DNA of 64,000 nucleotides from Nemertoderma westbladi (lineage: Eukaryota > Animalia > Xenacoelomorpha), in the NCBI GenBank assembly GCA_032718475.1, contig JAUCBJ010007762.1, positions 1 through 64,000 on the forward strand. The letters are read 5' to 3'. The translations under genes were made by a program, and so were the position numbers. Below the pieces are notes generated by a model. That model was not told where the DNA came from. It saw only the letters and a list, made by a program, of their open reading frames with translations, and did not search any database. Positions 1-64,000 of the stretch are shown here, in pieces; position 1 is the first letter of the stretch, and each line of letters opens with the position of its first letter.

Positions 1-2273
1 GTTGTTCAGAAAGTCAACTTTTCCATCGCCTTTCACCATCGCATTGCCAATAGCTAGAGGATGGAATCTTTCTTTTGCGTTGACTACTAACCACCAATTG
101 TTGATAAGACGCAAGAACTCCGCAGTACACTCTTCCGTTGGGAAATAATAGAGGCACGCTGAAATGGTATATAAATCGAAAATTGCTAATGCGAGGGGAA
201 CGTTTTGTTTTTTGTTTCCGAAATGTGTTGCGCCGTATGACAGTTTTGGAGCTAAGCGTAAACAGGTTTCACGTTTTGAGTCAATTTCTTCAATTTTGTA
301 AAGCAGTGACCATTTCACCTGACCAGTGGGAACTGTGAATTTCCTTCCATTGAGTTTATATTGAAAGGGTTCGCCGATATTGAAATGACCTTGACTTGCC
401 AAATTGTTTCTAATATTTTTCATGATATGGACGGGGTCATATAAAGGGTAAATATTTCCACCAGTTTCTGATTTGATGGAATCCGGTTTTTCACCAGGTG
501 AATCCGTTGCAAGTTTATTAAAGGCCGATACATTAGATTTATTGTTATCGGATATAATTGCATGAATATTGAAATTTTCATCGGTAATGTTTTTGATACA
601 TGTTGTGATCCCATCCGAGACAAGTTTAGCTGTGCAACTGTACTCTGGTATAGCATGAACAACGATTGGTATTGATAATTTCAAGGAAACAATCATGAAG
701 CAAAGAATTCCAGTAAAAAGTTCACCATTATCATCCAACCCAACTAATTCTCCTCCACCGTACCGCTGTTGTTGTTGTAAATACATCTCGTCCACTAGTA
801 GTACCACATCGTTACCAATTCGGTTTTCGTCTCTGAGGGTCGTTATTGCCTTTATCGCTTTGACATGACCAGATATTAGTTTGCGGAGAAGCCGATCCGA
901 CGGCAGAGGAATTTCATTTCGTAGTACCTAAAATATAATGAACAAAATTATGTAATATATTTTTGTATGCAAAATAATTTTTTGTATTTTCACATGTGTT
1001 GTCTGCCTATCTGAATTTCCAGTTTTTCTCTAAACGATACTTTTTGGTGTGTGAAAAATTACGGATAAATAAATTGAAAAATTATATTTAAAAAAATAAT
1101 AAACGACTCCAGAACATACTAGCATATTGTAAAACTATTCAAATAATATTATATTAACAATATGGGCAACCTTATATGCCGAGAAGGAGGTATATCTGAG
1201 TAGCAAGGCGAAACGAAGTTGGTCGCTAGTATATATGGGTATCCCTTTCGGTTTATTGTGCTGCAGATCCAGTAAGCTTCTAATAAGACCTCGGGAATCC
1301 TGACCAAAATTACGTAAATAGGATACAAGATTTGGAATCATTGTTGTGGAAGAAAGCTTGCATCTTGCATTTCTGAAAAAAGTTGTGATTTAATATAGAC
1401 ACAGTAACGCATTTGGACAATTTCTGTTTAAAAATACGCATAAGAAAACACACTGTGAATATGATTAATTTGGCGTGTTAATGTGGCAAGGTCTATGACT
1501 AGGTCTATCGAGTATAGTTTCTAAATAAACCATATTTTCACATATAATTTTAATTTATATCGGTACATTACTTGGACATAATATTAAGTATAGGAAGAAA
1601 TATTTTTTCTAAATTTAAGTTAAAAAATGCCGTGAAATAAAATGAAGATTGTCAATATTTTCATACTTAGCCAAACTGGGTTGGGAACTGGAACTCCATC
1701 ATGCGACAGCTTAACATGCAATTCTTTATCAATTGTTATGCATTCCTTCACCTTTGTGATATCACCTAGTTCCAATCTAAATGCAGTTAATTTTTCGCCA
1801 TCACTCCATACTCGTATTTCAAAGTCATTGAAAAATTTATCTTCATTGAAATACCTTTGGATATCATTAAGAGTTTCTATTTTGCATTTTTTTGAAAATA
1901 ATTCCAATTCATCTGGCTGGAATTCTCTTATAGCTGGACGCTTTCTTGATGGCGGTGGAATGGTTCTGGAAGATGTTGGAATACACTCAGGGTGTATTGT
2001 TGGGTAAGCCTCTTTCGTGAGCGTCGGTCTTTGTTTATTACTGTTGACAAATCTACTGTCAAAATGAAGGATGCATATTTTTGCTGAAGGACCAGGTGTC
2101 CAATCACTCACTACCATTTCCCATGAACACGATCCAGTTTTTATACTGGGCTGAGTCATGCGAAGGGAAACCGAACATAGATATGGATTCAACTGCAGTG
2201 GGGACAAACCTCTTCCGAAGGAACCCTTTTTGTATCCAGACCTGCATCCTTTCACATTACAAACTCCTACCAT
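1..2273 (-). mobile_element. P-element/THAP9-like DNA transposase gene with introns; C-terminus runs off the window
   Basis: N-terminal THAP motif (CNVKGC...KICILHF...AYPTIHP) in 2273-~1667. Second exon ~1372-1171 (LRFALLLRYTSFSAYK, then GT donor). Third exon 927->1 follows TTTTAG and is open to the window edge by hand translation: LLVDEMY, IISDNNKSN, YDPVHIMKNIRNNL, KKQNVPLALAIF, FLRLINNWW, all typical P-transposase motifs. This exon is missing from the ORF track because it has no stop in the window. Confidence 0.9.
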
Positions 2274-3708
2274 AGTTTATATTATTTTAGTGCCTGAACA
2301 CTAAATGGTTACCGCGCAGGGTGATGACGACGATGTCAGATAACATACATACACTATTATAGGCCTATTAAATAACTTATAACGTAGTGTTTTAAATGGT
2401 TCTAGAATATAACAAACATACCAACTAGGTTTTTTTGGGTAAAAATAATGTAATAATTAGTTAATAAACAGAAATGACTTTAAAAAATTTATTCACAACC
2501 ACTTAATTATTTTTACTAGTTATTTTTTATTTAATATTGTAAAAAATATATAAATAAGAAAATTAAAATTGACAGTTTCCAAATAGGTTTCTATTTTCAA
2601 AAATAATAACATTGATGAAAAATACATTTAATACAAGTTTTAATAAACACATAGAATAAAAAAAATTTTGAGAAAAAAAGCATTTTTCCAATTCGCTACT
2701 ATTTTCAAAAATACTAGCATTCATGAAAAAATCAATTCTCCACAAAAAATATTTTATCCAAAAACACGAGCTAGTCAAAAAATACTAGCTACCAAAAAAA
2801 TTTAATATACATTTTTTGGTCGCATGATGTTCCAGAAGACAAAGAACACAAGCTAGTACCGTTACAAAAAAGTGGGTGGGTCACCAATAGCAGAAAAGTA
2901 CCAATAAAAAGAGGCGTTTTAACTAAAAATTAATAGCTATAATTATCTGATAGAAGATATAGTAATTGTTCTAGAACAATAAAAACAATACTGATAATAT
3001 ATTACATAGGCCTATTATAGGCAAACAAAGATAGAAAAAGTGCCAAGATGGAAACTTTACCGGTAATGCCTTAATAAGTATACATGCATCAACACATTTA
3101 AGTAGCTACAATTGCTTATGAATTCTGGAATTCAAATATTGTGTACAAGACAACCCATATTATTTACATATAATTAGTAAATGTCTTCTACCTAAAGTTG
3201 TAGTAATCGTTTAAATAACGAAAAATGCAAGAATTCCCAATCGATCTAAGCATAGCCTTGTCAAGTCATTTCAAAAAATAATAGTTTATAAATTTGCAGA
3301 TGAGAATAATATTATTTTGGAACCTCTAACAACGGACGACTATGCCGATAAAGCACTTTTCACCTCAGTAGATTGTATACATTTCAGGCTAGACTTAACA
3401 AATTTTATCTATGGATTGATTTTGTAATAGATTTTCCGATTTTCCGAGATTGACTAAGTTCCTTTACAACAAGGAAAACTTCGATGAAGCAAGAACGATT
3501 ATCAACGAAACAATATAGAGAACGATGAAATCCTTGGTAAATGTCAGCTCAACGTACGGACAGACAAGCAATCGTTCTTCTAGAAGTAAAATTAAAAGGT
3601 AAAGTTTCATTAATAATATTTCGTTGATACCAGTAGTAGTGACTAAAAGTGCTGAGGAATAATAAATTATAGAAATTGTTGAAAATTATTATAAAGCATA
3701 GTTTTGAT

Positions 3709-4180
3709 GGTTACTACGGTAACCAGGTAGTAAAATAATTTTATAAATTTGTTACAATTATACAAACCAATAATTTTTCATGAAGGTATGTCAGTACCAA
3801 TAAGAATATTCCAATAAATACATATTTAAAGTTGAATACCAGTTGCTATGGCAACCTTAAGTACAAAATATACCCCCCCCCCCCCCCACCCGGCGGCGCG
3901 CAAGAAATGAAGAGATATTATTATCTTGATCAGCATTATTGAATTTCCTAAAAAGAAAAATTCTAACTTTTTATCTGAAATATAGGTGAAAAGTGTATAT
4001 TTTAAATCGTCGCTGCTGGTAGCTATGGTAACTAGGTGATGTTAAAACCTACACAGAATATAGGCAACTAACCATATTATACCTGATTCAAGTTTTGACT
4101 TAATCGATATAAGTGTTCAGTTGTAAAATGCAAAATAAATGTATATATTGAAATTACATTACTGGTTGCTATGGTAATTG
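3709..4180. repeat. Cluster of four X-box-like palindromes (GTTGCTATGGCAAC type) in AT-rich, probably MITE-derived DNA
   Basis: ggttactacggtaacc (~3709), gttgctatggcaac (~3842), gtagctatggtaac (~4019), gttgctatggtaat (~4165). Confidence 0.5.
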
Positions 4181-4345
4181 GCAGCAAAAAAAATTTCCTC
4201 AAAAGGTAGAAAATTTACTAATCTAGAATTAGTGAAATTTTTGTGACCAGCAGATAAAGTGGGAAAAAGTTATTAAAGTTGAAAGTTACCCCACTAAATT
4301 TTTACGCCTGCAGCAGCATTCCGGGTCGTGTTATAGTAGGTCATG

Positions 4346-7300
4346 CCCAGACCCAAGCTATCGATGATACAGTACAGAGACCCAGATCCAAGCTATCGAT
4401 GATACAGTACAGAGACCCAGACCCAAGCTATCGATGATACAGTTAACAACTTAATTGTGTTTCTACATAGACCCAGATCCAAGCTATCGATGATACAGTT
4501 AACAACTTACTTGTGTTTCTACAGAGACCCAGATCCAAGCTATCGATGATACAGTTAACAACTTACTTGTGTTTCTACAGAGACCCAAATCCAAGCTATC
4601 GATGATACAGTACAGAGACCCAGACCCAAGCTATCGATGATACAGTTAACAACTTACTTGTGTTTCTACAGAGTCCCAGATCCAAGCTATCGATGATACA
4701 GTTAACAACTTACTTGTGTTTCTACAGAGACCCAAATCCAAGCTATCGATGATACAGTTAACAACTTACTTGTGTTTCTACAGAGACCCAGATCCAAGCT
4801 ATCGATGATACAGTTAACAACTTGGATCTGGGTCTCTGTAGAAACACAAGTTAACAACTTACTTGTGTTTCTACATAGACCCAAATCCAAGCTATCGATG
4901 ATACAGTTAACAACTTACTTGTGTTTTTACAGAGACCCAGATCCAAGCTATCGATGATACAGTTAACAACACTTGTGATCTACATAGACCCAGATCCAAG
5001 CTATCGATGATGCAGTACAGAGACCCAGATCCAAGCTATCGATGATACAGTTAACAACTTACTTGTGTTTCTACATAGACCCAGATCCAAGCTATCGATG
5101 ATACAGTTAACAACTTACTTGTGTTTCTACAGAGACCCAGATCCAAGCTATCGATGATACAGTTAACAACTTACTTGTGTTTCTACAGAGACCCAAATCC
5201 AAGCTATCGATGATACAGTACAGAGACCCAGACCCAAGCTATCGATGATACAGTTAACAACTTACTTGTGTTTCTACAGAGTCCCAGATCCAAGCTATCG
5301 ATGATACAGTTAACAACTTACTTGTGTTTCTACAGAGACCCAGATCCAAGCTATCGATGATACAGTTAACAACTTACTTGTGTTTCTACATAGACCCAAA
5401 TCCAAGCTATCGATGATACAGTTAACAACTTACTTGTGTTTTTACAGAGACCCAGATCCAAGCTATCGATGATACAGTACAGAGACCCAGACCCAAGCTA
5501 TCGATGATACAGTACAGAGACCCAGATCCAAGCTATCGATGATACAGTACAGAGACCCAGACCCAAGCTATCGATGATACAGTTAACAACTTACTTGTGT
5601 TTCTACATAGACCCAGATCCAAGCTATCGATGATACAGTTAACAACTTACTTGTGTTTCTACAGAGACCCAGATCCAAGCTATCGATGATACAGTTAACA
5701 ACTTACTTGTGTTTCTACAGAGACCCAAATCCAAGCTATCGATGATACAGTACAGAGACCCAGACCCAAGCTATCGATGATACAGTTAACAACTTACTTG
5801 TGTTTCTACAGAGTCCCAGATCCAAGCTATCGATGATACAGTTAACAACTTACTTGTGTTTCTACAGAGTCCCAGATCCAAGCTATCGATGATACAGTTA
5901 ACAACTTACTTGTGTTTCTACAGAGACCCAAATCCAAGCTATCGATGATACAGTTAACAACTTACTTGTGTTTCTACAGAGTCCCAGATCCAAGCTATCG
6001 ATGATACAGTTAACAACTTACTTGTGTTTCTACAGAGTCCCAGATCCAAGCTATCGATGATACAGTTAACAACTTACTTGTGTTTCTACAGAGTCCCAGA
6101 TCCAAGCTATCGATGATACAGTTAACAACTTACTTGTGTTTCTACAGAGTCCCAGATCCAAGCTATCGATGATACCGTTAACAACTTACTTGTGTTTCTA
6201 CAGAGACCCAAATCCAAGCTATCGATGATACAGTTAACAACTTACTTGTGTTTCTACAGAGACCCAGATCCAAGCTATCGATGATACAGTTAACAACTTA
6301 CTTGTGTTTCTACAGAGACCCAGATCCAAGCTATCGATGATACCGTTAACAACTTACTTGTGTTTCTACAGAGTCCCAGATCCAAGCTATCGATGATACC
6401 GTTAACAACTTACTTGTGTTTCTACAGAGACCCAAATCCAAGCTATCGATGATACAGTTAACAACTTACTTGTGTTTCTACAGAGACCCAGATCCAAGCT
6501 ATCGATGATACAGTTAACAACTTACTTGTGTTTCTACAGAGACCCAGATCCAAGCTATCGATGATACCGTTAACAACTTACTTGTGTTTCTACAGAGTCC
6601 CAAATCCAAGCTATCGATGATACAGTTAACAACTTACTTGTGTTTCTACAGAGTCCCAGATCCAAGCTATCGATGATACAGTTAACAACTTACTTGTGTT
6701 TCTACAGAGACCCAAATCCAAGCTATCGATGATACAGTTAACAACTTACTTGTGTTTCTACAGAGACCCAAATCCAAGCTATCGATGATACAGTACAGAG
6801 ACCCAGATCCAAGCTATCGATGATACAGTTAACAACTTACTTGTGTTTCTACAGAGACCCAAATCCAAGCTATCGATGATACAGTACAGAGACCCAGATC
6901 CAAGCTATCGATGATACAGTTAACAACTTACTTGTGTTTCTACAGAGACCCAAATCCAAGCTATCGATGATACAGCTAACAACTTACTTGTGTTTCTACA
7001 GAGTCCCAGATCGAAGCTATCGATGATACAGCTAACAACTTACTTGTGTTTCTACAGAGACCCAGATCCAAGCTACCGATGATACAGTTAACAACTTACT
7101 TGTGTTTCTACAGAGTCCCAGATCCAAGCTATCGATGATACAGTTAACAACTTACTTGTGTTTCTACAGAGTCCCAGATCCAAGCTATCGATGATACAGT
7201 TAACAACTTACTTGTGTTTCTACAGAGTCCCAGATCCAAGCTATCGATGATACCGTTAACAACTTACTTGTGTTTCTACAGAGACCCAAATCCAAGCTAT

Positions 7301-10300
7301 CGATGATACAGTTAACAACTTACTTGTGTTTCTACAGAGACCCAGATCCAAGCTATCGATGATACAGTTAACAACTTACTTGTGTTTCTACAGAGACCCA
7401 GATCCAAGCTATCGATGATACCGTTAACAACTTACTTGTGTTTCTACAGAGTCCCAGATCCAAGCTATCGATGATACCGTTAACAACTTACTTGTGTTTC
7501 TACAGAGACCCAAATCCAAGCTATCGATGATACAGTTAACAACTTACTTGTGTTTCTACAGAGACCCAGATCCAAGCTATCGATGATACAGTTAACAACT
7601 TACTTGTGTTTCTACAGAGACCCAGATCCAAGCTATCGATGATACCGTTAACAACTTACTTGTGTTTCTACAGAGTCCCAAATCCAAGCTATCGATGATA
7701 CAGTTAACAACTTACTTGTGTTTCTACAGAGTCCCAGATCCAAGCTATCGATGATACAGTTAACAACTTACTTGTGTTTCTACAGAGACCCAAATCCAAG
7801 CTATCGATGATACAGTTAACAACTTACTTGTGTTTCTACAGAGACCCAAATCCAAGCTATCGATGATACAGTACAGAGACCCAGATCCAAGCTATCGATG
7901 ATACAGTTAACAACTTACTTGTGTTTCTACAGAGACCCAAATCCAAGCTATCGATGATACAGTACAGAGACCCAGATCCAAGCTATCGATGATACAGTTA
8001 ACAACTTACTTGTGTTTCTACAGAGACCCAAATCCAAGCTATCGATGATACAGCTAACAACTTACTTGTGTTTCTACAGAGTCCCAGATCGAAGCTATCG
8101 ATGATACAGCTAACAACTTACTTGTGTTTCTACAGAGACCCAGATCCAAGCTACCGATGATACAGTTAACTACTTACTTGTGTTTCTACAGAGTCCCAGA
8201 TCCAAGCTATCGATGATACAGTTAACAACTTACTTGTGTTTCTACAGAGACCCAAATCCAAGCTATCGATGATACAGTTAACAACTTACTTGTGTTTCTA
8301 CAGAGTCCCAGATCCAAGCTATCGATGATACAGTTAACAACTTACTTGTGTTTCTACAGAGTCCCAGATCCAAGCTATCGATGATACAGTTAACAACTTA
8401 CTTGTGTTTCTACAGAGTCCCAGATCCAAGCTATCGATGATACCGTTAACAACTTACTTGTGTTTCTACAGAGACCCAAATCCAAGCTATCGATGATACA
8501 GTTAACAACTTACTTGTGTTTCTACAGAGACCCAGATCCAAGCTATCGATGATACAGTTAACAACTTACTTGTGTTTCTACAGAGACCCAGATCCAAGCT
8601 ATCGATGATACCGTTAACAACTTACTTGTGTTTCTACAGAGTCCCAGATCCAAGCTATCGATGATACCGTTAACAACTTACTTGTGTTTCTACAGAGACC
8701 CAAATCCAAGCTATCGATGATACAGTTAACAACTTACTTGTGTTTCTACAGAGACCCAGATCCAAGCTATCGATGATACAGTTAACAACTTACTTGTGTT
8801 TCTACAGAGACCCAGATCCAAGCTATCGATGATACCGTTAACAACTTACTTGTGTTTCTACAGAGTCCCAAATCCAAGCTATCGATGATACAGTTAACAA
8901 CTTACTTGTGTTTCTACAGAGTCCCAGATCCAAGCTATCGATGATACAGTTAACAACTTACTTGTGTTTCTACAGAGACCCAAATCCAAGCTATCGATGA
9001 TACAGTTAACAACTTACTTGTGTTTCTACAGAGACCCAAATCCAAGCTATCGATGATACAGTACAGAGACCCAGATCCAAGCTATCGATGATACAGTTAA
9101 CAACTTACTTGTGTTTCTACAGAGACCCAAATCCAAGCTATCGATGATACAGTACAGAGACCCAGATCCAAGCTATCGATGATACAGTTAACAACTTACT
9201 TGTGTTTCTACAGAGACCCAAATCCAAGCTATCGATGATACAGCTAACAACTTACTTGTGTTTCTACAGAGTCCCAGATCGAAGCTATCGATGATACAGC
9301 TAACAACTTACTTGTGTTTCTACAGAGACCCAGATCCAAGCTACCGATGATACAGTTAACTACTTACTTGTGTTTCTACAGAGTCCCAGATCCAAGCTAT
9401 CGATGATACAGTTAACAACTTACTTGTGTTTCTACAGAGACCCAAATCCAAGCTATTGATGATACAGTTAACAACTTACTTGTGTTTCTACAGAGTCCCA
9501 GATCCAAGCTATCGATGATACAGTTAACAACTTACTTGTGTTTCTACAGAGTCCCAGATCCAAGCTATCGATGATACCGTTAACAACTTACTTGTGTTTC
9601 TACAGAGACCCAAATCCAAGCTATCGATGATACAGTTAACAACTTACTTGTGTTTCTACAGAGACCCAAATCCAAGCTATCGATGATACAGTTAACAACT
9701 TACTTGTGTTTCTACAGAGACCCAAATCCAAGCTATCGATGATACAGTTAACAACTTACTTGTGTTTCTACAGAGACCCAGATCCAAGCTATCGATGATA
9801 CAGTTAACAACTTACTTGTGTTTCTACAGAGACCCAGATCCAAGCTATTGATGATACAGTTAACAACTTACTTGTGTTTCTACAGAGTCCCAGATCCAAG
9901 CTATCGATGATACAGTTAACAACTTACTTGTGTTTCTACAGAGACCCAAATCCAAGCTATCGATGATACAGTTAACAACTTACTTGTGTTTCTACAGAGA
10001 CCCAGATCCAAGCTATCGATGATACCGTTAACAACTTACTTGTGTTTCTACAGAGTCCCAAATCCAAGCTATCGATGATACAGTTAACAACTTACTTGTG
10101 TTTCTACAGAGTCCCAGATCCAAGCTATCGATGATACAGTTAACAACTTACTTGTGTTTCTACAGAGACCCAAATCCAAGCTATCGATGATACAGTTAAC
10201 AACTTACTTGTGTTTCTACAGAGACCCAAATCCAAGCTATCGATGATACAGTACAGAGACCCAGATCCAAGCTATTGATGATACAGTTAACAACTTACTT

Positions 10301-13300
10301 GTGTTTCTACAGAGACCCAAATCCAAGCTATCGATGATACAGTACAGAGACCCAGATCCAAGCTATCGATGATACAGTTAACAACTTACTTGTGTTTCTA
10401 CAGAGACCCAAATCCAAGCTATCGATGATACAGCTAACAACTTACTTGTGTTTCTACAGAGTCCCAGATCGAAGCTATCGATGATACAGCTAACAACTTA
10501 CTTGTGTTTCTACAGAGACCCAGATCCAAGCTACCGATGATACAGTTAACTACTTACTTGTGTTTCTACAGAGTCCCAGATCCAAGCTATCGATGATACA
10601 GTTAACAACTTACTTGTGTTTCTACAGAGACCCAAATCCAAGCTATCGATGATACAGTTAACAACTTACTTGTGTTTCTACAGAGTCCCAGATCCAAGCT
10701 ATCGATGATACAGTTAACAACTTACTTGTGTTTCTACAGAGTCCCAGATCCAAGCTATCGATGATACCGTTAACAACTTACTTGTGTATCTACAGAGACC
10801 CAAATCCAAGCTATCGATGATACAGTTAACAACTTACTTGTGTTTCTACAGAGACCCAAATCCAAGCTATCGATGATACAGTTAACAACTTACTTGTGTT
10901 TCTACAGAGTCCCAGATCCAAGCTATCGATGATACAGTTAACAACTTACTTGTGTTTCTACAGAGTCCCAGATCCAAGCTATCGATGATACTGTTAACAA
11001 CTTACTTGTGTTTCTACAGAGACCCAAATCCAAGCTATCGATGATACAGTTAACAACTTACTTGTGTTTCTACAGAGACCCAGATCCAAGCTATCGATGA
11101 TACAGTTAACAACTTACTTGTGTTTCTACAGAGACCCAGATCCAAGCTATTGATGATACAGTTAACAACTTACTTGTGTTTCTACAGAGTCCCAGATCCA
11201 AGCTATCGATGATACAGTTAACAACTTACTTGTGTTTCTACAGAGACCCAAATCCAAGCTATCGATGATACAGTTAACAACTTACTTGTGTTTCTACAGA
11301 GTCCCAGATCCAAGCTATCGATGATACAGTTAACAACTTACTTGTGTTTCTACAGAGACCCAAATCCAAGCTATCGATGATACAGTTAACAACTTACTTG
11401 TGTTTCTACAGAGACCCAAATCCAAGCTATCGATGATACAGTACAGAGACCCAGATCCAAGCTATCGATGATACAGTTAACAACTTACTTGTGTTTCTAC
11501 AGAGACCCAAATCCAAGCTATCGATGATACAGTACAGAGACCCAGACCCAAGCTATCGATGATACAGTTAACAACTTACTTGTGTTTCTACAGAGACCCA
11601 GATCCAAGCTATCGATGATACAGTTAACAACTTACTTGTGTTTCTACAGAGACCCAAATCCAAGCTATCGATGATACAGTACAGAGACCCAGACCCAAGC
11701 TATCGATGATAGGGTTAACAACTTACTTGTGTTTCTACAGAGACCCAAATCCAAGCTATCGATGATACAGTTAACAACTTACTTGTGTTTCTACAGAGTC
11801 CCAGACCCAAGCTATCGATGATACAGTTAACAACTTACTTGTGTTTCTACAGAGACCCAAATCCAAGCTATCGATGATACAGTACAGAGACCCAGACCCA
11901 AGCTATCGATGATAGGGTTAACAACTTACTTGTGTTTCTACAGAGACCCAAATCCAAGCTATCGATGATACAGTTAACAACTTACTTGTGTTTCTACAGA
12001 GTCCCAGATCCAAGCTATCGATGATACAGTTAACAACTTACTTGTGTTTCTACAGAGTCCCAGATCCAAGCTATCGATGATACAGTTAACAACTTACTTG
12101 TGTTTCTACAGAGTCCCAGATCCAAGCTATCGATGATACAGTTAACAACTTACTTGTGTTTCTACAGAGACCCAAATCCAAGCTATCGATGATACAGTTA
12201 ACAACTTACTTGTGTTTCTACAGAGACCCAAATCCAAGCTATCGATGATATAGTTAACAACTTACTTGTGTTTCTACAGAGACCCAAATCCAAGCTATCG
12301 ATGATACAGTTAACAACTTACTTGTGTTTCTACAGAGACCCAGATCCAAGCTATCGATGATACAGTTAACAACTTACTTGTGTTTCTACAGAGTCCCAGA
12401 TCCAAGCTATCGATGATACAGTTAACTACTTACTTGTGTTTCTACAGAGACCCAAATCCAAGCTATCGATGATACAGTTAACAACTTACTTGTGTTTCTA
12501 CAGAGACCCAGATCCAAGCTATCGATGATACAGTTAACAACTTGGATCTGGGTCTCTGTAGAAACACAAGTTAACAACTTACTTGTGTTTCTACATAGAC
12601 CCAAATCCAAGCTATCGATGATACAGTTAACAACTTACTTGTGTTTTTACAGAGACCCAGATCCAAGCTATCGATGATACAGTACAGAGACCCAGACCCA
12701 AGCTATCGATGATACAGTACAGAGACCCAAATCCAAGCTATCGATGATACAGTACAGAGACCCAGACCCAAGCTATCGATGATACAGTTAACAACTTACT
12801 TGTGTTTCTACAGAGTCCCAGATCCAAGCTATCGATGATACAGTTAACAACTTACTTGTGTTTCTACAGAGTCCCAGATCCAAGCTATCGATGATACAGT
12901 TAACAACTTACTTGTGTTTCTACAGAGACCCAAATCCAAGCTATCGATGATACAGTTAACAACTTACTTGTGTTTCTACAGAGACCCAGATCCAAGCTAT
13001 CGATGATACAGTTAACAACTTGGATCTGGGTCTCTGTAGAAACACAAGTTAACAACTTACTTGTGTTTCTACATAGACCCAAATCCAAGCTATCGATGAT
13101 ACAGTTAACAACTTACTTGTGTTTTTACAGAGACCCAGATCCAAGCTATCGATGATACAGTACAGAGACCCAGACCCAAGCTATCGATGATACAGTACAG
13201 AGACCCAGATCCAAGCTATCGATGATACAGTACAGAGACCCAGACCCAAGCTATCGATGATACAGTTAACAACTTAATTGTGTTTCTACATAGACCCAGA

Positions 13301-16300
13301 TCCAAGCTATCGATGATACAGTTAACAACTTACTTGTGTTTCTACAGAGACCCAGATCCAAGCTATCGATGATACAGTTAACAACTTACTTGTGTTTCTA
13401 CAGAGACCCAAATCCAAGCTATCGATGATACAGTACAGAGACCCAGACCCAAGCTATCGATGATACAGTTAACAACTTACTTGTGTTTCTACAGAGTCCC
13501 AGATCCAAGCTATCAATGATACAGTTAACAACTTACTTGTGTTTCTACAGAGACCCAAATCCAAGCTATCGATGATACAGTTAACAACTTACTTGTGTTT
13601 CTACAGAGACCCAGATCCAAGCTATCGATGATACAGTTAACAACTTGGATCTGGGTCTCTGTAGAAACACAAGTTAACAACTTACTTGTGTTTCTACATA
13701 GACCCAAATCCAAGCTATCGATGATACAGTTAACAACTTACTTGTGTTTTTACAGAGACCCAGATCCAAGCTATCGATGATACAGTACAGAGACCCAGAC
13801 CCAAGCTATCGATGATACAGTACAGAGACCCAGATCCAAGCTATCGATGATACAGTACAGAGACCCAGACCCAAGCTATCGATGATACAGTTAACAACTT
13901 AATTGTGTTTCTACATAGACCCAGATCCAAGCTATCGATGATACAGTTAACAACTTACTTGTGTTTCTACAGAGACCCAGATCCAAGCTATCGATGATAC
14001 AGTTAACAACTTACTTGTGTTTCTACAGAGACCCAAATCCAAGCTATCGATGATACAGTACAGAGACCCAGACCCAAGCTATCGATGATACAGTTAACAA
14101 CTTACTTGTGTTTCTACAGAGTCCCAGATCCAAGCTATCGATGATACAGTTAACAACTTACTTGTGTTTCTACAGAGACCCAAATCCAAGCTATCGATGA
14201 TACAGTTAACAACTTACTTGTGTTTCTACAGAGACCCAGATCCAAGCTATCGATGATACAGTTAACAACTTGGATCTGGGTCTCTGTAGAAACACAAGTT
14301 AACAACTTACTTGTGTTTCTACATAGACCCAAATCCAAGCTATCGATGATACAGTTAACAACTTACTTGTGTTTTTACAGAGACCCAGATCCAAGCTATC
14401 GATGATACAGTACAGAGACCCAGACCCAAGCTATCGATGATACAGTACAGAGACCCAGATCCAAGCTATCGATGATACAGTACAGAGACCCAGACCCAAG
14501 CTATCGATGATACAGTTAACAACTTAATTGTGTTTCTACATAGACCCAGATCCAAGCTATCGATGATACAGTTAACAACTTACTTGTGTTTCTACAGAGA
14601 CCCAGATCCAAGCTATCGATGATACAGTTAACAACTTACTTGTGTTTCTACAGAGACCCAAATCCAAGCTATCGATGATACAGTACAGAGACCCAGACCC
14701 AAGCTATCGATGATACAGTTAACAACTTACTTGTGTTTCTACAGAGTCCCAGATCCAAGCTATCGATGATACAGTTAACAACTTACTTGTGTTTCTACAG
14801 AGACCCAAATCCAAGCTATCGATGATACAGTTAACAACTTACTTGTGTTTCTACAGAGACCCAGATCCAAGCTATCGATGATACAGTTAACAACTTGGAT
14901 CTGGGTCTCTGTAGAAACACAAGTTAACAACTTACTTGTGTTTCTACATAGACCCAAATCCAAGCTATCGATGATACAGTTAACAACTTACTTGTGTTTT
15001 TACAGAGACCCAGATCCAAGCTATCGATGATACAGTACAGAGACCCAGACCCAAGCTATCGATGATACAGTACAGAGACCCAGATCCAAGCTATCGATGA
15101 TACAGTACAGAGACCCAGACCCAAGCTATCGATGATACAGTTAACAACTTAATTGTGTTTCTACATAGACCCAGATCCAAGCTATCGATGATACAGTTAA
15201 CAACTTACTTGTGTTTCTACAGAGACCCAGATCCAAGCTATCGATGATACAGTTAACAACTTACTTGTGTTTCTACAGAGACCCAAATCCAAGCTATCGA
15301 TGATACAGTACAGAGACCCAGACCCAAGCTATCGATGATACAGTTAACAACTTACTTGTGTTTCTACAGAGTCCCAGATCCAAGCTATCGATGATACAGT
15401 TAACAACTTACTTGTGTTTCTACAGAGTCCCAGATCCAAGCTATCGATGATACAGTTAACAACTTGGATCTGGGTCTCTGTAGAAACACAAGTTAACAAC
15501 TTACTTGTGTTTCTACATAGACCCAAATCCAAGCTATCGATGATACAGTTAACAACTTACTTGTGTTTTTACAGAGACCCAGATCCAAGCTATCGATGAT
15601 ACAGTTAACAACTTACTTGTGTTTCTACAGAGTCCCAGATCTAAGCTATCGATGATACAGTTAACAACTTACTTGTGTTTCTACAGAGTCCCAGACCCAA
15701 GCTATCGATGATACAGTTAACAACTGACTTGTGTTTCTACAGAGACCCAAATCCAAGCTATCGATGATACAGTTAACAACTTACTTGTGTTTCTACAGAG
15801 ACCCAGATCCAAGCTGTCGATGATACCGTTAACAACTTACTTGTGTTTCTACAGAGACCCAAATACAAGCTATCGATGATACAGTACAGAGACCCAGACC
15901 CAAGCTATCGATGATAGGGTTAACAACTTACTTGTGTTTCTACAGAGACCCAAATCCAAGCTATCGATGATACAGTTAACAACTTACTTGTGTTTCTACA
16001 GAGTCCCAGACCCAAGCTATCGATGATACAGTTAACGACTTACTTGTGTTTCTACAGAGACCCAAATCCAAGCTATCGATGATACAGTACAGAGACCCAG
16101 ACCCAAGCTATCGATGATAGGGTTAACAACTTACTTGTGTTTCTACAGAGACCCAAATCCAAGCTATCGATGATACAGTTAACAACTTACTTGTGTTTCT
16201 ACAGAGTCCCAGATCCAAGCTATCGATGATACAGTTAACAACTTACTTGTGTTTCTACAGAGACCCAAATCCAAGCTATCGATGATAGGGTTAACAACTT

Positions 16301-19300
16301 ACTTGTGTTTCTACAGAGACCCAAATCCAAGCTATCGATGATACAGTTAACAACTTACTTGTGTTTCTACAGAGTCCCAGATCCAAGCTATCGATGATAC
16401 AGTTAACAACTTACTTGTGTTTCTACAGAGTCCCAGATCCAAGCTATCAATGATACAGTTAACAACTTACTTGTGTTTCTACAGAGACCCAAATCCAAGC
16501 TATCGATGATACAGTACAGAGACCCAGACCCAAGCTATCGATGATATAGTTAACAACTTAATTGTGTTTCTACATAGACCCAGATCCAAGCTATAGATGA
16601 TACAGTTAACAACTTACTTGTGTTTCTACAGAGACCCAGATCCAAGCTATCGATGATACAGTTAACAACTTACTTGTGTTTCTACAGAGACCCAGATCCA
16701 AGCTATCGATGATACAGTTAACAACTTACTTGTGTTTCTACAGAGTCCCAGATCCAAGCTATCAATGATACAGTTAACAACTTACTTGTGTTTCTACAGA
16801 GACCCAAATCCAAGCTATCGATGATACAGTACAGAGACCCAGACCCAAGCTATCGATGATATAGTTAACAACTTAATTGTGTTTCTACATAGACCCAGAT
16901 CCAAGCTATAGATGATACAGTTAACAACTTACTTGTGTTTCTACAGAGACCCAAATCCAAGCTATCGATGATACAGTACAGAGACCCAAATCCAAGCTAC
17001 CGATGATACAGTTAACAACTTACTTGTATTTCTACAGAGACCCAAATCCAAGCTATCGATGATACAGTTAACAACTTACTTGTGTTTCTACAGAGACCCA
17101 AATCCAAGCTATCGATGATACAGTACAGAGACCCAGACCCAAGCTATCGATGATACAGTTAACAACTTACTTGTGTTTCTACAGAGACCCAAATCCAAGC
17201 TATCGATGATAGGGTTAACAACTTACTTGTGTTTCTACAGAGACCCAAATCCAAGCTATCGATGATACAGTTAACAACTTACTTGTGTTTCTACAGAGTC
17301 CCAGATCCAAGCTATCGATGATACAGTTAACAACTTACTTGTGTTTCTACAGAGTCCCAGATCCAAGCTATCAATGATACAGTTAACAACTTACTTGTGT
17401 TTCTACAGAGACCCAAATCCAAGCTATCGATGATACAGTACAGAGACCCAGACCCAAGCTATCGATGATATAGTTAACAACTTAATTGTGTTTCTACATA
17501 GACCCAGATCCAAGCTATAGATGATACAGTTAACAACTTACTTGTGTTTCTACAGAGACCCAGATCCAAGCTATCGATGATACAGTTAACAACTTACTTG
17601 TGTTTCTACAGAGACCCAGATCCAAGCTATCGATGATACAGTTAACAACTTACTTGTGTTTCTACAGAGTCCCAGATCCAAGCTATCAATGATACAGTTA
17701 ACAACTTACTTGTGTTTCTACAGAGACCCAAATCCAAGCTATCGATGATACAGTACAGAGACCCAGACCCAAGCTATCGATGATATAGTTAACAACTTAA
17801 TTGTGTTTCTACATAGACCCAGATCCAAGCTATAGATGATACAGTTAACAACTTACTTGTGTTTCTACAGAGACCCAAATCCAAGCTATCGATGATACAG
17901 TACAGAGACCCAAATCCAAGCTACCGATGATACAGTTAACAACTTACTTGTATTTCTACAGAGACCCAAATCCAAGCTATCGATGATACAGTTAACAACT
18001 TACTTGTGTTTCTACAGAGACCCAAATCCAAGCTATCGATGATACAGTACAGAGACCCAGACCCAAGCTATCGATGATACAGTTAACAACTTAATTGTGT
18101 TTCTACATAGACCCAGATCCAAGCTATCGATGATACAGTTAACAACTTACTTGTGTTTCTACAGAGACCCAGATCCAAGCTATCGATGATACAGTTAACA
18201 ACTTACTTGTGTTTCTACAGAGACCCAAATCCAAGCTATCGATGATACAGTTAACAACTTACTTGTGTTTCTACAGAGACCCAGACCCAAGCTATCGATG
18301 ATACAGTTAACAACTTACTTGTGTTTCTACAGAGACCCAGATCCAAGCTATCAATGATACAGTTAACAACTTACTTGTGTTTCTACATAGACCCAGATCC
18401 AAGCTATCGATGATACAGTTAACAACTTACTTGTGTTTCTACAGAGACCCAAATCCAAGCTATCGATGATACAGTTAACAACTTACTTGTGTTTCTACAG
18501 AGACCCAGATCCAAGCTATCGATGATACAGTTAACAACTTGGATCTGGGTCTCTGTAGAAACACAAGTTAACAACTTACTTGTGTTTCTACATAGACCCA
18601 AATCCAAGCTATCGATGATACAGTTAACAACTTACTTGTGTTTTTACAGAGACCCAGATCCAAGCTATCGATGATACAGTTAACAACTTACTTGTGTTTC
18701 TACAGAGACCCAGATCCAAGCTATCGATGATACAGTTAACTACTTACTTGTGTTTCTACATAGACCCAGATCCAAGCTATCGATGATACAGTTAACAACT
18801 TACTTGTGTTTCTACAGAGTCCCAGATCCAAGCTATCGATGATACAGTTAACAACTTACTTGTGTTTCTACAGAGACCCAGATCCAAGCTATCGATGATA
18901 CAGTTAACAACTTACTTGTGTTTCTACAGAGTCCCAGATCCAAGCTATCGATGATACAGTTAACAACTTACTTGTGTTTCTACAGAGACCCAGACCCAAG
19001 CTATCGATGATACAGTTAACAACTTACTTGTGTTTCTACAGAGACCCAGATCCAAGCTATCGATGATACAGTTAACAACTTACTTGTGTTTCTACATAGA
19101 CCCAGATCCAAGCTATCGATGATACAGTTAACAACTTACTTGTGTTTTTACAGAGACCCAGATCCAAGCTATCGATGATACAGTTAACAACTTACTTGTG
19201 TTTCTACATAGACCCAGATCCAAGCTATCGATGATACAGTTAACAACTTACTTGTGTTTCTACAGAGACCCAGATCCAAGCTATCGATGATACAGTTAAC

Positions 19301-22300
19301 AACTTACTTGTGTTTCTACATAGACCCAGATCCAAGCTATCGATGATACAGTTAACAACTTACTTGTGTTTTTACAGAGACCCAGATCCAAGCTATCGAT
19401 GATACAGTTAACAACTTACTTGTGTTTTTACAGAGACCCAGATCCAAGCTATCGATGATACAGTTAACAACTTACTTGTGTTTCTACATAGACCCAAATC
19501 CAAGCTATCGATGATACAGTTAACAACTTACTTGTGTTTCTACAGAGACCCAGACCCAAGCTATCGATGATACAGTTAACAACTTACTTGTGTTTCTACA
19601 GAGACCCAGATCCAAGCTATCAATGATACAGTTAACAACTTACTTGTGTTTCTACATAGACCCAGATCCAAGCTATCGATGATACAGTTAACAACTTACT
19701 TGTGTTTCTACAGAGACCCAAATCCAAGCTATCGATGATACAGTTAACAACTTACTTGTGTTTCTACAGAGACCCAGATCCAAGCTATCGATGATACAGT
19801 TAACAACTTGGATCTGGGTCTCTGTAGAAACACAAGTTAACAACTTACTTGTGTTTCTACATAGACCCAAATCCAAGCTATCGATGATACAGTTAACAAC
19901 TTACTTGTGTTTTTACAGAGACCCAGATCCAAGCTATCGATGATACAGTTAACAACTTACTTGTGTTTCTACAGAGACCCAGATCCAAGCTATCGATGAT
20001 ACAGTTAACTACTTACTTGTGTTTCTACATAGACCCAGATCCAAGCTATCGATGATACAGTTAACAACTTACTTGTGTTTCTACATAGACCCAGATCCAA
20101 GCTATCGATGATACAGTTAACAACTTACTTGTGTTTTTACAGAGACCCAGATCCAAGCTATCGATGATACAGTTAACAACTTACTTGTGTTTCTACATAG
20201 ACCCAGATCCAAGCTATCGATGATACAGTTAACAACTTACTTGTGTTTCTACAGAGACCCAGATCCAAGCTATCGATGATACAGTTAACAACTTACTTGT
20301 GTTTCTACATAGACCCAGATCCAAGCTATCGATGATACAGTTAACAACTTACTTGTGTTTTTACAGAGACCCAGATCCAAGCTATCGATGATACAGTTAA
20401 CAACTTACTTGTGTTTTTACAGAGACCCAGATCCAAGCTATCGATGATACAGTTAACAACTTACTTGTGTTTCTACATAGACCCAGATCCAAGCTATCGA
20501 TGATACAGTTAACAACTTACTTGTGTTTCTACAGAGACCCAGATCCAAACTATCGATGATACAGTTAACAACTTACTTGTGTTTCTACATAGACCCAGAT
20601 CCAAGCTATTGATGATACAGTTAACAACTTACTTGTGTTTCTACAGAGACCCAGATCCAAGCCATCGATGATACAGTTAACAACTTACTTGTGTTTCTAC
20701 AGAGGCCCAAATCCAAGCTATCGATGATACAGTTAACAACTTACTTGTGTTTCTACAGAGACCCAGATCCAAGCTATCGATGATACAGTTAACAACTTAC
20801 TTGTGTTTCTACAGAGACCCAAATCCAAGCTATCGATGATACAGTTAACAACTTACTTGTGTTTCTACAGAGACCCAGACCCAAGCTATCGATGATACAG
20901 TTAACAACTTACTTGTGTTTCTACAGAGACCCAGATCCAAGCTATCAATGATACAGTTAACAACTTACTTGTGTTTCTACATAGACCCAGATCCAAGCTA
21001 TCGATGATACAGTTAACAACTTACTTGTGTTTCTACAGAGACCCAAATCCAAGCTATCGATGATACAGTTAACAACTTACTTGTGTTTCTACAGAGACCC
21101 AGATCCAAGCTATCGATGATACAGTTAACAACTTGGATCTGGGTCTCTGTAGAAACACAAGTTAACAACTTACTTGTGTTTCTACATAGACCCAAATCCA
21201 AGCTATCGATGATACAGTTAACAACTTACTTGTGTTTTTACAGAGACCCAGATCCAAGCTATCGATGATACAGTTAACAACTTACTTGTGTTTCTACAGA
21301 GACCCAGATCCAAGCTATCGATGATACAGTTAACTACTTACTTGTGTTTCTACATAGACCCAGATCCAAGCTATCGATGATACAGTTAACAACTTACTTG
21401 TGTTTCTACAGAGTCCCAGATCCAAGCTATCGATGATACAGTTAACAACTTACTTGTGTTTCTACAGAGACCCAGATCCAAGCTATTGATGATACAGTTA
21501 ACAACTTACTTGTGTTTCTACAGAGTCCCAGATCCAAGCTATCGATGATACAGTTAACAACTTACTTGTGTTTCTACAGAGACCCAGACCCAAGCTATCG
21601 ATGATACAGTTAACAACTTACTTGTGTTTCTACAGAGACCCAGATCCAAGCTATCGATGATACAGTTAACAACTTACTTGTGTTTCTACATAGACCCAGA
21701 TCCAAGCTATCGATGATACAGTTAACAACTTACTTGTGTTTTTACAGAGACCCAGATCCAAGCTATCGATGATACAGTTAACAACTTACTTGTGTTTCTA
21801 CATAGACCCAGATCCAAGCTATCGATGATACAGTTAACAACTTACTTGTGTTTCTACAGAGACCCAGATCCAAACTATCGATGATACAGTTAACAACTTA
21901 CTTGTGTTTCTACAGAGACCCAGATCCAAGCTATCGATGATACAGTTAACAACTTACTTGTGTTTCTACAGAGACCCAGATCCAAGCTATCGATGATACA
22001 GTTAACAACTTACTTGTGTTTCTACATAGACCCAGATCCAAGCTATCGATGATACAGTTAACAACTTACTTGTGTTTTTACAGAGACCCAGATCCAAGCT
22101 ATCGATGATACAGTTAACAACTTACTTGTGTTTTTACAGAGACCCAGATCCAAGCTATCGATGATACAGTTAACAACTTACTTGTGTTTCTACATAGACC
22201 CAGATCCAAGCTATCGATGATACAGTTAACAACTTACTTGTGTTTCTACAGAGACCCAGATCCAAACTATCGATAATACAGTTAACAACTTACTTGTGTT

Positions 22301-23927
22301 TCTACATAGACCCAGATCCAAGCTATTGATGATACAGTTAACAACTTACTTGTGTTTCTACAGAGACCCAGATCCAAGCCATCGATGATACAGTTAACAA
22401 CTTACTTGTGTTTCTACAGAGGCCCAAATCCAAGCTATCGATGATACAGTTAACAACTTACTTGTGTTTCTACAGAGACCCAGATCCAAGCTATCGATGA
22501 TACAGTTAACAACTTACTTGTGTTTCTACAGAGACCCAAATCCAAGCTATCGATGATACAGTTAACAATTTACTTGTGTTTCTACAGAGTCCCAGATCCA
22601 AGCTATCAATGATACACTTAACAACTTACTTGTGTTTCTACAGAGTCCCAGATCCAAGCTATCGATGATACAGTTAACAACTTACTTGTGTTTCTACAGA
22701 GACCCAAATCCAAGCTATCGATGATACAGTTAACAACTTATTTGTGTTTCTACAGAGTCCCAGATCCAAGCTATCGATGATATAGTTAACAACTTACTTG
22801 TGTTTCTTCAGAGTCCCAGATCCAAGCTATTGATGATACAGTTATCAACTTACTTGTGTTTCTACAGAGTCCCAGATCCAAGCTATCAATGATACAGTTA
22901 ACAACTTACTTGTGTTTCTACAGAGTCCCAGATCCAAGCTATCAATGATACAGTTAACAACTTACTTGTGTTTCTACAGAGACCCAAATCCAAGCTATCG
23001 ATGATACAGTACAGAGACCCAGACCCAAGCTATCGATGATACAGTTAACAACTTACTTGTGTTTCTACAGAGACCCAAATCCAAGCTATCGATGATACAG
23101 TACAGAGACCCAGACCCAAGCTATCGATGATATAGTTAACAACTTAATTGTGTTTCTACATAGACCCAGATCCAAGCTATCGATGATACAGTTAACAACT
23201 TACTTGTGTTTCTACAGAGACCCAGATCCAAGCTATCGATGATACAGTTAACAACTTACTTGTGTTTCTACAGAAACCCAAATCCAAGCTATCGATGATA
23301 CAGTTAACAACTTACTTGTGTTTCTACAGAGTCCCAGATCCAAGCTATCGATGATACAGTTAACAACTTACTTGTGTTTCTACAGAGTCCCAGATCCAAG
23401 CTATCGATGATACAGTTAACAACTTACTTGTGTTTCTACAGAGACCCAAATCCAAGCTATCGATGATACAGATAACAACTTACTTGTGTTTCTACAGAGA
23501 CCCAGATCCAAGCTATCGATGATACAGTTAACAACTTACTTGTGTTTCTACAGAGTCCCAGATCCAAGCTATCGATGATACAGATAACAACTTACTTGTG
23601 TTTCTACAGAGACCCAGATCCAAGCTATCGATGATACAGTTAACAACTTACTTGTGTTTCTACAGAGACCCAGATCCAAGCTATCGATGATACAGTTAAC
23701 AACTTACTTGTGTTTCTACAGAGACCCAGATCCAAGCTATCGATGATACAGTTAACAACTTACTTGTGTTTCTACAGAGACCCAGATCCAAGCTATCGAT
23801 GATACAGTTAACAACTTACTTGTGTTTCTACAGAGACCCAGATCCAAGCTATCGATGATACAGTTAACAACTTACTTGTGTTTCTACAGAGTCCCAGATC
23901 CAAGCTATCGATGATACAGATAACAAC
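4346..23927. repeat. Satellite DNA array, 56-bp monomer (AGAGACCCAGATCCAAGCTATCGATGATACAGTTAACAACTTACTTGTGTTTCTAC), with 35-bp deletion monomers and inversion-bearing monomers
   Basis: Head-to-tail tandem repeat over ~19.6 kb (roughly 350 units), no unique spacers, and recurrent SNP variants that define higher-order repeats. Confidence 0.98.
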
Positions 23928-23934
23928 AGATAAC

Positions 23935-25061
23935 AATACATATGGGACTCCCACAAATCGATACTGCATGGGGGCACCAACCGAACCCTCACAGAGATAA
24001 GGAGGACCTTTTGGGTCAAACAACTAAGGAGGAGGGTTAAAGCGGTAGTGGGGCAGTGCCAGACCTGCCGACGGGCGAAGAAGGAGCGAGCCATACAGGA
24101 GATGGCGCCACTACCGGCGAGTAGGGTAAGACAGCACGACCCGCCATTTACGCATTGCGGTGTGGACATGTTCGGGCCGATAAAGATCAAGGTGATGCGA
24201 CACACGGAGAAACGCTACGGTATTATCTTCGTATGCAACAATACACGGGCGGTAGGGATAGAACTCGCCCAAGATGCAACCGCATCAGCATTCATTAACG
24301 CCTTAGAAAGGTTTAGGGACCGCAAAGGTGGGACGATCGCAGTGATATACAGCGACAACGGCACCAACTTTGTGGGCGCAGAGAGTGAGATGGCGGAGGC
24401 CTTGGACATTTTGGAGGGAGAGGAAGTCAGGGCGGCCATGAGGAGACGACAAGTGAAGTGGGAAAGAAGGACGCCGTATGCACCACATACATTAGGATGC
24501 GTCGAGAGACTAGTGGGCAGTTCAAAACGTCTAATGACGAAGCTAATGAACACCCACATGGTCACTGAGGACGTCTTACAAACAGTACTTGCGAAGTGCG
24601 AGGGGATCATTAATAGCAGACCGCTATATCCAGAGAATGATGACCCTGAGTCATTGGACGTGTTAACGCCTAGCCATTTCCTAATGGAAAGGCCAGCGAC
24701 CATCGATATGCGGGGTGTAGATCCAGACGACATACACTCCCGCCAAAGTTGGAAAGTAGCTAAAGCAATTAGCGCAGAGTATTGGAGGAGGTGGGTAGAG
24801 GAATACCTACCCACACTCCATAAGCGAAGCAAGTGGAGGAAGCCGAACAGGGAGTTAAAAGTAGGAGATCTCGTAATCGTTACGGATGATACTATCATCA
24901 ACAACCAGTGGCGGTTGGCGAGAGTTGTAGGCACCTACTCCGACGAGGACGGAAGAGTCCGATCGGTAGAAGTGCGGATAGGTGGAAAGATAGGTGCGAA
25001 AGACAGAAAAACCTACAGGAGAGCAGTAGGTAAATGCTGTCTTCTAGAAGGGGCACCTTAA
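23935..25061 (+). CDS. BEL/Pao integrase (C-terminal part of pol, truncated at the satellite)
   Basis: The frame extends upstream of ORF 24048 to give the HHCC finger (HKSILHGG...FW...CQTC). DDE core: GVDMFGP, YSDNGTNFVGA, GCVERLV. Also INSRPL, LTPSHFL and a BEL-type C-terminal tail (YWRRWVEEYLPTLHKRSKW...W.LARV...DGRVRSV). Confidence 0.95.
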
Positions 25062-25169
25062 ATTGGAGTTAGAGTGGAGTTTAGTTGTCCAAGTTTTGGA
25101 CTGAGGGGGGTGGGATTGAGGGCGAGACGCCCTTCCCACACAAATAAAAATAAAATAAAATAAAAATAA

Positions 25170-25915
25170 TAGTTAGTTAGTTAGTAGGTACGTAGTACCT
25201 AGAGTTAGTTAGTTAGTAGGTACGTAGTACCTAGAGTTAGTTAGTTAGTAGGTACGTAGTACCTAGAGTTAGTTAGTTAGTAGGTACGTAGTACCTAGAG
25301 TTAGTTAGTTAGTTAGAGGGTACGTAGTACCGTTAGTTAGAGTTAGAGTTAGAGGGTACGTAGTACCGTTAGTTAGAGTTAGAGTTAGAGGGTATGTAGT
25401 ACCGATAGTTAGAGAGTTAGAGGGTACGTAGTACCGTTAGTTAGAGTTAGAGTTAGAGGGTACGTAGTACCGATAGTTAGAGAGTTAGAGGGTACGTAGT
25501 ACCAATAGTTAGTTAGAGTTAGAGGGTACGTAGTACCGATAGTTAGAGAGTTAGAGGGTACGTAGTACCGTTAGTTAGAGTTACAGTTAGAGGGTACGTA
25601 GTACCGATAGTTAGAGAGTTAGTAGGTACGTAGTACCTAGTTAGAGTTAGAGTTAGAGGGTACGTAGTACCAATAGTTAGTTAGAGTTAGTAGGTACGTA
25701 GTACCTAGTTAGAGTTAGAGTTAGAGGGTACGTAGTACCGATAGTTAGAGAGTTAGTAGGTACGTAGTACCTAGTTAGAGTTAGAGTTAGAGGGTACGTA
25801 GTACCAATAGTTAGTTAGAGTTAGTAGGTACGTAGTACCTAGTTAGAGTTAGAGTTAGTAGGTACGTGGTACCTAGTTAGAGTTAGAGTTAGGGGGTACG
25901 TAGTACCATTAGTTA
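25170..25915. repeat. Irregular ~26-35-bp tandem repeat with palindromic core (TA)GGTACGTAGTACC(TA) and TTAG/TTAGAG linkers
   Basis: More than 20 visible cores between the pol stop and the extra ORF. Confidence 0.95.
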
Positions 25916-26405
25916 GAGAGAGAGAGTGAGAGGTAAAAGGGGTAAATAGGATATAGATATTAGTTAGCAGTAAGTAGAGTTAGTAGCGAGAGGGGGGCAT
26001 ATGAGTACAGCTGGATAAATCGTATGGCCACACGACGCATACTGCTGTACTGCATGGGCCCACAGAGTAGGCCAGAATATGGATCAGAGAATAGAATAAA
26101 CCCATAGGCAGTAGTAGGTAGTAGGACACTAGAATCAAAGCAAACAAACAAATAAATAGAATAGGGCTAAAATCGTAAAATAGTGGCAACACAAGGAAAG
26201 TCGTTCTAGAACATAATAAAAGTAACGGACGGAAATTGTAAATTAGGCTGATTTACTAGCTCCGAAATTAATTAGGTTAAATTTAGCTTGAAAGGCGCAA
26301 CTAAGTAGAAAGTAGGCCATTATCGAACCGTACGAAACATCTTAAATACTTCACTCATCTGTATTGCGCCTTGGTAAGGCACCACCCTGCAGGTGAGCGA
26401 GTGTA

Positions 26406-28949
26406 GTGTTCGGAATGGCGAGTAAGTTGATCAGGAAGAGGAAGGCGGAGTCAGGAGGAAAAGAAATACTGGTGGATTTCACCGAAAGACACCCGGAAGA
26501 GAAGACGAGAGGATACTACGAGAAGTTGGAAAGGGGTCACGCGGCACGAGCGCTGCAGGATCACTTCCGGGAGGCCCACGAACAGCGGTTGGTCGGGACC
26601 TACGGGACCCCGTCACTAGACAACGCGATCTTCCAACACTTCCACTACGTGGTGAAAGGGGACGAGGCGAAGTTCGGGATTCCGAAGTATCCGAGGGAAT
26701 CGCCGAGGAAGGACTGGAAAAGATTCATAGAGTCCGTCAACAGAGGAGGATATATGATCCTAGATGACGAGGGAACCGTGGAAGACGAAGCGGGTTCGAG
26801 ACGAGGAACGGCAGGGTCGGCCAGGACCATACTCCTACATTTGGCCGCGCCAAATGGGGACATCTTCTTATTCGACCTAGGGACGTATGGGAAGAAGGAC
26901 GGGCCGAAATTAGACCGATTGCCGAAAGCGGTACAAGTATTAGTAAGAGAGAAGTCGACGACGAAAGTGGGATCGGCGATTCGCGAGGACGCGGAGAGGA
27001 TCATCGGTCCGGACGCCACCAACCTCCTGGATATGCAGAAAGTCTTTATGGCTATGACGGCACCGGATGGATTGGGGGTAGTCGAAAACACAGGCCAATG
27101 CGGGGCTGTGGCGATGGGCCAATTATTGGGGCTCGTATGCCACAAACCGATGGACTGGGGAAAGTTTAGGGAAGAATACGGGGCAGAACTAGCGAACTCG
27201 CTGAAGTGGGGAGCGAGACCGGGAAAGCAGGAGGTATATCAGTTTCGCAGAGGAGCGATAAAGGTATATCAGAAGCGATATATCCTGCAGGAGGACTGGA
27301 TGATGATAAGTTTGCTTAACTTATTCATGACCGTAGTTATCGAAAGGGAACCAGGGGCATTTCTGTTATCGGGATCACCCCTAAGCTACAGGAGAGCCTT
27401 TAAGACGGCCTTTGACGGTCTGGTAGACCACCCGGGGCTGAAGGGCGAGTCGGTGTACTACAACAGCCGACATCTGGTAGACGGGGAGACAGATACACCG
27501 TATCAGAGATGGGAGCAGCTAGAGGCGGACAGACGAGAAGCAAAGCGACTGGAAGAAGTCGCTAGACGGGAGAGGATAGAAGCAGAGGAGAGGGAAGAGG
27601 AGGCCAGGGCACAGAGTTACGGCTTCGAGGAACAGGCGGGCCTAGACGAACTTCATTGGACTTCGTCAGGGAGTTCGGGGGAGTCTCTAGGGCGAGAATT
27701 GGGATGGACGGTGGGATCGCCGAAACAGTCGACGTCGGGGTTGCAAACGATGCCCATACCAGCGGGCGCCGAGGGCGACCAACCGCCAAGGAAGCTAAGG
27801 GAGCTAGAGGGATGGAGAGCTACGGGCGAGAGCCAAGGCGGGAAGGGACATAGTGGATCCGTCGGGATACCGGGATTGGAGACACTACCAGAAGAGGAGG
27901 ACGACGACGACGAGTTCGGAGAGATGCCGCCCATCGAGAGGATAGGCCACTCGGACACGGACTGGGTTGGCGGAAGGGTGGTGACGGCCAGTGGGGCGAG
28001 GGCCTTCTGGAACAGATCCGGCAAGCGGACCTGGGTGCACGAGGAGCCGGCGATGGATTTCGCGGGGAGCACCATCAGGTTGGGCGAGCAACCGGGAACG
28101 GCACCACGGATAGTATTCGGGGAGACGATGCCCGAGAGGGGCGGAGAGATCGACGTAAACAGGGAGAGCAACGTAGAGAAGTTCGCCTACCAGCGACTCC
28201 ATAGACCGCGGAGATCGCTTGGGACGAAAGACGAGGTGGGACGGGAGACATTGGTACTCGGCTGCGACTACTGTGGGAGACAGACCCATCGGGAAAGCAG
28301 CTGCCTATACCGGTTCCAAAAGGGAACCTTTTGTCTCTACTGCAGAGAACCAAGTCACAGGATGGGGGCGTGTCCACGGTTGCATAACCGATGTCCAAAG
28401 TGCCACTTTCGGGGACACTACGGGCGCGAGTGCGACTGGATGAGCGACGAGGAAAAGTTCACAAGATTCGAGGAGTGGGCCGACGTCGGGGCCATGACGC
28501 GCCAGCGCATGAAGGCCCAAGAGTTCAAGTGGGGTTTCTTCCTCATAAACCAGGAGACCCACATGGAAATCATAAAGCGAAGGTTACCGTTTACCTATCA
28601 AGAGGTAGCAACGGCGGCATCGTTCGCCGGAGTTATGAACACGCAACGGTACCTGGACAGGTGGACACCAGAGAACCGGAGGGAGTTTAGGGATTTCTTG
28701 GCGGAACACGTACCAAAGGCAATGAAAATGATCCTATGGGACGCCACACGAGGGAGACAACCAGGCCATTCTGAGGGGCCACCGGCGAAGCGGTATCGGG
28801 CATTAATAACACCAGCGCCCAAGGAGCCAACGACCGGGATCAGCAAGGAAGTGGCGGCGAAGGTCCGGAAGCAGAAAGCGGATGATGCCAGAGGAACGGT
28901 GATAACCAAGAAACGGGCCAGGGAAGAGGACGTGAGGAGGAACAGATAA
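26406..28949 (+). CDS. Retrotransposon accessory ORF: putative WRN/RNase D-like DEDD 3'-5' exonuclease, acidic/low-complexity linker, three CCHC zinc knuckles
   Basis: Uninterrupted 847 codons (first ATG at 26415). ExoI-like ILDDEG; LLHLAAPNGDIFLFDL; LPKAVQVLV...KVGSAIRED (ExoII-like); LLDMQ; WG.RP...QKRYILQED (ExoIII-like). Knuckles CDYCGRQTHRESSC, CLYCREPSHRMGAC, CPKCHFRGHYGREC. Confidence 0.75.
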   Translation: MFGMASKLIRKRKAESGGKEILVDFTERHPEEKTRGYYEKLERGHAARALQDHFREAHEQRLVGTYGTPSLDNAIFQHFHYVVKGDEAKFGIPKYPRESPRKDWKRFIESVNRGGYMILDDEGTVEDEAGSRRGTAGSARTILLHLAAPNGDIFLFDLGTYGKKDGPKLDRLPKAVQVLVREKSTTKVGSAIREDAERIIGPDATNLLDMQKVFMAMTAPDGLGVVENTGQCGAVAMGQLLGLVCHKPMDWGKFREEYGAELANSLKWGARPGKQEVYQFRRGAIKVYQKRYILQEDWMMISLLNLFMTVVIEREPGAFLLSGSPLSYRRAFKTAFDGLVDHPGLKGESVYYNSRHLVDGETDTPYQRWEQLEADRREAKRLEEVARRERIEAEEREEEARAQSYGFEEQAGLDELHWTSSGSSGESLGRELGWTVGSPKQSTSGLQTMPIPAGAEGDQPPRKLRELEGWRATGESQGGKGHSGSVGIPGLETLPEEEDDDDEFGEMPPIERIGHSDTDWVGGRVVTASGARAFWNRSGKRTWVHEEPAMDFAGSTIRLGEQPGTAPRIVFGETMPERGGEIDVNRESNVEKFAYQRLHRPRRSLGTKDEVGRETLVLGCDYCGRQTHRESSCLYRFQKGTFCLYCREPSHRMGACPRLHNRCPKCHFRGHYGRECDWMSDEEKFTRFEEWADVGAMTRQRMKAQEFKWGFFLINQETHMEIIKRRLPFTYQEVATAASFAGVMNTQRYLDRWTPENRREFRDFLAEHVPKAMKMILWDATRGRQPGHSEGPPAKRYRALITPAPKEPTTGISKEVAAKVRKQKADDARGTVITKKRAREEDVRRNR

Positions 28950-29615
28950 GTTCCCAGATACGAGGGAGTGAGACTGAGACTGGGACGTGGTGCGCCTGGA
29001 AGGCGCCGCATGCAACGTACGAACCATTAAGTACAAATTTAATTAATGCAAATAATCATATAAGTGCAATTCGTATGTACGTACGTAGTAATTAGCAGTA
29101 AAATACACGATCGGAGTAAGTACTATAGTCATACAACCTTTCTCAACTAGCTAGTGGGACTGGGGGATAACTGACTATGGCACTGTGGACGAGACCCCAG
29201 ACAATTTCACACCTCTTGAGTGCGACGGCACGAGAGGGGGGGGGGAGATTCGTCAGAAGGGAAGAGACAGACGAAGTGAGGTTGAGGGACGGAATAATAG
29301 TGCGGAGTGCGGAGAGAGTGCCGATGCAATTCCAGTGTGGGGGGGGGAGAATAAGAGGCTGAGTAAGGGACGAGGAGGTCCGAATGTGAGAGAGTTAGGG
29401 TGAGAGTGAAGGTGAGATAGGGCGAAAATGTTGGGGAAACAAAAGTTGCGTGGGAGGTGAGCGCGATCGGCCCGACATGAGACGCCAGGCACACAGGGTA
29501 GCGTCATCATACCCATAGGGGGCGGCCTGGAAAGCCGACCCCGAGAGAAAAGAATTCCACCCCACACCCGATACTAGATCGGGATCCAGCGGGATTGTAA
29601 CGCACTTTTTGGTTG

Positions 29616-29653
29616 ATGCTATCTTCTTACCGGGAAGATAGCATGGGGGGGAG
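29616..29653 (+). other. Stem-loop plus polypurine tract of element 1
   Basis: ATGCTATCTTC-7 nt-GAAGATAGCAT perfect 11-bp stem, then GGGGGGGAG|TG. Confidence 0.85.
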
Positions 29654-30194
29654 TGTTAGCTTATTCAATCCCGCCAACACCCCATAAAGTTATAAGCCGA
29701 TAAGCAATATTGGGAGCCACGAGATTGGGCAATTAACCAACTCGTGCCATCTCAATAAGAGTGGGAAGGAAGCACACAATAGAGGGTCAGGGGCCAAACC
29801 CCTAACCCAGAGAGAACAGGTGGAGTGAACGGGAATACTCCACGGGGCGCCAACAAGGGTATTAACCAATCAGAGGGGGGAAAGGCATCGATTGAGTAGC
29901 AGTAAGGCCACCGTGCAATATAACCAATAACCTATTAATCAGTGATTCAGTTATCTCAGTGTAGCAGTGCTAGCGTAGGTTGGTAGTCAATTAGTTTAGT
30001 TAGGGGATCACGGGACTTTAGTTACCGTATCCCGCCTTGTACACATTATATCTATATCTATATCCTATGCCCTATTATTATTATACACCGAACTTCAGAA
30101 CTCAGTTACTTTATTCCACCCTTATACACGGCGGGGACGCGTGGACTAAATTACCACATCGGATAAATCGGGATCCCTCCTGGATCCCGTCACA
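29654..30194 (+). repeat. 3' LTR of element 1 (~541 bp, TG...CA)
   Basis: Starts TGTTAG after the PPT and ends TCACA. TATA-like CAATATAA (~29917) precedes TCAGT (~29947). Terminal hairpin CGGGATCC-ctcct-GGATCCCG. A diverged relative starts at 32695. Confidence 0.8.
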
Positions 30195-30270
30195 TTAACT
30201 AGTCTGGGACTTCAAGCCACACATGAACAACTAAGCTGAGTGGTTAACTAGTCTGGGACTTCGAGCAGCA
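30195..30270. repeat. About 1.5 copies of a 49-bp satellite (TTAACTAGTCTGGGACTTCAAGCCACACATGAACAACTAAGCTGAGTGG)
   Basis: Same unit as the array at 63737-64000. Confidence 0.9.
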
Positions 30271-30278
30271 TCCAATGA

Positions 30279-31157
30279 TGCTCAACATCCAATGACGTCA
30301 TTGCCTCTACATCTGAAATAAAAACAGATTCCGATCACTCATCACCGAGTCTCACAGACACATCTGTTACGCCACCGCCTCTCGCGATAGTCCAAATGGA
30401 CGATGAATTCCTCCAATCGATGCACGAGTGCGCTCGAGCGTTGCTAAGCTACAGAATCAAAGGTGATTGGAGCGAAGTTCGAACGGCAGGGCCGTTAAAG
30501 CGTTTCTCGAAGGACGTTGAGTTGTTATTGGCGATGGACACGAACAGCGAGCAGTACTGGGACTTGTTACGGCGGTACAGCGCCATATACGGGAGGTTCG
30601 ATAGCAAAAGGAAGCCGGGTCGGGTCGGCAGCTCAGCAAACACGAGGCAACCATCAACGAGGCCGCCGCCATCCTCTGCCACATCAACCCCATACTCATC
30701 GCGAAGAGGGATAGTCTGTTCCCGTTGGCTAGACAGGTGATCCGTAACGCGGGTTACCAGTACAGCAGCGGTAGATCGAGGGCGCAAGCGCACGCGGATC
30801 AAACTGGAAGTTGGGTTGGATTCGAGCGAGTACGGAGGCGGAGAGACGACCGAGAGAGTTGAGGAAACCGGGGAGATGTCGAAAGAAGATATAGAGCGAC
30901 GTCTGGAAGAAATAGGGGAGAGAATCGCGGAACTCTCCAGCAAACAGATGGAGTTCGAGGCCCAGATGAAAACGGCGAGAATTAACAACGATATCGCGAG
31001 TTTATATAAACTGCAATGCGAAATCGAGAACCTGAAACCGGTGATTGGTAAACTAATGGTTGAACAATCGCGTCTCGAGTTGGATAACATCGACACAGAG
31101 GGGAACGATTCCTTGTTGCATGTGAAACTAATCTCATCAAACGAACTGGAATTGTAA
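30279..31157 (+). pseudogene. Unidentified intronless ORF with C-terminal coiled coil; one in-frame TGA, probably 5'-truncated
   Basis: ORFs 30396-30740 and 30816-31157 share a frame and are separated only by TGA at 30738-30740. The frame is open back to ~30279. GC-rich relative to the downstream flank; AATAAA at ~31192. Confidence 0.5.
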
Positions 31158-31505
31158 CAAGTACTTTCTAAATGTATTTTTTTTACCGTGAAATAAAGTG
31201 CAGTTTTGCTAAATCAGAAATGAACTAATTAATTAGTTATCATTTGGGATGATGAATTAATCATTTCGCCACCGAACTATTTCCATATTAAACTGTATAA
31301 TCTCATAGATAATATTATATGCATGCCCAATCATTTGCACTGAATTACTATATTTGATTGCCAGTATTGTTATTATAAATTTTTTGTTATTATAATTCGC
31401 AAACATTATATTACGAAGTAGGATCATAAAACTATTATTTTGCTTAAACCTCTTCAAAATGTTCAACTTGATTATTTAGAGATATATATATATTTAGATT
31501 TTTCA

Positions 31506-32372
31506 ACCCATGTTAATCTAACGTTGGGTTTATGTTAGACATTCGTTAAAAATGACAGTTAGAATTTAACCATAAACCTACGTTAAAATACATTCGAATT
31601 CTGTAAATTTTTAAGGTTAATTTTTTACTGTAATTATACGATAAAAATCAACAGAGATCTGACATTTACAAATTTTTTAACGTTGATTTAACGTTAGTTT
31701 TTAACGATATGAAACAATATCAGTTAATATACAACATTAGTATTAGATTGCATACTAATTTATGCTTTATTGAAAGTGGTTTCCCAAGATTGCTTGATAT
31801 CGTAAGCTTGATACCGTAGCTTGATATGCTAGCTTAGTTTTGGACTTAGCCTTAAATGCTTTAAATGGCACAAATTGATCTATACCAGACTTAAATATAG
31901 CGTTAAAATTGGACCAGTAGTCGTTTACAGTATTACAATTACTATACGCATCTTGAAAATTACAAGTATCCATAAACTGTGGAAAACCAGTGTAGTCTGC
32001 ATTTTTAAAATCGTAAAAACCAACATTTACTTGTGATTCAGTTTGACAGGGCGATAAAATACTGAAGCAGACACTGGAGATCACACTCAAGATCTCGAAA
32101 ATCACTATCAGCCACTATCTCGAGATCCTTGTACTCATCCTTCTCCGTAATTGAGTATACCGGGACAGCCGCTATTTCCTTCTTTATCAGTAAAACCACG
32201 CCACCACCAGTTGTAGTGGAACGATCTTTCCGATGAACATTAAACTTGTTTCCACCATTTATCATGCGATCCGTAAAACTTCCATTCATCCAGGTTTCAG
32301 TTATTCCTACGATGACGAATCCTGGTTTCAGTTATTCCTACGACGACTCCAGTTCTACTAACTTATTGTTAC
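31506..32372 (-). mobile_element. Dispersed ~870-bp repeat containing a degraded CR1/L2-type LINE APE-endonuclease fragment (copy 1)
   Basis: IVGITETWMN...HRKDRSTTTGGGVVLLIK...FYRP...YDFKNADY; near-identical copy at 62134-62997. Confidence 0.85.
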
Positions 32373-32657
32373 CGAGTGATTCCCCGAACTTATATATTTT
32401 ATTCTAAGTTTATTAGGAGGTGGAGGAGGGGGTGGTAACCTAAACGGAATTTTAATTTACTATGAGATCAATGCCCCGTTTATAAGTGAGCATATAATTA
32501 ATGCTGTGAACCCTCGGTAACTTCCTGATGTACAGTTCAGTATAAAACATTAGGAATTAGGATTCCCCTGCTCTAAGAGCCCAAGGGACTGGCATATAAC
32601 AGTACGGCTACTGGCTCTACTGCTGCCTGGTATAAATGGATGGATAAATGGGCCTGG

Positions 32658-32970
32658 ATGCTATCTTCTCACCGGGAAGATAGCATGGGGGGAGTGTTAG
32701 CGTATTCAATTCCGCTAGCCAGCCCCACAAAGTAGGCTTTAAGCAATATTGGGAGCACGAGGTTGATTACCAATCAACGGTGTCACCCCAATAAACGGGG
32801 ACAACAGGCCCCAGGGGAACACACAAAGGGGGTCAGAGGTTACACCTCCGGGAGAGAGAGAATAACAGCAGTGGAGGGGAAACACTCCCAGAGAGATGGG
32901 AGGCGAGAAGTGAGTTATTAGCCAATGGGGGGAAAGCATCGACTGAGTAATGTAATGAGGCCGTGCAATG
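32658..32970 (+). mobile_element. Stem-loop/PPT and partial LTR related to the element 1 LTR
   Basis: gatgctatcttctcaccgggaagatagcatggggggag|TGTTAGCGTATTCAAT; blocks shared with 29654-29920 include taagcaatattgggagc, gcatcga.tgagta and ccgtgcaat. Confidence 0.85.
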
Positions 32971-32979
32971 AGTGCACGG

Positions 32980-35700
32980 TAAACTGGGAAAGAAGCACCC
33001 GTTCAGACACCAAAACCACTGATAAGACAGCAACCAAGAAACGATACGCTTGTCACCAACTATGAAGTGTTCCTCGGATCACTCTGGCTCAGACACGAAG
33101 GGATGTGAAAACATATATTATGGTGATGTGAACCCCAGAGGTAAGAAAAAATATAGCAGTCAGGGCAAGCCGTATAGGATCATACCTCCCCCCAAGTCTA
33201 ATAGTTCCCCCAAGAAAGCATATACGGATAACCATAAGATGGGCACAACTTGTCACGACATGCTTCTTGTGTCTTAGACCGGGACATGTGAGACGTAAGT
33301 GCCAACTAATAGACACGAAAACGTGTCCGGCGTGTCAAGGCTCCCATTACCCCTTGCTACACCTAGACCAGGCCCCGAAGGGAGAAATAGACCAACGTGT
33401 ACACTTCACTGATTATGAGACAGACTCACCCGATGAAGGACCGGATGAATTCTACCCTGGAGAGTTTACAACGAATGCTGTAACCATGTTAGTGTGTATG
33501 AAGCCTTTACCTATGAGGAACCCGTATTGGAAGATTGTTTCAAAATTGAGAACAATCCCAACACCCAGTCATTTCAGGATGCAGGAGTCAGAGAGTTTTA
33601 TTATCTATGTGAATAAATGAGACTTAAAAGAGTTAAAAGAAAAGTCAGAGAGTTTCCGGTGCTCCAAGTCAGGCTCCACGCGGGAAGTAATAGTGTTGTG
33701 GTAAATGCCTTAATGGACACCAGGAGTACGGGCACCTTCATAGACGCAGAGTTAGCCGAATCATTGTTCGCCAAGGAACAAGGCATTACACACTATTTAA
33801 CATTATTCCAGGACCCTAGATTATTTATTATCCTGGTGCTAATTTTTACTAGTTACGATTTTAGATATGGCATTTTTTAGCTGGATTAAAAATTATTATT
33901 ATTACATGAAACTAACATTTGTTCTTTGAAGGTCACATAGCCGCATGCATACTGTACATCAAAGCGCTTTTCTCTGTGTCACTAATGCTGTATTCTTCAT
34001 TTTGAAGGACGAAGGTAATAACTCCTCTTGATGATGATGAAGTTTATCTGTTGTTTATATCAGTTCCGATTACTATGGAGCCTCCAGCGGTCGTTCATAC
34101 CTTTTTATCTTGATCATCTCGGCGTTTTCTGCCCAATGTCGCGCACATACTCCAATATTTGTCATTACTTTCTCTATTCTATTTGGTATATTCTCCAACC
34201 AATGATGTTGGTCTATTAAGTTTTTTGGGAACAGGTAAACTGTTGCCTTCTCTTCTTGCGAGGCATAATTTCCTTTACAGCCTGCTACAGAGCAATTGCG
34301 TGGCATCCCTAATGTGATGATTTGCAGAGATTATCATATTATCATATCATGTACTGTATGTTCGAACTAATTGACTGATAAATTATGAGAGATCTACTCA
34401 CCTAATGCTACTTATAGATCATCTCTATTTAAATGTTAAAAATAATATAATCTAAAAATATTTCAATAATAAAAAAAACGTTTTAAAAAAAGTATCAACA
34501 ACTACAGTAGCTAGTATGTACAGTACATGATCTTTTAACTTGATGAAACAAGTTCTAGAATAAAAAGTTAAGATTAAAACCCAGGCGTCCTAAACTATTT
34601 TATTGTTAAATTTGCTAGAAATTTCCACTGAGTTTCTGTTTACTATGTAATAGGCGATACTATTGTATGTGTGTGTACCCATAAACGAATTTTTGCTGCT
34701 ATATCTAGTTTTTGTATTAGTAATTTTAGTAATAGTATTGTAGTATAATTTTCGCCAATACTGTAGTATTGCAACTGCATCTCTTTTATTTAGCTACTCT
34801 ATATCTATAAACTAAGAAACTAAGATAATGAATACCGGCCTCTAATAAAATTAACACTGTATGCGAGCATCGCGTCCTGAATATATACTATGTTCTAGAA
34901 GTCCTTGCTAACATTATCTGGGATAATGAAACGTTGGCAGTCCACGATTGAAACAAAGTAATATAAGGCATCCCTGCGATGTCCACACCGCAAGATACCA
35001 GTGGCTGGGATAAGGTGTCTAACATTATAATGGTTGACATCCAGAATTTTGCCAAAAGTCAGGCAAAGACTGGGATGATGACGCCCTCGTAAGTAATCAT
35101 AATATTCCCCGTTTCACCCCACACTACCCAGGCCTACTGATGTTGATAGGCCAAAATGTACCAGAGGCCTTAGAGATTTTGGAGAAACGACCCAGACATC
35201 CAGAACCAATGTTAGCCTACGCCTGTTGGACAATATTGGGATGTTACTGTACCGGGTCCTCCCAGAAGACGCTGTTGGAGCGAAAAGGACCAACAAATAC
35301 AGACACCGACACTTGCAACTTAGTGACCCACCTATGCAATGAAACTATAGCGACGGAAGATGATGTCTTAACTACCCCTGACCAAACCGACAGCGGTTGT
35401 GACGCTCCCCTGTCCTCAGACCAAGACTGTTTCTTTACTAGGTACAGTGAACCCAATATCGTGACCCCGATGACCGACCAAGAATTGCTTACCACCCATT
35501 TGGAGTTGTGCAATTTGCTACACGCACCTCCCGACCTGCAGCAAGAACTGAGCGAGCTCGAGGAAGCCAGGCGTCTTCTAAAACTATAAGAACATACAGT
35601 TACTTGGATGCAGCAGGAGATACTCGAGCAAAACTCCAATGACAAGGCATTGTCAGTGGAAGAGGAGCGAGCAGATACAGAGAACCACCACCAGGTTTTT
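32980..35700 (+). pseudogene. Degraded BEL/Pao gag-protease region, interrupted by a THAP element
   Basis: Gag knuckles CLRPGHVRRKC...CPACQGSHYPLLH; protease ALMDTRSTGTFID; after the insertion LSGIMKRWQST and LIGQNVPEALEILEKRP, colinear with the 51747-53786 protein; stops and frameshifts present. Confidence 0.85.
33807..34908 (-). mobile_element. Non-autonomous ~1.1-kb THAP-domain DNA transposon (P-like)
   Basis: Flanked by direct repeat TAACATTAT (33798-33806 and 34909-34917). Imperfect terminal inverted repeats CCAGGAC-CCTAGA / TCTAGAAGTCCTTG. THAP ORF 34306-34073 (MPRNCSVAGC...YLFP...W...VCARHW). Removing it restores the BEL frame HYLTLSGIM. Confidence 0.8.
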
Positions 35701-36347
35701 GCTGGAACAAGGCAAATACAAAGTGGGGCTTCCCTGGCGGTCTCCCCAACCTCGGGTCTGTTAGGCAAAGATATGTTATTATTTAATATTTGAAACATTC
35801 TTACCCATAATGCCGCACAAGTCCATAAAATGTGTCACCCTGCGCTCCATAGCCATGGAAATTCAAATGATAAAGACACCGCAATGAATTGATATATTTT
35901 TGGTGGTTAATTCAAATCATTTGAATTTCCCGGGCTATCTATGGTCGGAGCAGATTGGCACCTTCTGACCTATTCAGCTATATATTACTGCTGTACTGTA
36001 TTCTGGTATTAATGACTTGTATCATGCAGTCATGCCTGCATGCCGTATTCTGGTATTCTGCATTCAGCATTGGACCGGTGCATATCTGCTTAATGCAATA
36101 GCAACTGCAATACTGCACTACTGCACTACTGCAATAATTTATAACATTATATATATACAAGCTGGCAAGCCTGGAGGGTTCACGGTCCTCCTACTTAATC
36201 AGTACAATAATAATAACCGATACATCATTGTCGAAACGTACCCAGTATTCGGGTACCGGCTGGCCATGAGCCTTCGCCATCCCTATATCTAACTTTTGTC
36301 CAAATTTTATTTCGATTGATTAATAAATAACTGAGATATCGCTCTGG

Positions 36348-36394
36348 ACACACACACACACACACACACACACTAACACACACACACACACACA
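36348..36394. repeat. (CA)n microsatellite
   Basis: Visible directly, with one interruption. Confidence 0.95.
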
Positions 36395-37515
36395 TTACGG
36401 TAATAATGGTCACTTATGTCAAAGACCGTGAACCAATATATACTAGAAAGCCAGCAAGCTGGCTGGAAGGAGCCCGGGGGAAAAATCCTAGCCAAGACTA
36501 TTACAAAGAACTATGTCAGTTAGCAGTAAGTAAACTAAAATTGTCTAAACTGCAAGGCGTGAGGCTAGCTGACTTTGTGGCTCGCCCCACATAATAAAAA
36601 ATGCAACTTAGCTACCACTAACAAAAATATAATATGAAGCAAATAATTTCATTATCAAGCACGTTTACAAGATATAAGATACGATTACCGAATATTTATA
36701 AAAAATGCCCATGATGCACAACCAGGTAAATAACAACGAATAGAGCCAAATAACAAATTTAGTTTCCTTCTATAGGTATTATCCCGTCGCCAAGCGGAAT
36801 ATCTCTTCCCAGTGAATTCTATGTGAATATGTAATATAGGTACTCCTTAGGCTGTAGGCCAGAGCGGGCTCCTTAAATACATGCAACTACTGTATTATAG
36901 TGTAGGTCAACTATAAAACATTTTGCAATCCACAGTGAGTATCGACTGCAATAGGACACAACACACTGCTTTGTGTAACTAAAATTCATTCTCCTGATCC
37001 ACCCCCTAACATAGCAGAGTGAGTAACCTTATTGTACAGTAGATATACCCTTAGGAAGCACTGGGAGAGCAATCAGCTTATGGGGTAATACATTAGAAAC
37101 CAACAGCTTATGTGTGAGTAAACATTGCCTTTCCTTATAGCCTACTAGTAAAACTTGGCAACCAACACGTTTTTCTATGACTGTGTATAACATATTAAGC
37201 CATATTTCATCATGAACACCAGCTGTTATTTTACCATTGCTTTTAATTTCGCGACAAAACAATGTCAAAAAACTAAATATATCGAATACCACACATAGAA
37301 TCGATCTGAAATTTTGTAAAGCGATTATGAACCACCAAAGCAATGTACTTGCAAAATTTTATCAAAATCGCCGGGCAGGAAGTGCCTTAACCTATATAAT
37401 TATCAATCAGTATGTCAGTCAGTCAGTCAGTGTAATGTATCATCCTGAGATTTTTACAGAAAGTATCCCTGAGATTCTTATTACAGTAATAATCCCGCTG
37501 TCAAGCGGGCTCCTA

Positions 37516-38487
37516 ATAAAAACTCACCTTTCAATGTCCGGCCACAAATAATCAGATACTGGTACAGAATATTCTAAATCGATAAGAGGTATCGGCGAGT
37601 CGGATATCCACTAAATGAGGAGAACCGGGGCTGTAGTACTCTGTGTCTCCCCCAGTACCTCTGGTCCAACCACAGAGGTACCGGCCACCCGTATAGTTTG
37701 AAACCTCTTGTCTGACGTGGTCTCTGGCGTCAATTAGGTTTACAGCATTCTTGGGGCTCTGAATAAATTAACAATTTATACAATTAATTGTTATTATATT
37801 TCTGATCTATACTTTAACACGCATCTAGAAATATAATTTCAATGAGCATTTCTTGAGATAGAAATACTTTTCTTGAATACTGCATAATACTCGGTATTAT
37901 TATGATTGTACATGGTTGTTTATGAGTATGTTGAATATCAAACACAAAAATTCCATTATTTAACACTGAATGAAGAATGTATACCTTGAAATAATAAAAA
38001 TATATACCAGTACTGATCACTATACCAGTGCTGACCCGACAACGGAGGAACCCATCGTCTTAGACTATCTACTTAGCACCGATAATCCACAGCAGCTCAA
38101 CCCCACATTTCACCCCCGCTGCCTCCGATGGCCGCCCCGTTGTTTGTGAGCCGGATGGAGATTTCTCCCAGGTTGGCGTTATGAACTGGCCAGTGGCGTG
38201 ATGACCTTGACCCGCGCAGGCACATGTGGGCGGCCCGAACCAGCAGAAAACTGATGTGTCGTCGGATCCAGGTAACGCACTCTGTGTAGCTGATCCCCCG
38301 CTTATCCGCCAACAGAACAGCAAGGTGTTTGAAGAACTGCGCCGTGGATGGTGAGATTCCCCCGAAAGCAGACATGAATATAATTTCGGTGACTTTATAA
38401 CTTGACAAACATTTCATAAGTACTTTAGTGGTGCTAGACACGCATTGCAATTAAAAATCATAGATCACATAACAATTGAGTGCCGCA
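37516..38487. repeat. Dispersed ~520-bp repeat, copy 1 (interrupted at 38021-38468)
   Basis: Near-identical to 39642-40165 (offset 2126). Confidence 0.9.
38097..38375 (-). mobile_element. 3'-end fragment of a CRE-like non-LTR retrotransposon ORF
   Basis: SAFGGISPSTAQFFKHLAVLLADKRGISYTECVTWIRRHISFLLVRAAHMCLRGSRS resembles the conserved C-terminus of CRE-clade elements. Confidence 0.65.
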
Positions 38488-39641
38488 CTTTTCAGCGTTA
38501 AAGACCCTTGTTTATTGATGTAAACCTCCCTCGCTGCGCTCGCTCGGTACATAAATAAACTCGGATCATAATGCTGCAAAGTGCTACTTTGCACACAATG
38601 ATGTAAATAGTTATTAGATTTAATTAATACGGGATAAAATTCACATTATATTTAATAGGCCTATAGATAATTGTTACATTAGGGTAAGAGGCAAAACGTC
38701 TACATTTATGTCTCCAATATATGAATTACTGGTGGGGGATGGAATTCGTAGGGGTCGTAAGATGTATTTAGGCTAGTCTATAAACTAATCCCCCACCAAT
38801 GACAAAATGTTAATAATGAAGTGTATAGTACGCGAAATAGTGATAAGTTATCCTTCCTAGAGGTACCGAACGGTCATACATTATTTCTTAAAAAAGCACA
38901 AATTTTAATCGCTTGTCAGTGAGAATTTATTAAAACCTGTTGTTATTTACAGTATTGTTATTTACAATTTAACATATTTTGTTTGCACAAGTTTCGATCT
39001 TCAAACGGCTGAGACATCCAAATAGTGGCGCAAATTGACCATTAGTGAAAAGGTATTGTTTATTGTTTTGGGTAGAAAACACCGCCACTAATATTTGAAA
39101 TTTAAATAAATTAATTTTTTAAATCATCTAAAAAACACATATTTTGTGTTTCCGGTCACTTTGCGCCATTAACTCGAGAAATCACATCCGCGTTTTTGAC
39201 TGTCGGTCACAAGTGATAATAATTATCTATAACGAAAGACTTAAAATCGTCTAAAAACTACTTATTGTACAACTCATAATCAGAAATTACACAAAAGTGA
39301 ATTGTATGCGTTATTGTAGATATATATATTTTTTAAAATATCTGCAAAGGCATTTTTGGCTGTAGAATTAAATTGATAATAAATACTATTGTTTACCGCC
39401 AGGGGTGCAAGTTAAATTCATAAGAACTAAAGGCAATTTCCTTGTAATTGTTTATTTTGGGCCATTATGCCTAGATTGGGCCATTTTGTTCTAGGTGGGC
39501 CATATTTGCCCTAAGAGGACGTGTACCTTTTGGGCCATCGTAGTAGGATTAGGGCCATTGCTCCAAGCCCAAGGCCATTTAAGGGCCATTGGACCTTTAA
39601 AAGGTGGCCCTAATAGTGGGAAAGCTTATATATTTATATAT

Positions 39642-40165
39642 ATAAAAACTCACCTTTCTATGTCCGGCCACAAATAATCAGATACTGGTACTGAATATTC
39701 TAAATCGATAAGAGGTATCGGCGAGTCGGATATCCACTAAATGAGGAGAACCGGGGCTGTAGTACTCTGTGTCTCCCCCAGGACCTCTGGTCCAACCACA
39801 GAGGTACCGGCCACCCGTATAGTTTGAAACCTCTTGTCTGACGTGGTCTCTGGCGTCAATTAGGTTTACAGCATTCTTGGGGCTCTGAATAAATTCACAA
39901 TTTATACAATTATTTGTTATTATATTTCTGATCTATACTTTAACACGCATCTAGAAATATAATTTCAATGAGCATTTCTTGAGATAGAAATACTTTTCTT
40001 GAATACTGCATAATACTCGGTATTATTATGATTGTACATGGTTGTTTATGAGTATGTTGAATATCAAACACAACAATTCCATTATTTAACACTGAATGAA
40101 GAATGTATACCTTGAAATAATAAAAATATATACCAGTATTGATCACATAACAATTGAGTGCCGCA
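39642..40165. repeat. Dispersed ~520-bp repeat, copy 2 (uninterrupted)
   Basis: Matches 37516-38020 joined to 38469-38487. Confidence 0.9.
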
Positions 40166-40724
40166 TTTCAGTGATTGAGGCCGCAAATATGTTCAGTAAA
40201 TTAGATTATGACTAAATTTAAATCATCCCAATATATCCTCATAGGGTTAAATTCAAATATAGTAGAAAAAGTATTTAAAAGTGTAGCGGTAGGCCTAAAC
40301 TGTACCCTATTATATTCTATATGATACAAAATATGACTGTATATTAATGTTAATGTCGCTTCGTATACTCACGTAACAAAACTTATCACTAAAAAACAGC
40401 CGTGTAAATGCCCTCCAGTGGAACCGGTGGGGAATTATTGCATTGCCTTCATTATGATTCAGCCCCGGAATGTTTGTATCCACTTTGATAACCCAGACTG
40501 GCCCGGAATATTCGAAGCATGGACAACCAGTTAACCCATAAAGTCCGCCACAAGTATCACCGCCACACACTTGCACTATATTTACCTGTAAATAGGATTA
40601 AAATATGATAGTGATTCATTATCGAAACTATTACCGGAACATTGGTAAGATTTGTATCGGTTTCAATGTAGGCAGGGCCTATGTATAAAATTAAAAAAAA
40701 CAGAGAAAAATTAGACACAGTTTG

Positions 40725-42810
40725 CGCGCGAGCTGGGGGAAGATCTTCTCTGTGCTGGGGGTAAGGGCGCGTAAGAAAAGGGGGAAGAGGGGGAAAGAAA
40801 TGGGGTACGGATCTATAAATGGCATCCAATGGACGCCTCTATTTTACGACCGTTCTATACTGTAAACATACAGCTGTCTGTCTACCTTATTGAGAAGTGG
40901 TAATACTACTGAATAGTTGCTAAACTCATATTATCCTATCATTACACACCTACTGTACTTAACCATACAAACCTATATTACATACCTACTTACACGTACC
41001 CTCCCACCCACCTAAGCACGACTTAACTGCCCCCACCACCACCCACCTAAGCACACCTACTTAACCGCACCCACCCACCCACCCACCTAAGCACACCTAC
41101 TTAACCGCACCCACCCACCCACCCTCCCAAGCACGTCTACTTAACCGCACTCACCCAAGCACGTCTACTTAACCGCACCCACCCACTTAAGCATGTCTAA
41201 TTAACCACACCCACCCACCCACCTAAGCACACCCATACTTAACCGCACCCACCCACCCACCTAAGCACGTCTACTTAACCGCACCCACCCAAGCACGTCT
41301 GCATAACCGCACCCACCCACCTAAGCACGTCTACTTAACCACACCCACCAACCCACCTAAGCACACATACTTAACCGCACCCACCCAAGCACGTATACTT
41401 AACCGCACCCACCCACCTTAGCACGTATACTAACCCGCTCCCCACCCCCCCCCCCCCAGACAAATCAGCACGTCTACCTAACCGCACCCACCCCACCCAC
41501 CCACCTAAGCACGTATACTTACCCGCACCCAACCACCTACCTAAGCACACATAGTTAACCGCACCCACCTAAGCACCTCTACTTAACTACACCCACCCAC
41601 CTACCCAAGCACGTCTACTTAACCGCACCCACACACCTAAGCACGTCTACTTACCCGCACCCACCCACCTACTTAAGCACGTTTACTTACCCACTCCCAC
41701 CCACACACCTAAGCACGTCTACTTATCCGCACCCACACACCTACTTAAGCACGTCTACTTAACCGCACCCACCCACCCAACCCACCTAAGCACGTATACT
41801 TACCCGCACCCACCCACCTAACTAAGCACACCTAGTTAACCGCACCCACCTAAGCATGTCTAATTAACCACACCCACCCACCAACCTAAGCACACCTACT
41901 TAACCGCACCCACCCACCCACCTAAGCACATCTACTTAACCGCACCCACCCAAGCACGTCTACTTTACCGCACCCACCCACCTACTTAAGCACGTCTACT
42001 TACCCATTCCCACCCACACACCTAAGCACGTCTACTTAACAGCACCCACCCACCCACCTAAGCACGTATACTTACCCGCACCCACCCATCTACCTAAGCA
42101 CACCTAGTTAACCGCACCCACCTAAGCACGTCTACTTAACCACACACACCTAAGCACGTCTACTTACCCGCACCCACCCATCCACCTAAGCACGTCTACT
42201 TAACCGCACCCACCCACCTATGCACGTCTACTGACCCGCACCCACCCACCTACTTAAGCACGTCTACTTACCCGCTCCCACCCACACACCCAAGCACGTC
42301 TACTTAACTGCACCCACCTAATCACGTCTACTTAACCGCACCCACCCACCCACCTAAGCATGTATACTTACCCGCACCCACCCATCTACCTAAGCACACC
42401 TAGTTAACCGCACCCACCTAAGCATGTCTACTTAACCACACCCACCCACACACCTAAGCACGTCTACTTACCCGCACCCACCCACCCTCCTAAGCACATT
42501 GACTTAACCGCATCCACCCACCCACCTATGCACACCTACTTAACCGCACCACCCACCCACCTCCTAAGCAGGTCTACTTAACCGCACCCACCCACCTGCA
42601 TAAGCACCTCTACTTAACCGTACCCACCCACCAACCTAAGCAAGACTTAACCGCACCCACCCACCCAACTAAGCACATCTACTTATCCGCACCAACCAAC
42701 CCTTCTAAGCACGTCTACTTACACCGCACCCGCCAACCTAAGCATGTCTACTTAACTGCACCCTCCCACCAAACTAAGCACGTATACATAACCACACCCA
42801 ACCTCCCCCA
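40725..42810. repeat. Repeat element: ~270-bp head plus C-rich minisatellite (CACCCACCTAAGCACGTCTACTTAACCG, ~28-40-bp units)
   Basis: Tandem array ~41000-42800; the head and first units are duplicated at 44835-45250. Confidence 0.9.
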
Positions 42811-43557
42811 TCCCTACACACCTAATTACCCGCACATCGTTGTGCCGCTCATTGTGTCAAGTACAATGCACACAGCTCCAACCAGACACTATATAACATT
42901 GGAGGTGTCTCATTGGTTCCCCCAAGCTTGACACTAGAACAAAGCTGCCTCCGCTTTGCAGGACATTGCTTTCGCCGCGAGAACCAGCAGTGCATAATCT
43001 TGTACTTTGGCAGCCTCATGGAGTGAATAAGCAAAGCATGGTGGACAGCCCATGACTTCTTGAAGCGCATCTTAAAGGACACTGGCCTTGAAGATGCGGA
43101 AAATCTAGCAAATGTCATGGGTGATATGGAGTTGTGGCGGTGCAATTTTGTTGACAAGCCGGCACAGCATTCTTAAAAATGCAGCTGCAATGCAGCATGC
43201 CGATCCTAGTAGTTGTAGTACCCGCACTCACCTACCCCTACCCACCCTTCCACACACTATTTACCCCCACCGACTGCCCGAACCTAACAAACACACCCAC
43301 CCCTACTTTTTCTACCTTATTCAGACTCCACGGCAAACATTATCGGAGCAATCAAGCCGTACCAGAAATTTGCAAAAACGGAAAGCAGGGACAGTTTTCG
43401 CCAAAACTTTTTTTTACAAGAACCGTTTTTTGATAATCGTTTCCTATAAAATAATGCTGCTAAGTGTTGGCGCCACTGCGCGTGGCAGTAATCATCCCGA
43501 CCTTTTCTTTATTGTGCTATATTCATATTTATTTGTAAACGAAGAAATATATTTCAG

Positions 43558-43763
43558 TTCAGTTGAGTTTTATGCTTATTTAATATGTGATTCGATTTAT
43601 CGAGAGATTGTAACTATACTAATAGGTTTGAATTATTGTAAGTTGATTATTGGTGGTTTCAGTTGAGTTTATTAGCTTATTTATTATCTGAATTGCTTTA
43701 TCGAGAGATTGTAACTATACTAATAGGTTTTATTGAATTATTGTAAGTTGATTATTGGTGGTG
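43558..43763. repeat. ~100-bp tandem duplication
   Basis: ttcagttgagttt...tttatcgagagattgtaactatactaataggttt...ttgtaagttgattattggtggt occurs twice. Confidence 0.85.
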
Positions 43764-44834
43764 TGAGTTAATTAAGTTGTGCATTGTATTGTAATCTCAA
43801 TCTAGAAGTATGTTAGAATAGGGCAATCCTACATATTTAATATCAGTAATTAGTATATCGTTTACGGTATAATTTTGAATATAATATTATAAATTATATA
43901 AATAATAACGACCTGAGGAACTCTGAATAAATTTCCATCCAAATAAAAACTGTAATCTTTCGACTATCTCCTTCCTTCTAAAGCCGTCTACATTACGTAG
44001 GCTGCCGGGACCCTTGTAGACTCTGTCTCTTCTCTGTACTAGAGGGAGCAGAGGTTATTGCAGGAATTCTCTCTGAGGGAGAGATTGATTGTTAGCAATT
44101 TTGGGAATATTATTATTCGCGTTATTCGCCAGTACAAAACCTATGTCTTGATATTAGTACAAGCATCTTTTTTTCAATTTATCAAACTCCGCATCGATTT
44201 GTGCCATACTGACTGTATATTAGAGCCACCGCTTAAACCCTGGCGGTAATAGTTTATTGTCCAGGTCAGCCGATAGGATTATTGTTAGTAGCACTGCGAC
44301 TACATTAATCGCGCAGCAACCCTAAGTATTTACATCCTAGAACATTCGATAACTATTGTAAATTATTGTAATTAATAGGTTGGTTGCTTTTTTTACCATA
44401 TATTATTAAATAAATGTGAGATAGTTAGTGCCGTTAGTTTAATTATAATATCGTAAACATCACTGCACAAAAACGCTTTTTTATTTGCATGCGAAAATAA
44501 GGGTTATGCCAGAGCCAGCCTAGAGGCCAAGCAAGTTACCGGTAGCCGTAGCAATGCAAGAAGCTTCCTATTGGGTGCTATTTTTAGATCCTTCCCCCTT
44601 TTCTTACCCCCTCATCCGTGCCACCACTGGTTCAGCCAAAAAACCCAGGCAGCACCGTAACCCATCATTGTTCCAATTCTCCGGTAGACTATAATTACTG
44701 CCCTCCTAATTTGTTTCAAATTTGTTTCACTGGCATACATAGCATTGCAGGTAGGACACCATTACGTGGCTCCTAATATGTTTCAATTATGTTCCAATTT
44801 TGTTTCAACTAACAGAGACATACTAGTGGCAGTA

Positions 44835-45250
44835 CGCGCAAGAGCTGGGGGAAGATCTTCTCTGTGCTGGGGGTAAGAGCGCGTAAGAAAAGGGGGAAGA
44901 GGGGGAAAGAAATGGGGTATGGATCTATAAATGGCATCCAATGGGACGCCTCTATTTTACGACCGTTCTATACTGTAAACATACAGCTGTCTACCTTATT
45001 GAGAAGTGGTAATACTACTGAATAGTTGCTAAACTCATATTATCCTATCATTACACACCTACTGTACTTAGCCATACATACCTATATTACATACTTACTT
45101 ACACGTACCCACCCACCCACCTAAGCATACCTACTTAACCGCACCCACCCACCCACCCTCCCAAGCACGTCTACTTAACCGCACTCACCCAAGCACGTCT
45201 ACTTAACCGCACCCACCCACCTAAGCATGTCTAATTAACCACACCCACCC
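44835..45250. repeat. Truncated second copy of the head plus minisatellite element
   Basis: Near-identical to the start of the 40725 element. Confidence 0.9.
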
Positions 45251-46124
45251 AAAAATTTTTAACAAGTGTGCCTTTTAACAAGAAATCCATTGCTGAAATT
45301 ATACTGTAGTTCTTCTCAGGTACTGTACGGCCAGCATCATCGTATTATTTCTGCCTACTGTATTTATTAAAATATGATACCTGGTAATGTGTTCATCAAA
45401 ACCACTTCAACACAACTTACCTCCACCTTCTAATTCCCTCAATGGGCACGTCCGTTTATTGTGAGACGCGTCACCACAATTACCACAAGTACGCTTTCTC
45501 TTTTGTGGCATATTGATCGTTCGGGTTAGAATACAAAATATGAATGTAAAAATAATATAAAATAATACAAAATAATACAATATATCAAAAGATAGCCAAT
45601 GTAAATTTATTCAAAAGCCTATTAAAATATAATTAGTTAAGATACAATTGTACTGTACGGTAAATACAGTCTACCGGATACCGGTAATAAACATAAATAA
45701 CTTACAGCAAGCCTACCGTTATATTGTAGAATGTTTCCCTTGTATAACAAATACAAAAAATCTTTAGACCTTACCTATGTAACTCACTAATTAAAAGGCC
45801 TACCGAATCATATAGCCTATCATGGGCACTAAAGTGTATATCGCCGTCACCCTTATTCTGCCTTTGTCACTGGCAAAATAAAAAGTATTACAGTATTTTT
45901 AAAATTTGAAAAATGGTCACCCAAGCTATAGGTACGATTGCCAAATTGCATTTTCCTCGGATTGCGATATTTCGGATATTTCTGAAATATGTGAATGTCT
46001 TTCAAAAGTGTGACTCATAATATTAGCTAAATATTTAAACACTATAGAGTTCTAGAAAATAGGCCTACGGTACGATTTTTTTTTATTTTTTTTTAAAAAT
46101 TAGCTACTATATAAAAACACTACC

Positions 46125-47382
46125 TGTAAAAGCTTCTGTGGGATATAACTGGCCCTTTTGCTTTGCAATCCAGTTTCCCCCCAGGCGCTGGAATACTCTA
46201 AAAAGCTCTCTAACTCGAATGATGCAAAGCGACCGGCTGATTGGCTGATTTGTTATACGAGGGGCTCTTTACTATGTTCTATCGGCCAACCAGAGCTATA
46301 GCAGCAGAGTATGCAACCAGGACAACCGAGCGGAGTGACTCATTTTGTGTGTTGGCCAAGGGTTGCAAAATTCCTGATAGTTCGGCATTTAGATATTCGT
46401 GGAACTTGTGGAATCTGGTGTTCTGCCAATGAGAGCTATTCCTCTCTGTGTAAAAGATACCTGCAACGGTGTTAGGGACAGTAGCAGTTTTTTCTTGATA
46501 TACTGTTGTGTTGTTTCTATCTAGGCCAGGAACACCGGCTCTAGAGTCAATTCGTTTCAGACTTTTAGAAGAAACATTAGTAGGCTTAAGATTATAGAGC
46601 GTATAACTGTTATCAACTCATATCAATCAGTGCATATCACGGTCCATATCAGTTCAATTCATAACATATCATATCTTAACCTACCGTCTTAATGCTTTTT
46701 ACTGTTGTCATATTTTGTATCAGTTGGTTGAATATTATTTGGAGAACATTTATAAAGAACCCAAATTTCCCAATTTTCTTGATACACTACAGGTTAGAGA
46801 GACGGGTTATATATAGCGATTGCGACTCATATTATTGTGGTTTGTAGTGAATTTAATGCTATTTGATAAGCACTACATGAGTCAGTTGCTGTTCTCTTTA
46901 TATATGATAAAATTCATTGACGGTCGGCAAATTAGTGAGCAGTATTGTGTGTTACCGGTAGTGTGCATGATTGTGACTGATAACTAAGCATTTCCTAAAG
47001 AATGCGCCTCATACGTGAATCATAAGCCTTACCGACTTACCGTTGTGATTAGTATAAGTCATATCTCTGTTTACCTAGATAGAGCGCCACGTCCTAAAGG
47101 AACTGTTAATATTTCCCGAAAGTGAATAATATTAGTCAGAAATTATTTATTAACGATCAATCGAATAATACAGTAAGCTTACACTGCAATAATAATCTAA
47201 GCCCTCAGAATCCAGTCTCCCGGGTATATCCTGCGGGTGAATGGACGCGCACTAGGCTGGCTTCTGCTAATGTTGTGTTTATTGGTATTAAATATTTGTC
47301 AACTTCTAAAGTCTATTTATAAACCAAAAGACATATAAATTTTGGCAGGTTAAACTGCTAAAGGTCTTCAAAAGCGCGTACA
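46125..47382 (+). repeat. 5' LTR of element 2 (1258 bp)
   Basis: Matches 56926-58183; I could see only three substitutions by eye. Confidence 0.97.
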
Positions 47383-47429
47383 ATAACAGTTATTGTCTTT
47401 ATTGCAGTAAGCAATAAAGTTGAAAGTAC

Positions 47430-47580
47430 CGGTTGACCGGTAAACCTGAACCGGTACTTCTGTAGGTCAGTAGGCCCAACTGCCAGAACCGGTACTGCTG
47501 TAGGTCCGTAGGTCCAACTGCCAGAACCGGTACTTCCGTAGGTCCGTAGGCCCAACTGTCCTAACCGGTACTTCCAGTAT
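47430..47580. repeat. Short tandem repeats in the leader (AACCGGTACT...GTAGGTCCGTAGGCCCAACTGCCAG)
   Basis: Three to four imperfect ~40-bp units. Confidence 0.8.
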
Positions 47581-47789
47581 AAGTACATTAGTATTATTCG
47601 ATTTTGATTATTGTATACCGGTAGGTCTCGATATTAAATCGGGGACGCCTGGTTTTTATTGGGATTTTACTTAGGTCTATTTCTGTCAGTTTTATTTCCT
47701 AGTAAGTTAATATTGAGCTGAAGACGTGTAAGTCTGCTCAGATTGTTCAGATAACTGTAGGCCGGACTGTTGTCGGATTGTTGTTGGGT

Positions 47790-48325
47790 TTGGAGAGATT
47801 ACGGCGTGTGTAGAGTTTGTCCGATAGAGTGCCAGTTAGTAAGTTGGGGCAGCCATAGCTGTAAGGTCAATCCCCTCTTAAAGAATAAGTCGTACTACCG
47901 TGTTAGAACGCATACTAACTAACCATTTTGGAATCTGCACATACTGTAGTTTATTTAGGCTTGACAGTATTCTGCCAGCGTTTTGGCCTGTGTTTGTTTG
48001 TGTGGTCTGTTCAGGTACCGTAATAGTTATTACTCAGATATTTTGTAGGCTGGATTGTTGTCTAGCTATTATTAAGTCTGAAGAGATTGCTGCGTGTGTA
48101 GAGTTTGTCTGATAAAGTGCCAGTTAGTAAGTTGGGGCAGCCATAGCTGTAAGGTCAATCCCCTCTTAAAGAATAAGTCGTACTACCGTGTTAGAACGCA
48201 TACTAACTAACCGTTTCGGAATCTGCACATACTGTAGTTTATTTAGGCTTGGTGGTAGTCTGCCAGCGTTTGGTTTGTATTTTGTTTGAGTATTCTGTAC
48301 GGGTAGCGTAATATTTATTATTCAG
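47790..48325. repeat. 288-bp-period tandem duplication in the 5' leader
   Basis: tagagtttgtc.gata.agtgccagttagtaagttggggcagcc... at 47811 and 48099. Confidence 0.85.
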
Positions 48326-49635
48326 AGTTTATGCGATTATTCGCAACATTCATGTCCCCAAGTTTATTCCTACAGTAATTGTGCTTGTTACACATACCGT
48401 TATAGTTAAATTAACCCCGGTACTACACGGGCTGCTTGGCGTAGGAAAAGATTGGTGACTTTGTGCTTCGGTCACTCCAGCAGATGCCGTGGTTCTTTTA
48501 ACTGTTCAAGTATATTTAACTACTGATTATTGTTGTACCAGTATTTGTACCTAATTTAGGGTTTAGTGTACAGTGCTTTCCGAAAGTAATTAGTGTGTAG
48601 GCAGTGTATTGTGTTGTAAAGTGGTTAATAGGCACGTTGGATCTGGTAGTCCGCGGTAATTAACTTCCAGGTAGGAACACTCCATGATACATAACGTAGT
48701 ACCTATAGCGATACGGCTATAGGTCGTCAGACGGTTGTATTTTTCCTATCTGGACAGTGCAATATATTTACTACTACTTATTATTTTCAAATACCGTAGT
48801 ACTCTGTCCGTTGTAATAACTAGAATTCTAACCCTTTGTTAGGCTGGTTTGTAGACTTCCTGTAAAATTACCCTAAAATTTCGTACGTAATATTTTTGTT
48901 GTGTTTAGTTAGAGAATTAATCTCACCCGTATCGTAAGTAATTTGTAGTATTAAGTAACTTAGGTAAATTAGAATTATCTGTTTTAGTGTCCAATAAGTA
49001 GCACTCCACTGAGAGCGCACAGATTCTGTGTAGTGACTCCCCCCAGAAATAGTAACATCTATTTCGATATTGTAACAAAACCCCTCATAAGGGTACATAT
49101 AAATCCACTAAATCTATTAATAAAATAGTAGGCCTGTTATACAACACTTAGGTCTTAATATCAGTTGGACTGCGGCTCAAATAACGGTAATAAAGTAAGT
49201 AAAGTAACCAAGTAACCCCTAACATTCAGAAATTCAATTATTTTAAAATAATTGACATACCGGTATTTACAATAGGCTTATTATATTTATTCTATAAATT
49301 TAGGCTGAAATCATACCGGTACTCTGTAATTAATTCTAGTCCAGAATTATACTTATATACTATAAGTGTAAGCTGCATACCGGTATTCACGATAGGCCTA
49401 TTATATATTTATATATATTTGTGCCAAAATTATATACCTGTATTCTGTGACAAATCTAGTCTGTAATAATACTTATATATCTACTATAAGCATACCGGTA
49501 TTCTAATATATTATATATATCACGCTACACTGAGTAGCAGTATCGGTAATTAATTGTGAGGCTAACAGTGATACTGAATTACTAGACTTGCTTTAACTGT
49601 AATATAGCAGTAGGCATTCAACTGTACAATCAAAC

Positions 49636-51762
49636 ATGGCTGACACAAGGCAAACTCTGTCAGATAGTCTCCTAGAAACAACAGCCTGTTTCTCAGATCA
49701 AAGTATAGAGAATCCCAGACCGAGGTCTGAAACCCCTCATACTGTAAGAAGGGCAACCCCTGCAGTGGTTGTGTCAGAACCTAGGTTGGTAGAAGCGATT
49801 TCGCAATTTGCGAAGTTAGTGAAGCGCCGTTGGTCTGCCATAGGCACTCGGGCCCAAGTCAAGCGGGATCAAGAAGAAGCTATAAAACAGCAGCAACCTC
49901 CTAGCCAAGAACCTAGTTCTCAGCGGCCCGATAGCTCCAGTAGTTCGGATACTGTTGAGCGGACGCCCGAACGCGGAGCGAAGATGGCGGATACGGTTTA
50001 TGATGAGCGGCCAACCTATGAAGAATCAACCGACGCCACTTCTTCTCAAGTGGAAAGCGAGGTGGAAAGCGAGGTGGAAAGCGAGGTGGAAAGCGAAGTG
50101 GAAAGCGAATTAACAGCAGCAGAGAAGCCGCGAACTAGAGACGCCATTGACATCTATCTGTCAGACTATCAGCGATTCATAGGAGACGAAGAGTTGAGGA
50201 GACGACTGTCTGGACTTCGCCCTAATAGTGAAGGAACCAAGCTTGTGTTGGACGCAATCGATGCGGAAATGTTAGCTGCAAACCAAGCTAAATTTGATGA
50301 AAAACTCCGCCTCGTTAGAGTCCAAGAAGAACAAATAAAGAAAAAACAGATAGAGGACCGAAAGGCAGCAGCAGTAACGGCGGCAGAAGCAGAAGCAGCA
50401 AAGGCAGCGGCAGCGGCAGCGACAGAAGCAGAAGCAGCAAAGGCAGCGGCAGCAGCAGAAGCAGAAAGAAAGGCAGCGGTGGCAGAAGCAGAACTGAGAG
50501 CGTCTGAGGAGACTACCCAACTAGAGTTGGAAAATCTGCAAGAGACGCAAGACTGCATAAATAAACAGTTAACTGCTAGTCAAATGCAGATGATGAGTCG
50601 ATCTACTCCCAAACGCCAAGAATACACATCATCAGAAGAAGGCGAGACTACAGATCCTGAAGGCGGAGGAAATAGATCTCGTCTAAGCAGGCGTAGAAAA
50701 ACATCTCACCGTTACAAATTGCCTGATTTGCCCCCAGCTGTTAGAAGACAACTAGCTAGCACAGACTTAAGTAGTATAGAACCTACAGACCAAATTATTA
50801 AGGTCAAAAGACTCCCTACTATAGTTGATGAGCCTGAAATAATTAGGCCTGTCATTCCCAAAGTCACTCCTGTGCTAGAGACCCCTGTACTTCCAGAGCT
50901 TAACTCTAAATTCCCTTTACACAGTACTACACTGCCTGTACCCGGTAGAACAGTCCATGAGAATATCCCTGTCCTGAGCACTGAGAGAGAAATCAAGGAT
51001 TTGTCTCCCGTCGTCCCGCGTCGGCCCGCTACAATGTTGGCGACTCCCGCTTCGGCGGTCAAGTGGGTAGAGGAGGGACGGCGGGGGATGAATCTCCTGC
51101 TCGGACAGATGCAGGAGACTGTCCACCAACTTAAGGGAACAGTAAGGGAAGGTAGGGCCGAATTGCAAGAAGTGCAGCAAAGTATCGCGCTAGAACGCGA
51201 CAAATTAGTCAATATACAAAAGAGTATACCAATACCCCCTGTAACATTGTGTCAACCTGTTAGGTCTGAAGTATTACATGCGCAAGGTGTGGAGCCTACA
51301 CGCATCTATACTGCTAGTGAAGTAGAAACTCCTATAGCAAACCCTATTAAGGGTGATTATAAACCTGTTGTTAATGATATTCCCTATAGACCTGATAATG
51401 ATCCGAGAAATTTATATACCGATAATTCGATATTAAATAACACGATGGCCCAAGAAAGCTTTACGCGTCAGATGGCTAGAACAGAAGCCCGCCAAGCGGT
51501 CAAAGTGGGAGAGATCGTCAAATTCAATGGAGATGAGATGAAATGGTTACCCTTCAATGAATACTACAAAGACAGCATACAGAACTCTGTACTATCTAAC
51601 GGAGAGAAACTTAGGTTCCTCATCAAGTGCTTGGAAGGACCTCCCAAGTTAATGGCGTTAAAGTTTATTGGACATCCAGAAGGATTAAGACAAGTTTGGG
51701 ATACATTAAACATCAGGTATGGTAACAAGGATAACATAGCTAAGTATTGTATGCAAAATTAG
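49636..51762 (+). CDS. gag: BEL/Pao Gag, N-terminal part, with a long low-complexity/coiled-coil extension
   Basis: 708-aa ORF with ESEV and AAEAEAAKAA repeats; BEL gag (DUF1759-type) motif KFNGDEMKWLPF...LSNGEKLRFLIKCLEGPP...LNIRYG. Confidence 0.85.
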   Translation: MADTRQTLSDSLLETTACFSDQSIENPRPRSETPHTVRRATPAVVVSEPRLVEAISQFAKLVKRRWSAIGTRAQVKRDQEEAIKQQQPPSQEPSSQRPDSSSSSDTVERTPERGAKMADTVYDERPTYEESTDATSSQVESEVESEVESEVESEVESELTAAEKPRTRDAIDIYLSDYQRFIGDEELRRRLSGLRPNSEGTKLVLDAIDAEMLAANQAKFDEKLRLVRVQEEQIKKKQIEDRKAAAVTAAEAEAAKAAAAAATEAEAAKAAAAAEAERKAAVAEAELRASEETTQLELENLQETQDCINKQLTASQMQMMSRSTPKRQEYTSSEEGETTDPEGGGNRSRLSRRRKTSHRYKLPDLPPAVRRQLASTDLSSIEPTDQIIKVKRLPTIVDEPEIIRPVIPKVTPVLETPVLPELNSKFPLHSTTLPVPGRTVHENIPVLSTEREIKDLSPVVPRRPATMLATPASAVKWVEEGRRGMNLLLGQMQETVHQLKGTVREGRAELQEVQQSIALERDKLVNIQKSIPIPPVTLCQPVRSEVLHAQGVEPTRIYTASEVETPIANPIKGDYKPVVNDIPYRPDNDPRNLYTDNSILNNTMAQESFTRQMARTEARQAVKVGEIVKFNGDEMKWLPFNEYYKDSIQNSVLSNGEKLRFLIKCLEGPPKLMALKFIGHPEGLRQVWDTLNIRYGNKDNIAKYCMQN

Positions 51763-53786
51763 TAGCCCCCCGAAACTTCCTTAGTAGCGGGATTATAGAG
51801 TTTTCCGATGAGATTCAGGAGATCTGTAGACAATTGGACTGGTTAGGTAAGTCTCATGAATATCAGAGTTCCATGGTTATTGGAGCAGTAGTCTCTACTT
51901 TACCAAAGGGTGGAGTATGTACACGCTGGGACAAGAAAGTGTTGTATATGAATGAGCAGCAACGACGAAGCCCTACCATGGCTGATCTCATGTCCTTTTT
52001 AGATAGTGAAGTAAAATTACAACTCATAAAGCAGTCCAGAGAGAAAACATCGGAAAATAAGGTAAGTGAGAAACCCGTTTCTAGGAGAAGGATAATACTA
52101 GTGTGTTATACTGACGACGGCGAAAGCCAAGCTTCTCAAGAAGAGGACAGCGGGAAAGACACAGCAAAATCTTACTATGACAACAAGACCTATAAAGACG
52201 TAAGTAAATATAAGTCTCGAACCAACGATAGGAGAGAACAGGTAACAACAACTCCTCCCACGTCTCCTAAGAGAATTCACGGAAGAAAGCCCGAAGAAAG
52301 AACGAGAGTGCATAACGTTACCCAAGGTAAAGTGAGTAACATCAAACCAAAATGTGCGCTGTGCGACGGGCCCCACCGTTTGAGTGCGTGTGCTGAATTT
52401 CTAAAGAAATCCCTTGTAGACAGACGTGCAGTCCTGTGGAATAAGCGGTTATGCTATAATTGCCTCAGATCAGGACACCAACGGCGAACCTGTTACTCCG
52501 ACGTAAGGTGTGCAAAGTGTGGCGCGAAACATCACATCTTGTTACACAGTGAGTTCGAACGAGACAACCCGAGTCAGGTAAGTGAGCCCGAACTACATGT
52601 CCAATTCAGTGATGTAAATGACACTGATCAAGAGTCTGAGATGGAAGGATTCTATACGGACGAATTCTCCGACGCCAACGAATCCTGTTACCTAATAAAT
52701 ACCGCAGTGTATCGAGCACTTACGTATGAAAAGGACACCGACAATGAGTTTCCCCCAACTACCTTTAACAGACAACCATCTTGGAAACCTCCAACTTCCA
52801 ACGTAGGAATCAGAGAATTTCCTGTAGTGCAGGTAAGAGTTCACGGTCCTAACAAAAGTTACATAGTGAACGCCCTCCTTGACTCCGGCAGCACAGGAAC
52901 ATTCATCGATCAAGAACTAGCCGAAGATATCTTTGCTGGACAACCCAAATTCCGAACTAAATTGAATATGTCAGGAATTATGCAGGTTTGGAAATCTACC
53001 ATAACGGCAGATTACTATGTAGGTGCGTTGTCCACCCCCCAGGATAAATTAGGAGCACAAAGTATAAGGTCAGTAAAAATGGTGGCTATAAAGAACTTCG
53101 CTACTACCCAAGTAGAACCTTATAACTGGGACGAGGACGAGAGCATCCAACAGCTTAAGATACCTCGATTCCAGACAGATTATCCTGGAGTGCAAATACT
53201 CATCGGCCAAAACGCGCATGAGGCGCTCGAGACATTGGAGAAACGGCCTGCTCAACTGCAGCCACTACAAACCTATGCGGTAAGAACTAGAGTAGGTTGG
53301 TACTTCACTGGCCCTTCCCGTAGAACTCTCAAAGAGAGATTACCTCAACAACAGGTATACCAAGTAAAGGAATGGGAAGTGGAGAGCAGTGATGTGGATG
53401 ATCCAACTGAGGGAACACCATACTCCTCAGATAATGACGATATTAACTCCAATGTAGATCAATGGAGACATTGCCTTGGGACGATTAATCCAGCCGACAT
53501 CGCTTCCAGAGGAGCAACTCATCAAGAACTGATAGATACTCCAAGCTGGTTAGGTGGATCCGACTTCTTAAGTAAAGAAGAAGAAGAATGGCCTCCTCAT
53601 CCTACCACGGCGGAGATTAGACAGGCCAAGGGAGCGGAGAAAGTAACACAACAACTCAATCGCCCAGCTAGTCGTTTATGTTTACTGGAAAGAGACCGAA
53701 AACTGTCCGGAAACTATGGAAGGCAAGATACTCTTCCTACGACCACTTCCCTAATCCGACAAATATCTAGGGACTCCATAACGTAA
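51747..53786 (+). CDS. BEL/Pao Gag C-terminus plus aspartic protease, fused to an RNase H C-terminal remnant (RT and integrase absent)
   Basis: Knuckles CALCDGPHRLSAC, CYNCLRSGHQRRTC, CAKCGAKHHILLH; protease ALLDSGSTGTFI; ILIGQN; then directly QWRHCLGTINPADIASRG...WLGGSDFL...WP. Joined to the upstream ORF by a 1-nt frameshift near 51755. Confidence 0.9.
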   Translation: MYAKLVAPRNFLSSGIIEFSDEIQEICRQLDWLGKSHEYQSSMVIGAVVSTLPKGGVCTRWDKKVLYMNEQQRRSPTMADLMSFLDSEVKLQLIKQSREKTSENKVSEKPVSRRRIILVCYTDDGESQASQEEDSGKDTAKSYYDNKTYKDVSKYKSRTNDRREQVTTTPPTSPKRIHGRKPEERTRVHNVTQGKVSNIKPKCALCDGPHRLSACAEFLKKSLVDRRAVLWNKRLCYNCLRSGHQRRTCYSDVRCAKCGAKHHILLHSEFERDNPSQVSEPELHVQFSDVNDTDQESEMEGFYTDEFSDANESCYLINTAVYRALTYEKDTDNEFPPTTFNRQPSWKPPTSNVGIREFPVVQVRVHGPNKSYIVNALLDSGSTGTFIDQELAEDIFAGQPKFRTKLNMSGIMQVWKSTITADYYVGALSTPQDKLGAQSIRSVKMVAIKNFATTQVEPYNWDEDESIQQLKIPRFQTDYPGVQILIGQNAHEALETLEKRPAQLQPLQTYAVRTRVGWYFTGPSRRTLKERLPQQQVYQVKEWEVESSDVDDPTEGTPYSSDNDDINSNVDQWRHCLGTINPADIASRGATHQELIDTPSWLGGSDFLSKEEEEWPPHPTTAEIRQAKGAEKVTQQLNRPASRLCLLERDRKLSGNYGRQDTLPTTTSLIRQISRDSIT

Positions 53787-54309
53787 TAACATATGGAGTG
53801 GGCGTGTGACTATATCATTTTATATTTGTTTTTATTTTATATTTATGTATGTATTATTATGTAATTTTATTATAATCGTTTTCTTTAATTTTATTTAGTA
53901 GAATGTTATTTTAGTGATTATTTAGTAGATTAGTGCAATATATTAGTGTTTATTACGTACGTAATTCCTTATAATATATATTTAGTGCGACGGCGAGAAA
54001 TAATTATTTTTCTCTTTCCTTACTGTCCGTATCATATTATAAATACGTGACTACAGTAAGATGAAATGTCCGTACTTATTGGAGTACAATAAAGCCACTA
54101 CTATATTTAAGTATTATTGGTAGGCAGAGTATTAGGAATGCAAAGTTCAGATCCTCGTGTCTCGGCTAAACCAAGCTCTGGGTAGACCTTGGAAACGACT
54201 TGCCTCTTCACACTGACATTGCTTCGTGCGATATTGCTCTTCTACCGTATATTAAATAATACATATAGTAGCGTGATGTCCCTAACAGTAGCGTAAAACG
54301 CAAATAAAT

Positions 54310-54610
54310 CTGTTAAACCTTTTGACCATCTGTAATTCTAGTCGATTAAGATATCGCGGCACCCACCGATATACTTGAAAGACAAATTCTAGAATCAGTG
54401 GTTAACGTCCCCAGACAAGTTCTGGAATAAATCGGTGCCCATCTTAAATATTAATTTAATATTTATTAAAATCTGTAAAATTCAGATCCTTTAAAATTTC
54501 TAGTCAATTAAGATATCGCAGCACTTACCGATACTCTTAAAAGACAATTTATAGAATTCAGGATCCTCAGTCCCCAGACATGCTCTGGAATAAAAATTGT
54601 GTCAATTTTA
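54310..54610. repeat. ~163-bp imperfect tandem duplication in the spacer before the accessory ORF
   Basis: ttctagtc.attaagatatcgc.gcac...gtccccagaca.g.tctggaataaa occurs twice. Confidence 0.75.
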
Positions 54611-55398
54611 ACATCAAATAATAAAATTCACGGGAATAGATTTAAATTCATATTTTAAATGAATTTCATAAATTGTCATTTTGTGCAATTTATAACATTC
54701 CCAAAACTCCATTAATTAATAGATCATGGGAGCGGAGATTCATCCTATTGAGTGTATTAGAGTGCGAGAATCTCCAACATATAGTCAATAGCCGATAAAA
54801 TTAATAAAATCATGCATAAAGAGGATATTGACAATTAAAGAATTATTATTAAATAGCATCCCAGATCTGTATGCATGAGAATTACCCTAATTCTACCGCT
54901 AGCATTCCATAATGTCACGCTAGAATTAGAAGCAAGTTAAGAGAACAATAGAAAGCTTGTCCCATTGCATAGCATAGAGAATACATAGCACACTGTTAGT
55001 ATCCAAGGATACACAGTAATAACGTGACATTCTGGAATGCACTGACTAACGGACAAATGGCCTGTATGTGTACAATTGGTGACAGTTGTGTGGAATTTGT
55101 GCGTTTATAGGTGAATGTTACTGCTAAAGTATGTTTACAGTAGCTAGTCGCAATTGTGAAAGTAGCCCAACTCTCCTATAGAAAGAACCTAAAGTGGATT
55201 CAAGCCTTTGGGACGGACAGTGGAGTGACTTGTGCCGGTTATCGTTGTCGTGCTGTTGCTACATGTTGGCGTAAACACCGCGATGACGGTACATCGGCGC
55301 TGAGAATCCCACTGTCCGGGGGCAAAGAGAGGTAGGCAGCGACGTCCGCTCGCCTAAACATAAACTCATTTCGATATTAATAAACTCAGATAGCAGAT

Positions 55399-56847
55399 AT
55401 GACGGAGTTGATAGAAGATGATCTTGGTATCAGGGAGCGATATACTCTACCTTTACAAGCATTTGTGGATAGCTTGATACGCGGTGAAACCGATCCAACC
55501 ATTACAGAGGACGATGGTCGTTATATCGAACCGCCGATGTCCCAAGAGCAACTTACGCGTGAATTGGACTATCGAAAATTCACCGCTCGCTATACGCATC
55601 GTAATAGTACGTATATGGACTTCCTAACTACCGGCCATCCTATCGATTTACATGATACGGACGATGTAGACACCGAAAGGGAAATGGTTCTATTTAAATA
55701 TCATACCCAGCGGCGTCGTAACGATAAACCGAGAATAGATCACGAAAATTCTATTCGTAACAGACTGGGAAGACGAACCAATATGCCTAGAATCTGAGGA
55801 GATTCAGCCTATCGCGCCCGGAACAGCGACAACGATTACATCCTAGAATGGTATCAAGGTCCACAGTGTCTCACTGCGTACGATTATCGCCATGCCAACT
55901 ATGTTTCTCGGCAACGTTGTCGGTTATGCGCATCGAGAGACCATGTTACGCTCATGGACACAAACGTCCGCTGTTCCTATTTCCACGAACAACCGGCGAT
56001 GGAAATTTATTGTGCGTATTGCAGACTCAATAACTTGCACATTTTTGCGGTTTGCCCTCAATTTATGACTCAATGTCACCATTGTCAACTAAAGGGACAC
56101 GCCAGTTTCGATTGCCCTTTTAATCGCGATTTGGAAAGCGTAGATGAAATGATCACACTACGTTACATCAGAGCTTGGGAAGCGAACGCTGATTTACATT
56201 GTGATTCGCGCCATCGTTATTATCCTGGACGCGCTTACGAAGGAGTTTATGCGTTCCATCCTTATCTATTCGCTTCTGTCAAACAGAAATCACGCATATC
56301 GAGTTACGAACTACTGAAGCGCGTCGGAGAATGTATTTCAACCAAATTCGTACGCAAATTTCTCAGGAGTGTTAATCCTAGCGACCTTCATTCCTATAAC
56401 TTAATCAATTATATCCGTCAGGATCCGGACTATGGAGACTTATTTGTTAACTCACACCCCGAGTTACAGGAAGTATATCGACGGCCTTACGAATACCGAG
56501 CCCGCGAACGCGAGTTGGAAAGAACCATTAAACCCCGGAGGTTTCTAACTGCCTATGGTCCACCCACGGCTCTCGTTCAGACCACTCGTAAAGGACCCGT
56601 AAGAGTGGCTGTCTTAAAACGAGCTCTCAAAGCCGTTAGACCCCTCTCCCCCGACGTTGATGTCAATCAACCCGGTACTTCGACTGGCGGATACACCGAC
56701 CATAATCCTACACCCTCTGATGCAATCATATTGCACCCTTCACCCAGGAGTTATAGCCCTCCTTGTAAAGTGGCTCGCCCCAAAGAGAAAAAGACTCTGG
56801 CTAGCTTTAAAAAACTGCGTAAACGCCGTCCGCGTAAGAAAGACTAA
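55399..56847 (+). pseudogene. Accessory triple-zinc-knuckle ORF of element 2 (about 482 codons, one in-frame TGA at 55795-55797)
   Basis: ORFs 55399-55797 and 55954-56847 share a frame. The intervening codons read GDSAYRARNSDNDYILEWYQGPQCLTAYDYRHANYVSRQRCRLCASRDHVTL. Knuckles CRLC..H..C, CAYC..H..C, CHHC..H..C; basic C-terminus. Confidence 0.8.
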
Positions 56848-56925
56848 CTGTTTAGAGTATTTACGTATATTAGAAACTGTGATTTTGTATATTTTATAGA
56901 CTCAAATCCCATTTTCTGGGAGCGG

Positions 56926-58183
56926 TGTAAAAGCTTCTGTGGGATATAACTGGCCCTTTTGCTTTGCAATCCAGTTTCCCCCCAGGCGCTGGAATACTCT
57001 AAAAAGCTCTCTAACTCGAATGATGCAAAGCGACCGGCTGATTGGCTGATTTGTTATACGAGGGGCTCTTTACTATGTTCTATCGGCCAACCAGAGCTAT
57101 AGCAGCAGAGTATGCAACCAGGACAACCGAGCGGAGTGACTCATTTTGTGTGTTGGCCAAGGGTTGCAAAATTCCTGATAGTTCGGCATTTAGATATTCG
57201 TGGAACTTGTGGAATCTGGTGTTCTGCCAATGAGAGCTATTCCTCTCTGTGTAAAAGATACCTGCAACGGTGTTAGGGACAGAAGCAGTTTTTTCTTGAT
57301 ATACTGTTGTGTTGTTTCTATCTAGGCCAGGAACACCGGCTCTAGAGTCAATTCGTTTCAGACTTTTAGAAGAAACATTAGTAGGCTTAAGATTATAGAG
57401 CGTATAACTGTTATCAACTCATATCAATCAGTGCATATCACGGTCCATATCAGTTCAATTCATAACATATCATATCTTAACCTACCGACTTAATGCTTTT
57501 TACTGTTGTCATATTTTGTATCAGTTGGTTGAATATTATTTGGAGAACATTTATAAAGAACCCAAATTTCCCAATTTTCTTGATACACTACAGGTTAGAG
57601 AGACGGGTTATATATAGCGATTGCGACTCATATTATTGTGGTTTGTAGTGAATTTAATGCTATTTGATAAGCACTACATGAGTCAGTTGCTGTTCTCTTT
57701 ATATATGATAAAATTCATTGACGGTCGGCAAATTAGTGAGCAGTATTGTGTGTTACCGGTAGTGTGCATGATTGTGACTGATAACTAAGCATTTCCTAAA
57801 GAATGCGCCTCATACGTGAATCATAAGCCTTACCGACTTACCGTTGTGATTAGTATAAGTCATATCTCTGTTTACCTAGATAGAGCGCCACGTCCTAAAG
57901 GAACTGTTAATATTTCCCGAAAGTGAATAATATTAGTCAGAAATTATTTATTAACGATCAATCGAATAATACAGTAAGCTTACACTGCAATAATAATCTA
58001 AGCCCTCAGAATCCAGTCTCCCGGGTATATCCAGCGGGTGAATGGACGCGCACTAGGCTGGCTTCTGCTAATGTTGTGTTTATTGGTATTAAATATTTGT
58101 CAACTTCTAAAGTCTATTTATAAACCAAAAGACATATAAATTTTGGCAGGTTAAACTGCTAAAGGTCTTCAAAAGCGCGTACA
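56926..58183 (+). repeat. 3' LTR of element 2 (1258 bp)
   Basis: TGTAAAAGC...GCGCGTACA, followed by TSD CTACC. Confidence 0.97.
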
Positions 58184-59454
58184 CTACCTACCATCAAAAA
58201 CACTAGCTACCACAAAAATTTAACATGTAATGAGTCCACAATATGTTCCAGAACATAAATCAATAGGCCTAACCAAAAACAGTCCAAAACAGCTATTAAA
58301 AAAAGCTTAATAATGGTGACACGGGCTACACTAGTGCCTATATCATGAATCTGTTAATGACTGATCGGACAGTCAGAGAGTGAATTACTACTTAAATGAA
58401 TTTCAGTTTTCTTTTGCATAATGCATAAATCTGCATTTAGTTTTCTATGTTACCGGTACAGCTAGGCCTAATACATACTGTAGGATATCCTGAATGATGT
58501 TACGAATGAATAATGTTGATGAGAAGGGCTACTTAAATTACTTTCAGTTTCCATATGTCTGCAGTTTGATTGAAGCCTAGGCCCACGGCCATTCAGTTTA
58601 TTGCCTATTACGCACTGTTAGACCTGTAGGCCTACTATTGACTAGTTTTGGTCAAAAACAATTAGAACTACGGGTACCTGACTAACAGAAATAAACTTAA
58701 TTGAATATTATAAAAGTACCGGTACCGGAGGCCTACCGGTTGAATACCTATGTTTAACTAGTATATTAATATACAGTATAAACGCATACAGTTCTGGTAA
58801 TTACCGGTATTATAAATCGACATATCATGCGGATGAATATTTCGTCCTACATTTTCTGTAACTTTAAATCTAGAACTAACAGTCTCTGTGGTTCGCGAAC
58901 CCATGTTATACTGTATGGAGATGAAAATCAAAAATATTTATAGGGAATTTATTGTTGTTTAATTACAAAAAATATAAATCGATATTTCACGCGGATGAAT
59001 TTTTTCGTACTACATATTCTAACGCTAACAGGCAGTACTCAATAATGATTAAATTTGTTGCTACGGAAACTGTATAAAACCTCTAAGGAAATCTAAGGAA
59101 TTGTGCTTTGTCAACCTGCATGTAGATATAACTTGATCCACGTAAAGGACAATTTTAGAATCGAATTAGTGAGATTCAGGTTTGATTGATTCGTTGCTAT
59201 AAGAATATTAAAAACGCACAGGCTAAATTTAAATAAATACCCTGATTAATAAAAACATAGTTATTATGGCAATGGGAAACCTTTCTTAAGGTTGCACTTT
59301 GTATCTAAGAGGGTCCACTTCTCGTACTACAGTATGATAATGACAACTCTCCGAAAGTGCAAAGCGATCTCTGTTTATATTCGAAATGGAAATCAGATTA
59401 CTCGACGCGTTGAAACCTTTCACGGACACAATAAAGTGCCACTGTGTAGTTGCT

Positions 59455-59640
59455 ACACCTTGGTGTAGTGGCTTGGTGGCTAAATCCTTTGCCTTTAATT
59501 CTCATCGGAGGTCTTGGGTTCGATCCCTCATTGGGGTGCAGGGTAGTTTTGGTTTCGTCACAAATAATTTAAAGGGTCTAGCCACTAACCAGGGTGCATC
59601 TCTGCCTTGCATCCACTCATAAATGACTATAATGTACCCG
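59455..59640 (+). mobile_element. tRNA-derived SINE-like sequence
   Basis: A-box-like TGGTGTAGTGG/TGGCTTGGTGG and B-box GGGTTCGATCCC (~59516), without a clean cloverleaf. Confidence 0.6.
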
Positions 59641-59889
59641 TTCCACTTCACAAGAGAAAGATATATCAATACTGTAATTTCAATTCTTAATTAATGAAAT
59701 TTAACTATTGATAATAAATTTATTATTTAATTAATTAATGTTAAGAATATACTATTTTAAATAACTTGGATCGTATATTACGTAGTCCAATTATTGCATA
59801 GCCTCTTTTAATTAAGCATTTTTCACTGGGCGGCACATATTCATAATGCAAAGTAGGTTATGTAATGAAGGTCAAACTACTGAGAGAAG

Positions 59890-60575
59890 GAACAACTGAG
59901 GAACAGAGGTTAGGGCAGCGGTTAAACTAACTGCGGAACAAAGGTTAGGACAGCGGTTATACTAACTGATTAAACTAACTGTGGGACAACAGTTAGAAAC
60001 CCGGTTAAACTAACTGATGAACAAAGGTTAGGACAGCGGTTAAACTAACTGTGGAACAAAGGTTATAAAACCGGTTAAACTAACTGATTAACAAAGGTTA
60101 GGACAGCGGTTAAACTAATGATGGAACAAAGATTAGGACAGCGGTTAAACCAACTGTGGAACAAAGGTTATAAAACCGGTTAAACTAACTGATTAACAAA
60201 GGTTAGGACAGCGGTTAAACTAATGATGGAACAAAGATTAGGACAGCGGTTAAACTAACTGTGGAACAAAGGTTAAGACAGCGTTTACGATGATTATGTA
60301 CGATAATAATAATAATAATAATACTAACTGATTAAACTAAATGTGGAACAAAGGTTAGAACACCGGTTAAACTAACTAATTAAAAGGGCTGCGGAACAAA
60401 GGTTAGGACACCGGTTAAACAAACTAAGGAACAAAAGGTTAGGACAGCGGTTAAACTAACTAATTAAAAGGGCTGTGGAACAAAGGTTAGGACACCGGTT
60501 AAACAAACTAAGGAACAAAAGGTTAGGACAGCGGTTAAACTAACTGATTAAACTAAGTGTGGAACAAAGGTTAAG
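59890..60575. repeat. Minisatellite, ~35-bp unit (GAACAAAGGTTAGGACAGCGGTTAAACTAACTGTG)
   Basis: About 15 imperfect tandem copies with an (AAT)n interruption. Confidence 0.9.
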
Positions 60576-62133
60576 ATATAAATTTACAGCGTATATTTAT
60601 TTTTTTAAGTACCGGTACTGTAGCTGTAAGTTACATATACATAAAAGGTTAATTACAAAAATAAATAAACAAGTGTTCAAAATTATATACATATGAATTT
60701 AATTCATTTGATAAATTCAATTTAATGATGATAATTTAATGATTTGATGAATTCATTTAATTTAATGCATTTAAATAAACATTAGGCACGTCATGATAAA
60801 AGTTATTATGTTAAAAAATATTTAGATAATATATAATTAGACATGCATTAGATGGTTACAATACTGTATACTGGGGGCGCGGCGCTCGTGGCATCTTCAC
60901 TGATTTTCGAATTTTATGAATAATGCGCTATTTAACTATTGATAATAAATTTATTATTTAATTAATTTTAATTAATTAATGTTAAGAATATAGTATTTGA
61001 AAAATTACAAAATAAATTTTATAGTGCCCCTTTTATTTAGACAATTTCCATATCATCAATATATTCTCGCAATTAATAAAAAGATAAATAAATCTAGTAA
61101 TAAGTAAAAAAGGCCTAAATAAGTAAAATAAGTAAAAACTCTATTTTGAAATCTGCCTATATTTTGTATAAAATATAAAAAACTAGCTAGTTAATAAATA
61201 CTAGCTACTTTGACTATCAAATAAAAATTACTAGCTACACCATGACTCATAAATTAATCCATGCTAATATATAATTGAGAATTAAATTCCCGGTATATCT
61301 TACATTTACTAGCTAATAAATAGTGCTAGCTAACACAAAATCAAAATTACTAGCTACCATCTTATTGTCAGAAGGTAAAATATTTGTTCTAGAAAAAAAA
61401 ACCTCATGATAAAAGTAATTTCATATCAAAAAATGGGTCAAAATTTGGGCGCCCACTACCTAGGGCGTAGTAATGCCGCAAAATCATTAGTAATAAAGTA
61501 AATAACCTTTTTTGTCGGCGTAACAAATGAGCGGGAACACAGCGGTAGATTCTTTTGTCATCTGGCGTTCCATTGATCAGCTACACTCCTTACTTTGTGT
61601 GTACCGGTACACATTGGAACTACATCTCGTGAACTGCATCGGATAAGCAATATTAATTACTTAGTAAATGTAAAGACTAAATGGATAGTAAGAATCCCAC
61701 TAAATGTGTGTAAATTTATTCGTTATTCTATAAAACAGTACCAACCTTGTAGTTAATTCCATGTTATATGACACATAAACTCAGCATCACTTTAATTATT
61801 GGTACTAAAGCCACTAGAATTGTATTATTTCAACTAATTGTGGTACCTTTTTTTTCAGAAACGGCCAAATTGCGACTTTCTTACAAGTGCGTTTACTGGT
61901 TTTTGGGAATCAACTATTCTAGAATACGGGGTTTCTAAGAAAACTAATAATACAGTAATATTAATTCCGACCAGCAAAGGAAATGCCACGTATATGTATT
62001 TTAATATATGTAAATGGCGGATGTTGAGGGTGGGTGGGGGGGGGGGGGGTTATAGTAAGGTTATAGTTTGTGTAAGTAAGTAACCATTTTAGTTACAAAT
62101 TGAGGGAAAGGAGCAGGTTACACCCTGCAAACC

Positions 62134-62997
62134 ACCCATGTTAATCTAACGTTGGGTTTATGTTAGACATTCGTTAAAAATGACAGTTACAATTTAACCA
62201 TAAACCTACGTTAAAATACGTTAGAATTCTGTAAATTTTTAACGTAAATTTTTTACTGTAATTATACGATAAAAATCAACAGAGATCTGACATTTACAAA
62301 TTTTTTAACGTTGATTTAACGTTAGTTTTTAACGATATGAAACAATATCAGTTAATATACAACATTAGTATTAGATTGCATACTAATTTATGCTTTATTG
62401 AAAGTGGTTTCCCAAGATTGCTTGATACCGTAGCTTGATATGCTAGCTTAGTTTTGGACTTAGCCTTAAATGCTTTAAATGGCACAAATTGATCTATACC
62501 AGACTTAAATATAGCGTTAAAATTGGACCAGTAGTCGTTTACAGTATTACAATTACTATACGCATCTTGAAAATTACAAGTATCCATAAACTGTGGAAAA
62601 CCAGTGTAGTCTGCATTTTTAAAATCGTAAAAACCAACATTTACTTGTGATTCAGTTTGACAGGGCGATAAAATACTGAAGCAGACACTGGAATGATCGC
62701 TTGTTGAAAATCAAGATCTCGAAAATCACTATCAGCCACTATCTCGAGATCCTTGTACTCATCCTTCTCCGTAATCGAGTTTACCGGGACAGCCGCTATT
62801 TCCTTCTTTATCAGTAAAACCACGCCACCACCAGTTGTAGTGGAACGATCTTTCCGATGAACATTAAACTTGTTTCCACCATTTATCATGCGATCCGAAA
62901 AACTTCCATTCATCCAGGTTTCAGTTATTCCTACGATGACGAATCCAGGTTTCAGTTATTCCTACGACGACTCCAGTTCTACTAACTTATTGTTACC
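62134..62997 (-). mobile_element. Dispersed repeat with LINE APE-endonuclease fragment (copy 2)
   Basis: Near-identical to 31506-32372. Confidence 0.85.
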
Positions 62998-63077
62998 CAG
63001 CGATTGGGCATTAAAACATGTGCAGCCTAAGAAGGGTTGATCGTGATTTTCTCCCCTCTTCAGTTTTCCTGGTTCAT

Positions 63078-63621
63078 AATGTTGTACATAAAGTTAGCGA
63101 ACTGTGTGGATTACTGTGTGGATTACACACAGTTCGAGAAATTCATGCACAACATTTGTGGTCCGCAAATGTTGTACATAAAGTTAGCGAACTGTGTGGA
63201 TTACTGTGTGGATTACACACAGTTCGAGAAATTTATGCACAACATTTGTGGTCCGCAAATGTTGTACATAAAGTTAGCGAACTGTGTGGATTACTGTGTG
63301 GATTACACACAGTTCGATAAATTTATGCACAACATTTGTGGTCCGCAAATGTTGTACATAAAGTTAGCAAACTGTGTGGATTACTGTGTGGATTACACAC
63401 AGTTCGAGAAATTTATGCACAACATTTGTGGTCCGCAAATGTTGTACATAAAGTTAGCGAACTGTGTGGATTACTGTGTGGATTACACACAGTTCGAGAA
63501 ATTTATGCACAACATTTGTGGTCCGCAAATGTTGTACATAAAGTTAGCGAACTGTGTGGATTACTGTGTGGATTACACACAGTTCGAGAAATTTATGCAC
63601 AACATTTGTGGTCCGCAAATG
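63078..63621. repeat. Six tandem copies of a 90-bp palindromic unit
   Basis: Period is exactly 90 bp and each unit is an imperfect inverted repeat. Confidence 0.95.
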
Positions 63622-63736
63622 ACAAAAATTTCAGAAAAAGAGTTTCAAGTACAAATTCTTTATTGTAGTCCGGGTATTGTAAAACCGGTGTAGTGATAAG
63701 TCAATTCTTTAGTTCTGTTAGTTCTTTAGTTCGATT

Positions 63737-64000
63737 CTGGTTAACTAGTCTGGGACTTCGAGCACCACGTGAACAACTAAGTTGACTGGTTAACTAGTCT
63801 GGGACTTCAAGCCACAGATGAACAACTAAGTTGACTGGTTAACTAGTCTGGGACTTCAAGCAGCACGTGAACAACTAAGCTGACTGGTTAACTAGTCTGG
63901 GACTTCAAGCCACACATGAACAACTAAGCTGAGTGGTTAACTAGTCTGGGACTTCGAGCAGCACGTGAACAACTAAGCTGATTGGTTAACTGCTAAACTG
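63737..64000. repeat. 49-bp satellite array, about five units, near the window end
   Basis: TGGTTAACTAGTCTGGGACTTC(A/G)AGC..CAC.TGAACAACTAAG.TGA. in tandem. Confidence 0.95.

Follow-up and report, generated by a model that had tools for sequence, protein, structure and literature searches.

BEL/Pao retrotransposons have been described with env-like genes as their only third genes, and the window analyzed here, a 64,000-nucleotide stretch of the Nemertoderma westbladi genome, raises the question of what a long open reading frame (ORF3) in the env position of such an element encodes, whether it belongs to the element, and what it may contribute. Env is the only third gene named in the Belpaoviridae profile (PMC8742986) and in the accessible part of PMC3118150, where an exonuclease is not mentioned; nor is one mentioned in PMC8556966 or PMC8220671. 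No exonuclease ORF in a BEL/Pao element was found in a literature consisting chiefly of non-subscription papers, with Repbase and supplements outside it. ORF3, which joins a predicted exonuclease domain to zinc knuckles, typifies a class of genes that is widespread yet missed by Pfam and annotation.

The Locus of ORF3

The integrase upstream of ORF3 belongs to a 3′ remnant of a BEL/Pao pol gene (23934–25061, forward strand; 375 codons), which matches Integrase_H2C2, the rve core, and DUF5641 in a Pfam scan, the DUF5641 match (E = 5e-25) identifying a BEL-type integrase. A spacer of 1.35 kb, containing tandem repeats with 32–34 bp units (25169–25918, forward strand), separates pol from ORF3. 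Downstream, on the same strand, lie a polypurine tract (PPT; 29645–29653) and a 541-bp 3′ LTR of raised depth (29654–30194), the combination expected of a BEL/Pao element; the LTR is bounded by TG at 29654 and CA at 30194, and a contig of run X6 departs immediately after that CA. The upstream side of the remnant is cut by a 56-bp satellite array that adjoins the integrase at about 23933, which accounts for the lack of gag, reverse transcriptase (RT), and 5′ LTR of this element within the 64-kb window. A preliminary description of this DNA had placed the ORF inside a BEL/Pao element. The identity of the element is confirmed by the DUF5641 integrase here and by the Pao family domain PF05380 in the pol ORFs of relatives, and the order of integrase, ORF3, PPT, and LTR agrees with the placement; but as the element is represented here by its 3′ part alone, the single locus is insufficient, and the placement depends on the copies and relatives considered below.

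The frame is open from 26397 to the stop at 28949. It had been reported as an uninterrupted ORF of 847 codons beginning at 26406, where the frame is indeed open, but position 26406 is a GTG codon and the first ATG, at 26415, yields a protein of 844 aa. A splice acceptor proposed at 26392 is followed by GTGAG, and a splice donor is an equally good reading of that site.

ORF3 Encodes a Predicted DEDDy Exonuclease Joined to Three Zinc Knuckles

The ORF3 protein (26415–28949, forward strand) is predicted to comprise a DEDDy domain, a coiled helix, a disordered linker, a triple-knuckle domain, and a basic tail. The first of the three CX2CX4HX4C knuckles starts at 28263, with the others following at 28332 and 28392 (28263–28433), where they had been noticed before, and together with a conserved helical extension they occupy 28263–28725 on the forward strand. 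In the model predicted from aligned sequences, pLDDT values are 85–96 in the knuckles and mostly 80–93 in the exonuclease core, and a linker of ~200 residues between these confident parts appears disordered; prediction from the single sequence gave a pLDDT of 34 and was unusable. The 19-residue hydropathy of ORF3 peaks at 1.3, which speaks against a membrane anchor, and a hydropathy scan revealed no signal or membrane segment in the window ORF3. No fusion protein appears among the fold matches listed, and ORF3 shows none of the hallmarks of env (signal peptide, membrane anchor, or fusion fold), in agreement with the first reading of this locus.

The N-terminal domain (26706–27347, forward strand) has, according to a family profile and the model, a DEDDy 3′–5′ exonuclease fold of the EXD2/WRN type. 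Its putative catalytic residues are D117 and E119 in the ExoI D-x-E motif (codons at 26763 and 26769), D192 in ExoII (26988), and Y289 and E293 in ExoIII (27279 and 27291), where E293 replaces the last D of YxxxD, a conservative change that is also found in the homologues P0004, P0005, P0008, P0012, and P0035. ExoIII had been regarded as deviant (YILQED) and is indeed not YxxxD, but it reads YxxxE, with E293 aligned to the D of the family; the D-E-D-Y-E set, described earlier as intact, is complete in the sequence. From this intact set, we infer that the window copy may be an active nuclease.

In searches against the PDB, a 34-row family profile matches human EXD2 (E = 4.4e-13), followed by Egalitarian (2e-5), WRN (5e-5), and EXOSC10 (0.19), and a profile restricted to 22 exonuclease domains again matches EXD2 (E = 1.2e-12), the EXD2 profile match spanning ExoI to ExoII. 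Since EXD2 is the best sequence-profile match, the domain probably came from a host gene of the EXD2 type. An Rrp6/EXOSC10-type core is rejected, given an E-value of 4e-13 for EXD2 versus 0.19 for EXOSC10 and the absence of an HRDC domain from the Pfam scans. ORF3 is distinguished from the group of EXD2, WRN-exo, Nibbler (Mut-7), Egalitarian, and EXD1 by the lack of a membrane anchor and by an insertion preceding ExoIII. Foldseek searches with the model rank Trypanosoma brucei RNase D and Nibbler first, the E-values being modest (about 4e-5); the matches listed, including those from a viral library, are DEDD-type exonucleases throughout, among them Egalitarian structures, one of which is bound to an RNA signal of the I-factor retrotransposon. 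The combination of profile search, predicted structure, and Foldseek, which had been proposed as a check, supports a DnaQ/RNase D fold.

The domain is invisible to Pfam and to single-sequence PDB searches, and its detection requires a family profile or a model; among 38 homologues scanned with Pfam, a weak PF01612 match was present in two. In the ESM Atlas, the exonuclease part has clusters with PF01612 in its vicinity (0.94; 34% of members), and the knuckle part remains below 0.9 and serves as a lead only. Two word-indexed homologue searches returned nothing, and another returned eight unnamed proteins. An exhaustive search recovered 72 relatives of ORF3, mainly through the knuckle region; the N-terminal domain also aligns in 32 of them, and the rest are either shorter than 450 aa (34) or longer without a match (6). 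No named member was found in the 20 clusters looked up.

ORF3 Is a Multicopy, Selected Gene in the Host

Contigs of four public runs were compared with the window region, with run X5, guessed to be RNA, left out. The summed depth of X1 and X3 reaches tens of thousands from the integrase through the spacer to ORF3, compared with 22–63 in the flank beyond 30477; ORF3 resembles the integrase in depth, at about a thousand times the flank, a ratio that is not a copy number. No contig in the host runs bridges the integrase and ORF3. Across the whole ORF, 21 of the 26 variants listed are synonymous. Among the best 40 of 100 variants in the exonuclease domain, 34 are synonymous, compared with about 28–32% expected (p about 1e-12; rough dN/dS 0.07–0.08), and none falls in the five catalytic codons; the two variant lists overlap and are not independent. 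No indels occur among the variants listed. ORF3 is multicopy and under purifying selection.

ORF3 Is Co-Inherited with BEL/Pao pol

A motif of the knuckles that 60 of 75 homologues share served as a search pattern; it yielded at least 120 loci in metagenome contigs, with about 300 estimated, and none in viral contigs. Eighty of the 120 loci have flanks, and L081–L120, which have none, are outside the counts of genomic context. A knuckle profile matches 78 of the 80 flanked loci, and the two that failed (L014 and L071) were dropped; the conservation of the knuckles among these loci is partly by construction, as the loci were found with the knuckle pattern.

Among the 33 contigs with at least 4 kb upstream, a BEL-like integrase is found in 30 and the exonuclease in 31, and the order integrase, exonuclease, knuckles is kept on one strand in 28, with no opposite-strand match. 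The exceptions are a long ORF3 that fills its contig (L005), a pol-deleted locus (L022), a decayed locus with no pol match in 10 kb (L012), and two loci with knuckles but no detectable exonuclease (L047 and L059). The pol ORFs scanned contain DUF5641 (14/14) and PF05380 (13/14). Several contigs run through ORF3, PPT, LTR, primer site, and gag, and in L023 two LTRs, 95% alike, flank gag-pol and ORF3. Linkage of BEL pol and ORF3, which had been named as a check, is observed among relatives in 28 of 33 contigs, one contig having two LTRs.

Clustered at 80% identity, the integrases of 37 relatives and the window fall into 32 groups, and at 50% into 11; the window integrase is at most 36% identical to that of any relative and sits, in a quick tree, on a long branch of unsure place. 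Pairwise identities of the ORF3 domains track those of the integrase, with Spearman correlations of 0.86 and 0.81 in a Mantel permutation test (p = 0.001), a congruence that reflects shared descent, not co-evolution. ORF3 is a stable, co-inherited part of a BEL/Pao lineage; the one-off captured host gene considered as the opposite case is at odds with a gene that is multicopy, selected, and common to BEL relatives.

Active, Dead, and Exonuclease-Less Forms

Families that are about 20% identical, the window element included, retain five catalytic positions. Their retention is uneven: D-E-D-[D/E] is kept in 23 of 47 fully aligned exonuclease domains, and an integrase clade of 15 rows, with a support of 99 in a quick tree, has lost the set. 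The dN/dS of the domain is 0.04–0.48 in this dead clade (seven pairs) and 0.06–0.46 in active relatives (six unsaturated pairs). Judged by these residues, in about half of the lineage the exonuclease domain appears to be catalytically dead, yet conserved, a feature absent from the preliminary description.

The position of ORF3 relative to pol also varies: among 38 loci, ORF3 is separate in 24, overlaps pol in another frame in 4, and is open in frame immediately after the pol stop in 10. Members of the dead clade mostly have the in-frame arrangement with a UGA-C pol stop, and two in-frame loci, L029 and L076, keep the catalytic set. The in-frame stop is always TGA, followed by C in 9 of the 10 loci, with following contexts of C, CGG, or CAATTA; these loci are kin, and the counts are not independent events. 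In 12 dead-clade loci, a common stem is present whose arms differ in sequence yet still pair and in which TCGG[A/T] is invariant, and this stem behind the UGA is bulged and carries UCGGA. Folding z-scores downstream of the stops of in-frame loci are mixed (−3.3 to +0.6), and no long-range partner of the UCGGA bulge was found consistently behind ORF3 in these relatives. The in-frame UGA-C stop and the conserved stem suggest that dead-clade ORF3 may be expressed by stop-codon readthrough from pol; the window element lacks this arrangement.

UGA-C in Sindbis virus and CAR-YYA in TMV are known readthrough contexts, and the third ORF (pol-env) of SIRE1 is made by stop suppression, as described in the accessible part of PMC2194720. 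The relatives resemble these systems in having an in-frame pol stop in a readthrough-type context before the third ORF, and differ from them in being BEL/Pao elements with UGA and, additionally, a conserved bulged stem with UCGGA. This candidate readthrough element is a further aspect, in the field of recoding, that can be tested.

Comparison with Known Systems

The ORF3-carrying lineage shares with BEL/Pao elements carrying an env-like ORF the PPT, TG...CA LTRs, and a third gene after pol, and also, as seen in relatives, the gag-pol order and primer-binding site. The closest precedent for the gene itself comes from bdelloid rotifers, in which DEDDy ORF3s have been reported in the Gypsy-type elements Juno and Vesta and DEDDy ORFs in the Penelope-like Athena/Terminon elements (PMC5408684; Rodriguez et al. 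2017); in the accessible part of that report, these ORFs are called recent and not departing from neutrality, with function untested there. The report is repeated in passages of PMC6431247 and PMC5718144, and a passage of PMC6338049 cites the rotifer work in treating a DnaQ-like domain as an LTR accessory. In Juno and Vesta, too, a DEDDy gene takes the place of env after pol and lacks a membrane segment. Here, in contrast, the carrier is BEL/Pao rather than Gypsy, which sets ORF3 apart from the rotifer family as far as the carrier is concerned; a triple CCHC array is fused to the domain, compared with at most a Cys-His-Cys motif in the rotifer ORFs as far as they are described; and ORF3 co-diverges deeply with the integrase, is under strong purifying selection, and includes a conserved dead clade. 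What appears new relative to the literature covered is the BEL/Pao carrier, the triple knuckles, and the clear selection, the DEDDy ORF3s of rotifer Gypsy elements being known already. Cer1, which had been named as a further DEDDy precedent, finds no support as one in the text covered: the accessible part of PMC10309623 contains neither "exonuclease" nor "DEDD", and that of PMC5408684 does not contain Cer1.

T. brucei RNase D (TbRND; 7c4c and 7c45), the top fold match, has a similar layout, a DEDDy domain followed by CCHC zinc fingers. TbRND is a cellular mitochondrial enzyme with four fingers near the nuclease, whereas the three knuckles of ORF3 are about 300 mostly disordered residues away. 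Since the sequence similarity between the ORF3 exonuclease and TbRND is negligible (E = 0.58), the shared architecture is probably convergent.

Possible Functions of ORF3

We favor, at somewhat less than an even chance, the view that ORF3 is a selected accessory gene serving counter-defence against small-RNA silencing or RNA decay. The knuckles would grip RNA, the DEDDy domain would trim RNA 3′ ends, and ORF3 would thereby bind or shorten the small RNAs and decay intermediates that the host directs against the element transcript. RNA binding by the knuckles is proposed by analogy with TbRND, in which the zinc-finger domain binds RNA and enhances cleavage (according to the accessible part of PMC7797062). 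Because the dead clade is still conserved, binding may be the core job and cutting an add-on. DEDDy genes have been captured by unrelated retroelements that replicate by different routes, which makes host silencing the suggested target; their capture by Gypsy and Penelope-like elements (PMC5408684, in its accessible part) points to a benefit independent of the element's replication mode. The window ORF3 would be expressed from a subgenomic or spliced RNA, and in some relatives likely by readthrough of the pol stop.

Several observations count against counter-defence. The catalytic set is kept in fewer than half of the aligned domains, and L047, L059, and the second element of the window have no detectable exonuclease. 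Mature piRNAs are 2′-O-methylated and resist 3′ trimming, which tells against the trimming of small RNAs. A readthrough fusion to Pol would give little, particle-bound protein, which fits a role inside the particle better.

Such an in-particle role, in which ORF3 trims the 3′ ends of element RNA or cDNA or handles RNA–DNA hybrids during reverse transcription, is the leading rival, possible but clearly less probable than counter-defence. The ten in-frame relatives would deliver ORF3 together with Pol, and L029 and L076 would do so with the catalytic set kept; EXD2 acts on DNA, RNA, and hybrids (PMC6648332 and PMC13425236, each in its accessible part), and processing of element RNA 3′ ends has been proposed for the rotifer ORFs in the accessible text of PMC5408684. 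However, the RNase H D-E-D residues are intact in all 12 of 16 relatives' pol ORFs in which a pattern located the domain, and tRNA primer-binding sites are canonical in 7 of 8 among the loci listed, so that a core role in replication is less needed; a large clade retains ORF3 without catalysis, and in the window 1.35 kb separate ORF3 from pol. On the same two grounds, the intact RNase H and the canonical primer sites, two of the functions offered in the preliminary description are weakened, and the ideas of primer creation and RNase H replacement are both lowered.

Slightly less probable again is that ORF3 acts chiefly as an RNA adaptor without catalysis and exports, localizes, or shields unspliced element RNA, in the manner of the dead-DEDD Egalitarian or CERV of Cer1. 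Purifying selection on the dead clade, the Egalitarian structures among the fold matches (one with the I-factor RNA signal), and the precedent of CERV as an LTR-element export protein (PMC10309623, in its accessible part) are in keeping with an adaptor, as is, weakly, the presence of K[KR]x[KR] in 26 of 34 complete ORF3s (median 0.13 per 100 aa, compared with 0.05 in pol). An adaptor, however, leaves the persistence of five catalytic positions among such divergent families unexplained, and the likeness to Egalitarian is limited to the shared fold.

Counter-defence is also preferred to tethering, in which ORF3 as an integrase extension would attach the integration complex to chromatin or an RNA target. 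The in-frame UGA-C junction and the conserved stem would append ORF3 to the integrase in one clade, but ORF3 is separate from pol in 24 of 38 relatives and in the window element, and tethering is improbable. Passive carriage, of a host gene fragment or of a neighboring gene, draws on the truncation of the window copy and the lack of a host-run contig from integrase to ORF3; it is highly improbable and already largely refuted by the integrase-like depth of ORF3 (about a thousand times the flank in X1 and X3, not a copy number), the order kept in 28 of 33 contigs (one with two LTRs), the integrase-congruent distances (Mantel 0.86 and 0.81), and strong selection. Least probable of all is that ORF3 takes over from env in cell-to-cell spread; it has the position but, in the window, neither signal nor membrane segment, a hydropathy of 1.8 being reached in only 4 of 34 complete relatives and a fusion protein being absent from the fold matches listed.

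If ORF3 does suppress small-RNA silencing, it would represent a counter-defence protein encoded by an animal transposon. The more specific picture, in which a deep, unannotated BEL/Pao lineage makes a silencing suppressor of its own against small RNAs from an EXD2-derived nuclease that zinc knuckles direct, and in which one clade has turned this protein into a dead decoy joined to Pol through programmed UGA readthrough governed by an RNA stem not described before, is tentative and on balance rather unlikely. The natural active, dead, and exonuclease-less versions allow a direct test of why retroelements repeatedly capture 3′–5′ exonucleases.

A Second BEL Element in the Window

The window also contains a second, different BEL element (46126–58187, forward strand), with 1261-bp LTRs that are 99.7% alike and a 5-bp target duplication, in which gag and protease are present and RT, RNase H, and integrase are missing. 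Its ORF3 (55798–56847, forward strand) belongs to the same knuckle family (E = 6e-12), and no exonuclease domain was detected in it. This knuckle-only ORF3 sits between the near-identical LTRs.

A candidate readthrough element behind pol

In the dead-exonuclease clade, the relatives whose ORF3 (the third gene behind pol) has lost the catalytic set of its exonuclease though the domain is conserved, a TGA, a stem and TCGG[A/T] follow one another at the end of pol in 12 metagenome-contig loci (L002, L007, L021, L033, L034, L037, L062, L065, L066, L068, L069, and L080). The pol stop is TGA throughout these loci and is followed by C in 11 of them, and ORF3 lies in frame with it in nine. The stem comprises 7–10 bp, differs in sequence between loci, and starts at +7 to +11, while TCGG[A/T] is conserved at +19/+20 behind the stop. 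Stems of at least 8 bp occur behind 11 of the 12 pol stops, versus 7% of other TGAs. This arrangement is a candidate readthrough element of the clade. Three further loci (L029, L076, and L031) carry TGA-C in frame without the stem/TCGG[A/T] element.

Derivatives lacking pol and variant ORF3 proteins

A second BEL element, which is young and non-autonomous, occupies 46126–58187 of the window, with LTRs that are 99.7% alike and a 5-bp target duplication. Reverse transcriptase and RNase H, along with integrase, are all missing, and no TGG primer site is present directly 3' of its 5' LTR; the retained ORF3 is knuckle-only, with an in-frame stop at 55795–55797. At locus L022 (5187–10931), a pol-deleted derivative between LTRs likewise keeps an ORF3 that is broken by a stop.

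ORF3 reaches 920–1590 aa in L005, L015, L043, L051, L047, and L059, where the N-terminal parts are long, of low complexity, and the proteins have no Pfam match; the exonuclease is undetectable in the last two. Among the protein homologues, P0001 has a duplicated knuckle module, and P0059 joins a homeodomain match to the knuckle module.

Repeats and other features around the main element

A satellite array of ~20 kb (4273–23933), with a 56-bp unit, 35-bp variants, and higher-order periods, directly abuts the integrase remnant of the main element. Directly behind its 3' LTR lies a 49-bp repeat unit (30195–30270), which reappears as a short array at 63738–63991, close to the window's end.

Further 3' of this LTR, a NAB-type NCD2 domain match (30279–31157; Pfam E 2e-12) is followed in the same frame, after one stop, by a coiled-coil ORF. 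This region, which sits in flank DNA of low depth, represents either a host gene fragment or a piece of another element. In a third, decayed BEL-like remnant (32657–35589), gag knuckle and protease-region fragments come after a stretch that matches the main element's PPT/LTR start at 83%.
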